DNA from: Gemmatimonas sp.
GTDB lineage: Bacteria; Gemmatimonadota; Gemmatimonadetes; Gemmatimonadales; Gemmatimonadaceae
Direction: 5' to 3'
Assembly (NCBI GenBank): GCA_031414535.1
Contig: JANNVQ010000009.1
Coordinates: forward strand, 1-49,807
Length of the DNA stretch: 49,807 nucleotides
Part shown: positions 1-49,807 of the stretch, piece after piece
Numbering within the stretch: position 1 is the stretch's first letter
Layout of the letters: each line of letters begins with the position of its first letter
Program-made: the position numbers and the translations under genes
The notes under the pieces: model-generated
Databases searched by the model: none
Told to the model about the DNA's origin: nothing
Seen by the model: only the letters and a program-made list of their open reading frames with translations

Positions 1-488
1 CGCACGATGCGGCCGTTGTACAGGTCGCCGTCCACCCACTGCCCGCATTCCATCAGCGTGGTGCGCAGTACTCCGATGTCAATCACGTCCCCCTTGATGC
101 CGCCTAACTGCACGCGGTCGCCGGGCCCGTAGAAGCCGCCGAAGAGCACCGCGACCCAACCGGCGGCGGACGCGATGACTTCCTGCAGAGCGAATGCGAT
201 ACCCGCGCCAGCCACGCCGAAAGCCACCGTGAGCCCTCCCAAGCGGCTCGAAAAGCTGCTGAGGATCAGCGCGAAGCCGATGAACGCGGCCACGAAGGTG
301 ATAGCCTTCCGGACGCGGTACCGCAGGTCTGCGTCGCCGATGTGCCTGGCGGCGGCGCGGCGGGCTAGGCGCACCACGAACACCAGCGCGACCAGCGCGA
401 ACAGTACGATGAGCAGGCGCTCTCCGCCGCTCGAGAAGAACCAGCCAGTCAGCAGGTTCACTAGGTCCCGCCCGACGTCTTCACTCAC
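1..488 (-). CDS. mscS: Mechanosensitive ion channel, MscS family (3' end runs off the window)
   Basis: Manual minus-strand translation gives ...LTVAFGVAGAGIAFALQEVIASAAGW...FYGPGDRVQLGGIKGDVIDIGVLRTTLME...DLYNGRIVR, an MscS TM3/beta-domain signature. GTG start at 488 is tentative. Confidence 0.85.
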   Translation of the reverse strand, partial: MSEDVGRDLVNLLTGWFFSSGGERLLIVLFALVALVFVVRLARRAAARHIGDADLRYRVRKAITFVAAFIGFALILSSFSSRLGGLTVAFGVAGAGIAFALQEVIASAAGWVAVLFGGFYGPGDRVQLGGIKGDVIDIGVLRTTLMECGQWVDGDLYNGRIV

Positions 489-566
489 GATGGCCTCGAT
501 TTTTATGGTGCCGTCAGACTTGCCCGTCGCACGCAGTTCGTGCGCGTGCGGTACACGCTGCGCCCA

Positions 567-1349
567 TCAGAACCGACGTGAGACTCCCACGCCGATGTAG
601 TGTGCGGAGCCTAGGCTCGACGTACGTGCGCCACCGTGGACGTCGAGTTGCAGCGTCGGGCGGGCCAGGAACGTCAGCCCAGCAATCAAATATGGTGCGT
701 CCCACGACCCGCTTACGTCCCGCACGGAGAACATCTGAACGAAGCTGCCGAGCTGCTCACTGTGCGATACACTTAACCCAAGAACGCCCGCCCAAGTGTC
801 CGCCGTGCCTACATCGCTCGCCGCCTGCGCCCAAACGACATTCGCGTTCAGGCCAAGACGCGGCGCGAGCGTCCAATCCGCAAGCAGCGCGCCGGAAAGC
901 AGGCTTTGACCTGCGCTGAGTGGCTTCGCTCCAGTGGGCAGCGAAGCACCGAGGAGCAGGGAGATTGCCGGCGCCGTGACGCTAGGCTCACCGGCTCCCT
1001 CACGGAGCACGAGCTTGGCCCCGAGCGCCGCATCGCCCAATCCGTCCGCCGTGAGCGACGCGGAGCGCAGCAGGAGGTACGACGGCGCGGTGACGCGAAG
1101 CTCAAGTGTTGGAGTGAGAGCGCTGCGCAACGTCGCCTCACCGACGACAATCTGGTCGACTCCGTCGGCGCGGCTGAAGCTGACGCCCGATTCAACTTGG
1201 GGGAACCCGATGGGGACCACGCCGGTACCGGTTGAGAAACTCGGTCGGTCGGTGGAGAGTGGGGCGGGGGCAGTGCGAGTCTCCAGCCTACTGCACGCGC
1301 ACACTGCAACGACGGAACCGACGAGTAGGGCGCGGATGGAGAGGCGCAT
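567..1349 (-). CDS. Outer-membrane beta-barrel, putative MetA-pathway/phenol degradation-type transporter
   Basis: Signal peptide/lipobox, TDRPSF...VVPxGxxQVESG motif, GLGDAALGAK, C-terminal F. Start moved to MRLSIR. Confidence 0.7.
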   Translation of the reverse strand: MRLSIRALLVGSVVAVCACSRLETRTAPAPLSTDRPSFSTGTGVVPIGFPQVESGVSFSRADGVDQIVVGEATLRSALTPTLELRVTAPSYLLLRSASLTADGLGDAALGAKLVLREGAGEPSVTAPAISLLLGASLPTGAKPLSAGQSLLSGALLADWTLAPRLGLNANVVWAQAASDVGTADTWAGVLGLSVSHSEQLGSFVQMFSVRDVSGSWDAPYLIAGLTFLARPTLQLDVHGGARTSSLGSAHYIGVGVSRRF

Positions 1350-1420
1350 AGCGATGGTTGTGTGGGGAGGTGCAGACTCGCGAGGGCATTTGAGTATGCA
1401 CGACAATGAGCGGTCGGACG

Positions 1421-1557
1421 GTATCGCGTGGGCTTCCGCTGTGGTCGCGTCAATAGAATGCAGTGCTGGGGCGGCCGCTAGACCGTCCCATTTCTAACAC
1501 CGGTCGCCCCACAACTGCGTCTTTACCCGCGGCTACCGGCAGCACGCGTGGTTATGC
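1421..1557 (-). repeat. Degenerate orphan attC site of the same family as the array at 30-50 kb
   Basis: Aligns with the array repeats (gtgggcttccgctgtg...gcagtgctggggcggccgctagacc...ccccacaactgc...ggcagcacgcgtggttatgc). The left core reads gtatcgc instead of NNNTAAC. Confidence 0.75.
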
Positions 1558-1872
1558 CGTGTCGAGCGAATCATCTCGGAGCGCGCGCAGGAGCACCGCA
1601 TCCGGCTCCTCGCCGAATGTGTCGTCGGTGTACTCCGCAGATGTGTCTTTGGCATCAAGCGAGTGGAATTCGTGGACTGCCGATTCGAGCGCCCCGCGCC
1701 CCGCCAAGTAGTCCGCGATGACGTGGAGAGCGCAGACATCGTCGTCACCCGAAGCGTCGAGATCGTCAAGCATTTCGGCCGCGTCGACTGTATCTGCCGC
1801 GAGCCGCAACTCAAGGCTCGGGCGGTCGATGGCTCGGAACAGCGCGTGTCCTGGCAGTGCGAGCCCCATCAA
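1552..1872 (-). CDS. Hypothetical acidic protein, possible relic cassette gene
   Basis: 106-aa ORF whose TAA stop lies inside the core of the orphan attC, as in the array cassettes. Confidence 0.4.
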   Translation of the reverse strand: MMGLALPGHALFRAIDRPSLELRLAADTVDAAEMLDDLDASGDDDVCALHVIADYLAGRGALESAVHEFHSLDAKDTSAEYTDDTFGEEPDAVLLRALRDDSLDTA

Positions 1873-1905
1873 GCAATGTCATGCCGGCGACCGGTGTTTG
1901 CGACG

Positions 1906-2301
1906 TCAGGCCGCGTGGCCAGGCGTGACTCTCGAGAAGACGACGCACTCGCTCGCCACGCCCAGAGAGAGCCCGAGCGCCGCGGCGACCATTCCCGCGC
2001 CCGATCCCTCTGTCGCGCCGATCGAGAACCCTGTGAACCAGGCCAGCAGCGCGCCGACCACGGCGATCACTGCCGACTGCACGAGCGCCGTCTGCCGGCT
2101 CCGGCGTCTCCCGATTGCCGAGGCGAGCACGCCGGCCGCGAAGACCGTGGCGACGAACGCCATCCAGAACAGGCGCAGGTCCGCGCCTGTGCTCGCGTAG
2201 CGGAATAGCCCGAACGTTACGGGGGCCGCGCCGAACGCAACGGTGCCCACGAGCGCCAAGCGCTGCGCCGGCGTACGCTGGGGGATCGTCTTCGTGTTCA
2301 T
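1906..2301 (-). CDS. Hypothetical membrane protein (about 4 TM segments)
   Basis: 131-aa ORF with four hydrophobic stretches; ATG start overlaps the upstream stop. Confidence 0.6.
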   Translation of the reverse strand: MNTKTIPQRTPAQRLALVGTVAFGAAPVTFGLFRYASTGADLRLFWMAFVATVFAAGVLASAIGRRRSRQTALVQSAVIAVVGALLAWFTGFSIGATEGSGAGMVAAALGLSLGVASECVVFSRVTPGHAA

Positions 2302-2516
2302 CCCTTGCGACCCGCTTTGCTACGATTCCTGTGCCCGAGCGGCTCGCCGGCATTCGGCTTCGAAGCCAGCGCCATACGGTCATTGAGGTGCTCGGCCGCC
2401 TGCGAGGTCACCTCGGGGTGCGGCTCGGTGCTCTGCGGCGCCGGTGCTTCCTGATGTTCGAGCTGCGGCGGATGCTCGAGCACGGGCAGCGGGGTGGAGG
2501 TTTGCTTCTTGGTCAT
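2298..2516 (-). CDS. Small hypothetical protein
   Basis: 72-aa ATG ORF with an ATGA overlap into the next gene. Confidence 0.4.
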   Translation of the reverse strand: MTKKQTSTPLPVLEHPPQLEHQEAPAPQSTEPHPEVTSQAAEHLNDRMALASKPNAGEPLGHRNRSKAGRKG

Positions 2517-2764
2517 CTGATCCGCCAGTCGGGGGAAGTGTGCATGCCTTCTCCCCTGTATTCAGCATCGTGCGCCGGCTTCGGACCATCGCACGATGGA
2601 GCTAATCCCGCATCACGCCGTGTTGTGGAACATCACCGCCAGCCAATCCTTCCCCGCGCTCGTCGGCAGCAAGCATCGTTGGGCGCCGCCGCTCACGAGG
2701 CCAGCAACCACGGCGTACACGCAAGGTTTCTCGATTCAACCTCCCATCCCGTGAACCCACATTC

Positions 2765-3334
2765 CTATCCCGCGAGCGCTCGCTGTAACGCCCGTGCGAG
2801 TTGCGCCTCGGTGAATGGTTTATCCACCACTTGCGATACGCCTAATAACGAGAACTCTCGGGCAACCGACTCTTCCATGCGCCCGCTCGCCACCACGACG
2901 GGAATCACCGGGAGGTTCCGCCGCAGCGCCCGGACGAAGACCAACCCATCCATATGGGGCATGTGAAGGTCCGTGATGACGACGCGAAGGTCTGCCTGGT
3001 GTTGCGCAGCACGAACGAGACCTTCGGCTCCATCCACGGCGGTCAGTGGCTGGAAATTCAAGCGCCGAAGCACCATGACCGCCATCTCACGCACGCTCGC
3101 CTCGTCATCCACGAGGAGGATGGTCTCCCCCCGCCCAAGAAACACCTCGTCGGCCGCAGCCGGCTTATCAGGATCAATGGCGACCGGCTCCGCGGGTCGG
3201 TGGGCAGCCGAACGTGCTACGGCGGTCGTACGCTGCTGGACTGCACGCGCACGGCGCGCGACTGTCCTCGCTGGCAGTGCATCTGTTGCCAGCGCGGCCA
3301 TCGAGCAGCCAGCGACCCTCCGCTTCCGTGGCAT
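2765..3334 (-). CDS. Response regulator receiver (CheY-like) protein
   Basis: ILLVDDE...VVITDLHMPHMDG...VVVASG...VDKPF receiver motifs. Start uncertain. Confidence 0.8.
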   Translation of the reverse strand: MPRKRRVAGCSMAALATDALPARTVARRARAVQQRTTAVARSAAHRPAEPVAIDPDKPAAADEVFLGRGETILLVDDEASVREMAVMVLRRLNFQPLTAVDGAEGLVRAAQHQADLRVVITDLHMPHMDGLVFVRALRRNLPVIPVVVASGRMEESVAREFSLLGVSQVVDKPFTEAQLARALQRALAG

Positions 3335-3892
3335 CCGTCACTCTCCCGCGCGGGGATTCGGCGCGTAGATGCAGGGTACCCAAAACCCCGAACCAGCTCA
3401 CGGCCGGGACAAACACCGCCAGCATTGGAAGGCTACCACGCAAAGACTCCGAATGCCATTCTCGCATACTGCGCAGCGTCTCTACATACACCCCACAGCT
3501 TGATGCGCAACGAGCACCAACGTCCCCCGGGGCTTCCACTCCACACGAGTCCCCCGCTGACCAGAGTGCGCCACATCGCGTCCTCGCGCGTGTGCGCGAC
3601 GCGCTGCCGAGTCTTCACATAGCATGAGGTCCCACGGGGCACGTAACCGAGGAGGTTGCGATGCCGTGGCGGGAGCTGAGACCTAGGGACCAGCGGAAGG
3701 ACTTCGTGCGCGGGTACCGGCGCGGCCGCGTCGCTAAACGGTGGTGAGAGGTTAAATCAGCGTGCACTTCATTAAACAAAAGGCAAATACCGAACATGAC
3801 CTCGGGACGCACACCCGCGACGCATCCCGGCGACGAGGCGCGTGCATGCGCGTTGGGCCTAGGGCCGCCGCGGCCGCCGGGGCCGCCGCCCG

Positions 3893-6028
3893 TCAACCCC
3901 GATTGGCTCCCGGGTTGTGCGAGAACACCTCCGCCACGGTCGCCAGCAAAGCGGTGATGGTGAATGGCTTTTGGAGGAAGGCATCTGGCTGAACCGCCGC
4001 ATCTGCACCGCTGCCCGCCTCCCCGAAGCCGGAAATGAGGATACTCCGCGAGGCCGGCCAGCGTTCGCGTGCCGCGCGGATGATCGCGAGCCCGCTGCCG
4101 CCGGGCATGCTGAGGTCGGTCACGACGAGATCCACGTGCCGCGCGTCGTGCTGCAGAAACTCAAGCGCCGCGCCCACGTTGTCGGCTTCACTGACTTCGA
4201 AGCCCGCGCGCCGCAGCACTGTGCGCAACATACTGAGGAGCATAGGCTCGTCGTCCACGATCAGCGCGTGCGCGCCCTGCCAAGGCGGTGCCCCGGCGGG
4301 CTCTGCGACCACCGCGGGCGACACGCTCGCGTGTTCGAGGTCCGCAGAAGTCGGCAGCAAGATGCGAAACGTGGTGCCGCGGTTCACCACGGACTCGACG
4401 TGCACCTCGCCCCCGAGCGATCGAACGATGCCGTGGACGCTCGCCAGCCCCAGCCCCGTTCCATCGGCTGGCGCCTTCGTGGTGAAGAAGGGGTCGAAGA
4501 TCTTGCCCAAGTGTTCGGAAGGAATGCCGATGCCCGTATCAGCCACCTCGATCTCGACATACGACGCCCCATCCATCGCCGATGGCCAGCGCCGGCGGAC
4601 GTTCTCGTCCGCGACAACGTCGCGCACGGCAACCCACAGCTTGCCGCCATTCCGCTGGGCCATCGCTTGCGCGGCGTTGCTGCCCAGGTTCAGCAAAATC
4701 TGTTGGATCTCCGCCGCATCCACGTCGGCGCAGAACTCCGAGCGCAACTGCGTCTCGAAAGTGATGGTCGCTGGTATCGACGCGCGGAGTAGCGGCAGCG
4801 TCTCCTCCACCACGGCAGACAGTCGCCGGGAGCGACGGTTGCGCACCTCCTGACGGCTAAAGGCCATCATCTGGCGCACGATATCCCCCGCGCGACGGCA
4901 GGCCAGCGCAATGCGCTCCAGTGCCTCCGCCTGCGCGCCGACCGCCTGGAGTCGGGCCACCTCCGCCACGGCCAAGATGGAACCGATGATGTTGTTGAAG
5001 TCATGTGCGATGCCGCCCGAGAGCGTACCCAACGCCTCAAGCTTCTCGCTGCGGCGCAGGCGCTCCTCAAGCGTCCATTCGTGCGTCACGTCGCGCAAGA
5101 TGGCGACGCACTCATCCGACTCGCGATCACTCGCGCGCAGCGGCGTCACCGTGAGTTCACAGCGCCGAGCCACACCGCCGTCCCCGAGAATGTTCACGGT
5201 CCCGCGCCACACCTCGCCTCGCGCCATCGCCTCGGGCAGCGATGGTGTCTCTCGAGTTTCTGTCGTATCAAAGCGCAGGTGCGTCGCAGCGCCGAGCAGG
5301 ACGGTCGCCGACGCGTTTACATAAGAGATTCGGCCATTGCGGTCCGAGAGCACGATGCCTTCCGCCGCCTGCGCCACCGCGCCTGCGAGGCGGTCGCGGC
5401 TTGCGGTTGACCGCCGCTCCCGCTCGAGCGAGCGCTCGAGGCGGCGCAACAAGACAGCCACGGAGATGGTGAGCGTGGCGTCAACGAACAGGAAGTTCAG
5501 GGAAATCAGCAGGAACTTCAGGGCGGGCGTGTCGCCGAATCTGCCCATCGGGAGGTCGGCGGCAGCGAGATAGCCGAGGCCACCCAGAGTCAACGTCACG
5601 AGGGCAAGGGCCGCTAACGCGGGCCGCAACCCGAGCAACAGGGCGGTGAGGATTGGCACCGCCATCAGGTAGATCTGGCTGACCAGCCCGACCGTGAACA
5701 GGAAGTACAGGCCTACCCCATACGCGATGCCAAGAAAGAGGCCCGTGCGCCAGGCGAACGAAATCCGCGGATGCAGCGTCAGCACCCAGCAGCCGGCCAG
5801 CGCCAGCACGTCAACCAGGACGGTGTCGTACAGCCCATCGCGGTAGGCGAGCCAGATACTCGGCACGCCGCTGATCGTCCCGAGCACCAGCGACATCGAG
5901 AGCAAGGCGAACAGGACGCGCTCGCGCCAAATGAGCGGGTTGGATTCCTCCTCCTCGGCGCTCGGTGCGATGCGCTGCCGGAGTTCCTGCACGAGATTCA
6001 TTATCGACGGGGACGGGAGATTGGGCAC
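3893..6028 (-). CDS. Membrane-bound hybrid histidine kinase (TM-PAS-HisKA-HATPase-REC)
   Basis: N-terminal TM helices; EALGTLSGGIAHDFNN H-box; DTGIG, FDPFFTTK, GTGLGL; C-terminal receiver. May start at ATG 6001. Confidence 0.93.
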   Translation of the reverse strand: MPNLPSPSIMNLVQELRQRIAPSAEEEESNPLIWRERVLFALLSMSLVLGTISGVPSIWLAYRDGLYDTVLVDVLALAGCWVLTLHPRISFAWRTGLFLGIAYGVGLYFLFTVGLVSQIYLMAVPILTALLLGLRPALAALALVTLTLGGLGYLAAADLPMGRFGDTPALKFLLISLNFLFVDATLTISVAVLLRRLERSLERERRSTASRDRLAGAVAQAAEGIVLSDRNGRISYVNASATVLLGAATHLRFDTTETRETPSLPEAMARGEVWRGTVNILGDGGVARRCELTVTPLRASDRESDECVAILRDVTHEWTLEERLRRSEKLEALGTLSGGIAHDFNNIIGSILAVAEVARLQAVGAQAEALERIALACRRAGDIVRQMMAFSRQEVRNRRSRRLSAVVEETLPLLRASIPATITFETQLRSEFCADVDAAEIQQILLNLGSNAAQAMAQRNGGKLWVAVRDVVADENVRRRWPSAMDGASYVEIEVADTGIGIPSEHLGKIFDPFFTTKAPADGTGLGLASVHGIVRSLGGEVHVESVVNRGTTFRILLPTSADLEHASVSPAVVAEPAGAPPWQGAHALIVDDEPMLLSMLRTVLRRAGFEVSEADNVGAALEFLQHDARHVDLVVTDLSMPGGSGLAIIRAARERWPASRSILISGFGEAGSGADAAVQPDAFLQKPFTITALLATVAEVFSHNPGANRG

Positions 6029-6259
6029 ACAGGGGTCGGACGATTGCCTTAGCCCAACCCCAAAATATTGAACCGCGATCGCCAGCCGCGCGAGGGCGGA
6101 TCCGCCACGGGCGAGGTGCGTTACGTCCGCGCGGAAGTACCGCTTGACGTCAGGGTTTTCCCGATACTAAAGTTTAAATTGAGCTCAGTGTGAGCGGCTC
6201 CATCGGGCGGATTTTGGCTCACCCCGTGCGGAGCGATTCCTTTTCGACTTGGTGGGCCC

Positions 6260-8011
6260 ATGAGTGGGAAGCAACGGTTTGCAACGGCGGGCGTGGCAAA
6301 GTGCCCCACCGGCATCGTCGGCTTCGACGAGTTGGTTGGTGGTGGGTTGCCCCGCGGGCGCTCGACGCTCGTGACTGGCGGACCCGGCGCCGGCAAAACG
6401 GTCTTCGCACTCCAGACCTTAGTCAACGGGGCGAAGGACTTTGGCGAGGCGGGCATCTTCGTCGCATTCGAGGAACACTCTCGAGAGCTGCTCGCCAACG
6501 CCGCGAGCTTCGGCTGGGGCCTGGAGCGCCTGACGCCGAACCGCCTCTTTGTGCTCGACGCGCAGCCCGATCCCGAGCTGATGCGCTCCGGCGACTTCGA
6601 CTTGAAGGGCATGCTCGCGGCGCTGTCGGCCAAGGTGCGGCAGACGGGCGCGCGACGCGTCGTGTTCGACGCGCTCGATGTCGTGCTGCATCTGCTCGAT
6701 GATCCGCAGGCCGCACATCGGGAGATCTTTCGCCTGCGGGACTGGCTGCTGGAGCACGGGCTGACGGCGGTTCTCACGAGCAAGATTCACCGCGAACCCA
6801 ACGAGATGGGGCGGGAGCCGAGCCGGCAGCCTGACAGCTACCTGCAGTTCATCGTGGACTGCGCCGTGGTGCTCAACCACGAGGCCGCGGACGGGATGTC
6901 GCAACGCAATCTCCGAGTAATCAAGTATCGCGGGTCGGCGTTCGCGGAGAACGCGGCCCCCTTTGTGCTTGGTGAGTCAGGACTTTCAGTCGCCGCGGGG
7001 CCCTCGCTCGACCGCTCCGTGGCCGCGACGACCACGGAGCGCGTGTCCTCCGGAATCCCGCGGTTGGACGCGATGCTTGGAGGCGGTTACTTCCGTGGGG
7101 CGAGTGTCTTGATCACCGGAGCGCCCGGCACCGCCAAGACGTCGCTCTGCGGGGCCTTCGCCGAGGCGGCCTGTCGGCGTGGCGAACGTACGCTGTTCGT
7201 GAGCTTCGACTCTGGGGCGGACGAAATCGGGCGCAACCTCCAGTCGGTGAACATCCGGTTGAATCAGCACCGGCGCAGTGGCCGGCTGCGGTTGGTGTCC
7301 CCGAGTTCCGGCGGGGCCAGTGCCGAGATGCAGTTTTCGCAGATCAAGCGCATGGTCGCGGAGCATCGCGCACGCCACCTGATTATTGACCCGCTCTCGG
7401 CGCTCGCCCTTCCCGGCAATCTCGAGACCGCGCGTGGCGTGGTGGAACGCCTCGGCCATTGGGTGAAGTCCGAGGGCATCACGCTACTCGCCACCAGCCT
7501 GCTCGATGGTAGCCAGCCGGAGGACGAGGGAACGCCGCTGCAGATTTCCACCCTTGCCGATACTTGGTTGCACGTCAGCTACCTCGTCCGCCACGGCGAA
7601 CGCAACCGGGCGCTCACGATTATCAAGTCGCGGGGCACTCAGCACTCGAACCAAGTGCGCGAGTTGGTGCTCCGGACGTCGGGGATCAGCTTGGAGGACG
7701 TGTACACGGCGGGAGGCGAGGTGCTGATGGGCGCGTTGCGATTTGAGAAGGAGGCCGCCGTCCGCGCGGCGGCGGCGCAGGCGGCGCTAGAGGAGAAGCG
7801 CGAGCGCGTCGAACTCGAGAACTCCACCATGGAGTTGATGAGCCGTATAAAGCAGCTGGAACGAGAGCTTGCGCTCAAGCGAGCCCAGCGCGAGAGCCTC
7901 GGCGTGGAAGCGGCGAAGCGCGCGAAGGTTCGCGCCGCTGGAGAGGCGGACCTGAAGCAACTCCGCGGCGCGGACGCCACGCGCCGCCCCAAGCGGCAGG
8001 CACGCCCATGA
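6260..8011 (+). CDS. kaiC: Circadian clock protein KaiC homologue (double RecA-like ATPase)
   Basis: Two Walker A motifs (GGPGAGKT, GAPGTAKT), KCPTGIVGFDEL start, KYRGS/KSRGT, ISTLADT phosphorylation-site motif, C-terminal coiled coil. Confidence 0.95.
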   Translation: MSGKQRFATAGVAKCPTGIVGFDELVGGGLPRGRSTLVTGGPGAGKTVFALQTLVNGAKDFGEAGIFVAFEEHSRELLANAASFGWGLERLTPNRLFVLDAQPDPELMRSGDFDLKGMLAALSAKVRQTGARRVVFDALDVVLHLLDDPQAAHREIFRLRDWLLEHGLTAVLTSKIHREPNEMGREPSRQPDSYLQFIVDCAVVLNHEAADGMSQRNLRVIKYRGSAFAENAAPFVLGESGLSVAAGPSLDRSVAATTTERVSSGIPRLDAMLGGGYFRGASVLITGAPGTAKTSLCGAFAEAACRRGERTLFVSFDSGADEIGRNLQSVNIRLNQHRRSGRLRLVSPSSGGASAEMQFSQIKRMVAEHRARHLIIDPLSALALPGNLETARGVVERLGHWVKSEGITLLATSLLDGSQPEDEGTPLQISTLADTWLHVSYLVRHGERNRALTIIKSRGTQHSNQVRELVLRTSGISLEDVYTAGGEVLMGALRFEKEAAVRAAAAQAALEEKRERVELENSTMELMSRIKQLERELALKRAQRESLGVEAAKRAKVRAAGEADLKQLRGADATRRPKRQARP

Positions 8012-8310
8012 CGCCTCGTGCCGCCACCACCGTACGCTTCCGCCTCTTCGTGGCCGGGGAGTCGCCAAACTCTCTGCAGGCCGTTGCTAATCTGCGTGCG
8101 CTCTGTGACGCAGATCTGGCCGGCCGCCACGAGGTCGAGATTGTGGACCTGATGCAGACCCCCGAGCGCGCGCTCGAGGAGAACATCCTCCTGACCCCGA
8201 CATTGGTGAAGGTCGCTCCTGGTCCGGTGCTGCGCATCGTCGGCGCGCTGACCGACCGCGACGTGCTGCGCCGCGCCCTGAGCTTATCCGCCGGTTCGAA
8301 ATCGCGGTGA
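8008..8310 (+). CDS. kaiB: Circadian clock protein KaiB homologue
   Basis: FRLFVAGESPNSLQAVANL...EIVDL...PERA...ILLTPTLVKVAPGP.RIVG; overlaps the kaiC stop. Confidence 0.93.
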   Translation: MTPRAATTVRFRLFVAGESPNSLQAVANLRALCDADLAGRHEVEIVDLMQTPERALEENILLTPTLVKVAPGPVLRIVGALTDRDVLRRALSLSAGSKSR

Positions 8311-11300
8311 CGTCCAAAAAGCGGGGACCTCCTTCGGATGCAGGCGCGCGGATTGCCGAATTGGTCAGGCAATTTCACGAGGCTGAGCGCGAGCTCCATG
8401 AGCTCACGGGCGGAGAGCTGGATGCAATCTCGGGCTTGGGGAAAACGCCGCTGCTGCTCCACGAAGCGCAGGAGCGACTGCGCGCCAGTGAAGACGCGCA
8501 TCGTGCGCAGGCGCAACGGCAGCTCGCCATCCTGAACGCGCTGCCCGCGCACATCGCCCTGCTCGATCGGGATGGCGTCATCGTGGCCGTCAACGAAGCG
8601 TGGCGCCGCTTTGCCTCCGCAAACGCATTGCAGAGTGCGGAGTTTCTTGTTGGACAGAACTACCTCGCGGTGTGCGAGAGCGCTGATGGCGACTGCGCGG
8701 AGGAGTCGGAGTCCGTCGCGCGCGGCATTCGACGCGTGCTGAACGGCGACGAGCAGGAATTCTCGCTCGAGTACCCCTGCCACTCGCCGACGGAACGTCG
8801 TTGGTTCCGAGTGATGGTGACGCCGCTCTCTGCGGACCGGCTCGCAGGCGCCGTCGTGATGCACGTCAACGTGACGGAACGACGGCTGGCGGACGAGGCG
8901 TTGCGCGAACGCGAGCGCCAGCAGCGGCAGTTGGCAGAGTCCCTGGCCGCCGAGACACGCCGCCTGTACGAGTCCCAAGCCGTGGCCTCCATTGGCAGTT
9001 GGGAAACGGACCTGCGGACACTGGATGTCGCGTGGACAGCGGAGACGTTTAGGATTTTCGAGGTCAGTCCCGATGCCTTCCGACCAACACATCAGGGCTT
9101 TTTGGATCGTGTGCATCCGGCCGACCGAGAGCTGGTCAGTGAGGCCTTCATCGCCTCCGCGGGGCAAGAGGGCATCTGCACCATCGAGCACCGGATCCTG
9201 CTGCCCGACGGCCGCATCAAGGTCGTGGAAGAGCGATGGCAGGCCTTCGCCGACGAGAGCGGTGCGCCGAGTCGTGCCGTCGGCACCTGCCAAGACATCA
9301 CGGAGCGCCGACGCGCGGGCGACTTGCTGCTGCTACGCGCCCGCCAACAAGAGGCTGTTGCCCGCATCGGATTCGAGACCGCGCGAGCGACAACCGTGGA
9401 GGGGATCCTCGAGTTCGTGGTCCATACCGTCGCTGGGGCACTCGAGGTGGAGATGTGCAAGGTGCTTCAGCTGACGCCCGATGGCCGTCAGCTGCGCCTG
9501 GTATCCGGCGTCGGCTGGCAGTCGGGTATGGTTGGGACGGCACTGGTGGGCGTTGACGACGCGTCGCAGGCGGGGTATACCTTGGCGTCTGCGGGGCCGA
9601 TTTTCGTCAACGACCTGCGGACGGAAACGCGCTTTCACGCGCCGCCGTTGCTCACCCAGCACGAGGTCATCAGCGGACTCAGTGTCACCATCTCCATTGT
9701 CGGGAAGCCATGGGGAGTGCTCGGCGCCCATTCCCGGTCCGTCCGAGAGTTTGGGGAGATCGACGCCCAGTTCATGCAGTCGGTGGCGTCGCTCTTGGCG
9801 GTGGTCATCGAGCGGCTGGCCGCACAGCGTACCCTCGCGCAGAGTGAGCGCCGGATGCGGGATGCGCAGCGCATCGCCAACATCGGCAGCTGGGAACTGG
9901 AGATCGCCGACGGGCGGCGTACCTGGTCGGATGAGGTCTGCCAAATTCTCGGTGTGCCACCGGTGCCGCTGGGCCAACCGCAGGAATCGTACTTTGAATT
10001 GGTGCATCCCGACGATCGGGAGCGGGTCTCTGCAGCGCAGGCCAGCGCCATAGCCGGTGACGCAGTGTTTGACGTCGAGCATCGGATTGTGCGCCCGGAT
10101 GGCGTGACGCGCCACGTGCGACAGCGCGCTGAGTTGGTGCGCGATGAGGAGCAACGCCCCGTGGTGCTGTCGGGGACGCTTCTGGATATCACAGAGCGCG
10201 TGCAGCGGGAGCTGCAGATGGAGGAGGCGCAGCGTCGGTATCGCGACCTCGTGGAGAGCTCGCAGGACCTGATCTGGGCGGTAGACGCGACGGGCGTCAT
10301 CACGTTCATGAACCAGGCGAGCCGCACAATTTATGGACGCGAGCCCGAGGAGATGATCGGCCGACCCTTTCTCGAATTTGTGCCGCCGGATCAGTACGAG
10401 AAGGACCTCGCCACGTTCACCGAAGCCCTGGAGAGCGGGCAAGAGACGCTCAACTATGTCAGCCGCGTCTATCGCAAGGACGGGAGCATCGTCATTCTGA
10501 ACGCGAACGCGCGGATCATGCGCGACGCGGCCGGTCAGGTGATGGGCAGCACGGGCATCTCGCGCGACATGACGGCGAGCCTCCGGGCGCAGGAGGCGCT
10601 ACGAGAGAGTGATGCCCACCTGCAGTTCACGCTAGAATCGTCGCAGCTGGGGGATTGGGAACTGGACTTGGCCACGGGAGAGGCGCGGCACTCTCTGCGG
10701 CACGACCGGTGCTTCGGATACACTGCTCCGCTGCCGAAGTGGAACTTCGAGATATTCATCGCCCACGTTCACCCCGACGACCGCGAACGGGTCCAGACCG
10801 CGTTTCAGGCCGCCGTCGCGACAAGTACTCCATGGGACTTTGACTGTCGGGTGATTTGGCCGGATGGCACCGTGCACTGGATTGCCGCGCGGGGAAGCGT
10901 CTTTCTCGTTGACGGAAAGGCCGAGCGGATGCACGGCATCGTCCAAGACATCACCCAACGGAAGGAAACCGAGGAGCAGTTGCGGAATAGCCAGCGGATG
11001 ATGCGCATTGCGGGCCGTGCGGCCAAGCTGGGCGGGTGGAGTATCGATCTGCCGGAGTTCAAGGTGACGTGGAGTGATGAGACCGCCATTATCCACGACT
11101 GCGAGCCGGGCTATTCTCCGAGCCTGCAGGAGGCGATTGCGTTCTATCTGCCCGAGGACCGGGATACCATCTCGGAGCACGTACGCGTGATTACGACCGA
11201 GGGGACCCCCTGGGGTTTCGAGCACGAGCTGATCACCGCCAAGCAGCGGCGGATCTGGGTACGCGCGATTGGCGAGGCGCGCCGGAACGAAGCCGGAGAA

Positions 11301-12515
11301 ATTGTTCGCATCGATGGCGCCCTCCAAGACATCACGGAGCGGAAGAAACTCGAGGCACAGTTCCTCCGCGCGCAGCGCATGGAGAGCGTCGGGACGCTGG
11401 CCAGCGGTATCGCGCACGACATGAACAACATCCTCGCGCCGATCATGATGTCGGTGGAGCTGTTGAAGGAGGACGCCAAGGACGAGCAGACGCTCGAGAC
11501 CTTGAACACCTTGGCGTCTTCGTCGCAACGTGGCGCCGAGTTGATCCGCCAACTGCTCGCCTTCGCGCGCGGCATCGACGGCCAGCGGGTCCCGGTGGAC
11601 GTCCACGCCTTGCTCGTTGATTTGCATCGGGTGATGAAGGATGTCTTCCCCAAGAACGTGGAGTTCTCAGTCTCAACCGCGGCCGATTGCTGGAAGACGC
11701 ATGGAGACGCGTCACAGTTGCATCAGGTCTTCCTGAACCTGTGCGTCAACGCGCGCGACGCGATGCCGCAGGGCGGGAAGTTGACAATTGACGTCGAGAA
11801 CGTCGTGCTGGACGACGTCTACGCCGCCATGAACCCGCAGGGAAGGGCGGGGGCATTCGTCGTCGTCAGTGTGAGCGATGATGGCGTGGGTATGCCGCCG
11901 GCCGTGATTGACCGGATTTTTGAGCCCTTCTTCACCACAAAGGAAGTGGGCAAGGGGACTGGATTGGGGCTCTCGACCGTGCTGGGAATCGTCAAGAGCC
12001 ACGGCGGTTTTGTAAACGTGTACAGTGAAGAGGGTGCGGGGACGCAGTTCAAGGTCTATCTGCCCGCGCAAGCATCGGAAACCGAGCGAGAAGAAGTGGT
12101 AGTCACGCAGTCGAATCTGCCGCGCGGCAACGGCGAACTGGTCCTGCTCGTGGACGATGAATTGGGCGTCCGGGAAATCGCGAGAAAGACGCTGGTGCGG
12201 TTCGGCTATCGGGTCGTGGAGGCCGCGAACGGCGCGGAAGCGGTCGCGCTGTATGTGCAGCGAGCGCGGGAGGTGGCCATCGTGTTGACGGATATTTCGA
12301 TGCCCGTCATGGATGGCGTTGCGCTAATCACGGCGTTGCGCTCGCTGAATCCCAAGCTGCGCGTCTTGGTCTCCAGTGGCCTTCCCCTTAATGTGGGAGT
12401 GGCGAAAACGATGGAATGGGGCGCTGCCCGATTCATTCCGAAGCCTTACACGTCCGAACGCCTGCTGCGGGTCATCCACGAGGAGTTGCAGGCCGCGCCA
12501 CGACCGCAGGACTGA
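8307..12515 (+). CDS. Cytoplasmic multi-PAS/GAF hybrid histidine kinase
   Basis: Several PAS/PAC repeats (HPDD...DITER), a GAF domain, ESVGTLASGIAHDMNN, HATPase and receiver; coupled to kaiB. Confidence 0.95.
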   Translation: MTSKKRGPPSDAGARIAELVRQFHEAERELHELTGGELDAISGLGKTPLLLHEAQERLRASEDAHRAQAQRQLAILNALPAHIALLDRDGVIVAVNEAWRRFASANALQSAEFLVGQNYLAVCESADGDCAEESESVARGIRRVLNGDEQEFSLEYPCHSPTERRWFRVMVTPLSADRLAGAVVMHVNVTERRLADEALRERERQQRQLAESLAAETRRLYESQAVASIGSWETDLRTLDVAWTAETFRIFEVSPDAFRPTHQGFLDRVHPADRELVSEAFIASAGQEGICTIEHRILLPDGRIKVVEERWQAFADESGAPSRAVGTCQDITERRRAGDLLLLRARQQEAVARIGFETARATTVEGILEFVVHTVAGALEVEMCKVLQLTPDGRQLRLVSGVGWQSGMVGTALVGVDDASQAGYTLASAGPIFVNDLRTETRFHAPPLLTQHEVISGLSVTISIVGKPWGVLGAHSRSVREFGEIDAQFMQSVASLLAVVIERLAAQRTLAQSERRMRDAQRIANIGSWELEIADGRRTWSDEVCQILGVPPVPLGQPQESYFELVHPDDRERVSAAQASAIAGDAVFDVEHRIVRPDGVTRHVRQRAELVRDEEQRPVVLSGTLLDITERVQRELQMEEAQRRYRDLVESSQDLIWAVDATGVITFMNQASRTIYGREPEEMIGRPFLEFVPPDQYEKDLATFTEALESGQETLNYVSRVYRKDGSIVILNANARIMRDAAGQVMGSTGISRDMTASLRAQEALRESDAHLQFTLESSQLGDWELDLATGEARHSLRHDRCFGYTAPLPKWNFEIFIAHVHPDDRERVQTAFQAAVATSTPWDFDCRVIWPDGTVHWIAARGSVFLVDGKAERMHGIVQDITQRKETEEQLRNSQRMMRIAGRAAKLGGWSIDLPEFKVTWSDETAIIHDCEPGYSPSLQEAIAFYLPEDRDTISEHVRVITTEGTPWGFEHELITAKQRRIWVRAIGEARRNEAGEIVRIDGALQDITERKKLEAQFLRAQRMESVGTLASGIAHDMNNILAPIMMSVELLKEDAKDEQTLETLNTLASSSQRGAELIRQLLAFARGIDGQRVPVDVHALLVDLHRVMKDVFPKNVEFSVSTAADCWKTHGDASQLHQVFLNLCVNARDAMPQGGKLTIDVENVVLDDVYAAMNPQGRAGAFVVVSVSDDGVGMPPAVIDRIFEPFFTTKEVGKGTGLGLSTVLGIVKSHGGFVNVYSEEGAGTQFKVYLPAQASETEREEVVVTQSNLPRGNGELVLLVDDELGVREIARKTLVRFGYRVVEAANGAEAVALYVQRAREVAIVLTDISMPVMDGVALITALRSLNPKLRVLVSSGLPLNVGVAKTMEWGAARFIPKPYTSERLLRVIHEELQAAPRPQD

Positions 12516-12541
12516 GCGGCGGGACTTCACGTCGGCGTCGT

Positions 12542-15500
12542 CTACACGCGCGGCACGCGTACGCGGTGGATTTCCTCATACACGCTGCGAAGCAATCTTT
12601 CCGCCGTATATGGCTTTGAGACAAATCTTGTGGCGCCAGATTCCATCGCCTTGGCGACGCCCGCGTTGACCGGTAGTCCGCTGGAAATCAGCACCCGAAC
12701 GTCGGGGTCGAAGGATTGCAACGCGGCGAGCAGCGCGACGCCGTCCATGATTGGCATCGACACATCCGTCAGGACGAGCGCGATGTCGCGCTGATGCTGG
12801 GCGTACAGCGCCACCGCTTCGGCTCCGTTGGGGGCCTCTATGACACGGTAGCCGAACCGCACCAGCGTCTTTTTGGCAATCTCCCGGACGCCCGCCTCAT
12901 CGTCCACCAGCAGGATCAGTTCGCCCTTGCCGCGCGGCATCATCGTCTGCGTGAGCGACGTCTCTTCACGTTCCTTCTGTCCAGCCTGCGCGGGGAGGTA
13001 CACCTTGAACTGCGTTCCCGTGCCCTCCTCGCTGTACACGTTGACGAAGCCGCCATGGCTCTTGACGATCCCCAACACCGTCGAGAGCCCCAAGCCGGTG
13101 CCCTTGCCCACTTCCTTCGTCGTGAAGAAGGGTTCAAAGATCCGGTCGATCATGGCCGCTGGCATCCCCGTGCCGCTGTCGCTCACGCTGACAGCCACGA
13201 ATGCCCCCGCCCTCCCCTGCGGGTTCATGGCGGCGTAGACATCATCAAGTACGACGTTCTCAACTCCAATCGTCAACTTTCCGCCATGTGGCATCGCGTC
13301 GCGCGCGTTGACGCACAGGTTCAGGAACACCTGATGCAGCTGTGACGGATCTCCTTCGGTCTTCCAGAGATCGTGCATCGCGGAAACACTGAATGACACG
13401 TCCTTGGGGAAGACATCCTTCATTACCCGCTGCAGATCAACGAGCAAGGCGTGGACGTCCACCGGGACGCGCTGGCCGTCGACGCCCCGCGCGAACGCCA
13501 GCAGCTGGCGGATCAAGTCGGCGCCACGCTGCGACGAGGACGCCAAGATGTTCAAGGTCTCGAGCGTCTGCTCGTCTTTCGCGTCCTCCTTCAGCAGCTC
13601 CACCGACATCATGATCGGCGCGAGGATGTTGTTCATGTCGTGCGCGATGCCACTGGCCATCGTGCCGACGCTCTCCATGCGCTGCGCACGAAGGAACTGC
13701 GCCTCCAGTTTCTTCCGCTCCGTGATGTCGGTCTCGATGCAGAGCACGCTCTGGGGATTACCCAGTTCGTCGCGCACTAGGGTCCAGCGGCATTCCAGCG
13801 TGATCGACTGCCTCCCTCGGGTCTGCTTGTTCAGTTCCCCCTTCCACTCGCCGGTTTGCAGCAAGGTCGCGACGCCTGCCTCGAATACATCAGGGTCGGG
13901 ATGCAAGAGCTCGGTGGTCAGCTGACCGAGAGCGTCGGCCGCACTCCACCCGAACATTCGTTCGGCGGCGGGATTCCAGAAGAGCACCCGATGCGCGAGG
14001 TCGCGGACGATGATGGCGTCCGTCGCTTTCTCTAGCAGGGTCGCTTGCTCTCGGATGCGCGTGTCCGCGCTCAGCCGCTCGAACTCGCCAGCAGCACGCG
14101 TGGCGAAGATCTGAAGTGTGGAGCCAACGAATCGTGCATCCACCAAGGGTGACCGGAAGATCGCGTACATCACGCCCAGCAGCTGGCCGTCCGAGGTGAG
14201 CAGGCGCCGCCCGACATATGCCTCGGCATCCGCCGCCACGAGGCGAGGGGAGCCGGGGAAGTGTCGCGCCGCGCCGGCCAGCACGAAACACTCGTCGCGG
14301 TCGGCGAGCGCCTCGCACGGCGTGCCACGCAGGACGTAATCGAAGTTCTCCACAACGTGACCATCCAGCACGGCCGCCACGGTTCGGGCCACCGCCGGCT
14401 CGCCCGGGAGGAATCGCGCCACGAACGCCCCGTCGGCGTTCATCGCTTTCGCGGCACTGGTCGCCAGAGAACGAAAGAAATCCGCACCGACACTGCCCGA
14501 GACACTCGCCGCGACCTCCGCCACCGCGGCCTCGAGCCGCCGACGCTCCTCTTGAGATCGCAGCGTGCCGATGCCGAACGCCAGATCGTCGGCCAGTTCG
14601 CGCAGCACACGGAGTTCGTCCTCGTGCGGCGCGCGCACCGTGCCCGCATAGAGTACGAGCACGCCGAAGGTGCGGATCGAGTTCTTGAGCGGCAGCACCA
14701 CCACGCCGACGTACCCCCGCGCTTGCGCGCTCGCGAGCCAGGGCGCGAAGCTGGGTTCCGCCGAAAAATCACGAATGACCAGAGAGTCGCCGCTGCGAAT
14801 GACCTGACCCGCCGGCCCCCGGCCATTCGGCTGATCATCGGCCCAACTGAGGATTAACTCAGACAGATACCCATCTTCAGACCCGGCAGAGCTCATCGGC
14901 GAGATCGTCTTGCCCGCGTCGTCCTGCGCGTAGCCCACCCAAGCCATCGCGAACTCTCCCACCTCGACCGCAATCCGACAGATGTCCTCGAGCAAAGTGG
15001 CTTCGTTGGTCGAGCGGACCAATGCTTCGTTGCAGCGACTGAGCATCTGTAACGCGCGATTGCTGGACACGAGGGCCAGATCGGCGGCCTTGCGATCCGA
15101 AATGTCCTGAAAGGCGCCATAGATTCGCACAATCTCGCCCGCTTCATTGCGCCGCACCTCCGCAATCGAACGGACCCAGATGCGCCGCTGCTTTGCCGTG
15201 ATGAGTTCGTGCTCGAAGTCCCAGGGAATCCCCTCGGTCGTAATCCGCCGCACGTACTCCGACACCGCGTCCCGGTACTCGGGTGGATAGAACTCGATCC
15301 CCTCCTGCAGGCTGGGCGAGTAGCCCGGCTCACAATCGTGGATGATCGCGGTCTCATCGCTCCACGTCACCCTGAACTCCGGCAGATCAATGCTCCAACC
15401 GCCCAGCTTGGCGGCGCGGCCCGCGATGCGCAGCATGGTCTGGTTCTGCAGGAGTCGTTCGGTCGCGAGATGGCGCTCGGTGATGTCTTCGATCACCCCC

Positions 15501-16393
15501 ACGAACTGCTGCGCATCGGCGGCCTCGGCTGGCACCAATGCGAGTGTCAAATGACACCACACCACTCGGCCGTCCCGGCGGATATAACGCTTCTCCCAAT
15601 GCTCCGATTGCAACTCGCCGGAAAGCAATCGTGCCGTGATCACTGCTTCACGCGCGCGGTCGTCTGGGTGCGTGGTCTCGATGCAGTTCCTCGCCAGCAG
15701 TTCGTCGGCCGAATAGCCCACGATCTCGCAGAACCGGTGGTTGGTGCGAAGGAACTCTCCCTCCGATGACACCAAACACATGCCGACAGCCGCTTGGTCG
15801 AAGAGCACGCGGAACCGCGCCTCGGAGGCGCGGAGCAGATCCGCCGCCTGCTTACTCTGCGTGATGTCCCGCGTGACACTCAGGACGCCCGTGGCCGTGC
15901 CGTCGGCCGCCCGGAGTGGCGCGGCATGCGATTCCATCCAGCGTTCAGTCCCGCGGAGTCCAATGATGCGGAACTGCGCCATACCCGTGGCGCCAGCAGA
16001 GGCCCGCGTATGCAGGTCCATGAAAATGGCGCGGTCGTCCGGGTGCACGAGGCCGAGCATCGGCTTACCGATGACCTGCTCGGCATCTGGGGCCTCGATC
16101 ATGCGCAGCCCGGCTGGGTTCATTTCCACCAGGACGCCGTCTGGTGAGATGATCTTTACGCATTCCGGCTCGTTCTCGAAGATGGCCCGCAGGCGGCTCT
16201 CGCTCCTGCGTAGGCGCTCTTGCGCTTCTCGCAACAAGAGCGGCGCACCGCCCGGCGCGGAGACGGCGTCCACTTCGCCTCCGATCAACTCCTGCAATTC
16301 GAGCTCGGCCTCGAGGACCCGCTGCACCAACTCGGCGATTCGCGCGTCGGTGCCGTCGGAGCCGTCTGCGGGGCGTGGTTTCCCTGACTTCAC
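12542..16393 (-). CDS. Cytoplasmic multi-PAS/GAF hybrid histidine kinase, paralogue of 8307-12515
   Basis: PAS repeats, GAF, ESVGTMASGIAHDMNN, HATPase, receiver. GTG start at 16393 chosen by alignment with the paralogue N-terminus. Confidence 0.93.
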   Translation of the reverse strand: MKSGKPRPADGSDGTDARIAELVQRVLEAELELQELIGGEVDAVSAPGGAPLLLREAQERLRRSESRLRAIFENEPECVKIISPDGVLVEMNPAGLRMIEAPDAEQVIGKPMLGLVHPDDRAIFMDLHTRASAGATGMAQFRIIGLRGTERWMESHAAPLRAADGTATGVLSVTRDITQSKQAADLLRASEARFRVLFDQAAVGMCLVSSEGEFLRTNHRFCEIVGYSADELLARNCIETTHPDDRAREAVITARLLSGELQSEHWEKRYIRRDGRVVWCHLTLALVPAEAADAQQFVGVIEDITERHLATERLLQNQTMLRIAGRAAKLGGWSIDLPEFRVTWSDETAIIHDCEPGYSPSLQEGIEFYPPEYRDAVSEYVRRITTEGIPWDFEHELITAKQRRIWVRSIAEVRRNEAGEIVRIYGAFQDISDRKAADLALVSSNRALQMLSRCNEALVRSTNEATLLEDICRIAVEVGEFAMAWVGYAQDDAGKTISPMSSAGSEDGYLSELILSWADDQPNGRGPAGQVIRSGDSLVIRDFSAEPSFAPWLASAQARGYVGVVVLPLKNSIRTFGVLVLYAGTVRAPHEDELRVLRELADDLAFGIGTLRSQEERRRLEAAVAEVAASVSGSVGADFFRSLATSAAKAMNADGAFVARFLPGEPAVARTVAAVLDGHVVENFDYVLRGTPCEALADRDECFVLAGAARHFPGSPRLVAADAEAYVGRRLLTSDGQLLGVMYAIFRSPLVDARFVGSTLQIFATRAAGEFERLSADTRIREQATLLEKATDAIIVRDLAHRVLFWNPAAERMFGWSAADALGQLTTELLHPDPDVFEAGVATLLQTGEWKGELNKQTRGRQSITLECRWTLVRDELGNPQSVLCIETDITERKKLEAQFLRAQRMESVGTMASGIAHDMNNILAPIMMSVELLKEDAKDEQTLETLNILASSSQRGADLIRQLLAFARGVDGQRVPVDVHALLVDLQRVMKDVFPKDVSFSVSAMHDLWKTEGDPSQLHQVFLNLCVNARDAMPHGGKLTIGVENVVLDDVYAAMNPQGRAGAFVAVSVSDSGTGMPAAMIDRIFEPFFTTKEVGKGTGLGLSTVLGIVKSHGGFVNVYSEEGTGTQFKVYLPAQAGQKEREETSLTQTMMPRGKGELILLVDDEAGVREIAKKTLVRFGYRVIEAPNGAEAVALYAQHQRDIALVLTDVSMPIMDGVALLAALQSFDPDVRVLISSGLPVNAGVAKAMESGATRFVSKPYTAERLLRSVYEEIHRVRVPRV

Positions 16394-16659
16394 GATGGGC
16401 CTCGAGTAACTGAGGTGCCACGAGTGGAGGCCGCCTGCACGGCGCACGCGCAGTTCTCGCTCAGATGAGCGACGCTAGCGGAACTCACGGCCCGGCTCCC
16501 ACGAAGAGGAGGTGGAGCGAGCTGGATTAAGCGCGCAGCGAACTCCACAACATTTACTCGAAGTGAAAATGTACGCGATTGGCTTTCCCTTTTTCAAGCG
16601 AGACTGCGACGCCGTTCCAGGCGCCGAGCCTTACTCGGAGGGCGCACGGCCGGTACGCG

Positions 16660-17385
16660 TCAGCTCGTGCCTCGTGCGAAGGCCTCGGAAGCCGAGCCCG
16701 TCCGCCGCTGAGCTGCCAGTGGACTCAGACGCACCCACCTGAAGTGCCAGAGGGTCGCGATTTTCAGCGACGCGCTGACTGAGGCCAGCAGTACGAGTGG
16801 CCAGCCGTCCGCTAGCCCCATCACCAAACCGAACGCGACGGTGGTGAGGCCCGAGATGAGGACGCACTGATGGAACCGCAACGAAACGGCTCCCGTGCGA
16901 CCGCTGCGCCGAATCAGTTGAATTTGGTGCACATAGCCTTGGGCGAGGACCACCGTCGCCGCGACGACCAAGCCCTGGGCGGCGATGGCTCCGGCATCGG
17001 CCCACGGCTTGATCCAGAGTACGAGCGGGGCGCCCGTCATGAGGGCAATGGCTAACCGGTACACGCGCCACACCCCGGCATTGGGCCGGTCGAGGGCGAT
17101 TTCCCTCAGGAGCAGGATGGCGAGGACCGCGGCGACGAATCGTGGCAATCCCAAGTACACGTTCACCGGTGTCAAGCTGAGCGAGTAGAGCACGAAGGCG
17201 AAGCAAGCCAGGAAGACGCTCAGGACCTGGTTCAGGGAAAGGACCGAGGTCGGGAGTTCGCTGGGGAGGTCGCCTGCGGCGTGTTGCCGCCGCCGGCGCC
17301 ACACCTTGCGCAACTGAAAGACCTCGCCAAGTGCCGTGAAGAGAAAGGCCACCGCGGCGATCGCACCGGAGAGGTGGTATTCCAC
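16660..17385 (-). CDS. Membrane protein, PQ-loop/SemiSWEET-like two-repeat architecture
   Basis: About 7 TM segments, with two repeats FQLRKVWRRR...VLSL and HQIQLIRRSGRTGAVSL. Confidence 0.55.
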   Translation of the reverse strand: MEYHLSGAIAAVAFLFTALGEVFQLRKVWRRRRQHAAGDLPSELPTSVLSLNQVLSVFLACFAFVLYSLSLTPVNVYLGLPRFVAAVLAILLLREIALDRPNAGVWRVYRLAIALMTGAPLVLWIKPWADAGAIAAQGLVVAATVVLAQGYVHQIQLIRRSGRTGAVSLRFHQCVLISGLTTVAFGLVMGLADGWPLVLLASVSASLKIATLWHFRWVRLSPLAAQRRTGSASEAFARGTS

Positions 17386-17386
17386 G

Positions 17387-17914
17387 CTATGCCCCTCGCC
17401 CAGCAGCGAGGAGCTCGTCGCCCAGCTTCACCACATCTACCACGACGTCAATCCCAGGGCCGAGCGTCGGGACCGCGCGGCCGCCGCCGAAGCGAAACGC
17501 GTGCCCGGAGACGATGAAGCGGCACCGAAAGACGGGTTCGGGACGGGCCTGCAGTTTGGCGATGAAGTCGCAGGCAATTGGCACCGGCTCCGGGAGTAAG
17601 CATGAAAACCCCACGACTTTCGGCTTGCCGTCACTCAGCAGTGCCACGACGTCCTCGGGCAGCAGCGCCGCCACAAACGCCTCGACAGACAGCCGTCGCG
17701 CGGCAAGGACCTTGGCGGCAAAGCGCAGACCGAGCGTGTGGCTGTTCCTCGGCGTCTGGAAAATGATCACGTGCAGCGGGCGGGATTGACGGTCGGGACG
17801 GATGCCATCGCTGAGCGACGGATCATCGTACGGCGCTGACTCACCGAGTTTATCGCCCGCGATGGACTCTCCGTCACCGCGAGCGGTGAAGTGTCTAGCG
17901 CACATGCGAGGCAC
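17387..17914 (-). CDS. Putative cobalamin-binding (B12-binding)-like Rossmann domain protein
   Basis: VIIFQTPRNSHTLGLRFAAKVL...PKVVGFSC...IVSG resembles the HxxG...SxL...GG B12-binding motif. Start uncertain. Confidence 0.45.
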   Translation of the reverse strand: MPRMCARHFTARGDGESIAGDKLGESAPYDDPSLSDGIRPDRQSRPLHVIIFQTPRNSHTLGLRFAAKVLAARRLSVEAFVAALLPEDVVALLSDGKPKVVGFSCLLPEPVPIACDFIAKLQARPEPVFRCRFIVSGHAFRFGGGRAVPTLGPGIDVVVDVVKLGDELLAAGRGA

Positions 17915-18169
17915 CCTACGCGGAAGACTACAGCATGTGACTGCCCCCTAATCATACGACGGCCCTCCTAAACGCGTCTCTCAGCAGCATTCGCCTCGCG
18001 GCATAACGGCAGGTTGTGCTGCGGCCGTTCAAATAGTTTGCGGCGTCGGGGCCCCCGCCGCTTCCGACGCCCGGCCGTCAGGCGCCGTGAATCTGACGTC
18101 GTCAAGAACATAGCCGGCTTTCCCACGCATGCAGCGCGAGGTAGGGCCGACATCCTGCACAGCCCAACG

Positions 18170-18403
18170 CTAGAAGGTCGTGCTGGTTCCGCGCGGTGTG
18201 ACCCGCCGGACTCGCGCCTGGTTCGAGGTGGAATACTCCAAAATCCAGAGATCACCGTTGGGAGCCACGGTCACGCCGGAGGGTGCCCAGGGCGTCGCGC
18301 TTCGCGCCACCGTGCTCACATGTCCGCCGGAATCGATCTGGACCACCCGCCACGCCCATACACCGCGGCAAGCAGGCTGTGGCGAGTGTTGTCGGGCGCG
18401 CAT
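18170..18403 (-). pseudogene. C-terminal fragment of an NHL/beta-propeller repeat protein
   Basis: RVVQIDSGGHVSTVARSATPWAPSGVTVAPNGDLWILEY looks like one propeller blade; no plausible N-terminus. Confidence 0.4.
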
Positions 18404-18549
18404 TCATATAGAAGTTGCAACAACGTCCCCATACCCAAAGGTGGGTGAGGTGACCTCGGGCAGGCTCGGCTTCAAGCCCCCCGCCGCCAAGCAAGCGACG
18501 GGTGGCTTATCACCAATCCCTAAGATGAAGACGCGGGCAAGACGATCCG

Positions 18550-20046
18550 TCAAAAAACCACACTCGCATTCGGCGAGCAGGTCGTTGTCGATGCGTTGCA
18601 CACCCTGTAGGTGAATGTGCCGCTGCTACCGCGTGCGAGAGCGTCCGTGTACAGCCCGTCGTTGGGTGTAGTGACGATCTTCACGCCGTTGCGAAAGACG
18701 TCGACGTTCGCGGCGCTTGAGCCCGACCACGTGAGATCGACCTTCGGCGTTTTCCCCGACCTGTAGCCGCGGGCGGCGAGCGTGATGTTATCTGGCGCCG
18801 GAGCTGTCACAGTCACGGTCTGCGACTGGCTACCGGTCGCACCCCCGTTGTCAGTCACCGTCAAGGAGACGGCATAGCTGCCGGCGGCCGCATACGTCCG
18901 TGACGGATTCTGAACGGCAGAAGTGCCGGCGTCACCGAAGTTCCAGCTCCAAGCCGCGATCGTCCCGTCGCTATCCGTGCTACCGTCGGTGAAGGTGCAC
19001 GTAAGCCCGCTGCAGGAATAGGTGAAGCTGGCGGTCGGGGCGACGTTTAGCGGTGGCGGAGATCCTCCCATCGTGTAGCGCGTCAGCACTGGATGGTGGT
19101 CGCTCGTCGTGGTCGAGTAGTTCGTGATGTACGTGTCGAGCCGGTAAACCTCAGCCGACCCGGATACATAGGTCGCGCTCGCTTCGTTCGTAACGAGCTG
19201 ATGATCAATCAGATCCGGATAGCTGGTCGAGGAGACCCCCGCGTCCGACAGCGCTTTCGTCGGGAACCGGTAGTTGCTGGCCGCATCCACGAAATTCTTG
19301 TACGGGGAAGTCCGGCCGGCGTTGATCGAGGCGTCCACGTCGTCATTCCAGTCGCCGATCACGAACACTTTCTGAGTCGGATATGTCGCATCGAGATAGG
19401 CCTTGAGCGCGTTCGACGCGTTCTGTCTCCGCGTGTAGCTCTCGTCGTCGGTGCAACACTTCATATGTAGCACAACGACGACGATGTCCTCGGTGGTGCC
19501 GTTCAGGGTCACGCGGAGCTTGACCTCCATCGGGGGACGGCCCGCAAAGTCGAAATCGTTTGCCGTGAGGATGATTCTCGCGCCGAGCAGTGTCGCGAGC
19601 GAGCTCTTGTAGAGGATGCCCACCTTCTGCTCGTTGTTGCTGAAGCCGCTGTAGTAGGTCGGGCCATCCACTACGAAAGATTCGTTCGCCAGGAATCCCG
19701 TATAGCCGGTGAGCTGAGCTTCCAGATTGTTGAAGCGAGTCGCATTCACCACTTCCTGGAGCCCCCAGATGTCGAGGTCGGCACCGACGATCACGTCTCG
19801 GACGTTCGTCTGCTGCAGGGCGTCGTCCGTGGGCCCGTTAGCAGGGTCGCCAAACCACTCGATGTTCCACGTGCCGAAGTCGAGCGAGGCACTCGTGCCT
19901 TTCGCGGGCACTGTCGCGAGGAGCTGCGGCCCGGACGCGACCCCAGCGTCGGGCGCGGCGATCTCGCCGACTTCCGCGCAGGAGGCGAACAGTGTGATGA
20001 ACCCGAGCGCAACGAATGGTGCGAGCCGTCCAAGCGGTTTTCCCAT
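18550..20046 (-). CDS. Secreted endonuclease/exonuclease/phosphatase (DNase I-like) lipoprotein with PKD domain
   Basis: Lipobox FASC; GTWNIEWF, GLQEV, HMK, GDWN, IDH, SDHHPV catalytic motifs; PKD motif WSWNFGD. ATG 20046 preceded by GGAG. Confidence 0.9.
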   Translation of the reverse strand: MGKPLGRLAPFVALGFITLFASCAEVGEIAAPDAGVASGPQLLATVPAKGTSASLDFGTWNIEWFGDPANGPTDDALQQTNVRDVIVGADLDIWGLQEVVNATRFNNLEAQLTGYTGFLANESFVVDGPTYYSGFSNNEQKVGILYKSSLATLLGARIILTANDFDFAGRPPMEVKLRVTLNGTTEDIVVVVLHMKCCTDDESYTRRQNASNALKAYLDATYPTQKVFVIGDWNDDVDASINAGRTSPYKNFVDAASNYRFPTKALSDAGVSSTSYPDLIDHQLVTNEASATYVSGSAEVYRLDTYITNYSTTTSDHHPVLTRYTMGGSPPPLNVAPTASFTYSCSGLTCTFTDGSTDSDGTIAAWSWNFGDAGTSAVQNPSRTYAAAGSYAVSLTVTDNGGATGSQSQTVTVTAPAPDNITLAARGYRSGKTPKVDLTWSGSSAANVDVFRNGVKIVTTPNDGLYTDALARGSSGTFTYRVCNASTTTCSPNASVVF

Positions 20047-20115
20047 TCTTTTCTCCGGTTGAGTGGTTGGCAAAAGAAGGTCTGTCTAGCCAGCTATTCT
20101 CGTGCGACCGGATGC

Positions 20116-21501
20116 TCAGGGATTCCGATTGATGCAGCTTCCAGCGCCCGCGGCGGGATTGTTCGTCTCCACGAACGGTATCGGGAGGTTCACGTCCGAC
20201 CCGTAGTTGCCGCCCTTATGCCAAGCTCCGGTCGGGAAGACGGTCTCGGCGTTGCGACCGTACTGCCGAATGAGGCGGCGCATGTCGCCCGTACGGGTGC
20301 CGCGTCCGAAGAGCGCGAAAGCGCGCTCGCGGAAGAGCTGATTCACGCGCGCGGCTGGGGTGCCGGCATCGACGAGCGGGGCGAGCCCGGGAATCGTCGC
20401 GCGGTAGGCATTGATGGTCGCGAGGTAGCCAACGGGGTCACCCGCGGCAAGCTGCGCCTCGGCTTCGATCAGTCGAGCCTCGCCGCCGAAGAGGACCTGT
20501 ACCGACGTCTCGCGTGCGGGCCAGATGCGTTGCACCCAGAACGGGGTGCTCAGATCGTCCCGGTTGGCGCGCGTGGCCCCGATGGTCCGGCACACCGTGT
20601 CATTACCCTGACAGGTCGGCACGCGGGCGTCGCCCGCCGTGGCGAAGTTGAGACCGTTCGTGCCCTCCGATACGCTCACGCTGTAGCGTCCCGCGATGTT
20701 GTTCAGCGCCCAGAACTGGTTGCTGCTCGTCGCGAGCGCATGATACTGGAGGTACGTGAACGAGTTCGGGACCCCGTTGACGGCCGCGGAGGCACCCGCG
20801 GGGTTATTCTGATTGAGCAGGATGCGAGCGCGCACGATCCGCAGCGCATTCCGCACGCGGATGTCGGCCGTCGTCGAGCCCGTGATGAGCGCGAGTCCCG
20901 AGTCCGCATGTGCGAGTGCGCGCAAGTACACGTCGGCCGTCGGCGTCGGGGAGCCGTAGACCACCGCACCATCTCGGATTTCGCTGAAGGGGATGCCGCT
21001 GCAAAGATGGTCGGCCGCCATGTTCTCGAGGTACGCCTGCACCAGATACATCTCCGCGATCTGCCACCGCGGCGCGAGCGGCGCGTACTCGTTGAGGAGC
21101 TCAATCGCCTGGCTCGCGGCAATCCGGGCGCGATGCCACGCGCGGTCGGCCGCCGTCAGGAACGCATTCTCGCGCGTCGTGTTGCGCTGATCAATCTCCT
21201 GGCGTGCGATGAACGAGTCGCCGTTGATGTACTCGTCGGAGAAGAGGCCTCCGAGGAGCAGGAAACTCTCGTCGCCGCTTGTCGCGGCGTTGAAGCGGGC
21301 CAGCGCCCCCACCCGGACGGCGTCGGCACCGGCCGCCGAGGTGACATCACTCGGGTTGATGAGATCGGGGTCAATGACCTCGAGGGCGTCGGTGGGATTA
21401 CAGGCCGTGAGCAGGAGTGCCACGGCGGAAGGCGCAAGTGTCCGGACCGCGAGGCGCGGTAAGCGGGACCGGAGCGCGCGGATTATCGAAATGGGATGCA
21501 T
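20116..21501 (-). CDS. RagB/SusD-family outer-membrane lipoprotein
   Basis: Lipobox LTAC, EARLIEAEA, LFRERAFALFGRGTRTGDMRR, PIPFVE; directly downstream of SusC. Confidence 0.88.
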   Translation of the reverse strand: MHPISIIRALRSRLPRLAVRTLAPSAVALLLTACNPTDALEVIDPDLINPSDVTSAAGADAVRVGALARFNAATSGDESFLLLGGLFSDEYINGDSFIARQEIDQRNTTRENAFLTAADRAWHRARIAASQAIELLNEYAPLAPRWQIAEMYLVQAYLENMAADHLCSGIPFSEIRDGAVVYGSPTPTADVYLRALAHADSGLALITGSTTADIRVRNALRIVRARILLNQNNPAGASAAVNGVPNSFTYLQYHALATSSNQFWALNNIAGRYSVSVSEGTNGLNFATAGDARVPTCQGNDTVCRTIGATRANRDDLSTPFWVQRIWPARETSVQVLFGGEARLIEAEAQLAAGDPVGYLATINAYRATIPGLAPLVDAGTPAARVNQLFRERAFALFGRGTRTGDMRRLIRQYGRNAETVFPTGAWHKGGNYGSDVNLPIPFVETNNPAAGAGSCINRNP

Positions 21502-21516
21502 GTTGGGCGCTCTCCG

Positions 21517-24500
21517 TTAAAAGCCAAAGTTGATGCGGAACGACATGTACGTCGGCGGGCCGAACGGCTGGAAGGACGACGGGGCGTCGCCGGTGGTGCC
21601 GAATGCCTCCGGGTCCAACCCGCGGAACTTGGTCCACAGGATGCCGAGATTGCGTACCGACGCGGTCGCGGTGATCGACCGGCTGCGGAAGATATCGGCC
21701 CATTCCTTGGGGAACGTGCCGGTGAGGGCGAGTTCACGGAAGCGGATGAAATCGCCATCCTCAATGAAGCCCGCGACGGAGCGGCTGGGGTGCTCGCGGA
21801 CCATGACGGTGCGCGCCTGGTCGAAGAGTGGGGCGTCAACCGAGAAGAGCGCCTCACAGTTGTTGCGGGCCGCGCAGCGGATGCGATCGGTGTTGTTGTA
21901 CACCTTGAAGCCGCCCTTGTAGTCGAGTTGGGCGGTGAGGCGGAGCCGCTTGCCCCAGAACTCGACGCCCTGCGTCATGACGAACTCGCGACGCGGGAGC
22001 GGGTTGCCGAGATAGACGTTCGTGTCGGTGACCGAGATCTCGGTGAGCGAGGTGTCCGCGCTGTAGCGGATGATGCCGTCGCCGTTGCGGTCGGTGAAGC
22101 CCGTGAGCTCGCGCGACCACCACCCGTTGAGCGGGTAGCCTTCGCGATGCTGCAGTGTTGACGAGACGACGATGTTGGGGAGCCCGCTGAGCGTGACGAG
22201 CTTGTTCGCCGTGGTAGTGCCGTTGACGCTCATGTCCCAGCCGAAGCGGTTGGACTGGTACGCTTGAAAGATCACGAGCATCTCGAGGCCGGCGTTCTTG
22301 ACCTGACCGACATTCTCCAAGCGCGCCGTGGCACCCGTGCCGAGAGACGGTGGGAGGATGCGGCTCACGAGCGCGTCGTCAGAGAGCTTGCTGTAGTAGG
22401 TCAGCTCAGTGACGATGCGACTGCCCCAGAAGGTGCCGTCGAGTCCGAACTCGATCTCGGTGGAGCGCTCCGGCTTGAGGTTGCGATTGCCGAGCGTGGT
22501 GTAGACCACGGCGGGGACCTCGCCGCTCTCGCCGAGGTAACGCGTCGGCGAATAGAACTGGAGCGCATCGGTGTTGCCCGGCTGCACTCCCGACGCACCG
22601 TACGCCGACCGCAGGCGCAACTGGTCTATCCAGTCATACTGCGGGAAAAACTCCTCGTCCGAGATGACCCAGGACGCGGAGAGCTTCGGATAGAAGACGG
22701 TCTTGAAGTCCGCGCCGAACGCGCTGTTGCGGTCGGAGCGGATGGCGGCAGTGAGGAAGAGGCGGTCGCGGAACGCGAGGCCCTGCTCGATGTAGGCGCC
22801 GAGCGTGCGAGTTTCACTCGTGGACTCATCGGCGGAGCGAGTCGCTGCGGCCGTGATCTGCACCGCGCCTGGCGGAAGGACGTCACCGCGCGCGCCGTTG
22901 CGGTCGAAGCTGCTCCGAATGAACTGCACGCCCACCGAGGTCTTCGACTCCAGTGTCTCGTTGAGTGTACGCGTGGCCGTGGCGCCAGCGTCGAGCGAGT
23001 ATGTCAGGAAGGTCGTGCGGTTGTCGATCTTCAAGCCCTGACGGTCCAGCGGCGCCGCACACTGCGCGAAGCGGCAGAGCTGCTCGTCGGTGCGCAGGAT
23101 GAAGTCGACACCGGCGTTGAGGCGGGTGGCGATCCACGGGAGCGGGCGGTAGTTCGCCGACGCCGACGTCAGGAATCGGTCAATCAGCTGCGTGGTCTCG
23201 GTCTGGTAGATTGACCGCGGCGTGAACTCGCGCCAGCCGAAGAGCGTATCACCGGCGGCATTGGTGTTGTAGCGGAAGCCCGGGCCGCCGTAGATGTTGG
23301 CCGCGATGCCCGGCGTACCGCTGTCGTCGGAGCGCGGCAGGTTGATTGATTGGGCGATGTAGCCCGTGTTCACCGCCAGGTCGGCGCGCGGCGAGAGCTG
23401 GATGTTGAGATTGGCCCGCGTGGTCGTCTTGGTGACCCCACCAGGATTCGCCTGCCGCGCCGTGAGCGAGAGTCCGCGCGTCGCCATGTAGGACTGCTCG
23501 AATCCGGGGACCTTGGTGACGCCGTCCTCGCTCTCGAACTCGGTGTGCAGGAAGTAACGCACCGCCTCATTGCCGCCGCGCACCTGCAGACCATGCTGGT
23601 ACCGATAGCCGGTGCCGAAGGGAGTCGACTGCCCGTCCTTCGTGAGATTGTACGAGGTCACGCTGTCCTGCACGCACACGCCTCCGGCTACCTGTGAGAG
23701 CGTGCAGAAGGTGGCGAGGGCGTTGGTCGTGGTGGTGGTGGTGGCGACCGTCCCGCCGTTGCGCCAACCGGTGTACGCGGTCGGGTAGTCGTTGTTGTCC
23801 TGGACCGCCGTCTGCTCCGAGTAGTACGTCCACTGCGGCGGACCGGCGACTCCGCGCTTCGTCGTAATCACAATCACGCCGTTGGCGGCATCGGTGCCAT
23901 ACAGCGTCGCCGCCGACGGGCCGCGCACGATCTCGATGGTCTCAATCTCGTCGGGATTGAGGTCGCCGATGCGACTCGGCGTAGTGCCGCCGACGCTCAC
24001 CGAGGCGGAGCCGGTCGCGCCCTCCATGCGAATGCCGTCAATGATGTAGATCGGGTTGTTGGAGAGGGAGAGCGAACTCGTGCCGCGGATGCGGATGCGC
24101 GTGCCGGCGCCGGGCTGCGTTCCGCCGAAGACCGTCACGCCGGCCGCCCGTCCCGTGAGCAGGTCACCCATGCTCGCAATCGGGCGCGTCTCGGTGATGT
24201 TGGCCGCGTTCAACTGTGCAATCGAGTTGCCGACTTCGACGCGGCGCTGGTCACCGGTGGCCGTCGAGACGATGGGGCTCAGTGATGCCGCGACCGACGG
24301 GAGCTGGAAGTCCAGCGTCACCGTCTGTCCGGGGACGATCACCGCGGTTTGACGCCGCTCGGCGTAGCCAATGCGCAGCACACGCACCGTCACCGTACCC
24401 GCAGCGAGGCCGCGGATCGTGAACTGTCCGTCAGCGTTGGTCGCATTGCCCGCGGTCGTGCCGAAGACATTGACCTGAGCGGAGGCGAGCGGTTGCCCGG

Positions 24501-24627
24501 TCTCCGCATCCTTCACGGTGCCGGTGAGGACGCCCGTCCCTTGCGCGGCAAGCCGACCGGCGAGGATTGGGACCAACAGCAGTATCGCCAAGAAGCGACT
24601 GCGTGCGCGAGGGAGCAACGACATCAC
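21517..24627 (-). CDS. SusC/RagA-family TonB-dependent outer-membrane transporter
   Basis: CarboxypepD-like N-terminus; plug motifs NNPIYIIDG and DLNPDEIETIEIVRGPSAATLYGTDAANGVIVITTKRG; LKPERSTE; terminal F. Confidence 0.95.
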   Translation of the reverse strand: MMSLLPRARSRFLAILLLVPILAGRLAAQGTGVLTGTVKDAETGQPLASAQVNVFGTTAGNATNADGQFTIRGLAAGTVTVRVLRIGYAERRQTAVIVPGQTVTLDFQLPSVAASLSPIVSTATGDQRRVEVGNSIAQLNAANITETRPIASMGDLLTGRAAGVTVFGGTQPGAGTRIRIRGTSSLSLSNNPIYIIDGIRMEGATGSASVSVGGTTPSRIGDLNPDEIETIEIVRGPSAATLYGTDAANGVIVITTKRGVAGPPQWTYYSEQTAVQDNNDYPTAYTGWRNGGTVATTTTTTNALATFCTLSQVAGGVCVQDSVTSYNLTKDGQSTPFGTGYRYQHGLQVRGGNEAVRYFLHTEFESEDGVTKVPGFEQSYMATRGLSLTARQANPGGVTKTTTRANLNIQLSPRADLAVNTGYIAQSINLPRSDDSGTPGIAANIYGGPGFRYNTNAAGDTLFGWREFTPRSIYQTETTQLIDRFLTSASANYRPLPWIATRLNAGVDFILRTDEQLCRFAQCAAPLDRQGLKIDNRTTFLTYSLDAGATATRTLNETLESKTSVGVQFIRSSFDRNGARGDVLPPGAVQITAAATRSADESTSETRTLGAYIEQGLAFRDRLFLTAAIRSDRNSAFGADFKTVFYPKLSASWVISDEEFFPQYDWIDQLRLRSAYGASGVQPGNTDALQFYSPTRYLGESGEVPAVVYTTLGNRNLKPERSTEIEFGLDGTFWGSRIVTELTYYSKLSDDALVSRILPPSLGTGATARLENVGQVKNAGLEMLVIFQAYQSNRFGWDMSVNGTTTANKLVTLSGLPNIVVSSTLQHREGYPLNGWWSRELTGFTDRNGDGIIRYSADTSLTEISVTDTNVYLGNPLPRREFVMTQGVEFWGKRLRLTAQLDYKGGFKVYNNTDRIRCAARNNCEALFSVDAPLFDQARTVMVREHPSRSVAGFIEDGDFIRFRELALTGTFPKEWADIFRSRSITATASVRNLGILWTKFRGLDPEAFGTTGDAPSSFQPFGPPTYMSFRINFGF

Positions 24628-24796
24628 GGACCTCCGGTCAGTGGGGCGTGCAGGGTGAGCTGCGCGGTGGGCGCGCCGTCACGTCGCGACTTCCGAGACC
24701 AGCGCTCACGGCCCTATACTGCGTATCCGGTCTATCGCTGTCAACTTACGGCCGCGCGAACTGCGGCCCTTCCCGAACTCCGGTGATGGTCCCGAC

Positions 24797-26911
24797 ATGA
24801 TGCGCGCATTGCTCGCCCTCCTTTGCCTCGCTGCCACCGCGAGCGGACGCAGCGCTCAAGCGCAGCGCGCCGTCGCGCTCCCCGCGGCCGATCGCTTCGC
24901 GTCGCAGGTGGAGGTGGTCCGCACCGCGTACGGCATCCCACACATTCGGGCCGAGAACCTCGCGGCCGCCGCGTACGGAATGGCTTTCGTCCAACTCGAG
25001 GACTACGGCCCGTCCGTGGCCATGGGACTGCTCCGTGCGCGCGGCGGGATGGCGATGGTCTTCGGGCGCGACAGCATCACCGGGGATTTCACGGGCCGCC
25101 GCCGCTACGCGGAAGCCGTCGCGAAGTTCCACACGCTCGACCCCGATATCCGCGACGTGTACGAGGGGTTCGCGGCGGGCGTGAACCGCTACATGGAGCT
25201 GCACCCGGACGAGTTTCCTGCGCGCATGCGCCCGGACTTCACGGCGTTCGACGTGCTCGCGCGCGAGACGACCGCTGGTCCCGCCGCGATTCCCCAGCGC
25301 CTCTCGCAGGCCCTCGCGCGTGAGGGGGACGCTGACGCGGACGCCGGCTCCAACGCGTGGGCGTTCGCGCCGAGCCGCACGCGCTCCGGACGCGCCATCC
25401 TGCTGCGCAATCCGCATCTCGCGTGGACCGCCGGTTACTACGAAGCGCAACTCACCGTGCCCGGCGTGGTGGACTTCTACGGCGACTTCCGCATCGGCGG
25501 TCCGCTCGTGGGCATCGGGGGCTTCAACCGCAACCTCGGTTGGGCCACGACCAACAACGACCCGGTGCTGAGCGCGATCTACGCGCTCGAGGCCGCCCCT
25601 GGACTCACCGATCACTACCTCCTCGACGGCGTCGCACTCCCGCTCACGCGCGAACTGGTCACGGTGGAGTACGCCAACGGCGACGGCCTTGCGAGCGAGA
25701 CGCGCGAGTTCTGGACCACCCCGATGGGACCTGTGGTGCATCGCGGCAACGGCCGCATCCTCATCGTGAAGTCCGCCGGCTACGACGATGTGCGCGAATC
25801 GCTGCAGTACCTGCGCATGATGCAGGCGAGATCGCTCGACGAGTGGAAGACCGCCATGCGCATGCGCGCGCGTGTGACCTCGAGCTTCACCTACGCCGAT
25901 CGCACGGGCAACATCTTCTACGTGTGGAACGCCTCGCTCCCGGCCTTCCCGCACCGCGTACCCTCCGACACGAGTGTCTTCCCGGTGCGCACGACCGCCG
26001 ATATGTGGACGCGCTACGTGCCGTTCGACTCGCTGCCGCAGGTGCTCAATCCGCGCGGCGGTTACATCCAGAACGCGAACGACGCGCCGCAATTCACCAA
26101 CCTGCAGCAGATCCTCGACCTCTCGCGGCACCCCGACTATTTCCCGCCGCCCACGTTGCGCCTGCGTAGCCAGCTCTCGCTCACGCTCGCGGAGCGCGAC
26201 CCGCGGAAGAAGATGACGCTGGAGGACGTGATGACGCGCAAAATGGAGTACCGGATGCTCCTCGCCGACCGCGTGAAGGGCGATCTTATGAGAGCCGTGG
26301 AGGCGAGCGCCCCGACCGGGCGCGTGGCGGAGGGCCTCGCGCTCGTGAAGGCCTGGGACAACCAGACCGCCCCTGATCGCACCGGCGGCACACTCTTCGA
26401 ACTCTGGTGGCGTCACTACGCCGACTCCTCGGGGTTCCAGCCCTTCGCAACGCCGTGGTCGCCCTCGGCGCTGATGACGACGCCTGCCGGTCTCGCCGAC
26501 CCGTCGCGCGCGGTGCGCAGCTTCGTGTGGGCCGTTGGGGAGGCGGAACGTCGTTGGGGTCGCATTGACGTGACCTGGGGTGACGTGCATCGCTTCCGCA
26601 TCGGTACGGTGGACTTGCCGGGCGGAGGCTGCGGTGGCGACCTCGGCTGCTTCCGCGTGATCACCTGGCGCCCCGACCCGGATGGGAAGTGGTACGCCGT
26701 GGGTGGCGACGGGTGGGTGATCGGCGTGGAGTTCGGCGATACGCCCAAGTCGTACTCTGTACTCGCCTACGGGCAGAGCAACCGTCTCGACTCACCGCAT
26801 AGCAGCGACCAGTTGGAGCTCTTCGCGAACGGTCAGTATAAGCGCGTCGCATTCACGCCCGAGGAGGTAGACCGAGGCGTGCTACGGCGCTACCGACCAG
26901 GAGCACGCTGA
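24797..26911 (+). CDS. Penicillin acylase family Ntn-hydrolase (AHL/GL-7ACA acylase-like)
   Basis: YGIPHIRA; GSNAWA nucleophile Ser; LLRNPHL; GYIQNAND; YGQS. Confidence 0.92.
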   Translation: MMRALLALLCLAATASGRSAQAQRAVALPAADRFASQVEVVRTAYGIPHIRAENLAAAAYGMAFVQLEDYGPSVAMGLLRARGGMAMVFGRDSITGDFTGRRRYAEAVAKFHTLDPDIRDVYEGFAAGVNRYMELHPDEFPARMRPDFTAFDVLARETTAGPAAIPQRLSQALAREGDADADAGSNAWAFAPSRTRSGRAILLRNPHLAWTAGYYEAQLTVPGVVDFYGDFRIGGPLVGIGGFNRNLGWATTNNDPVLSAIYALEAAPGLTDHYLLDGVALPLTRELVTVEYANGDGLASETREFWTTPMGPVVHRGNGRILIVKSAGYDDVRESLQYLRMMQARSLDEWKTAMRMRARVTSSFTYADRTGNIFYVWNASLPAFPHRVPSDTSVFPVRTTADMWTRYVPFDSLPQVLNPRGGYIQNANDAPQFTNLQQILDLSRHPDYFPPPTLRLRSQLSLTLAERDPRKKMTLEDVMTRKMEYRMLLADRVKGDLMRAVEASAPTGRVAEGLALVKAWDNQTAPDRTGGTLFELWWRHYADSSGFQPFATPWSPSALMTTPAGLADPSRAVRSFVWAVGEAERRWGRIDVTWGDVHRFRIGTVDLPGGGCGGDLGCFRVITWRPDPDGKWYAVGGDGWVIGVEFGDTPKSYSVLAYGQSNRLDSPHSSDQLELFANGQYKRVAFTPEEVDRGVLRRYRPGAR

Positions 26912-27131
26912 TCGCGCGGGCGGGTTGAGCGTCATGGCGCGCGTGCGATGAAGGCCGTCCACGATCGGCGATCGGGCGGTATACGCGACCGACCCCGATT
27001 GAAATTCCTATCCTGACCGGCATGTTGTTCGGGAGATACGATAGCAACCTTGACTTCGACCGCCATTCGCGAAAGGCTTAGGTTGGTCCCACTCGTCAAG
27101 TCATCGCATGACTCTCCCTGTCGAGGCAACC

Positions 27132-28298
27132 ATGAAACGCGCCACTGATCTCGTTGTGCTTTTGTTGCCCGTTCTCATGATGGGAGGATGCTCGGAGCCC
27201 GAGCCGAGGGTCCGTGGCTCCATGAAGTTCGTCCTCGGCGGAACTTCCGGAGTAGCCGCCGCACTCCTCGGAACCCCCAGCGCCACGTCGCTTTCATCGC
27301 GTTCAGCTGGGAGCGCACAGCCCGCGTCGCTGGTTGCCGGTGACGAATACATCGTGAGTCCGAGGAAGGCAAAGCTGACCTTTGCCTCCGTTGCATTCCT
27401 CGACGGTGCCGGCGTCAGCCTCGGCAACTCGGACTTTTCGGCCTGCGTTGTCACGTACGATCGGGCGCTGACCTCCGGGTCGGTTCTACTCGACTGCCCG
27501 TTCACTGTGCCCGTCGGCGACATCGCGGAAATGCGCCTGAACTACAACACGACGCTCGACATCATCGTGAGCGACGCGACGCTCGGCATCTACAGCAATC
27601 CGGCGACGTCCACGGGGTTCTCCACCACGCCGCCGGCAGGTGGTGCGGCGTATGTGCCCTACACGGTGACCATCGGTACAGGTACCACGCGAGGGCTGCC
27701 CATCATCTTCGCCGAGCCGATCACAGTCCAGGAGGGATCGACGCCGACGCTGTACGCCACGCTCGACATGATTCACACTGTGCAACTGGCAGTGAGCTCC
27801 GACGGCACGACGCTGACTCCGAACGCGACCAATGAACCCGTGGTCGTCTTCGGCGGACTGACTCCCGGTAGCTCGTGGTACTACAGCGGCGCGTCCAACA
27901 CGGAGGGCTATAGGGTGCAAGGCGTCCCGTCGCTGCGTGTGTTTCGCGATCAGGCAGGCAAGCCGCTCTACACGATCATCGGGCCAAACTTCTGCGGCGC
28001 CGACGGCGGACCCAAAACGGCATGGGCCACCGCACCGACTCAAAACAGGACCGGCGGGTGGTTGGGACAGGACGCGAGTGGAGTACTCGCGTTCGCACTC
28101 GCCGCGAGTAACGCATGGACCATTTACACCGCGTACTACCGGATGACTAGTGTCAGTACTGTCGGCCAGACCACAACGCTGCTCTGTCAGGCGACAGCTA
28201 CGCCTCCGCCTCCAGCGGACGGAAGGACGTATGCATCCGGTGCGCCGGCGATGGTCAGTCCAACAACGAGCGTACAACTGCGATTGCTATCGAAGTAG
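27132..28298 (+). CDS. Hypothetical secreted lipoprotein
   Basis: Lipobox-like MGGC after a hydrophobic leader; Thr/Gly-rich, beta-strand-like body. Confidence 0.7.
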   Translation: MKRATDLVVLLLPVLMMGGCSEPEPRVRGSMKFVLGGTSGVAAALLGTPSATSLSSRSAGSAQPASLVAGDEYIVSPRKAKLTFASVAFLDGAGVSLGNSDFSACVVTYDRALTSGSVLLDCPFTVPVGDIAEMRLNYNTTLDIIVSDATLGIYSNPATSTGFSTTPPAGGAAYVPYTVTIGTGTTRGLPIIFAEPITVQEGSTPTLYATLDMIHTVQLAVSSDGTTLTPNATNEPVVVFGGLTPGSSWYYSGASNTEGYRVQGVPSLRVFRDQAGKPLYTIIGPNFCGADGGPKTAWATAPTQNRTGGWLGQDASGVLAFALAASNAWTIYTAYYRMTSVSTVGQTTTLLCQATATPPPPADGRTYASGAPAMVSPTTSVQLRLLSK

Positions 28299-28735
28299 CG
28301 CAGATTGCTGCTGGTATCCGCGACGAGGTACAAATGCGTCGGCATGCGGCGGCAGGCCGAGCCCGCCACCGCCAGTACGCCGCTCGTGATTGTCCCGGCG
28401 CCGATTGAAAATTTCTATCCCGCGCTTCACGACGTCACGTCGTGCCGTGGCCGCCCACCTACTATTCAACCCGACCGTCGGCACCAACTGCCGGTGTGCG
28501 GCCGCGGACCCCAGTGGCGGTAGCCGTCAGCTACCTGTTGGCACAATGGCCGCCGTCTCAACAGAAGTACGTCACTTCGGCGCTCGGCGTCGACACAAGC
28601 GCCAGCTCCACGTCGAGCGTGACGCGATCGGGCGCGGTCGGTTGACCGCAGGCAACGAGCGGGCCGATGACACCCAGAAGCCAAACGAGCCGATAACGCA
28701 TCCGTGGAGTCCTCAGCGAAGTCGATTCGGACGGA

Positions 28736-29958
28736 TGAATTCAAGCAATCAATGCAACAGCTTCGTCGAAGACGTCCGCCGGGGTGCGGAAGTCGAGCGT
28801 CTTGCGGGGCCGGCCGTTCAGCTGGTCGGCGACGGCGTCGAGTTGCCGCTGCGTAACGTTGGCGAGACTCGCGCCGGTGGGGAAGTACTGCCGTAAGAGG
28901 CCGTTCGTGTTCTCGTTCGTGCCGCGCTGCCACGGGCTGTACGGATCGCAGAAGTAGACCTGCACGCCGGTGGCGACGGCGAAGCGCTGGTGGTGCGCGA
29001 GTTCCTTGCCGCGATCCCATGTGAGCGAGCGCGTGACGTGCAGCGGCAGGCGCCGGATCTGCCGGATGAGCGCGGGCACGACGCAGCTCGGCTCCTTGCT
29101 CGCGACCTTCACCAGGATGGCGAAGCGGGACGTGCGCTCGACGAGCGTGGCGATGTGCGTGTTGTCGCCGCCGGCGAGGAGGTCGCCTTCCCAATGGCCC
29201 GGGACCGCCCGGTCCTCGACCTCCGCGGGGCGCGCGCTGATGGAGACGGCGTCCACGATCTGCCCGCGGCCCTGGCCCTTGCGCGTGGATGCGCGCGAGC
29301 GTCGCACCACGCGCCCCGTGCGCAGGTGCTTCAGCAGTTCCTTCTTGAGCACGCCGCGCGCCTGGACGTACAGCGAGCGGTAGATCGTCTCGTGCGACAC
29401 GTGGAGCTCCGGCTCGTGCGGGTAGGTGCTGCGTAGCCACCCGCTGATCTGCTCGGGTGACCAGTTCAGCTTCAGCTTCACTGCAATGAGATAGCGTAGT
29501 CGCGGCCGCGATGCGAGGCGGCACGCTTTCGGCCACCGCGCGGATTCCCACGCCACGCCGTCGGCGCGCACGGCGCGATACTTCGTCGGGCCGCCATGGC
29601 GTGCGACCTCCCGACTGATGGTCGACGCGGCACGGCCCAAGGCGCGGCCGATGGCCCGATAGGATTCGCCGGCGGCGAGCCCCCGCGAGATGCGCTCCCG
29701 CTCATCGAGGGAGAGCGCCAACACCGATCGCGCGCGCAGGTGTGGCGTGATGCCCCCTTGCTTGCGAATCACGCCGTGGACCGCGCCGGGATTCTTCGCG
29801 AGGTCTTCGGCGATCTCCCGAATCGAGTCGCCGGCGCGGTAGCGCGCCCACAATTCCGCGCGCTGCTGCCAGGTGTAGCCGTGTGGGCTGGGGATGAACA
29901 TCGCAACTACCTCCAAGGAGAGTGCTAATGAAGGTGTTGCATCGACCCTCTGAATCCA
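28736..29958 (-). mobile_element. IS30-family insertion sequence (1223 bp)
   Basis: Imperfect 28-bp terminal inverted repeats (tgaattcaagcaatcaatgcaacagctt vs revcomp tggattcagagggtcgatgcaacacctt, 20/28 matches) around an IS30 transposase. Confidence 0.88.
28741..29901 (-). CDS. IS30-family DDE transposase
   Basis: HTH (RAASTISREV), SPEQIS, SHETIY, GHWEGD, LTWDRGKE, PWQRGTNENTNGLLRQYFP. ATG 29901 preceded by GGAGG. Confidence 0.96.
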   Translation of the reverse strand: MFIPSPHGYTWQQRAELWARYRAGDSIREIAEDLAKNPGAVHGVIRKQGGITPHLRARSVLALSLDERERISRGLAAGESYRAIGRALGRAASTISREVARHGGPTKYRAVRADGVAWESARWPKACRLASRPRLRYLIAVKLKLNWSPEQISGWLRSTYPHEPELHVSHETIYRSLYVQARGVLKKELLKHLRTGRVVRRSRASTRKGQGRGQIVDAVSISARPAEVEDRAVPGHWEGDLLAGGDNTHIATLVERTSRFAILVKVASKEPSCVVPALIRQIRRLPLHVTRSLTWDRGKELAHHQRFAVATGVQVYFCDPYSPWQRGTNENTNGLLRQYFPTGASLANVTQRQLDAVADQLNGRPRKTLDFRTPADVFDEAVALIA

Positions 29959-29992
29959 GTCGCGCGTTCATCGGCAGCAAGCTGCGTTATAC
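29959..29992 (-). repeat. attC remnant truncated by IS30
   Basis: cgcgttcatcggcagcaagctgcgttatac is only the R''/L'' end of the repeat and abuts the IS end. Confidence 0.8.
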
Positions 29993-30002
29993 CGGCCCCG
30001 TC

Positions 30003-30305
30003 CTAGCGCGCCGACCGCCGACGCCAGTAGCCGGGACGCTGCCGGAAATGCGCGACGGCAAGCACGAAGATGCGTGAGTCCTCGACCACGTAGAGCACGA
30101 AGTAGGGAAACCGCTTCACGAAAACGCGTCGGAGCGAACTGCCCATCGGTGCGCCGGTCATCGGGGCGCGCACGGCGCGGGCGGTGGCCGCCTCGACGCG
30201 ATCAATGAATGCATCGCCAAGCGACGCACGAATCCCGGAGTATCGCATTGCCGCCTCCTCGAACTCCTCCTGCGCCTCGGGATGGAACTCGAGGGCGCGC
30301 GCCAC
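30003..30305 (-). CDS. RelE/ParE-family toxin (cassette 1)
   Basis: LEFHPEAQEEFEEA...RRVFVKRFPYFVLY...LAVAHFRQRPGYW. Confidence 0.9.
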   Translation of the reverse strand: MARALEFHPEAQEEFEEAAMRYSGIRASLGDAFIDRVEAATARAVRAPMTGAPMGSSLRRVFVKRFPYFVLYVVEDSRIFVLAVAHFRQRPGYWRRRSAR

Positions 30306-30550
30306 TACTTAGCGAGCTTGCGGCGGATGGAGGCGAAGACCTGCTCGGCCGGGATGCCAGCGACTGTTCCGTTCCGGAGCTCAGCGAGACGCCGTTCCGC
30401 CTCGGCAGCCCAGGCCGCTTCAATCTCGGCAACGGGTCCGCTCTCCACCTCTTGGTCGAGGCTCGCGAGCAGCACTTCCACCAAGCGCGCGCGGTCGGCA
30501 GGCGGCAGGGTCAGCAGCTGGGATTCAAGCGAGTCAGTCGAGCGCACCAT
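30305..30550 (-). CDS. Addiction-module antitoxin component (cassette 1)
   Basis: LLTLPPADRARLVEVLLASLD...AAWAAEAERR...IPAEQVF; coupled to the toxin. Confidence 0.88.
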   Translation of the reverse strand: MVRSTDSLESQLLTLPPADRARLVEVLLASLDQEVESGPVAEIEAAWAAEAERRLAELRNGTVAGIPAEQVFASIRRKLAK

Positions 30551-30615
30551 GGCAGTCGTCCGGTGTGGAGGCGTCGATTCAAGATAGCCCAAGAGCCGTC
30601 CGACCGCACGGCTCG

Positions 30616-30754
30616 GTATAACGTTTGCTTCTGCTGCAGCCGCTTCCATAAAAAGCAGTTGTGGGGCATCCGCAGGCTGTCCCATGTACGTTAACGCCGC
30701 CGCCCCACAACTGCATCCGCACCCGCGGCTGTCAGTCAGCAAGCGTCGTTATAC
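30616..30754 (-). repeat. attC site 1
   Basis: gtataac...gcagttgtgggg/ccccacaactgc...gttatac. Confidence 0.9.
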
Positions 30755-30979
30755 GGCGGCCTCGCGCGCCGGACGCCAGGTGAGCGCCAACTTGCGCTCC
30801 GATGCCGCGCAGTCGCGCAGATACAGGTTGATGAGGCTTTGGTAGGGCAGTTCGGTCTCTTCGGCGAGCGCCTTGAAGTACTCGACCGTCGAGTCGTCCA
30901 AGCGGATCGTCACGGAGCGCTTGAGCCGCTTCGCGTACGGATTCTTCTTGGCCTTGGAGAAGTCGTAGTGCTTTCTCAT
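30749..30979 (-). CDS. BrnA/CopG-like antitoxin (cassette 2)
   Basis: MRKHYDFSKAKKNPYAKRLKRSVTIRLD...YFK...PYQSLINLYL; stop lies inside the attC core. Confidence 0.88.
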   Translation of the reverse strand: MRKHYDFSKAKKNPYAKRLKRSVTIRLDDSTVEYFKALAEETELPYQSLINLYLRDCAASERKLALTWRPAREAAV

Positions 30980-31272
30980 TTAGATCTCTGAGCGGCATAG
31001 GAGGCACGCTCGCCGCGATCCGCCTTTCGCGCCGAGATGATACGGATGACGTCACCGTCTTCGCGCTCACAGTGGATGACGACGAGTGCGCGGAGTGCCG
31101 CGCTGAGTCCGACGAGGACCAGACGCTCCTCGTCATCCGAATGATCGGGGTCCGCGATGATCAAGCCCTCGGCATCTTCGAAGGCCGTGCGCGCCTCCTC
31201 GAAGCTCACGCCGTGCTTGCGGAGGTTCGCGGCCGCCTTTGCGGGGTCCCAGTCAAAGCGGAGAGCGCTCAT
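30976..31272 (-). CDS. BrnT-family (DUF497) toxin (cassette 2)
   Basis: FDWDPAKAAANLRKHGVSFEEA...DPDHS..EER...IRIISARKA. Confidence 0.92.
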   Translation of the reverse strand: MSALRFDWDPAKAAANLRKHGVSFEEARTAFEDAEGLIIADPDHSDDEERLVLVGLSAALRALVVIHCEREDGDVIRIISARKADRGERASYAAQRSK

Positions 31273-31278
31273 ACAGAC

Positions 31279-31306
31279 AATGTATGTACGCTGTAATGCC
31301 CGTCAA
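31279..31306 (-). promoter_or_regulatory. Putative sigma70 promoter of the cassette-2 TA operon
   Basis: TTGACG-16 nt-TACATT, ending 6 nt before the ATG. Confidence 0.55.
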
Positions 31307-31331
31307 GGTTCCCAGGCCGGGGAGGCCGTCC

Positions 31332-31466
31332 GGATAACGTGTGCTTCTGCTGTGGACGCTCATATAAAAAGGGTTGGGCGGGGTCGCCGCAACCAACCTC
31401 GGGCATCACGGTGACCCCGCCCAACCCATCCTTCGCTGCGGCCAGCGGCAGCACGCGTCGTTATGC
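31332..31466 (-). repeat. attC site 2
   Basis: ggataac...gggttgggcgggg/ccccgcccaaccc...gttatgc. Confidence 0.9.
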
Positions 31467-31772
31467 CGACCTCGCGCGAGACTTCCGGCGGCCCGTCCGC
31501 ATCCCCGCGACGTAGCTCCGCAACACCGCATTCATGCGCGTCTGATAGCGCGGACCGCTCGTGCGAAACCACTCGAGCACATCTTCGTCCACCCGCAGCG
31601 AGATGGCGCGCTTCGGCGTCGGCACCGTGAGCGTGGCGGACTCCCAGAAGTCCGCCGGCAAGCTGGCGAGCTCGGGCGGCGCGGTGCGCGCAATCTCGGC
31701 GTCGCTCACGCGCCGCAGCTGCTCGAGCTTCGCGCGGCCGCGGCTAGGCTTCTTGGTCGTAGGCTTGGTCAT
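31461..31772 (-). CDS. BrnA-family antitoxin (cassette 3)
   Basis: PKRAISLRVDEDVLEWFRTSGPRYQTRMNAVLRSY. Confidence 0.92.
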   Translation of the reverse strand: MTKPTTKKPSRGRAKLEQLRRVSDAEIARTAPPELASLPADFWESATLTVPTPKRAISLRVDEDVLEWFRTSGPRYQTRMNAVLRSYVAGMRTGRRKSRARSA

Positions 31773-32037
31773 AGGCTTTGCGCTCCCGTCGGTTGCTCCG
31801 CCGCGCCGAGATGATGCGGCGGATGGTGTCGCGGGTGCCGGGCCGATCCGTGTAGACGACGGTCAGGTGCAGGCCGTCCGCCAGGCCAATCGCGATGGTG
31901 CGCAACTCTCCGTAGTCTGCGCGGTCGTCGACGCGCTCCAGCGTCGGGCCGTCAAAGACGAGCGAGGCGAACGCGAAATCAAAGCCTCGCGCCGCATAGT
32001 TCGCCGCGCTCTTGCGCGCATCCCAGGAGAATCGCAC
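31744..32037 (-). CDS. BrnT-family toxin (cassette 3)
   Basis: FSWDARKSAAN...GFDF...DYGELR...RRIISARRSNRRER. Confidence 0.92.
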   Translation of the reverse strand: MRFSWDARKSAANYAARGFDFAFASLVFDGPTLERVDDRADYGELRTIAIGLADGLHLTVVYTDRPGTRDTIRRIISARRSNRRERKAYDQAYDQEA

Positions 32038-32042
32038 TTAGT

Positions 32043-32071
32043 AGTATACATCTGTATATACACGAATGCAA
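32043..32071 (-). promoter_or_regulatory. Putative sigma70 promoter with overlapping palindromic operator (cassette-3 TA)
   Basis: TTGCAT-17 nt-TATACT, 5 nt before the GTG; palindrome TATACA-TC-TGTATA overlaps the -10. Confidence 0.65.
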
Positions 32072-32081
32072 GTCCGGTGCG

Positions 32082-32176
32082 GCGTAACGTGTGCTTCTGC
32101 TGCAGACACTCCATAAAATGCGGGCGCGAAGCGACCGCTTCAATAGCGTGGCTGTCGGCAGCAAGCGGCGTTAGGG
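32082..32176 (-). repeat. attC site 3 (short 95-bp type)
   Basis: gcgtaacgtgtgcttctgctgc...ggcagcaagcggcgttaggg. Confidence 0.88.
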
Positions 32177-32190
32177 CGCTCGCGCCCAAC

Positions 32191-32607
32191 CTACTCTGTC
32201 GGCTGCAGCTGCGCCGTGAGTCCGACGGTCTGAACGTGGCACACACCGCCGACCACGGAGACGCCGGTCGCGACCCACTCCGCATAGCCGGGCCGTCGTA
32301 CGGTGACCGTGTAAGTGCCCGCGCGCTCCCAGGAGTTCTGCGTTACGAGTGGCGCGGCGTCATCGTAGGGAGCGGACGCCGAGATCGAATCGACGAACGC
32401 ACCGTCCCGCAGGATGAGTGTCGATCCTTCTGCGATGGGAAGCCCCGACACCGCGTCTTTGACGAGCACGACAACCGAAGCGCGCGCCTCGCGAGTGCAC
32501 ACCGGTGACTCCGTGAAGGCCTCGCAGCCCACGGTGGTGGCGAGAAACAAGAGAGAGGCGGTCCGAGCGACACGCCGATTGTGCGTTGAGCGCATAGATA
32601 AATGCAT
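32191..32607 (-). CDS. Lipoprotein with carboxypeptidase regulatory-like domain (cassette 4)
   Basis: Lipobox VGC; VKDAVSGLPI...ERAGTYTVTVRRPGY. Start uncertain. Confidence 0.7.
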   Translation of the reverse strand: MHLSMRSTHNRRVARTASLLFLATTVGCEAFTESPVCTREARASVVVLVKDAVSGLPIAEGSTLILRDGAFVDSISASAPYDDAAPLVTQNSWERAGTYTVTVRRPGYAEWVATGVSVVGGVCHVQTVGLTAQLQPTE

Positions 32608-32716
32608 TGAAGGAGCGTGTCTCAATCCTACCCCAGGAACCGCACCCTTGTCACGACCGGCTGACCACGACAAGCGCCGTACGTCACGATGAGAACGAGC
32701 GGAGCTATCTCGGTCG

Positions 32717-32854
32717 CCCTAACGTGTGCTTCTGCTGCAGCCGCTTCCATAAAAAGCAGTGGTGGGGCGACCGCAGGGCGTCCCACTACGTTAACGCCAG
32801 CGCCCCACCACTGCATCCTTACCCGCGGCTGTCAGTCAGCAAGCGTCGTTAGCC
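32717..32854 (-). repeat. attC site 4
   Basis: ccctaac...gcagtggtgggg/ccccaccactgc...gttagcc. Confidence 0.9.
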
Positions 32855-32879
32855 GGCCGCGCGGCGAGCGCCGGCCGAT

Positions 32880-33365
32880 TCATTCGCACCGCGGCTGGGG
32901 AGCCGGGGTCGGCGGCCGCTCCCCTGGCTGGAGGACGACGAACGGCCGACGGTCATCCTGGTGCGCGATGCGTCCGCGCACGAGTTGACGCACGGCCACG
33001 CCTTGTTCGCGCGCGGCGTCGTACCGCCAGCGCTCAAGCGAGCGGAGCACCGCGTCCGCAAATGCCGGTGTGGAAGTGCTCAGTACACGTGCGGACTGCA
33101 GGACGGGGGTTCCAGCTTGATCCACGACGAACTCCAACTCGGCAATGAGGCAGCGGATGCCGTCGGGAAACACGGCGCCCACCGGTCTCGCGGTGCGGCG
33201 CAGGCGCGCTGGCACATCGACGGCGCACGGCGCGAAGACGGGAGCGGTCCCGAAGCGTGCACTGTCGGTCGCTATTGGAGCGCAAACATCTGAGGTCGGC
33301 TCCGCCTGTGCGGTGATGGCGCCCAAGGGAAGGAGCAGGGCTAATAAAACGGAACGTGGAGTCAT
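32880..33365 (-). CDS. Secreted protein with TonB C-terminal-like domain (cassette 5)
   Basis: Signal peptide; LEFVVDQAG...RVLS...FADAV...WRYDAA...GVAVRQLV. Confidence 0.75.
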   Translation of the reverse strand: MTPRSVLLALLLPLGAITAQAEPTSDVCAPIATDSARFGTAPVFAPCAVDVPARLRRTARPVGAVFPDGIRCLIAELEFVVDQAGTPVLQSARVLSTSTPAFADAVLRSLERWRYDAAREQGVAVRQLVRGRIAHQDDRRPFVVLQPGERPPTPAPQPRCE

Positions 33366-33399
33366 TCAATCCGAAACCTGAGAGGGATTGTGAGAGTCC

Positions 33400-33536
33400 G
33401 GCTAACGTGTGCTTCTGCTGCAGCCGCTTCCATAAAAAGCAGTTGTGGGGCGGCCGCAGGTCGTCCCATTACGATAACGCGGGCGCCCCACAACTGCATC
33501 CTTCGCTGCGGCTGTCGGCAGCAAGCGTCGTTAGCT
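33400..33536 (-). repeat. attC site 5
   Basis: ggctaac...gttagct. Confidence 0.9.
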
Positions 33537-34094
33537 TGTACGCGCGCTCGGATCACGCGGTGTGGTCACCGGCGGCGCATCGGGGCAGAAGAGGCTAGGG
33601 ATCGCGGCAGGTAACCCGCTGGCATAGAGCATCATGACGTGACCGCCGGCGGGACGCGGCATTGCGGGCATTGTTTGCACGACGAGACTTGGCGAGTACC
33701 ACCGGAGCCCTCCGCCAACACAGCGGTGCGCCACGAGCCCCTGCGCGGTGAATGCGTCATCGAGCGAATCCAGCGCGACGCGCACGCGTGCGGTATCGGA
33801 GAACACGCGCTCATACGTGAGGGAGGTCCAGCCAAGGATGGAATCGCGCGTGGCAGTCACGGTGCTGAACTCCGCGCCGCGCGTCACCGTCGGCCACTGG
33901 CAATGCTCGGCGCCAGGGACGGGACCGAGATACTCGCCGCGCGGGCCGCGATTCCGACAGACCGGATCCGTGCGACCGCCGCTCAATGCTGCGGCGAGGC
34001 CGACGGCGGTTAGTGGCGTGGCCTCTTGCTTTGGCTCACACGCGAGCAACGCGGAGACGAGCAAGAGCATGAGCGTGCGATGCGTCAGACTCAT
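33531..34094 (-). CDS. Hypothetical lipoprotein (cassette 6)
   Basis: Lipobox LLAC; fills the cassette; stop inside the attC core. Confidence 0.7.
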   Translation of the reverse strand: MSLTHRTLMLLLVSALLACEPKQEATPLTAVGLAAALSGGRTDPVCRNRGPRGEYLGPVPGAEHCQWPTVTRGAEFSTVTATRDSILGWTSLTYERVFSDTARVRVALDSLDDAFTAQGLVAHRCVGGGLRWYSPSLVVQTMPAMPRPAGGHVMMLYASGLPAAIPSLFCPDAPPVTTPRDPSARTS

Positions 34095-34112
34095 GGAGGG
34101 TTGGAAGTATCA

Positions 34113-34247
34113 AGCTAACGTGTGCTTCTGCTGCAGCCGCTTCCATAAAAGCAGTTGTGGGGCGGCCGCAGGACGTCCCATAGAATAGTGCGGGCGCCCC
34201 ACAACTGCTACCGAACTCGCGGCTGTCGGCAGCAAGCGTCGTTATGG
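34113..34247 (-). repeat. attC site 6
   Basis: agctaac...gttatgg. Confidence 0.9.
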
Positions 34248-34937
34248 AGCAGCGCGCCGGAACGCTGCGTCCGGAATGTCGAGAACGAGCGGGTAGTGAT
34301 CGCTCATCAGTGACCATTGCGGACCACGCAATACCGCCGCCGTCGCGGATTCAATCCAGCTGAGCGGCACGAATGCGTAGTCCAAGTAGAACTCGCGACT
34401 ACCAGTGCGATACGTGCCAGTGCGCTCGTCACCGTGCGGGACGTACTCTTGGTGATGATAGACACTGTTCAGGCCGCGCACGGATAGCGATGAAACCAAC
34501 TTCGGATGCGAGGCGCGCTGCGCAACGACACGCGTGTTCGAGTTCAGGTCGCCCGCGAGAATCGTCCGCGTGACCGTTTCGTCCGGTAGATAGGTGTCGA
34601 CGACGCGACGGAGAATACCTCCGTAAGTCAGCCGTCCCTGCTCGACGGGCCAGACTGCAGCCAGCGCAAACGCGACTGGGCCACGCACCTGAAGCAGCGC
34701 GGACTGCGGAATTGCGACGTCGGACTGAATCACCGCAGCGGAGTATCCATTCCGAGTCCAGACCGCGAGCTTCGCGGAAGCGTCCTCACCCCACGACCAG
34801 GCGGCGCCTTCCGGGTTCGCAGGGCCTTCCGACACGACCAGAATGTCCGCGTTCAACGGATCGAGGAGCGCGAGCACCTCCTCAGACGAGCGATGCTTTC
34901 GAATCGCGCAGTTGGCATTCCATGCGACAAGCCGCAA
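34242..34937 (-). CDS. Endonuclease/exonuclease/phosphatase-family protein (cassette 7)
   Basis: (M)RLVAWN, DILVVSE, LAGDLN, YLDYAF, SDHYPL. TTG start after GGAGA; the longer ORF call reads through the attC. Confidence 0.85.
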   Translation of the reverse strand: MRLVAWNANCAIRKHRSSEEVLALLDPLNADILVVSEGPANPEGAAWSWGEDASAKLAVWTRNGYSAAVIQSDVAIPQSALLQVRGPVAFALAAVWPVEQGRLTYGGILRRVVDTYLPDETVTRTILAGDLNSNTRVVAQRASHPKLVSSLSVRGLNSVYHHQEYVPHGDERTGTYRTGSREFYLDYAFVPLSWIESATAAVLRGPQWSLMSDHYPLVLDIPDAAFRRAAP

Positions 34938-34950
34938 TTGGTCTATGTCT

Positions 34951-35086
34951 CCATAACGTGTGCTTCTGCTGTGGACGCTCATATAAAAAGGGTTTGGCGG
35001 GGCCTCCGCAACCAAGCCCGGGTCATCGCGGAGGCCCCGCCAAACCCATCCGCATCCGCGGCCATCAGCAGCAAGCGTCGTTAGCG
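34951..35086 (-). repeat. attC site 7
   Basis: ccataac...gggtttggcgggg/ccccgccaaaccc...gttagcg. Confidence 0.9.
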
Positions 35087-35110
35087 TGCGCGCGACCACG
35101 CCCCGCCTCG

Positions 35111-35902
35111 TCAGCGCCCCGTCCAGATCGCGATGATGCCGCAGGCGCCGCGTCCGCCCATTGCTCGCGACTGAATCTCGGACGGTGCGGTCGCTGCGCT
35201 CGGATAGACCTCGATGGCCGCGATCTCCAAGCCATTTACGAATTCCTCGATGCTTGTATCCCGCTCGTTCCGCCGCCGCGTGCCGCGCGAATCAATCGAG
35301 GTGTTCCCTGTCGCATTCTCCTCGAGTGTGCCCTGCACACGTGAGCCATCGACGAGAATCGTGTACCCACAGCCGCCGCGACCGAGCAGCACCGCAAGCT
35401 GACGGGCGCCGCTGCGCCCGATGCGCACGTACCGGGACTCGGACAGCGCGCGGGACACCGTGCCGGGAGAGAGGCGTTCAAGGTCCTCGGGCATGATGAA
35501 CTCACCGGTGTACGCGCCGCGCCGTACCCGTTCGATGCGATCGTAGAAGCCGCGGGTGACGAGCAGGTTGTTGCGGCGATCAGATATCACCACGGCCGAC
35601 AGCTCGCGTGCGACCGGACTGAGGCGGATATCGTGCACCCGACCATCTGCGCTGAGTACGGAGCTGCTTGGCAAAAAGCCAATGCGACGCACCTGCACGG
35701 TAACCGAGCTGACGCGCGCGGGCAGGTCGAACGCGGCGAGCCCGAGGCTGTCGGCGACGCGCCGACCGCCCGGATTCGCCTCGATGACGGCGTACGGAAT
35801 AGCGATGCCGGTGGTGTCGGAGACGCGTACACTGAAGCGCGTTTGCGCCGCCAGTACGGTTGGCGCACAAGCCACCAACACCGCGCAAATGATGAGCTTC
35901 AT
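35111..35902 (-). CDS. Secreted protein with carboxypeptidase regulatory-like domain and TonB plug-like C-terminus (cassette 8)
   Basis: Signal peptide; VSDTTGIAIPYA...VRRIGF; GFYDR; IAAIEVY...CGIIAIWT. Confidence 0.75.
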   Translation of the reverse strand: MKLIICAVLVACAPTVLAAQTRFSVRVSDTTGIAIPYAVIEANPGGRRVADSLGLAAFDLPARVSSVTVQVRRIGFLPSSSVLSADGRVHDIRLSPVARELSAVVISDRRNNLLVTRGFYDRIERVRRGAYTGEFIMPEDLERLSPGTVSRALSESRYVRIGRSGARQLAVLLGRGGCGYTILVDGSRVQGTLEENATGNTSIDSRGTRRRNERDTSIEEFVNGLEIAAIEVYPSAATAPSEIQSRAMGGRGACGIIAIWTGR

Positions 35903-35934
35903 ATGCGTCCCCTCACTCGGAAGTCGGCTTGTCA

Positions 35935-36070
35935 CGCTAACGTGTGCTTCTGCTGCAGCCGCTTCCATAAAAAGCAGTTGTGGGGCGCCCGCAGGACGTC
36001 CCATAGAATAGTGCGAACGCCCCACAACTGCATCCTTCGCTGCGGCTGACGGCAGCAAGCGTCGTTACAC
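35935..36070 (-). repeat. attC site 8
   Basis: cgctaac...gttacac. Confidence 0.9.
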
Positions 36071-36087
36071 GGCCGCCGCGGACGCGA

Positions 36088-36378
36088 CTAGAACGCGCGC
36101 GGTGTTTGCTGGCGACCGTGCACAATGGTCAAGAGTTCGATGGCGTCCGCGTGCACTTTGTAGAACACGCGATGATGCTCGATGACCAACTCGCGCACGT
36201 CGAGATCCTCGCCTTCCGGCGCATGCTTGCCCATCAGCGGATGTGCACAGAGTAACTGCAGGCGATAGTCGATGTGGGCGACCACGCTTTCGGCGTAGAT
36301 GTCCGAGGTGCGGCTGATAAACTCGGCAATGCCCGCGAGGTCCGTGACGGCGCGCTCCGTCCAGCGGAGCGGGAGCAC
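36088..36378 (-). CDS. RelE/ParE-family toxin (cassette 9)
   Basis: LRWTERAVTDL..IAEFI...HPLMG...VRELVIEHHRVFY...LTIVHGRQ. Confidence 0.9.
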   Translation of the reverse strand: MLPLRWTERAVTDLAGIAEFISRTSDIYAESVVAHIDYRLQLLCAHPLMGKHAPEGEDLDVRELVIEHHRVFYKVHADAIELLTIVHGRQQTPRAF

Positions 36379-36581
36379 TAGGCGGGACGACGAATGCGCG
36401 CGCGGACGCGAGCGAGTGCCGTCTCGTGGTCGACGGTGCGACCCGCGGTCGCATCGGCGAGGCCCTGTTCGATGGCCTGGCGCACATAGACCTCATACGC
36501 GAGATCATCCCAGCCAGCCCCTTGGGGGAGCTGGTCGACCAGTCGCTTCGCGTCGTCGCGGATGTCAGGGGCGTCGGCCAT
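36378..36581 (-). CDS. Putative antitoxin (cassette 9)
   Basis: LVDQLP...WDDLAYEVYVRQAIEQGLAD...GRTVDHE; coupled to the toxin. Confidence 0.85.
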   Translation of the reverse strand: MADAPDIRDDAKRLVDQLPQGAGWDDLAYEVYVRQAIEQGLADATAGRTVDHETALARVRARIRRPA

Positions 36582-36647
36582 GCTTGGAACCTGTGGCAGA
36601 AGAGTGCGGGGCGCAACTGCGGCGACCGCGAAGTCAGTGGCGAGTCC

Positions 36648-36783
36648 GTGTAACGTTTGCTTCTGCTGTGGACGCTCATATAAAAAGGGTTTGGCGGGGC
36701 CTCCGCAACCAAGCCCAGGTCATCGCGGAGGCCCCGCCAAACCCATCCGCACCCGCGGCCATCGGCAGCAAGCGTCGTTATGC
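36648..36783 (-). repeat. attC site 9
   Basis: gtgtaac...gttatgc; nearly identical to site 7. Confidence 0.9.
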
Positions 36784-36788
36784 GGCAC

Positions 36789-37517
36789 TCACGGCTGCTT
36801 GAGTGGGGGCTTCCGAATCTCCGCGAGCTTCTGGTTAAGAGCCGAGCGTTTCGCTGCAGCACGAGCGGGAGCGACGTAGAAGTGGTCCGCGAGCTCCTCC
36901 AGTACGTCGAGAAGCCATTCCGCCTCGCCTTCCTCGACGTCGACCACCGCACCAGAGTTCGTGGACTTCGTGGGATGCGCTGCGAAGTTGCCTACCTGCC
37001 GAATCGCATCCACGTTCTGAGCAATCTCATGGGGGAGGCGAGGCAAGATCTCCTCGATCTGATCCGCGAGGTCTCTTTTCGTAACTTTGCCAGCATCAAC
37101 AAGAATGAACTGAAGGCAGCGCCGCGAGAGCGCTGCGGATGCCTTTCTGCTCATGGGCAGCACTGCCACCGCTTCCTGAAAGTCGGCAACGAAAGTCGGG
37201 GCGGCGGAGGCAACCTCCGCGGGCAGCGGGCGCTGAGCGCCCGCGGGAAAGACCAAACCCGGTGTGCGAAGCGTGGTTCCGTTGGGCGCCGTGGCCGAGA
37301 CGACGCTGACAATCGGAAGCCCGCAGATAGGGCAGCTACACGAAGCTACGTTCACGCGTGAGCCGCCGGTGAGGAGCACGGTCAATTCATTCGCGTCCCA
37401 TGACCGCGAGAACGCAGTGATCGAAGCACTCTCGAACCGCACGCCTGTTCGGCAGTGGGGGCAGATGCCAGTTGAACCACTTCGTGGGGAACGCACCAGT
37501 AAGCCTCCAGTCCGCAT
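36789..37517 (-). CDS. DUF4145 (HEPN-like) protein with N-terminal CxxC...CxxC Zn ribbon (cassette 10)
   Basis: CPHC...CPIC; ASAALSRRCLQ; IRQVGNFAAHP. The ATG lies within the GTTATGC core. Confidence 0.82.
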   Translation of the reverse strand: MRTGGLLVRSPRSGSTGICPHCRTGVRFESASITAFSRSWDANELTVLLTGGSRVNVASCSCPICGLPIVSVVSATAPNGTTLRTPGLVFPAGAQRPLPAEVASAAPTFVADFQEAVAVLPMSRKASAALSRRCLQFILVDAGKVTKRDLADQIEEILPRLPHEIAQNVDAIRQVGNFAAHPTKSTNSGAVVDVEEGEAEWLLDVLEELADHFYVAPARAAAKRSALNQKLAEIRKPPLKQP

Positions 37518-37651
37518 AACGTGGGCTTCTGCTGTGAACGCTTCAATAAGACGCAGTTGCGGGGCGGCCGCTAGACCGCTCGTCGGTCGATAAGGCGGCC
37601 GCCCCGCAACTGCCACCGCACCGCGTTCATCGGCAGCAAGCGTCGTTATGG
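37514..37651 (-). repeat. attC site 10
   Basis: gcataac...gcagttgcgggg/ccccgcaactgc...gttatgg. Confidence 0.9.
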
Positions 37652-38164
37652 CGCGCGCGGCGGCGCGTCGGGAATGCGCTCCCATATGAGCACCACGCCA
37701 TTCGTCGTTGGCTGGCCGTCCGGCCCCGTGATGACACGAAGCTCAACCCGATTGCCCGGCAAGAAGCGATAGCCGCGGACCAAGGAGCGGCCGATCCAAT
37801 CGGGATCCATCGCGCCCTCGACTCGGTGCGTGACCGTGCGTGCCACGGTATCAACGGCGTAAGTGCCGTAGTAGGTCGCAAGGCCGATGAGTGCAATCCG
37901 CGCTGCCTCCGGGGTTGCCTGGGTCCACTCGCGAACCCCGAGGCCCGGTCTCCGCTCGTCGTAGAGTTGCGCCGACATCACACCGTTCGCCGAGTACCGG
38001 ATGATACCGAGTGGTCGGGGGCCCCAGTAGAGGCTCACACTTCCGGCAGAGTCTGGCTGTACGATGGACACGAGACGCCAGTCGCCCACTAGCGCTGAAG
38101 TGCCTTGGGCGCGCGCCGCGACTGGGAGAGCGACAAGCAGCAGGGCCAGGCAGTTGCGAAGCAT
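37646..38164 (-). CDS. Secreted lipocalin-like domain protein (cassette 11)
   Basis: LVGDWRLVS...GIIRYSANGVMSAQL...YYGTY.VD...VTHRV...LIWER. Confidence 0.85.
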   Translation of the reverse strand: MLRNCLALLLVALPVAARAQGTSALVGDWRLVSIVQPDSAGSVSLYWGPRPLGIIRYSANGVMSAQLYDERRPGLGVREWTQATPEAARIALIGLATYYGTYAVDTVARTVTHRVEGAMDPDWIGRSLVRGYRFLPGNRVELRVITGPDGQPTTNGVVLIWERIPDAPPRAP

Positions 38165-38223
38165 CTAGAATCCTCAGGACCGTGTGCAAAAGATCGTGCT
38201 TCGCGGCGATGTCAGTTGTGTCG

Positions 38224-38361
38224 CCATAACGTGTGCTTCTGCTGTGAACGCTTCAATAAGAAGGGTTTGGCGGGGCGTCCGCAACAAGTCCTAGGTCATC
38301 ACGGACGCCCCGCCAAACCCAATCTGCACCCGCGTTCATCGGCAGCAAGCGACCGTTATGT
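38224..38361 (-). repeat. attC site 11
   Basis: ccataac...gttatgt. Confidence 0.9.
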
Positions 38362-38447
38362 TGCGCATCGCAGCCGCTGACACCCGGACATTGGCGAGCG
38401 TTCGGCAGAGCATTACAAGCCAGCCCCCCGCGCAGTAGATTCTGGGC

Positions 38448-39050
38448 GTGGAGCACTACGCGCAGATGCTCGCAATCGCCCGGACCATCAGCCGCGTCCC
38501 CGATGACGCGGAAGATCTGTTGCAGGATGCGCTGCTCGAGGCCCTTCGCAGCGGCCGCACCGACTTCTCGCAGACGGCGACGCTGCGGTGGCTGACCGGC
38601 ACCATGCGAAACTTGGCCGCCATGGCGGCGCGCACCGCGTATCGCCGCCGACTGCGGGACACGTCGTGGTCCGGTGAGCGCGATGCCGTGGAGACGCCAC
38701 GCCTAATCCCCTCGCCGTGGCGCGATGACCCGCGAGTCGCTGAAGCCGTAGCGGCTCTGCCGCCCTCGCTGCGCCGCGTGGCGGAGTTGGCGCTTTCAGG
38801 CCTAGACCGCGACGAAATCGCTTGGATCCTTGGCGTCTCCGACGTCGCGCTCCGCCAACGCATCTCGGCGCTGCGCAAGCGATTGGGCGCCCTCGACTCC
38901 GCGCCGACGGCCCCTGGTGGCCTTCACCTTCCTATTGGTCTCATCCGGCGCGCCCTTCTCCCCGTCGTACGGGCCAAGCAGTCGCCCGGGAGCCACGACC
39001 CGGATGGACACCTCATTGTGCTGACCCAGCGGCCGCGCCCCGGAACCTGA
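38448..39050 (+). CDS. ECF-type RNA polymerase sigma factor (cassette 12, inverted orientation)
   Basis: Region 2 DAEDLLQDALL...WL; region 4 LPPSLRRV...EIAWILGVS..ALRQRIS; C-terminal extension SHDPDGHL. Confidence 0.85.
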   Translation: MEHYAQMLAIARTISRVPDDAEDLLQDALLEALRSGRTDFSQTATLRWLTGTMRNLAAMAARTAYRRRLRDTSWSGERDAVETPRLIPSPWRDDPRVAEAVAALPPSLRRVAELALSGLDRDEIAWILGVSDVALRQRISALRKRLGALDSAPTAPGGLHLPIGLIRRALLPVVRAKQSPGSHDPDGHLIVLTQRPRPGT

Positions 39051-39125
39051 GCGACCTCACGATTCCGGCGTCGGCGGCAACAGAGAAGTGTTCACGAGTC
39101 ACCCTCCCTAAGATCTGAGGTCACA

Positions 39126-39506
39126 ATGCTTCGCAATGTTCGAATCGATAACGTCGTCTTCATGGTTGCCGATCTGGCGCGCACCGAGCGCTTTTACGCC
39201 GGCGTCGTCGGTCTCACCGTGGAGCGGCAAGCCGATGACGACGGCGGCCCATCCATGCTGATCGCCCGCATCCCTGGCAATCTTGATCTCATCTTCTTTG
39301 AGGGCGAGGTGAAGCCGGGCAACTCGCCGATCCTTGTTTTTACGCTCGCGGAGGGCGGAATCGACAGCGTGGTCGATGAACTCGTCGCGGCCGGGTCGAC
39401 GATCGTTACGCCAGTCAGCCATGCTCCCGGTGGCTGGAGCGCAGACTTTGCGGATCCCGATGGGTACGTGCTCAGCGTGTACCAAGAGGCGCGTTTGGCG
39501 CGCTAG
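39126..39506 (+). CDS. VOC/glyoxalase-family protein (cassette 12)
   Basis: IDNVVFMVADLARTERFY...FADPDGY; GAGG RBS. Confidence 0.9.
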   Translation: MLRNVRIDNVVFMVADLARTERFYAGVVGLTVERQADDDGGPSMLIARIPGNLDLIFFEGEVKPGNSPILVFTLAEGGIDSVVDELVAAGSTIVTPVSHAPGGWSADFADPDGYVLSVYQEARLAR

Positions 39507-39694
39507 AAGGCGGATCCGATTGGGGTCGCATGTCTCGAATTGCTGCCGACCGCTCTCGCTCGGGCGGCGGCTGGCCAAACGTCGTCGAATATCGGCCGAG
39601 ACGGGTATTGACGAACGGACTTCGGACACCCCAGCTCGCTTCGCGTTCAAACGTGCCATCTGATCTCGTCGCCTATCGGATCTCGGCTTCGTCA

Positions 39695-39789
39695 ACATAA
39701 CGTGTGCTTCTGCTGCGGACACTCCATAAAATGCGGCCGCGCAGCGGCCGCTTCAATAGCGTGGCCGTCGGCAGCAAGATTCGTTATGC
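39695..39789 (-). repeat. attC site 12 (short 95-bp type)
   Basis: acataac...gttatgc; similar to site 3. Confidence 0.88.
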
Positions 39790-39800
39790 CGCGACCCTCA

Positions 39801-40853
39801 TCACGGGCGTTGTACAAGATTCCACAACTGCACCTGCTCGACGCTCTCGGGCGTGACCGCCCGCCCCAGCAGCCAGTCGGCGCCGACTGCCCACACACTG
39901 AGCGATGCCGGCAGTTGAAGCACTGCCCGTGGCTTACCAGTTGCATCCAGCACCTGCCAGCGCCGCATCGCATCCGGCGTGACGAGGGTATCAGCGATCC
40001 AAATCTCACCTGACAGGCCCGCAACGATCTCTGCGCGAAGCACGGGCTGCGGCGTACTTGATGAAATGGCCGCTGGCGGCGCCATCTGCACGGTGTCCCA
40101 CCGCGAATCGAGCAGACGCAGCGCAGCGGGGGAGTCACTCGCAGACAACAGCAACTGCCCTGCGCTTTGCGTGACAAGCGCACGGGGACCGGACTCAAGC
40201 TTTCGAATGCGGACGTCGGTTGCAGACACTATCCGCTCCCACCAAGCTCCGCCGATAGGCGGACTGATGGCCCGCGCTTCGCCGACGGCGGACACGAGCA
40301 CAACCGAAAACGAATCGCGCGCCATCCCGCCTGGCGCGAGCTGCCGCGGATCGGCTCGCCGCGCGATGCCGAGTGCGAACCCACCGTCGACGACACCCAG
40401 CCACTCCGCTCCACCGTACTCGGCCGCATCAATGCGGATCGCGCGTGCGAAGCGGCCGGAAGCATCGAAGATGGAGATGCGTAGCGCGAGCGCGTCGAGC
40501 GCGGCAATGGAGTCGCCAAGCGCCGTAATCCACGTCAGGTGTTGAAACTCGCCGGGGCCGCCACCGGGCCGACCAATCCGCTGAACGAGTGTGCCGGACG
40601 TGTCATAGATGCGAATCTCCGACGGCGTGCCGTTCGCGACGACGAGTCCTCGCGCATTGCGGAATCCACTGAATACCCGCGCGAGGATCTGTGCGTCCTC
40701 GCCACTCTCCTGTCCAATCGCGACTGCGAGCCGCGCGTCGAGTGTGTCCGTCGGCGCGGCTCCGCTGCGGCTCGATGCGGCGTCTCTCGCACACGCAATG
40801 CTGCTCGCCAACGCAAGTGCAGCGAACAGTCGGACAGGCGTCAACCGGGTCAA
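39801..40853 (-). CDS. 6-bladed beta-propeller lipoprotein (cassette 13)
   Basis: Lipobox SIAC; IRIYDTSG...IGRPGGGPGEF...RISIFDASGRF. TTG start after AAGGAG. Confidence 0.78.
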   Translation of the reverse strand: MTRLTPVRLFAALALASSIACARDAASSRSGAAPTDTLDARLAVAIGQESGEDAQILARVFSGFRNARGLVVANGTPSEIRIYDTSGTLVQRIGRPGGGPGEFQHLTWITALGDSIAALDALALRISIFDASGRFARAIRIDAAEYGGAEWLGVVDGGFALGIARRADPRQLAPGGMARDSFSVVLVSAVGEARAISPPIGGAWWERIVSATDVRIRKLESGPRALVTQSAGQLLLSASDSPAALRLLDSRWDTVQMAPPAAISSSTPQPVLRAEIVAGLSGEIWIADTLVTPDAMRRWQVLDATGKPRAVLQLPASLSVWAVGADWLLGRAVTPESVEQVQLWNLVQRP

Positions 40854-40903
40854 GAGGGCAACTCCTTGATGACAACGGATTGCCGGCGATGCGTCGCGCG
40901 TCG

Positions 40904-41042
40904 GCATAACGTTTGCTTCTGCTGTCAACGCTACAATATAAAGCTGTTGTGGGGCGGCCGCTCGGCTGTCCCATGTTTCACAGTGCGGCCGCCCCACAAC
41001 TGCATCCGCACCCGCGTTCATCAGCAGCAAGCTTCGTTAGGG
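40904..41042 (-). repeat. attC site 13
   Basis: gcataac...gttaggg. Confidence 0.9.
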
Positions 41043-41055
41043 CGCGGGGCGCAGA

Positions 41056-42054
41056 TCAAAGCGTCTGAGGGCCCGCTCTCCACGTCTCAATGCGCTTCGC
41101 CCGGGGAGTGAGAAAGGCAAGTAGTGCATCGCTAGGCGAGGGGTCAATCACAATAGCCCGCTCAAACCTCGTTACCCACGAGATTAGATCGGCGAACTCA
41201 GTGCGGTCTGGCTCGGAGAAGGAGAAGCCGGCGATCACAAGCGTGTCCGCCTCAGCGGATAGATGTCGAAAGTATCGTGTTGCGAGACGCATCCAGCTGA
41301 GATGCTGTCCGAAGCGATTGAACTCTCCAGGAAGTACGATATCCGCAACAGTGCGCACATTGAGCAATTCGTGGTCGGTCATGCAGCGCTGAGGTACGTC
41401 GGCAAGCGCTGCTTCGGTCGCGCGAGGGTAATCGACGGCTTCGAAAGGGCTGTCGGCCGATGCCGCATTGCGGAGCTCAAACCCGTCTGGTGCAAAGTGA
41501 ATGGACCCGTGTGGCTTGCAAATGGGGATGCCGACCTGCCCTTCTGGGCGTCGATGCCACTCGGGCCACCCGCCGGCGCCAGGGTGGAAATGCTGAACGC
41601 GGTTACGAGTCAACGCGCGCTCCAATACCAGGTCGTAGTTCCAGCTAAGAGCAACGTGGAGATTCTTCCGATACCGCTCGAGCCATTTGCGCCAGATCCA
41701 CCGCTCCATTGACGAGCGGTCGAGCGCCCGTTGGTAGGTCGAGTATGCGAGAGCAAGGAAGTGGCGCAGGTCCTGAAGGCGACTGTCTAAACCGGCGAGT
41801 TCCGGATGCTTCGTATCCGCCGTGGGAACGTCCTCCAGCAACGACTGAATGAGCGCAAACTCCCCCTCGGGCGAAGCGCGGCTACGGCTCTCCAACCATG
41901 TTCCGAGGTGCGGAAGGCTGTCGAGTAGCGGAGTTCCGAGTCGTGGATGCGAGGGCCGCATCGATAGCGGGCTGCTTGGATGAACACCGACGCCAGCGTG
42001 CAGAGCGCGATCGATGGAGAGTCCGTTTCCGCACACAAACGCGATGCGCATCAC
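41056..42054 (-). CDS. SIR2-like (SIR2_2) domain protein, candidate NADase (cassette 14)
   Basis: FVCGNGLS, SWNYD, KPHGS and IAGFSFSEPD are the sirtuin-fold motifs in the expected order. Confidence 0.8.
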   Translation of the reverse strand: MMRIAFVCGNGLSIDRALHAGVGVHPSSPLSMRPSHPRLGTPLLDSLPHLGTWLESRSRASPEGEFALIQSLLEDVPTADTKHPELAGLDSRLQDLRHFLALAYSTYQRALDRSSMERWIWRKWLERYRKNLHVALSWNYDLVLERALTRNRVQHFHPGAGGWPEWHRRPEGQVGIPICKPHGSIHFAPDGFELRNAASADSPFEAVDYPRATEAALADVPQRCMTDHELLNVRTVADIVLPGEFNRFGQHLSWMRLATRYFRHLSAEADTLVIAGFSFSEPDRTEFADLISWVTRFERAIVIDPSPSDALLAFLTPRAKRIETWRAGPQTL

Positions 42055-42094
42055 CGGTGCTATCAGAGGAATGCAATGAAGGGGGACTACGTCG

Positions 42095-42229
42095 CCCTAA
42101 CGTGTGCTTCTGCTGTGAACGCTCCAATAAGAAGGGTTTGGCGGGGCCGCCGCAACCAGCCTAGGGCATCACGGCGGCCCCGCCAAACCCAATCCGCACC
42201 GCGTTCATCGGCAGCAAGCGTCGTTAGCC
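42095..42229 (-). repeat. attC site 14
   Basis: ccctaac...gttagcc. Confidence 0.9.
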
Positions 42230-42249
42230 GGCGCCACTCGGTGGCATTC

Positions 42250-42552
42250 CTATGGTCGCTTGCGACAGTCCTCAATCTCAGCCATCGCGATGCCCACAAG
42301 GAGCAGGCAAGCAAGCTGAGCGAAGCTGGTTCCGCCAAGCGGAAGGACGGCACTGCTCTGGGGAATAGCGTGCTCAATGGAAAGAAGGAGCAACTCTATC
42401 GACAGGGGAACACGGATGAATCGTGGCATACTCGCCTCTGGTTGAAGTACGAGTATGGGTAAAGCAAAAACCAGTGAAAGTCGCCGCCGCAGTTGGGAAT
42501 AAGGGCGTGCCCGGAAAACATTCTCCGTACTTCCCGATTTGCTCGCATTCAT
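42250..42552 (-). CDS. Possible small hydrophobic protein (cassette 15)
   Basis: ATG immediately follows the methyltransferase stop and the ORF fills the gap to the attC; no recognisable motif. Confidence 0.3.
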   Translation of the reverse strand: MNASKSGSTENVFRARPYSQLRRRLSLVFALPILVLQPEASMPRFIRVPLSIELLLLSIEHAIPQSSAVLPLGGTSFAQLACLLLVGIAMAEIEDCRKRP

Positions 42553-43959
42553 TCACTTAGCACGTCTAAGTAGCATTTGAACGAACTGTCGATTGCTTGG
42601 GGCCGGAACCGTACAGAGGTGCTCCCAGCCGAAGCCAGCCGCGAAAGACACGAGCGACGGCAGATCGTACCGAGCAGATGTAAGCAGCGTCACGTCTCTG
42701 TCGTTAGCTGTCAGGTGAAGTGTGACAGACCAGCTACCTGGCACATCACTCAACGCCGGACAGGCGTTCTCTACCACGCGAACGACTACTCGCGCCTGAC
42801 CGTCGCGTAAAGATTCGTGCAAACCAAAGGCGTCGAGAACGGCGCGCACACCCGGAGCCACGAAGTTCCGCATTTCTGGATGATCGTACTTCTTTACGAG
42901 TGCATCGCGTAAGGTCGAGGATGATTGACCGCCAATCGTATCGACGCTGACTATCAGCAGGTCGCCAGCGTGAGCGGTCAAGTTCAGTGACCGAAAGAAG
43001 GCTGCCTCGCGCAGGTTTCCGATGGTGCCACCCGTGATTGCGAACAGCACGGATTTGTCCCGTACGAAGGCTGCGGGACCACTGCCGAGTGCCAGAACGT
43101 CTTTGACCACATACTTGAACTCCACCCGATCGCGGAGGTCTGGTGAGGCCTTGGCTCTTTCCAGAATGCGAGACGATTGTTCCAGCATCGGGTAGTTGAT
43201 ATCAACCAGTGAATACTGAAGCGGGGCGCCGGAGGTGTGGTCGCGTCCCACGAGCGAGCGAACAAGGATTAGGTCCTTGCTGGGGGCGCCACCGCCGGCC
43301 AGCATGACCGCAGAGCGGACGGACGAAGTGCAGAGGGCCTGCTTCCACTGCTCCGTCTCCGTCAAGGCCCGCAACGCGTCCTTGCACTGGTCGTAGGTGT
43401 GGTATGACTCAGCGGCGACAAGTTCTCTCCACACCTCCGCAGCCTCAGGCGTAGAGTAATAGTGACGCGTGTCTAGATGTCCTGCCCGGGCTCCGGAGGG
43501 AAGTGTGACGAGGTCGATGTCGTGCAGCACTTCGACAATTCGCCTGTGCGGGCTCGACGAGCGTTCCGCACTCGCGCTAGCTGACATCGATACTACGGCG
43601 ACTCCGTTGCTTGGTGTCAACGCGTCGTTGTCAACACGCGGAAAGGACTGCCGATACTTCGTGCGGTGTGGTTCGGGCAGAAGATCAATGAACTCCTCAA
43701 GCGATGAGTGCAGGATATCGGAGCCGGTCACGTCAGCTGCGCAACCAAGCTTTTCAGCGAGCAGCTTTAGGAATGGCAAGTACTTCTTGTACGGCCGGCT
43801 CTTGTGCCACTTGCGCATCGCTACTGCTGTGTCGTGCTTAAGGCTCTGTTCGCTCGCCTTCGTGTAGACCTTGTCGACGACATCGCCGGGGCTAGACGCG
43901 TCAAGTATGCGGATAATGATTCTCCGCTTCTCGGGCCAGTGCCAGTAACGCTTGCTCAT
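42553..43959 (-). CDS. EgtD-like (Methyltransf_33) SAM-dependent methyltransferase with unknown N-terminal domain (cassette 15)
   Basis: LDTRHYY...W..L...SY, GGGAPSKD, YSLVDIN, GGTIGNL, LLIVSVD...KY, SARY; about 150-aa N-terminal extension. Confidence 0.75.
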   Translation of the reverse strand: MSKRYWHWPEKRRIIIRILDASSPGDVVDKVYTKASEQSLKHDTAVAMRKWHKSRPYKKYLPFLKLLAEKLGCAADVTGSDILHSSLEEFIDLLPEPHRTKYRQSFPRVDNDALTPSNGVAVVSMSASASAERSSSPHRRIVEVLHDIDLVTLPSGARAGHLDTRHYYSTPEAAEVWRELVAAESYHTYDQCKDALRALTETEQWKQALCTSSVRSAVMLAGGGAPSKDLILVRSLVGRDHTSGAPLQYSLVDINYPMLEQSSRILERAKASPDLRDRVEFKYVVKDVLALGSGPAAFVRDKSVLFAITGGTIGNLREAAFFRSLNLTAHAGDLLIVSVDTIGGQSSSTLRDALVKKYDHPEMRNFVAPGVRAVLDAFGLHESLRDGQARVVVRVVENACPALSDVPGSWSVTLHLTANDRDVTLLTSARYDLPSLVSFAAGFGWEHLCTVPAPSNRQFVQMLLRRAK

Positions 43960-43981
43960 CGGTCAGCCCCCGTGGGTTGAG

Positions 43982-45406
43982 TTAACGTGTGGGTGGCGAT
44001 GCGCGCCTGAGGTAGATGACCGCGAAGTGTGCGAGGAAGCCCGCCAATATTCCAGGCGCGGCCTCGTTCAGATATGCATTGAATCCAAGCATCATCCAGC
44101 AGCTCGCGCAAAGGAAGCCCGCGACGATCGACGCCGATAGGGAAGTGGCTGAGAAGCGCCATCCAAGAAGACGAATAGCCATCGCCGGAGCAAGAGCAGA
44201 CCCCATAATCCCCACTGAACTCAACGCAAGATCCTTCACACTACCTCCCATTACCAACGAAAAGCCCATGGAAATGGCGCCCGCGAATGCTACGGTGCGC
44301 CAGAGCGCGCTGCGGTAGCGGACCGTCGCCTCGGGTAGTTGCCTGAGATCTCCAAGTATCGTCTGGGCAATCGCGACGAGGATGCTGTTAGAAGTGGCGG
44401 CAATCGTAGCGAATATATCGGCGGCAATGATGCCCGTTATGACGGGACCGGTCGTCATGCGATGGAATGTGCTGAGGCCCGCCTCCGGGTCTTCGAGTCC
44501 AGGCATCACGCCGCGAAGGATGATGCCAAACGCCGTCATAGCAATCCAAGTCCCTTGGACAAATACGAAGTAGATCCACCATGCAGAGCGCGTTTCTGAG
44601 GGCGAGGAACCGGCCATATAGCGCGTCAGCATCTGCGGCTGCCCAAGGCCGAAGCCGAGAGCAGCAGCCGCAAATCCAAGCGATGAGACAAGCGAGAGTA
44701 GAAGCCCGCCTTCTGGAACAATGTGAAGGAAGTCGGCGCCCGCGGATTGTAGCTCTTCTGCAAATGCAGGGCGGTGGCGTACGGCGGTAACTGTAACTGT
44801 TACGAGCGCTAGGGCGGTCCCCATGATACGGACAACCGCCTGTACAGTGTCGGCGTAGACGGACCCTCGAAAGCCGCCGAGCGAGCTGTATACGACGATT
44901 GTCGTTGCGAACAGCAGGAGAGCAGTCGAACCGTGGAGCGCAAAGGCGCCCGCGAGAAACTTCTCGCCTGAAAGCCATTGGGCAGAGACGTACCCACCAA
45001 GGCACAGCACCGAAATGACGCCGACCAGCCGCTTGATATTCCGCCGTGCTCCCGGCGAAAGCGAGGCAACGAGTATGTCCGTCGCGGTCGCAGCTTCATG
45101 GGTCCGCGCAGCGGAATTAATGCGATGCGGAAAGAGGTGCCAAAAGATTACGTCACCGACCAGCCATGCGGCTGGGAGCAGCAGCCAACGAGCACCCTCG
45201 GTATACCCCAAGCCCACTGCTGCCGTGACCACGAATCCGCTGTTTGCAGTCGCGCCGGCGCTTAGCCCGACGAGCCACTTGCTAAGACCCTGATTGGCGA
45301 GTGCGAGGCCGGAGCGGCGCGCTTCATGCGTGCGGCCGAGATAGGCCGCGGTGACTGTCGCAAGCAGGGTGACGACGAAGACGATGATCGCGAGAGAGTT
45401 GTCCAT
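43982..45406 (-). CDS. Sodium:solute symporter (PutP-like) (cassette 15)
   Basis: LVGLSAGATANSGF, YSSLGGFRGSVYADTVQ, FGLGQPQMLTRYMA, ATSNSIL; about 13 TM segments. Confidence 0.9.
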   Translation of the reverse strand: MDNSLAIIVFVVTLLATVTAAYLGRTHEARRSGLALANQGLSKWLVGLSAGATANSGFVVTAAVGLGYTEGARWLLLPAAWLVGDVIFWHLFPHRINSAARTHEAATATDILVASLSPGARRNIKRLVGVISVLCLGGYVSAQWLSGEKFLAGAFALHGSTALLLFATTIVVYSSLGGFRGSVYADTVQAVVRIMGTALALVTVTVTAVRHRPAFAEELQSAGADFLHIVPEGGLLLSLVSSLGFAAAALGFGLGQPQMLTRYMAGSSPSETRSAWWIYFVFVQGTWIAMTAFGIILRGVMPGLEDPEAGLSTFHRMTTGPVITGIIAADIFATIAATSNSILVAIAQTILGDLRQLPEATVRYRSALWRTVAFAGAISMGFSLVMGGSVKDLALSSVGIMGSALAPAMAIRLLGWRFSATSLSASIVAGFLCASCWMMLGFNAYLNEAAPGILAGFLAHFAVIYLRRASPPTR

Positions 45407-45657
45407 GGCGCAAGTGTCTGCCAGCACTGCGGGAAAGACTAGACCGTACCTGGGAAAGTTTGGGAATTCAAGTAAGCGAGCTCCGAATCATCACGCACCG
45501 ACCCTCTGTCGTCCCGAGCCCGCTGGGTGTGGTCGCGACTCCCTCACACGCCCCACTGTTGCACCCGTGGCTAAAAACGCCTGAGAGGTTGCGCGAGATT
45601 GCGCGGCGCCTGTCCTGAAGGCGTAACCGAAAGCACCAAATGGAGTAACTCGGACCA

Positions 45658-46524
45658 TCATTGTCCAAGACGCGGAACGCGCAGTCTGGCGCGCACCTGA
45701 GACGCGAGCCTTGGGCTGACCTGCTGGACCCAACTCAGCCGTCCCTCAATCTCCTCGAAGCCGTGAGACTCTGATCCGGCGCGGTACTCAACAATCAGTT
45801 GCTTGAGTGCCTTGATAAAGGCCGGAGAGGGCCGAAGGTCATCCGCCACCTCGATGCCTGTGATGAGGGCCCGCGCAGGAGACACTGCCGTGCGCGTCTT
45901 GTCAGGCTTCAGGTTCAGTCCAAGCAGTTTCAGCTTCTTCTCCGCGAGGTGCCGAAGGCGATTCTGTCGCGTCGGCGCGGAAATGGCAATGTCGTCAACG
46001 TAGCGTGAGTAGTTGCCGCCGGCTTCTAATGCTCCCTGAAGAATGGCGTCGTCGAGCTCTCGAAGTGTCACGTCAAGAAGCCACGGGCTCGTGGGCACTC
46101 CCTGCGGGAGCTGGTCATCGACGATCACAATGTCACACAAAGCCGTGGCGGCAGCCGATCCAAGGCCGGCCACCACGAGTGCACGCTCAACGTACCTGCG
46201 TCGTACGGAGGCGAAACAGCTGTGAACATCGCAAGTGAGGCACCAGCCAAACGAGATGTGAACGCGTGCATGCGACACCGCACCGGCGCCAGGTACCGCC
46301 ATCGCCGCCCGACTCACCTGAACGAGTGGACGCAAGCGGTTGAGTGCACGTCGCTGGACATCTCGCATTTGTCGGGGAGGAACGCGAAGCGTCCTTCCTG
46401 TTGCAAGAACCTTTCTGCGATAGAGGCTTGGCATCTTACGCCGCAGCACCCAAAGCTCGGTCGGAGTGAGCGCAAGAAGTGACGCAAGGTCGTCGTGCGT
46501 TTGGGGCAGGTCTCGCGCAGGCAC
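45658..46524 (-). CDS. Retron-type reverse transcriptase (cassette 15)
   Basis: TCDVHSCF, LPQGVPTSP, YSRYVDDIAIS, KPDKT; retron-like region X (HARVH, cf. NAxxH) and region Y (ITG, cf. VTG); 288 aa, RT domain only. Confidence 0.9.
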   Translation of the reverse strand: MPARDLPQTHDDLASLLALTPTELWVLRRKMPSLYRRKVLATGRTLRVPPRQMRDVQRRALNRLRPLVQVSRAAMAVPGAGAVSHARVHISFGWCLTCDVHSCFASVRRRYVERALVVAGLGSAAATALCDIVIVDDQLPQGVPTSPWLLDVTLRELDDAILQGALEAGGNYSRYVDDIAISAPTRQNRLRHLAEKKLKLLGLNLKPDKTRTAVSPARALITGIEVADDLRPSPAFIKALKQLIVEYRAGSESHGFEEIEGRLSWVQQVSPRLASQVRARLRVPRLGQ

Positions 46525-46530
46525 GTGCTG

Positions 46531-46833
46531 TCAATCCTCTCCAGCGCGCGCTAGATACTCGTTTAGTGCCTGAAGCGCATCGGTGGCAACGCTGCGCCCG
46601 AGTGTGTGCTCTAGATCCTTCGAGGTGATGCTGGAGAGGAGCAAGAGCCCAGGCGGGACGTGGAGTGCGCGACCGATTGCTCGGATGGCGGCAAGAGATG
46701 GTTCGCGCTCGGAGCGCTCCAGCCTCGAGAGCATGGCTGGCGAGAGATTGGCGGCTCTGGCAAGTGCCGCTGAGCTCAGGCCGCGCGCCTTTCGAAGGCG
46801 GCGGATGGTTGTTGCAAAATTCTTTGAGTCCAT
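46531..46833 (-). CDS. XRE/Cro-C1 helix-turn-helix protein (cassette 15)
   Basis: IRRLRKARGLS..ALARAANLSPAMLSRLERSEREPSLAAIRAIGRAL. Confidence 0.9.
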   Translation of the reverse strand: MDSKNFATTIRRLRKARGLSSAALARAANLSPAMLSRLERSEREPSLAAIRAIGRALHVPPGLLLLSSITSKDLEHTLGRSVATDALQALNEYLARAGED

Positions 46834-47105
46834 GGCGACGAAGGCCGGTATGAACGGATGAAGGCCTCGACCACGAGTTTCAATGCGAGTTCGGCAGCCT
46901 CTCGAATAACCACAGCGAGAACTTTCTTGGCTGCCTCACGAGAAAAGCCTGCCTGAGAGCGCGAAATACGAGCGCGCATTCGAGACAGCTTCGCCTTTAG
47001 CTCGAGCGAGGCCTTACGGTTGGTGCTTTGGTCGCTCTCAAGTTGCCTCTCCAACGCGCGGATGAGCTCCTTGAGTTTGACTTGCTGCACGGCGAGCGGG
47101 TCCAT
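46776..47105 (-). CDS. Small helical/coiled-coil protein, candidate retron effector (cassette 15)
   Basis: Strong SD GAAGGAGG 9 nt before the ATG; basic coiled coil followed by a hydrophobic helix; overlaps the HTH gene. Confidence 0.7.
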   Translation of the reverse strand: MDPLAVQQVKLKELIRALERQLESDQSTNRKASLELKAKLSRMRARISRSQAGFSREAAKKVLAVVIREAAELALKLVVEAFIRSYRPSSPWTQRILQQPSAAFERRAA

Positions 47106-47353
47106 GTCCTACGTCCTCCTTCTGGTTGAGGTGCTACAAACGCACCACGACCGAGTGTCGTGGTGACATCCGCTGACGTGTTCAGTCATGTGCTGACTGC
47201 AACCGTTCGGTCGACCGTAACGGCCATCGACCGCCTCTCGCCAATGAAGACGAGGTGACTACTAGTGTGACCGGCCGGAGAATCGTCCCCGGACCGACCG
47301 GACGTACGGTCCCCGACAAATAGCTCGGGGGAAGGAGGCATCATGGATCGCTC
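47094..47353 (-). ncRNA. Putative retron msr-msd-like structured RNA overlapping the small-protein start
   Basis: Terminal inverted repeats 47331-47353 and 47094-47122 enclose hairpins at 47143-47165, 47183-47199, 47208-47233, 47291-47312 and 47311-47330; lies upstream of the RT operon. Confidence 0.65.
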
Positions 47354-47489
47354 TTCGCATTCTCAAACAGCTGGACCGGAAATCCCGGTACGTGAATCTA
47401 GGCAAACGTCGACTGTGAGTCAATGGTCGCCCACGGGTCGGGGCTGACGGGCTAGTCCGGGCTATGTGGGCCGGTCCGCGCGCGCGTCC

Positions 47490-47631
47490 GGCTAACGTGT
47501 GCTTCTGCTGTGGACGCTTCAATAAGAAGCAGTTGTGGGGCGGCCGCTAGGCCGTGCGCTTGTACGAAATGGCGGCCGCCCCACAACTGCTCTCCTCACC
47601 TGCGGCCATCAGTCAGCAAGCGTCGTTAGGC
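47490..47631 (-). repeat. attC site 15
   Basis: ggctaac...gttaggc. Confidence 0.9.
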
Positions 47632-47651
47632 TGCACGCGCGCTAACGATCT

Positions 47652-48305
47652 CTACGCGCTCGGGCCATCCAACAAATGCCAGGCATGCTCGAACGAATGC
47701 GCTTGCTCCCGCAATGTGGAAACGCGCATGAGCTTCCGACCGCCGGGCGCGGTGTAACGGAGGCTACGCAACTGCTCGGCGGGTACAACGTAGACCTCCG
47801 GCGACTCCCAGGGAGAGCCAATGAGGTTGTTGTAGCAGACGAATGCGTAGAAATGATTCGCCGTGGACTCGCGGGCGTTGTCGATTGGCCATCCTGTCGC
47901 CCCGGCCAGTCCCTTCACATCGAGAGAGCACAGCTGGCCTGTGCGCGAAACGACCACCACGTCGACGGACTTCTTGTTGCCGAGGGTCAAGTTGGCCGTG
48001 AAGCCCAAACGATGAAGAAGCGAGAGGATGTGGAACTCAGCGGCCAAGTTCGTGTCGTATCCCTCTGGGGATTTCAAAGACGTACCGAGCCGCTCGTTGA
48101 TTTCGCGAGCCATCTTCGCGGCTTGCTCCGGAGTGGGCTGAGGCGTTCCGAATGCATCCGCCCCATCTTCACGCACCGCATAGTAGTTGCGCACGAGAGA
48201 TGGCGACACAAGTCCGCCAAGGTAGCGAATGGCCATGGGGTTGTTCTCCGCGGCCTCCGCAAAGTCGGCAACCGCCTGACGCCACGCTGCACGTCGACTC
48301 GTCAT
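47652..48305 (-). CDS. PD-(D/E)XK-like nuclease (cassette 16)
   Basis: AAEFHILSLLHRLG...KKSVDVVV...SLDVKG matches the E...D...(D/E)xK arrangement. Confidence 0.7.
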   Translation of the reverse strand: MTSRRAAWRQAVADFAEAAENNPMAIRYLGGLVSPSLVRNYYAVREDGADAFGTPQPTPEQAAKMAREINERLGTSLKSPEGYDTNLAAEFHILSLLHRLGFTANLTLGNKKSVDVVVVSRTGQLCSLDVKGLAGATGWPIDNARESTANHFYAFVCYNNLIGSPWESPEVYVVPAEQLRSLRYTAPGGRKLMRVSTLREQAHSFEHAWHLLDGPSA

Positions 48306-48319
48306 TACTCTCCTCGTCA

Positions 48320-48463
48320 GCCTAACGTGTGCTTCTGCTGTGGACGCTTCAATAAGAAGCAGTTGTGGGGCGGCCGCTAGGCCGTTCCATGCATATACTA
48401 AATCGCGGCCGCCCCACAACTGCTATCCTTGCACGCGGCCATCAGCAGCAAGCGTCGTTAGGC
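48320..48463 (-). repeat. attC site 16
   Basis: gcctaac...gttaggc. Confidence 0.9.
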
Positions 48464-48506
48464 TGCGCGCACCAGACGGCCGGTGACGCCCACCTCTCAG
48501 CACGGC

Positions 48507-48959
48507 TCAGGGGACGCGGAGTTTCTCGCCAAGGTCTGAGACACCCCACTCTTCGGCGACCTTACCGTCCTCGAACCGCGTGACGATCATGGTCTCCCAC
48601 GTGATCGTGCGCCCCGAGGCCGGCACGCCCATGAAATCCGCCTGATGGGTGCCGCGATGCGTGCGCAGCCAGGTGATGCGATCACCGTCCTTCGCGAGAA
48701 TCTGGATTTCGGTGCGAAGGTCGGGGAACGCCTTGCGGAGTTCGGCGACGAAGCCTTCGATCAGCTCGGGTCCTCCGCGCACCTCTCCGCCCCCCGAGTG
48801 GCCGACGTAGGAGGCGGCAAACGCGTCACGCGCGTAGGCCGCGTTGCCCTTGTTCAGTAGCTCATCGTTCGCCGTGCGGAGCGCGGGCTCCCAGTCGGCT
48901 GGCGGGGGGGCGCAGGCGCATAGCGCGAGTAACAGCGCCAAAGCCGAGACTGCTCGCAT
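48507..48959 (-). CDS. SnoaL-like ester cyclase lipoprotein (cassette 17)
   Basis: Lipobox CAC; AFPDL...GD...GTH..FMGVPASGR...RFEDGKVAEEW; AGGAGG RBS. Confidence 0.9.
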   Translation of the reverse strand: MRAVSALALLLALCACAPPPADWEPALRTANDELLNKGNAAYARDAFAASYVGHSGGGEVRGGPELIEGFVAELRKAFPDLRTEIQILAKDGDRITWLRTHRGTHQADFMGVPASGRTITWETMIVTRFEDGKVAEEWGVSDLGEKLRVP

Positions 48960-49039
48960 ACTTCCTCCTTGAAGGGGTACCAGCCAGGTCCCGGGTATGG
49001 GACCAAATCCGTTCGAAGAAAGGCGAAAGCGGGATGTCA

Positions 49040-49177
49040 GCCTAACGTGTGCTTCTGCTGTGAACGCTTCAATAGAAAGCAGTTGTGGGGCGGCCGCTAG
49101 GCCGTGCGTGTTCGGAATATCGGCCGCCCCACAACTGCATCCTTCGCCGCGTTCATCAGCAGCAAGCGTCGTTAGGG
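49040..49177 (-). repeat. attC site 17
   Basis: gcctaac...gttaggg. Confidence 0.9.
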
Positions 49178-49612
49178 CGCCGGCTCTGGGCGCTCGGCTG
49201 TTTCAAGTCGATCTCGCGATGGTGTGAGCGCACCTTGGCAGAGTATCGCACCAGCAATCAATACGCCGATGCACAGCACGATTGCCTGAATCCGCACAAC
49301 GACTGTGGGGGCGATGACGGCGCCCCACGCACAGAGCGCTGCTAAGGGAAGCGCGCTCAGACTGCCGACCAGCGCGCGCCGCACCGCACTCGTCGCCAAC
49401 GGCGCGGCTACAGCGAAAAGGAAGGCGCCGAGAATTGTGAGACCGAATACCAAAGTCGTCGCAGTATACGCGTCGGACGGCGCGCCTCCGTAAGTGCGCG
49501 TGGTACCATTCTTCCAGTCGACGAAGGGGATGGAAAGCACAAAGCATACGAGCACGACTGCAACGGCGATGAGTGCCGTGACGCGAAGTCGTCGGACGAG
49601 CGGCCACTCCAT
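49172..49612 (-). CDS. Hypothetical membrane protein, about 4 TM (cassette 18)
   Basis: Hydrophobic ORF from MEWPLV; stop inside the attC core. Confidence 0.65.
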   Translation of the reverse strand: MEWPLVRRLRVTALIAVAVVLVCFVLSIPFVDWKNGTTRTYGGAPSDAYTATTLVFGLTILGAFLFAVAAPLATSAVRRALVGSLSALPLAALCAWGAVIAPTVVVRIQAIVLCIGVLIAGAILCQGALTPSRDRLETAERPEPAP

Positions 49613-49677
49613 GAATGGCGCGTCGGAGTTTGCGGAGGTCGGCAAAGAGTGCGAAGTCCCTTCGTGCAATCGAGTCG

Positions 49678-49807
49678 CCCTAACGTGTGCTTCTGCTGCA
49701 GCCGCTTCCATAAAAAGCAGTTGTGGGGCAGCCGCAGGCTGTCCCATAGGATAGTGCTTGCGCCCCACAACTGCATCCTTAGCGCGGCTGACGGCAGCAA
49801 GCGTCGT
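49678..49807 (-). repeat. attC site 18 (cut by the window end)
   Basis: ccctaacgtgtgcttctgctgc...ggcagcaagcgtcgt. Confidence 0.88.

Follow-up and report, generated by a model that had tools for sequence, protein, structure and literature searches.

Type VI retrons reportedly correspond to a class of Mestre et al. from 2020. As described in parts of two recent reports (bioRxiv 10.1101/2025.10.22.683967; 10.64898/2026.04.27.721009), they consist of a leader RNA followed by genes for a small protein, which is the toxin, an HTH protein and a reverse transcriptase (RT). Retron-Vpa2, Retron-Eco12 and Retron-Sen3 are examples, the Type VI clade of RTs is RT-Clade 3, and published small-protein clusters are cl2075, cl2760, cl3272 and cl3897. 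In the hybrid RNA of Retron-Vpa2, the ribosome-binding site of the small protein is described as lying within a stem, and translational repression was proposed. For the main clades, the relevant passages of the Retron-Sen3 paper name Proteobacteria, Bacteroidetes and Pseudomonas; the word "integron" is absent from the main text of both papers. Defence systems are known cargo of integron cassettes, according to portions of a further study (bioRxiv 10.1101/2024.07.02.601719), whose passages on retrons concern phage escape mutants and not a retron cassette.

The window (the whole stretch of 49,807 nucleotides that we analyzed) carries 18 copies of an attC-like repeat in 30601–49807. We built a covariance model from 15 attCs of the window (41 base pairs) and scanned the whole window with filters off. 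The model recovered all 15 training sites at 119–149 bits, and it also scored a site cut off at the window end (49683–49807, 102.5 bits) and two short-type attC sites (64–66 bits). The sites at 42095..42230 (127.2 bits, E 1.3e-31) and 47490..47631 (135 bits, E 1.2e-33) fold as imperfect hairpins and belong to the attC family of the array. With the core patterns RYYYAAC and GTTRRRY, their cores were GTTAGCC at 42224–42230 and GGCTAAC at 47490–47496. These cores are perfectly complementary, as a first-pass annotation of this DNA had noted with the second core placed one base off, at 47489. By our reading, perfect complementarity holds in 15 of the 17 successive attC pairs, this pair included, and the other two had one mismatch; thus, the 5,395-bp cassette is bounded as its neighbors in the array are. 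Between 42231 and 47489 the model gave noise only (42276–42321, 9.4 bits, E 2.1; 42584–42665, 7.4 bits, E 7). With complementary cores and no internal attC, 42101–47495 is one cassette, as that annotation had proposed.

Start-to-start spacings of the repeat range from 635 to 1471 bp (n = 16), with 5395 bp as the sole exception, and the cassette is 3.7–8.5 times the length of the 16 remaining spacings, in line with the earlier description of it as several times longer than its neighbors. The position of the attC bulges indicates the recombining bottom strand. On the plus strand, the 3' arm of the consensus structure holds the unpaired bulges, so that the plus strand is the recombining bottom strand. 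With the minus strand taken as top strand, 42101 and 47495 are the crossover points between G and TT, and all genes of the cassette lie on the minus strand. The GC content of the cassette is 0.596 versus 0.652 in 1–29900 and 0.639 in the remaining array, which bears out the impression that it is richer in A/T. The same genome encodes an integron integrase (TIGR02249, 413.7 bits, cut-off 265) with adjoining attCs on contig C31, a different contig from that of this array, and attC-model matches were found on 17 contigs of the genome. In the public sequencing runs, which are available as contigs, the joints listed at attCs had sides shorter than 35 nt and were repeat artefacts. A SIR2_2-like cassette adjoins in the same integron. 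The features of the cassette are collected in Table 1.

Table 1. Features of the 5,395-bp cassette and its bounding sites (window coordinates)
Feature	Coordinates	Strand	Evidence or remarks
Whole integron cassette, crossover point to crossover point	42101..47495	-	5,395 bp
Cassette's own attC, 3' of the genes with the minus strand as top	42095..42230	-	Covariance model
Tail, methyltransferase stop to attC	42231..42552	-	322 bp, GC 0.553
Two-domain methyltransferase, 468 aa	42553..43959	-	PF10017, AlphaFold, Foldseek
SSF-family transporter, 481 aa	43982..45427	-	PF00474
Spacer between retron and SSF gene	45428..45657	-	230 bp; no attC, core site or terminator-like site found
Retron-type reverse transcriptase, 288 aa, YVDD	45658..46524	-	RVT_1, PADLOC, NCBIfam
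Cro/C1-type HTH protein, 100 aa, candidate antitoxin and partner of the RT	46531..46833	-	Pfam, PADLOC
Small protein (SP) of 109 aa, candidate toxic effector	46776..47105	-	ORF, relatives, gene order
Structured leader RNA, candidate msr-msd or 5' part of a Type VI hybrid RNA	47106..47388	-	Predicted fold
Promoter-like site TTGACT-17-TAGATT	47395..47423	-	Consensus scan, 9/12 matches
Attachment site (attC) of the upstream neighbor cassette; its final six bases (47495-47490) open the 5,395-bp cassette	47490..47631	-	Covariance model

The families agree with those named from the letters alone, namely a 109-aa ORF, HTH_3, RVT_1 with YVDD, SSF and a weakly matching Methyltransf_33, all co-oriented. 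SP is one of a conserved group of small proteins outside any Pfam family. A search of 1.84 billion representatives gave six relatives (E 2e-18 to 8e-4), which have the motifs MxDPLAV and AGFSR in common, along with a hydrophobic helix at the C terminus; in L110, a second genome from the family, an SP homologue stands in the same overlapping SP-HTH-RT order. The SP and HTH genes share 58 nt, and a gap of 6 nt separates the HTH gene from the RT start. Its product matches Pfam HTH_3 (3.4e-13) and, as the best of 16 PADLOC matches, HTH_VI (4.7e-15, profile positions 2–90 of 92).

The RT matches Pfam RVT_1 (6.2e-14) and PADLOC RT_VI (5.6e-33, 112.4 bits, positions 8–275 of 279). Partial matches to RT_III-A (5.6e-35, 119 bits) and RT_II-A (1.3e-34, 117.7 bits) exceed RT_VI by a few bits, which makes typing at the level of the RT ambiguous; 65 PADLOC RT models matched at E<=0.01, the best 25 of them spanning 1.9e-16 to 5.6e-35. 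NCBIfam retron models far outscored DRT and group II models, with the retron St85 RT at 3.9e-29, under that model's cut-off. The closest RT homologues (P0052–P0054) are 77–80% identical and lie on contigs of 1.9–6.2 kb, and most RT relatives examined are distant (22–35% identity). An HTH gene adjoins the RT relative in 4 of 7 loci from genomes of the same family and in 11 of 80 metagenome loci.

Upstream of SP, the segment 47489–47106 folds with a minimum free energy of -159.5 kcal/mol (z = -2.65), a stability that none of 100 shuffled versions attained. The predicted folds contain a closed multi-hairpin domain and sequestration of the Shine-Dalgarno (SD) sequence of SP. An anti-SD CCUCCUUC (47338–47331), exact over 8 nt and occurring once in the cassette, is predicted to pair with the SD GAAGGAGG (47122–47115). 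The predicted pairing probability of the SD was at least 0.99 in five of six transcript boundaries tried, and it was 0.998 compared with 0.60 +/- 0.17 in mononucleotide shuffles of the leader, of which 0 of 100 reached it. The fold is predicted from this one sequence, and no homologous leaders that would allow a covariation analysis were found. Inverted repeats of 9–10 nt are at chance level, and no a1/a2 pairing or msr/msd could be assigned. Rfam gave no match at E<=5 except chance miRNA and sRNA rows on or beside the attCs. Three promoter-like sites were found in the region versus 1.3 expected, with a consensus that was not made for this phylum, and the site at 47395..47423 is weakly suggestive of a promoter.

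These data suggest that 47429–45658, the 5' third of the cassette, is a complete and self-sufficient retron of a known type, Type VI-like, and the retron-like module recognized in the first reading indeed has Type VI-like parts in the published order. Because the layout is that of Type VI, with the small protein as toxin, no extra effector would be required. From its position and the two Type VI papers, we infer that SP is the toxin. Behind the promoter-like site, the folded leader of ∼280 nt would be the candidate template for reverse transcription and msDNA synthesis, and it would also base-pair with the ribosome-binding site of SP. By analogy with Retron-Vpa2 and Retron-Sen3, SP might be silenced by the RNA fold, neutralized by the HTH protein, or both, and phage infection might release it and lead to abortive infection.

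The transporter is a member of the SSF family (PF00474, 2.3e-23, 83.2 bits versus a cut-off of 22.8) and, like PutP and PanF, aligns to both of their profiles along its length. It was rejected as PutP (98.3 bits versus an equivalog cut-off of 515.5, about a fifth) and as PanF (93.5 bits versus 328, under a third). Since these scores are far under the equivalog cut-offs, the substrates of PutP and PanF cannot be transferred to it. Unlike in those systems, several loci show the transporter and methyltransferase genes overlapping or in translational coupling.

The methyltransferase matches PF10017 (Methyltransf_33) weakly and over residues 213–360 only (1.8e-6, 27.7 bits versus a gathering cut-off of 23). 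In the AlphaFold model (pLDDT 82 for the whole protein), residues 1–105 form a seven-helix HTH-like domain (pLDDT 88 alone), 107–139 a disordered linker and ∼150–468 an EgtD-fold SAM methyltransferase. The best Foldseek match was EgtD 4pio_B (E 7e-14, TM to target 0.63–0.68), and the family profile matches Mycobacterium tuberculosis EgtD 7scf (1.7e-6) in an alignment that brings the G-x-G and GxTIGN motifs of the two into register. In 22 sequences, G222, G224, D253 and GTIGN 311–315 are invariant. Thus, the enzyme resembles EgtD, the histidine N-alpha-methyltransferase, in fold, in the SAM-binding G-x-G and in the substrate-loop GxTIGN. However, the two are only 16–18% identical; the cassette enzyme adds the HTH-like domain of ∼105 aa and the linker, is paired with a transporter, and is not seen adjoining other ergothioneine genes. 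Orthology to EgtD was rejected (18.9 bits versus an egtD equivalog cut-off of 290.9). With fold and motifs in common and the equivalog score far below the cut-off, we regard the enzyme as a member of the superfamily and not as an EgtD orthologue.

The N-terminal domain had no Pfam match at E<=10 and no Foldseek match at E<=0.001; most VIA-align rows were Cro/C1-type HTH proteins, but with Z of only 3.2–4.8. The family comprises 50 proteins at E<=1e-5, with candidates drawn from 5.8 billion clusters, and 41 of the 50 carry a precomputed PF10017 label. A literature search found no published description of an SSF transporter with an HTH-like/EgtD-fold methyltransferase. Directly after the methyltransferase stop begins a 100-aa ORF (42552–42250) that has no Pfam match; nothing comparable follows the methyltransferase gene in 16 other loci, and the tail is probably non-coding or a remnant.

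Those 16 loci come from five phyla (Gemmatimonadota, Acidobacteriota, Alphaproteobacteria, Phycisphaerales, Colwellia). An SSF gene lies directly upstream of the methyltransferase gene in 14 of them (43–61% identity; 12 intact, one a fragment and one frameshifted), and the flanking genes vary by locus; at 5 of the 16 loci they include integrases, transposases or recombinases. No RT was present at any of the 16 pair loci, and RVT_1 was found in 0 of 97 neighboring ORFs. Conversely, neither SSF nor methyltransferase genes were found beside RT relatives in 80 metagenome loci, 42 of which have at least 1.5 kb downstream, and the pair was absent from the 7 loci in genomes of the same family, that is, from all 87 RT loci, a set that leaves out the closest homologues P0052–P0054. 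In run X4, from another study, a 4,449-nt contig matches only 45704–47429 of the window (∼94% identical, 100 differences in 1,726 nt), and its remaining 2,628 and 95 nt lie outside the alignment. On this genomic evidence, the pair is an independent two-gene operon that is rare, horizontally mobile and uncharacterized.

The retron and the pair are alike in GC (0.607 versus 0.592) and GC3 (0.63–0.67), and the outer cores are complementary; both findings are consistent with the two having long travelled together. Between the RT and SSF genes no terminator-like site was found, so the two may be co-transcribed. We consider it probable that the cassette combines two functionally independent modules, a Type VI-like retron and an autonomous transporter/methyltransferase operon. 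Because a complete retron of a known type adjoins an unrelated and self-contained pair, we read them as two passengers and not as a new kind of retron. Our best guess is that the pair handles an amino-acid-like solute, which would enter through the SSF transporter and be N-methylated by the enzyme, with the N-terminal domain in a regulatory role.

The first-pass annotation had also raised the capture of two defence modules together. The capture of two modules together is supported by their independence elsewhere. A defence role of the second module is not supported: PADLOC had no model matching the SSF or methyltransferase protein, and PADLOC matches at E<=1e-5 were limited to 5 of 97 neighboring ORFs, mostly generic (kinase, radical SAM, HTH). 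The neighboring genes examined were not visibly linked to defence. That the pair is an undescribed anti-phage or conflict system, and the cassette a two-system defence cassette, is unlikely in our view. The rarity of the family, its patchy spread over the five phyla, the mobility genes near the pair, a GC3 below that of the neighbors in one locus (L012) and the proximity to GAP1-N2, YhcG nuclease (PDC-S02) and PIN proteins at three loci all speak for it, as does an integron setting, known to house defence systems (bioRxiv 10.1101/2024.07.02.601719, in part), beside a retron and the SIR2_2-like cassette. Against this, the two closest pair loci (L006, L007) lie among housekeeping-type genes (AsnA, Memo/AMMECR1, D-serine dehydratase-like), and metabolism is the simpler reading of a full 481-aa solute transporter joined to a small-molecule methyltransferase whose active site is conserved.

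A version in which the pair is an undescribed mobile system acting in conflict between genomes, packaged with the retron through selection for a combined defence cassette, strikes us as quite unlikely. We keep it because the pair is rare, crosses phyla, is often beside recombinases and has an architecture for which no description was found, and because it and the retron are alike in composition and cassette history. For example, a metabolite or signal would then be imported and methylated to starve, poison or sense the phage.

As to how the modules came together, a retron cassette and an SSF-methyltransferase cassette may have fused through loss of the intervening attC, an origin that we hold equally improbable. 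The independence of the modules elsewhere favors it, as does a 25-nt stretch of the spacer (45548–45572) that is 76% like the attC inner repeat (family D8), for which the covariance model gives no backing. A cryptic attC at 45430–45650 had been named as a possible finding, but no model match at E<=10 was found there, and in a regular-expression scan of 45428–45657 neither RYYYAAC nor GTTRRRY occurred on either strand. The outer cores left by such a fusion would stem from different cassettes and match by chance only, in an estimated ∼1 in 8–10 cases given the variety of cores in the array; here they are perfectly complementary. The composite retron put forward at first, in which transporter and methyltransferase would serve the RT as membrane or metabolic accessories or as effectors, is highly improbable: co-orientation within one cassette, a 230-bp spacer lacking a terminator-like site, similar GC and GC3, and complementary cores that allow the unit to move as one are outweighed by co-occurrence, the check that the first-pass annotation had itself proposed, at 0 of 87 RT and 0 of 16 pair loci, an effector and antitoxin set of Type VI already in place, and a run X4 contig that matches the retron part only.

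Taken together with the preferred reading of two independent modules, one shared cassette is not evidence of one shared system, and a tempting false lead is removed, since the retron already holds the published Type VI parts list. The locus adds a Type VI-like retron, borne on an integron cassette, from a phylum not mentioned in the available portions of the Type VI papers, and the predicted anti-SD/SD lock would fit the translational-repression model that those portions propose for Retron-Vpa2. It also shows that a cassette in a sedentary integron can exceed 5 kb and hold more than one operon, and it defines a small, conserved and uncharacterized two-gene module, an SSF transporter with an HTH-like/EgtD-fold methyltransferase, that is mobile across at least five phyla.

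Compared with the described integron defence cassettes, as far as the cited passages present them, the locus likewise has a defence system packed between attC sites as one cassette of a large array; it differs in holding five genes, including a second, unrelated operon. Compared with Type VI retrons, it has the same order of parts (an RNA, here predicted to be structured, then small protein, Cro/C1 HTH protein and RT), genes that overlap or abut, an RT with YxDD, an SP with a hydrophobic C-terminal helix and, as in the Vpa2 hybrid RNA, the SP ribosome-binding site within a predicted stem. It differs from them in its host, a Gemmatimonadota-like MAG judging from the best homologues, in an RT whose type is ambiguous by HMM, in an SP of 109 aa and in being carried in an integron cassette.

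The window is an entire 49.8-kb contig of a 3.7-Mb genome in 58 contigs, and repeat analysis revealed 18 copies of a ~137-nt repeat between 30601 and 49807. Every repeat carried an xxxTAAC core at one end and a GTTAxxx core at the other; read from the core listing, the right core was the exact complement of the next left core in 15 of 17 adjacent pairs and differed by one mismatch in the other two. Repeats with complementary outer cores are the classical integron-cassette signature. The repeats started 635–1471 bp apart, with the sole exception of the 5395-bp cassette studied here, whose cores (GTTAGCC, 42224–42230; GGCTAAC, 47490–47496) are among the exact complements. A covariance model was trained on 15 attCs of the window and run over the whole window with filters off. 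The training sites scored 119–149 bits, the shortened terminal site 102.5 bits and two short-type sites 64–66 bits, and between 42231 and 47489 the model returned no attC and only two noise rows (9.4 bits, E 2.1; 7.4 bits, E 7). The first-pass annotation had described a single cassette and named a cryptic attC at 45430–45650 as the observation that would speak against it; the model gave zero matches there at E ≤ 10, and a regex scan of the 230-bp spacer between the reverse transcriptase (RT) gene and the gene of the sodium:solute symporter family (SSF) transporter found no RYYYAAC or GTTRRRY core. The single cassette therefore stands. A 25-nt, 76% match to attC in this spacer was supported by neither the covariance model nor the core-site/hairpin scan and was rejected, as was the sole core pair inside the cassette (46185–46345), which lies within the RT gene, has no model match and folds more weakly than the true attCs (−0.37 to −0.40 versus −0.48 to −0.63 kcal/mol per nt).

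The limits proposed for the cassette, 42101 and 47495, are the crossover points if the minus strand is the attC top strand. The orientation of an attC is given by the position of its unpaired bulges, and the minus-strand assignment fits both the gene orientation and the unpaired bulges in the plus-strand 3' arm. The A/T richness noted earlier relative to the left half was borne out by calculation (GC 0.596, versus 0.652 in the left 30 kb of the window). An integron integrase is encoded on a separate contig of the genome (TIGR02249; 413.7 bits, cut-off 265), and this attC model matches 17 contigs (124 matches, both strands counted). On the integrase contig (C31:45625–48795), the integrase is followed by attCs at 47329–47465 and 48660–48795 in a model orientation opposite to that in the window, as would be expected if the integrase were transcribed in the direction of its cassettes.

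Several further features were observed around the array. Short-type attCs of ~95 nt (32082–32176 and 39695–39789) have the same cores and outer arms and another inner part, so that attCs of at least two length classes occur in the array, the long class with two inner-stem variants. A solitary full-length attC of the same family (1421–1557; 86.3 bits, E 9e-21) lies 29 kb from the array beside a Phenol_MetA_deg-like gene, and the intervening region (about 1.6–29.9 kb) holds core-type genes, namely KaiC/KaiB, PAS histidine kinases, a TonB receptor and a penicillin amidase. Weaker attC-like matches were seen at 18001–18104 (24 bits) and 28427–28499 (15.9 bits). Within 28741–29998, an IS30-like transposase (HTH_38 and rve) lies against the distal end of the array, where only an attC right arm is recognisable (29936–29998), suggesting that this end was cut by an IS30-like insertion sequence. 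The product of the neighbouring cassette (41056–42054, minus strand), 332 aa long, matches SIR2_2 below threshold (22.1 bits versus 24.5) and PADLOC Aga_SIR2/SIR2 weakly; this may be a single-gene defence cassette.

The retron features of the cassette are listed in the table. For the HTH protein, HTH_VI was the best of 16 PADLOC matches (4.7e-15, positions 2–90 of 92), and the RT matched RT_VI end to end (5.6e-33, positions 8–275 of 279), with NCBIfam retron models scoring far above those for DRT and group II introns. Partial PADLOC matches to RT_III-A and RT_II-A scored a few bits above RT_VI; typing from the RT sequence is thus ambiguous, which weighs against our reading of the cassette. A search of 1.84 billion representatives found six relatives of the small protein (SP; E 2e-18 to 8e-4), which have in common MxDPLAV, AGFSR and a hydrophobic C-terminal helix. 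Judged by these relatives, the SP frame is a genuine, rare protein family. At L110, an RT-relative locus in another genome of the same family, the SP homologue is 30% identical and the overlapping SP-HTH-RT order is the same. Downstream of these three genes, L110 (G450:C74) also has an open frame at 2016–3734, 573 aa or more in length, which contains a P-loop-like GxxGxGKT motif and overlaps the RT 3' end in another frame. A prediction of the HTH-SP complex scored 0.02, weighing neither for nor against binding. We take this first module to be a complete Type VI-like retron, a retron type that is already known.

Retron features of the cassette
Feature	Position	Strand	Remark
Promoter-like site	47423–47395	minus	upstream of SP
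SP ORF, 109 aa	47105–46776	minus	
Cro/C1 HTH protein, 100 aa	46833–46531	minus	PADLOC HTH_VI
RT, 288 aa, YVDD	46524–45658	minus	PADLOC RT_VI

The leader folds more stably than its shuffles (z = −2.65; single sequence). In the predicted fold of this one sequence, the SP Shine-Dalgarno (SD) sequence GAAGGAGG (47122–47115) pairs with an exact anti-SD (47338–47331), and the helix closes a multi-hairpin domain of ~200 nt. The SD pairing probability was at least 0.99 at five of the six transcript boundaries tried, and the value of 0.998 compares with 0.60 ± 0.17 in 100 leader shuffles, none of which reached it. The predicted structure comes from one sequence and has no covariation support, which weighs against our reading of the cassette. 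A non-coding similarity comparison found nothing like the leader, the RT-SSF spacer or the tail in other loci, and an Rfam search of 42000–47700 (E ≤ 5) found no retron msr family, only chance miRNA/sRNA rows on or beside attC hairpins. Long-range repeats of the a1/a2 kind were set aside: inverted repeats of 9–10 nt are present, and about two such pairs are expected by chance per 1 kb.

The first-pass annotation had regarded the SSF and methyltransferase genes as possible partners of the retron that should recur beside RT homologues. This expectation failed from both sides. Neither an SSF nor a methyltransferase gene occurred in any of 80 metagenome loci with RT relatives (22–35% identity; at least 1.5 kb downstream of the RT in 42), 11 of which had an HTH gene; among seven RT relatives in genomes of the same family, HTH was present in four, SP in one and the pair in none. 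Conversely, a tblastn search detected no RT within 10 kb at any of 16 methyltransferase loci, and RVT_1 matched not one of the 97 ORFs called in the ~4 kb around the pair.

These 16 loci came from a scan of species-representative genomes and belong to Gemmatimonadaceae, Acidobacteriota (Terracidiphilus, Bryobacterales, Ca. Angelobacter), Caulobacter and another alphaproteobacterium, Phycisphaerales and Colwellia. The family of this methyltransferase has few members: an indexed search found 50 proteins (E ≤ 1e-5), and it was detected in three of 401 genomes of the phylum, this one included. An SSF gene, 43–61% identical to that of the window, lies directly upstream in 14 of the 16 loci. Two of these SSF genes are damaged, at L013 as a C-terminal fragment and at L016 by a frameshift; the other 12 are intact. 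At L011 the contig begins within the methyltransferase gene, and at L014 the methyltransferase gene is 5'-truncated and abuts a DDE transposase. In several loci the two genes of the pair overlap by a few bases. The flanking genes vary by locus and include integrases, transposases or serine recombinases in five; flanking ORFs were alike between close relatives alone, so that no conserved third gene accompanies the pair, and none of the other pair loci has an equivalent of the 100-aa ORF in the window. PADLOC matched only five of the 97 nearby ORFs, and the attC type of this genome gave one noise match across the 16 pair loci and seven RT loci. At L009, the neighbour of the pair (4998–7610) is an 870-aa protein in which GAP1-N2 and GAP1-M domains were recognised, along with a phage-integrase fragment, a setting that points to a mobile island. 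On our reading, the pair is probably an autonomous operon that moves horizontally.

The 481-aa protein belongs to the SSF transporters; identification as PutP or PanF was rejected on scores far below both cut-offs. The 468-aa protein matches Methyltransf_33 weakly. In its AlphaFold model (pLDDT 82), the C-terminal ~320 residues adopt an EgtD fold (best Foldseek match 4pio_B, E 7e-14). Both the SAM-binding G-x-G and the substrate loop GxTIGN align with M. tuberculosis EgtD and are invariant in 22 family members; conservation of these catalytic motifs speaks for an active enzyme rather than a mere sensor. Residues 1 to ~105 are predicted to make up a domain of their own with seven helices, after which comes a disordered linker. 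A model of this domain by itself reached pLDDT 88. The domain had no Pfam or Foldseek match and ESM Atlas features of at most 0.82, and most rows of a wide VIA-align search were Cro/C1-type HTH proteins (HigA, SinR, P22 c2, 434 repressor, CapH, C-proteins), though at a Z of only 3.2–4.8, a lead towards an HTH-like fold. Tentatively, and with the odds rather against it, the transporter would take up an amino-acid-like solute coupled to Na+, the enzyme would N-methylate it to a betaine-type product and the N-terminal domain would regulate the operon. A literature search found no description of such an SSF and HTH-like/EgtD-fold pair, the only part of the cassette that may be new biology.

We consider it quite probable that the cassette holds two independent modules. 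Two further points weigh against this reading: most RT relatives examined were distant, the context counts having left out the closest homologues (P0052–P0054, 77–80% identity, on short contigs), and no terminator lies between RT and SSF, so that in this cassette one transcript may span the retron and the pair. As to origin, we favour that already adjacent DNA was captured, or that one of the modules inserted into a cassette already present. A fusion of a retron cassette and an SSF-methyltransferase cassette through loss of the intervening attC is improbable: the outer cores would then match by chance alone, estimated at 1 in 8–10, and no attC remnant is detectable. The equal GC and GC3 of both halves suggest that they have travelled together for some time.

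Public metagenome runs were compared with the stretch. Two freshwater-sediment runs of one study contained 96% and 81% of its sampled words, and either may represent the sample from which the stretch came. A second study's root metagenome (X4) has a contig of 4,449 nt that matches 45704–47429 (100 differences over 1,726 nt), whereas its two other stretches, of 2,628 and 95 nt, were not aligned to the window. Near-identity thus begins in the leader, next to the promoter-like site, and ends 46 nt before the RT stop codon, so that the block is the retron and nothing else. A run of a third study (X3) held pieces at 92–99% identity between 45814 and 47322 only. Over 42366–45497, X3, X4 and a further run, X5, gave no cover or traces alone at ≥85% likeness, which is not evidence of absence. 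Joints of 42226–42235 to 47479–47493 were rejected as excision products, their sides being short and within attC repeats. In another study's root and soil metagenomes, bins containing attCs (42105–42365 and others) reached summed contig depths of hundreds to thousands, indicating that this attC family is abundant in soil communities.

The gene layout of Type VI retrons is described exactly as here in the accessible text of two preprints (bioRxiv 10.1101/2025.10.22.683967; 10.64898/2026.04.27.721009). According to these preprints, the SP coding sequence of Retron-Vpa2 lies within a 'hybrid RNA' and is translationally repressed, and the SP of Retron-Sen3 is neutralised by the HTH protein. By analogy, the SP of the cassette would be a toxic effector held off by the leader fold and/or the HTH protein; RT, leader and HTH protein would form a sensing complex, and infection would free the toxin. 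The main texts of both preprints make no mention of integrons, symporters or such methyltransferases, and defence systems in integron cassettes have been described elsewhere (passages of bioRxiv 10.1101/2024.07.02.601719). The retron of this cassette shares its gene layout with Type VI retrons; its host and its integron vehicle are unusual.

Follow-up and report, generated by a model that had tools for sequence, protein, structure and literature searches.

Type VI retrons are the closest described systems to the locus reported here, and two preprints differ on how their toxin is controlled, translationally in Retron-Vpa2 and post-translationally in Retron-Sen3. For Vpa2, the main text reports that the ribosome-binding site (RBS) of the toxin gene is occluded and that its release depends on the reverse transcriptase (RT) (bioRxiv 10.1101/2025.10.22.683967). 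For Sen3, the 5′ stem-loop of the RNA is needed for defence, and the main text of the same preprint describes a 'Large' type VI lineage, defined by small proteins (SPs) that fall outside the described SP clusters (bioRxiv 10.64898/2026.04.27.721009).

The window analysed here is a stretch of 49,807 nt from Gemmatimonas sp. (GCA_031414535.1, contig JANNVQ010000009.1, positions 1 to 49,807). It carries a locus that we read, at a probability of about one half, as a type VI-like abortive-infection retron. Its toxin would be held off by occlusion of the RBS and by a ClpXP degron; upon a phage signal the RT would act, the RBS would open and a burst of toxin would follow. The retron is likely an anti-phage system.

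Architecture of the Locus

The locus has the gene order ncRNA, SP (109 aa), HTH protein (100 aa) and RT (288 aa), all on the minus strand (as are all features below) and in a single cassette with its own predicted promoter. The first-pass annotation had proposed this order, and every ORF lies where it was placed: SP at 46776-47105, the HTH protein at 46531-46833 and the RT at 45658-46524. The location of the unit on the minus strand stands as well. Its start had been put at 47353 and is moved here to the promoter, at 47423. That annotation made no mention of the promoter (47395-47423), of a 58-nt overlap between the SP and HTH genes, or of the 5.4-kb size of the cassette, in which symporter and methyltransferase genes lie as well. 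A 52-aa ORF within the ncRNA (47186-47344) had no family match and is not counted as a gene.

An XRE protein and a 109-aa protein ahead of the RT had been noted previously, and both are supported. The HTH protein is of the Cro/C1 type and lies directly upstream of the RT with a 6-nt gap. It matches Pfam HTH_3 (E 3e-13), and its best PADLOC model is HTH_VI (E 4.7e-15, top of 18); it also matches Control_protein (E 2.7e-8). SP is a small helical protein upstream of the HTH, as type VI retrons have. The AlphaFold model consists of three helices (residues 3-86, mean pLDDT 80), the third long and amphipathic, and a tail at about 50. Nine homologous sequences (47-100% identity) are all 108-109 aa long.

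SP could not be linked to a described family. Searches of the fold and atlas databases returned no match, and those of Pfam and NCBIfam only matches far below cut-off. PADLOC SP_VI matched neither the window SP, two close homologues nor five SPs of its clade, a search of limited sensitivity since only three of seven reference SPs were matched by that model. No likeness to the reference SPs was detectable by hhalign (1.3%). A profile built from the clade SPs recovered two members of the clade that had been withheld from it (E 7e-7 and 8e-6) and none of the reference SPs at E below 7. By these profile comparisons SP is a family separate from the reference SPs. It is a predicted toxin, and because it is unlike the reference SPs this prediction rests on its position and on the analogy with Vpa2 and Sen3. 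Prediction of an SP-HTH complex gave a median of 0.14 (mark 0.32), which is evidence neither way.

Promoter and Non-coding RNA

The predicted sigma70 promoter, TTGACT-17-TAGATT, occupies 47395-47423. TTGAC, the -35 box, stands 52-68 nt ahead of a conserved RNA motif in all 14 clade loci. The box is contained in a GACT-N3-AGTC palindrome (47411-47421), a candidate operator for the HTH protein. In 5/14 clade loci the -35 forms one half of a palindrome, versus 54/4534 in the genome background. The boxes of controller proteins are likewise described as overlapping a -35 (PMC2175313, in part). Autoregulation by the HTH protein via the palindrome may be taken as a lead.

The RNA opens with a 5′ stem-loop (47375-47389) whose position equals that of the Sen3 5′ stem-loop. 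A hairpin is predicted there in 13 of the 14 clade loci, with differing sequences. It is followed by motif A, G.T.TTTGA (47362-47371), which is invariant in all 13 aligned loci. The two invariant G of the motif, 47371 and 47364, are candidates for the branch point; the reference loci L142 and L143 lack the second. Next come a 5′ arm, B (47331-47353), and a structured body of msr/msd-like hairpins (47131-47330) that includes a 9-bp stem (47143-47165) and that we infer to be the template from which the RT would make msDNA. The body ends at A' (47122-47130), complementary to motif A at 8/9 bases and directly 5′ of a strong SP Shine-Dalgarno sequence (SD, 47115-47121).

The hairpin-rich non-coding region had previously been delimited as 47094-47353. 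It is indeed structured, and it extends further 5′ than those limits. Folding of 47094-47360 gave z -5.3 with 200 shuffles and -5.7 with 60. When the window was tiled with 12 shuffles, which is noisier, the non-coding stretch scored z -3.1 and ranked 11 of 89 tiles. Of the ten tiles that scored better, six include attC hairpins; the remaining four drop to between -1.1 and -2.4 with 60 shuffles. The ncRNA stretch had no match in Rfam. RNAalifold on a MAFFT alignment gave 0 consensus pairs, and a simple comparison of duplexes with shuffled sequences showed no significant difference.

Fold and permutation tests point to an RNA closed by long-range inverted repeats, with the RBS and start of SP predicted to be sequestered. 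Arm B pairs with the SD, start or first codons of SP across the clade (helix B:B'), with a cognate sum of -349 versus -263 when permuted (p 1e-5; p 3e-5 for nine collapsed loci). At the window locus the predicted pairing probability at the SD and ATG is about 1.0. The complementarity of A and A' also holds clade-wide (p 6e-5; 2e-4 collapsed), the window locus alone reaching only rank 6 of 13; there, A:A' is a weaker fold than B:B' by 16 kcal/mol. Because the helices cross and their linkers seem too short to let both form completely, a two-state RNA switch is suggested.

The covariation rests on distant loci because scans of metagenomes (best 32%), genomes, viruses and plasmids (61+401+401+401 genomes, plus a further genome scan) yielded no close relative whose DNA context was available. 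Viral contigs scanned for the DNA pattern gave 120 loci, none of which has an RT or SP. RT-related proteins at 76-89% identity exist without DNA context. The longest contigs of the close RT, HTH and SP proteins match in size (6218, 4449 and 3065 for all three), which suggests that these homologues travel together.

The conserved helices bear on a possible, if rather unlikely, alternative, in which control is as in Sen3: SP would be made constantly and neutralized by binding of the HTH protein, ssDNA would be constitutive, and the helices and the tail of SP would only tune the dose. Neutralization of a constitutive SP by the HTH protein has been shown for Sen3, whose RNA likewise carries a 5′ stem-loop and is predicted to occlude the RBS (main text of bioRxiv 10.64898/2026.04.27.721009). 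The window SP is Sen3-sized and has a long amphipathic third helix. In addition, the reference loci L145 and L016 share G.T.TTTGA, and L142 and L143 carry variants of it. Against this, the long-range IR1-IR2 pairing of the Sen3 type is unsupported in the clade (p 0.78) and was rejected, and the predicted RBS occlusion is very strong. A selected degron, discussed below, also fits a toxin that is kept scarce. We retain the type VI-like retron with a predicted occluded RBS as the preferred reading.

Overprinted Tail of the Small Protein

The SP frame has no stop ahead of the HTH start. It continues for 58 nt into the HTH gene (46776-46833), so that the tail of SP is encoded in another frame of HTH and ends in Ala-Ala; this tail is a candidate ClpXP degron. 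The same read-through is found in 13/14 clade loci, where SP runs 58-346 nt into HTH. The exception, L037, has a normal SP stop. In L038 SP is frameshifted and only its second half reads into HTH. SP stops 17-92 nt before HTH in 12/12 reference loci; read-through is 0/12 and none ends in Ala-Ala. The read-through counts are not independent, since one ancestral stop loss could account for them. A fixed programmed SP-HTH frameshift is unlikely because two different frames occur and neither is in frame with HTH; no conserved slippery site was seen by eye.

Ala-Ala ends occur in 8/13 read-through loci, at four HTH positions, in two frames and with varying Ala codons. Under synonymous resampling of the HTH codons 0.20 would be expected and 7/12 were observed. 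With kin collapsed the count is 4/8 against 0.13 expected (p 3e-6, or about 1e-3 if multiplied by 400 dipeptides, because the pattern was noticed before testing). In the genome background 69/3705 end in this way. One locus, L177, was looked at after the hypothesis had been set down. It was put in the clade by similarity, with no position in the tree, and is kin of L039 and L050. It has the promoter, hairpin, motif and B:B' (-41 kcal) and a 77-nt read-through with an Ala-Ala end (null 0.014). Among the nine close SP homologues, A108 and A109 are the only invariant columns after R84. L051, an RT fragment in which no HTH was seen, was left out of all counts.

The host encodes ClpX, and its tmRNA tag ends in Ala-Ala. 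ClpXP degrons are described as depending critically on a terminal Ala-Ala, which does not suffice alone, with polar residues disfavoured five from the end (PMC10862746, in part). The SP tail has a Glu five from its end, and its upstream residues fit the ClpXP consensus only partly. The Ala-Ala tail would likely mark the predicted toxin for destruction.

Should the ends not be degrons, the locus would still be a type VI-like retron and the overlap would couple the translation of SP and HTH or make the two interfere, or it would be a frozen stop loss. In favour of this, the HTH gene of the window has no evident SD. Five of the 13 read-through tails lack Ala-Ala, three of them with long overlaps (224-346 nt), and the single ancestral stop loss discussed above could yield the read-through itself in 13/14 loci. 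It would be harder pressed to yield the Ala-Ala ends, given their four HTH positions, two frames, varying codons and large excess over two nulls. We thus consider this explanation distinctly unlikely and read the tail as a candidate degron.

The read-through of SP, overprinted on HTH and with Ala-Ala ends, appears to be new. Literature searches on retrons with ClpXP or degrons, and on type VI retrons with overlaps, found no overprinted SP tail in print, with preprint supplements and most subscription papers outside their scope. To our knowledge, bacteria seldom have overprinted protein signals that are under selection. We put forward tentatively, at somewhat less than even odds, that this is a new retron lineage in which a toxin gene without its own stop borrows a ClpXP degron from another frame of HTH, re-evolved at four positions, and in which a two-state RNA couples RT priming to exposure of the toxin RBS. 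Defence would then be gated by proteolysis, and phage interference with ClpXP or with ribosome rescue could therefore itself act as a trigger.

Classification of the Reverse Transcriptase

The first-pass annotation had described a compact RT with YVDD and divergent retron signatures. The motifs YVDD, HARVH and ITG are as it read them, and the protein matches Pfam RVT_1 (E 6e-14). Retrons usually have NAxxH in region X and VTG in region Y. The sister RTs (P0010-P0014) have NAxxH in 4/5 and VTG in 3/5.

A comparison with retron, DRT and group II enzymes had been proposed as the check, and retron-class matches come ahead of the others. In PADLOC the top 25 models are all retron RTs (III-A 119, II-A 118 and VI 112 bits), the RT_VI match covering residues 9-273. 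RT_VI is the top label in 6/10 nearest representatives (P0005-P0014). The best NCBIfam match is retron St85 (102 bits), with Drt2, group II and Drt3a at 37 bits or less. The top 12 PDB matches are retron RTs (96-139 bits), the remaining ones, including group II, DRT2 and Eco8, scoring at most 51 bits. There were 13 matches among 400 genomes of the phylum, and an HTH gene lies directly upstream of the RT in 10 of them. By these comparisons the RT is a member of the retron class with a catalytic YxDD.

The RT falls in a 20-row clade of its own (support 99/91) in a mixture-model tree of 49 rows, from which 15/64 rows had been removed beforehand. Rooting on L035 had distorted a first tree through the long branch of that locus, and that tree was set aside. 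Reference loci were labelled by PADLOC scores and gene order. With the clade joined to the type VI and V references the AU p was 0.52 (lnL +0.3), and joined to III-A/Ec107 it was 0.14 (lnL -8.7). The type VI references were themselves non-monophyletic. The tree neither shows nor rejects that the RT joins types IV/V/VI (clade 3). The type assignment rests on architecture because the RT tree leaves the type unfixed. The earlier wording, a divergent type VI-like retron, has the right strength: HTH_VI is the best HTH model and the RNA is built like those of Sen3 and Vpa2. The lineage appears distinct in its RT clade, separate SP family, conserved crossing helices and overprinted Ala-Ala tail.

The altered region X and the lost SP stop could also mark a decaying retron, an inactive relic carried in the array. 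HARVH does replace the usual motif, and the SP of L038 is frameshifted. This is very improbable for the window locus, where all three ORFs are intact. RT relatives at 42-89% identity are full-length and retain the H-x-x-x-H form and both catalytic Asp; the SP homologues keep their size, and the promoter and RNA are conserved. That the RT is a non-retron enzyme (DRT, group II or other) with an HTH and a small ORF as chance neighbours is already largely refuted by the NCBIfam and PDB rankings and by an architecture conserved across the clade, even with modest profile scores (119 bits at most) and a best PADLOC label of III-A rather than VI.

Integron Cassette and Probable Passenger Genes

The integron setting claimed previously is supported by 18 attC-like repeats between 30.6 kb and the end of the window. 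The retron cassette spans 47495-42101 (5,395 bp) and holds five ORFs and the ncRNA. Its start (47495) is marked by the R' core of the attC of the preceding cassette (47486-47635), and it ends in its own attC (42091-42233). Nine nucleotides at the start match the R'' of this attC. This is in line with mobilization as a cassette, as had been proposed for the retron. The match is likewise found in 15/17 cassettes, and 11/272 non-cognate pairs of cassette start and R'' reach at least 9 nt. No internal attC was found in the unit at the threshold of the attC profile. Read from the DNA, these ends point to a complete retron that would move as a self-promoted integron cassette.

The contig of the window ends within an attC and carries no IntI. 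An IntI above the family cut-off is found on a different contig, C31, adjoining the same attC type. Neither attC nor integrase was found in the flanks of 14 other loci, using an attC profile that is specific to the genome of the window.

Downstream of the RT the cassette encodes a sodium:solute symporter (474 aa, 43982-45406) and an EgtD-like SAM methyltransferase (468 aa, 42553-43959). We considered these as parts of the retron and rejected this. They are absent from the flanks of 14 other loci (4.7-14 kb each, including the genome of L051). G144 carries both genes together, and its 2.6 kb contain no match to the RT. The transporter-methyltransferase pair is thus a probable passenger in the retron cassette. 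Among the best 120 symporter matches, none is on a contig sized like those of the close retron proteins.

Proposed Mechanism

In the type VI-like reading, a single transcript would fold into an OFF state in which arm B covers the SD, start and first codons of SP. The HTH protein and the RT would hold this state, as in Retron-Vpa2, and the HTH protein may also repress the promoter via the -35 palindrome. SP that leaks would be sent to ClpXP through its Ala-Ala tail. The crossing helix A:A' would be the priming-competent state, with the SD freed. On a phage signal, by analogy with Vpa2 and Sen3 perhaps recombination proteins or inhibition of RecBCD, the RT would copy the RNA body and the SD would open. 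The burst of SP would outrun proteolysis and the infected cell would be arrested.

Comparison With Known Systems

The cassette resembles the anti-phage cassettes of sedentary chromosomal integrons in being bounded by attC and in having its own promoter, as Sucellos does (bioRxiv 10.1101/2024.07.02.601686). It differs in its 5.4 kb, five ORFs and ncRNA. The word 'retron' is absent from the main text of that preprint, its supplementary tables being outside the scope of the comparison, and no title or abstract naming retrons was found in the literature on retrons with integron cassettes or attC.

The candidate operator is reminiscent of restriction-modification controller (C) proteins, which are XRE proteins with a GACT half-box that overlaps the -35 (PMC2175313, in part). 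Here there is a single palindrome instead of tandem boxes, and it is clear in only 5/14 loci. The tail of SP is like ssrA-like C-terminal ClpXP degrons in its terminal Ala-Ala and its low-confidence prediction, and the host tag ends likewise. Unlike in the degrons described in the available part of PMC10862746, the candidate tag is encoded in the genome by overprinting on the neighbouring gene, and its fit to the consensus is partial.

Retron-Sen3 (type VI, cl2075) shares the order ncRNA-SP-HTH-RT, a native promoter, a 5′ stem-loop before the 5′ arm, an SP RBS in the basal stem and a helical SP core of about 80 aa. The window RT, however, is in a clade separate from the loci with SP_VI matches, and its SP has no such match. 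At the window locus SP runs on into HTH, so that there is neither an intergenic region nor an IR1-IR2 pairing following an SP stop. The main text of the Sen3 preprint mentions no SP-HTH overlap, operator, degradation or integron; its passages on overlap concern HTH-RT (bioRxiv 10.64898/2026.04.27.721009).

In Retron-Vpa2 (type VI, 'Large') a hybrid RNA sequesters the RBS and the start codon, the HTH and RT lie downstream, and the model given is RT-dependent translational release. The SP of Vpa2 has 55 aa and that of the window 109 aa. The main text of the Vpa2 preprint does not speak of an overlap, an operator or a protease (bioRxiv 10.1101/2025.10.22.683967). The switch proposed there uses 7-nt direct repeats in the msd and riboregulator loops, whereas here two crossing helices are conserved. 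These are specific helices that can be named for how an RT would open an RBS, a step left open in the main text of that preprint. To the translational control of Vpa2 and the post-translational control of Sen3, the window lineage would add a third layer, proteolysis via a candidate overprinted degron.

Integron integrase and attC sites

The integron integrase was found on a contig other than the window's (G000 C31, 45625-46566), together with its array at about 46700, which sits 3′ of the integrase. The integrase and its cassettes share the same orientation. Matches to the attC profile occur on 18 contigs, and therefore the array belongs to a large, fragmented chromosomal integron. The sequence at the end of G000 C31 doubles back at an attC hairpin, which is probably an assembly artefact. 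Isolated or partial attC copies are also present in the window at 1426-1559, 2643-2682 and 29954-29994, the first two about 28 kb away from the window's own array. The outermost two cassettes (window 30622-32087) fail the match between cassette start and own attC R′′ (5 and 4 nt), which suggests that their ends are rearranged or decayed.

Cassettes and probable passenger genes

The next cassette after the retron cassette encodes a SIR2-like protein (window 41056-42054; Pfam SIR2_2, E 2e-4). The PADLOC SIR2 matches to this product are weak, and it is a candidate for a further defence system. The preceding cassette's protein (window 47652-48307) has no family match. By eye, it resembles PD-(D/E)XK nucleases. 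The probable passenger genes, a symporter and an EgtD-like methyltransferase (window 42553-45406), occur as a pair a second time in G144 (locus L271), adjoined there by an ORF judged by eye to be restriction-type nuclease-like. HTH fusions are frequent among relatives of the methyltransferase. The pair may be a separate mobile module.

Variation among related and reference retrons

Within the clade of the window RT, a single open frame of 415 aa spans HTH and RT in locus L042 (1051-2295), a possible HTH-RT fusion. In locus L038, the small protein gene is split over two frames (oriented 775-1186); its second part keeps the read-through into the HTH gene and ends in Thr-Ala. Among the reference retrons, 5/12 small proteins (L003, L005, L138, L143, L016) have Glu as the C-terminal residue, which is the opposite of a degron.
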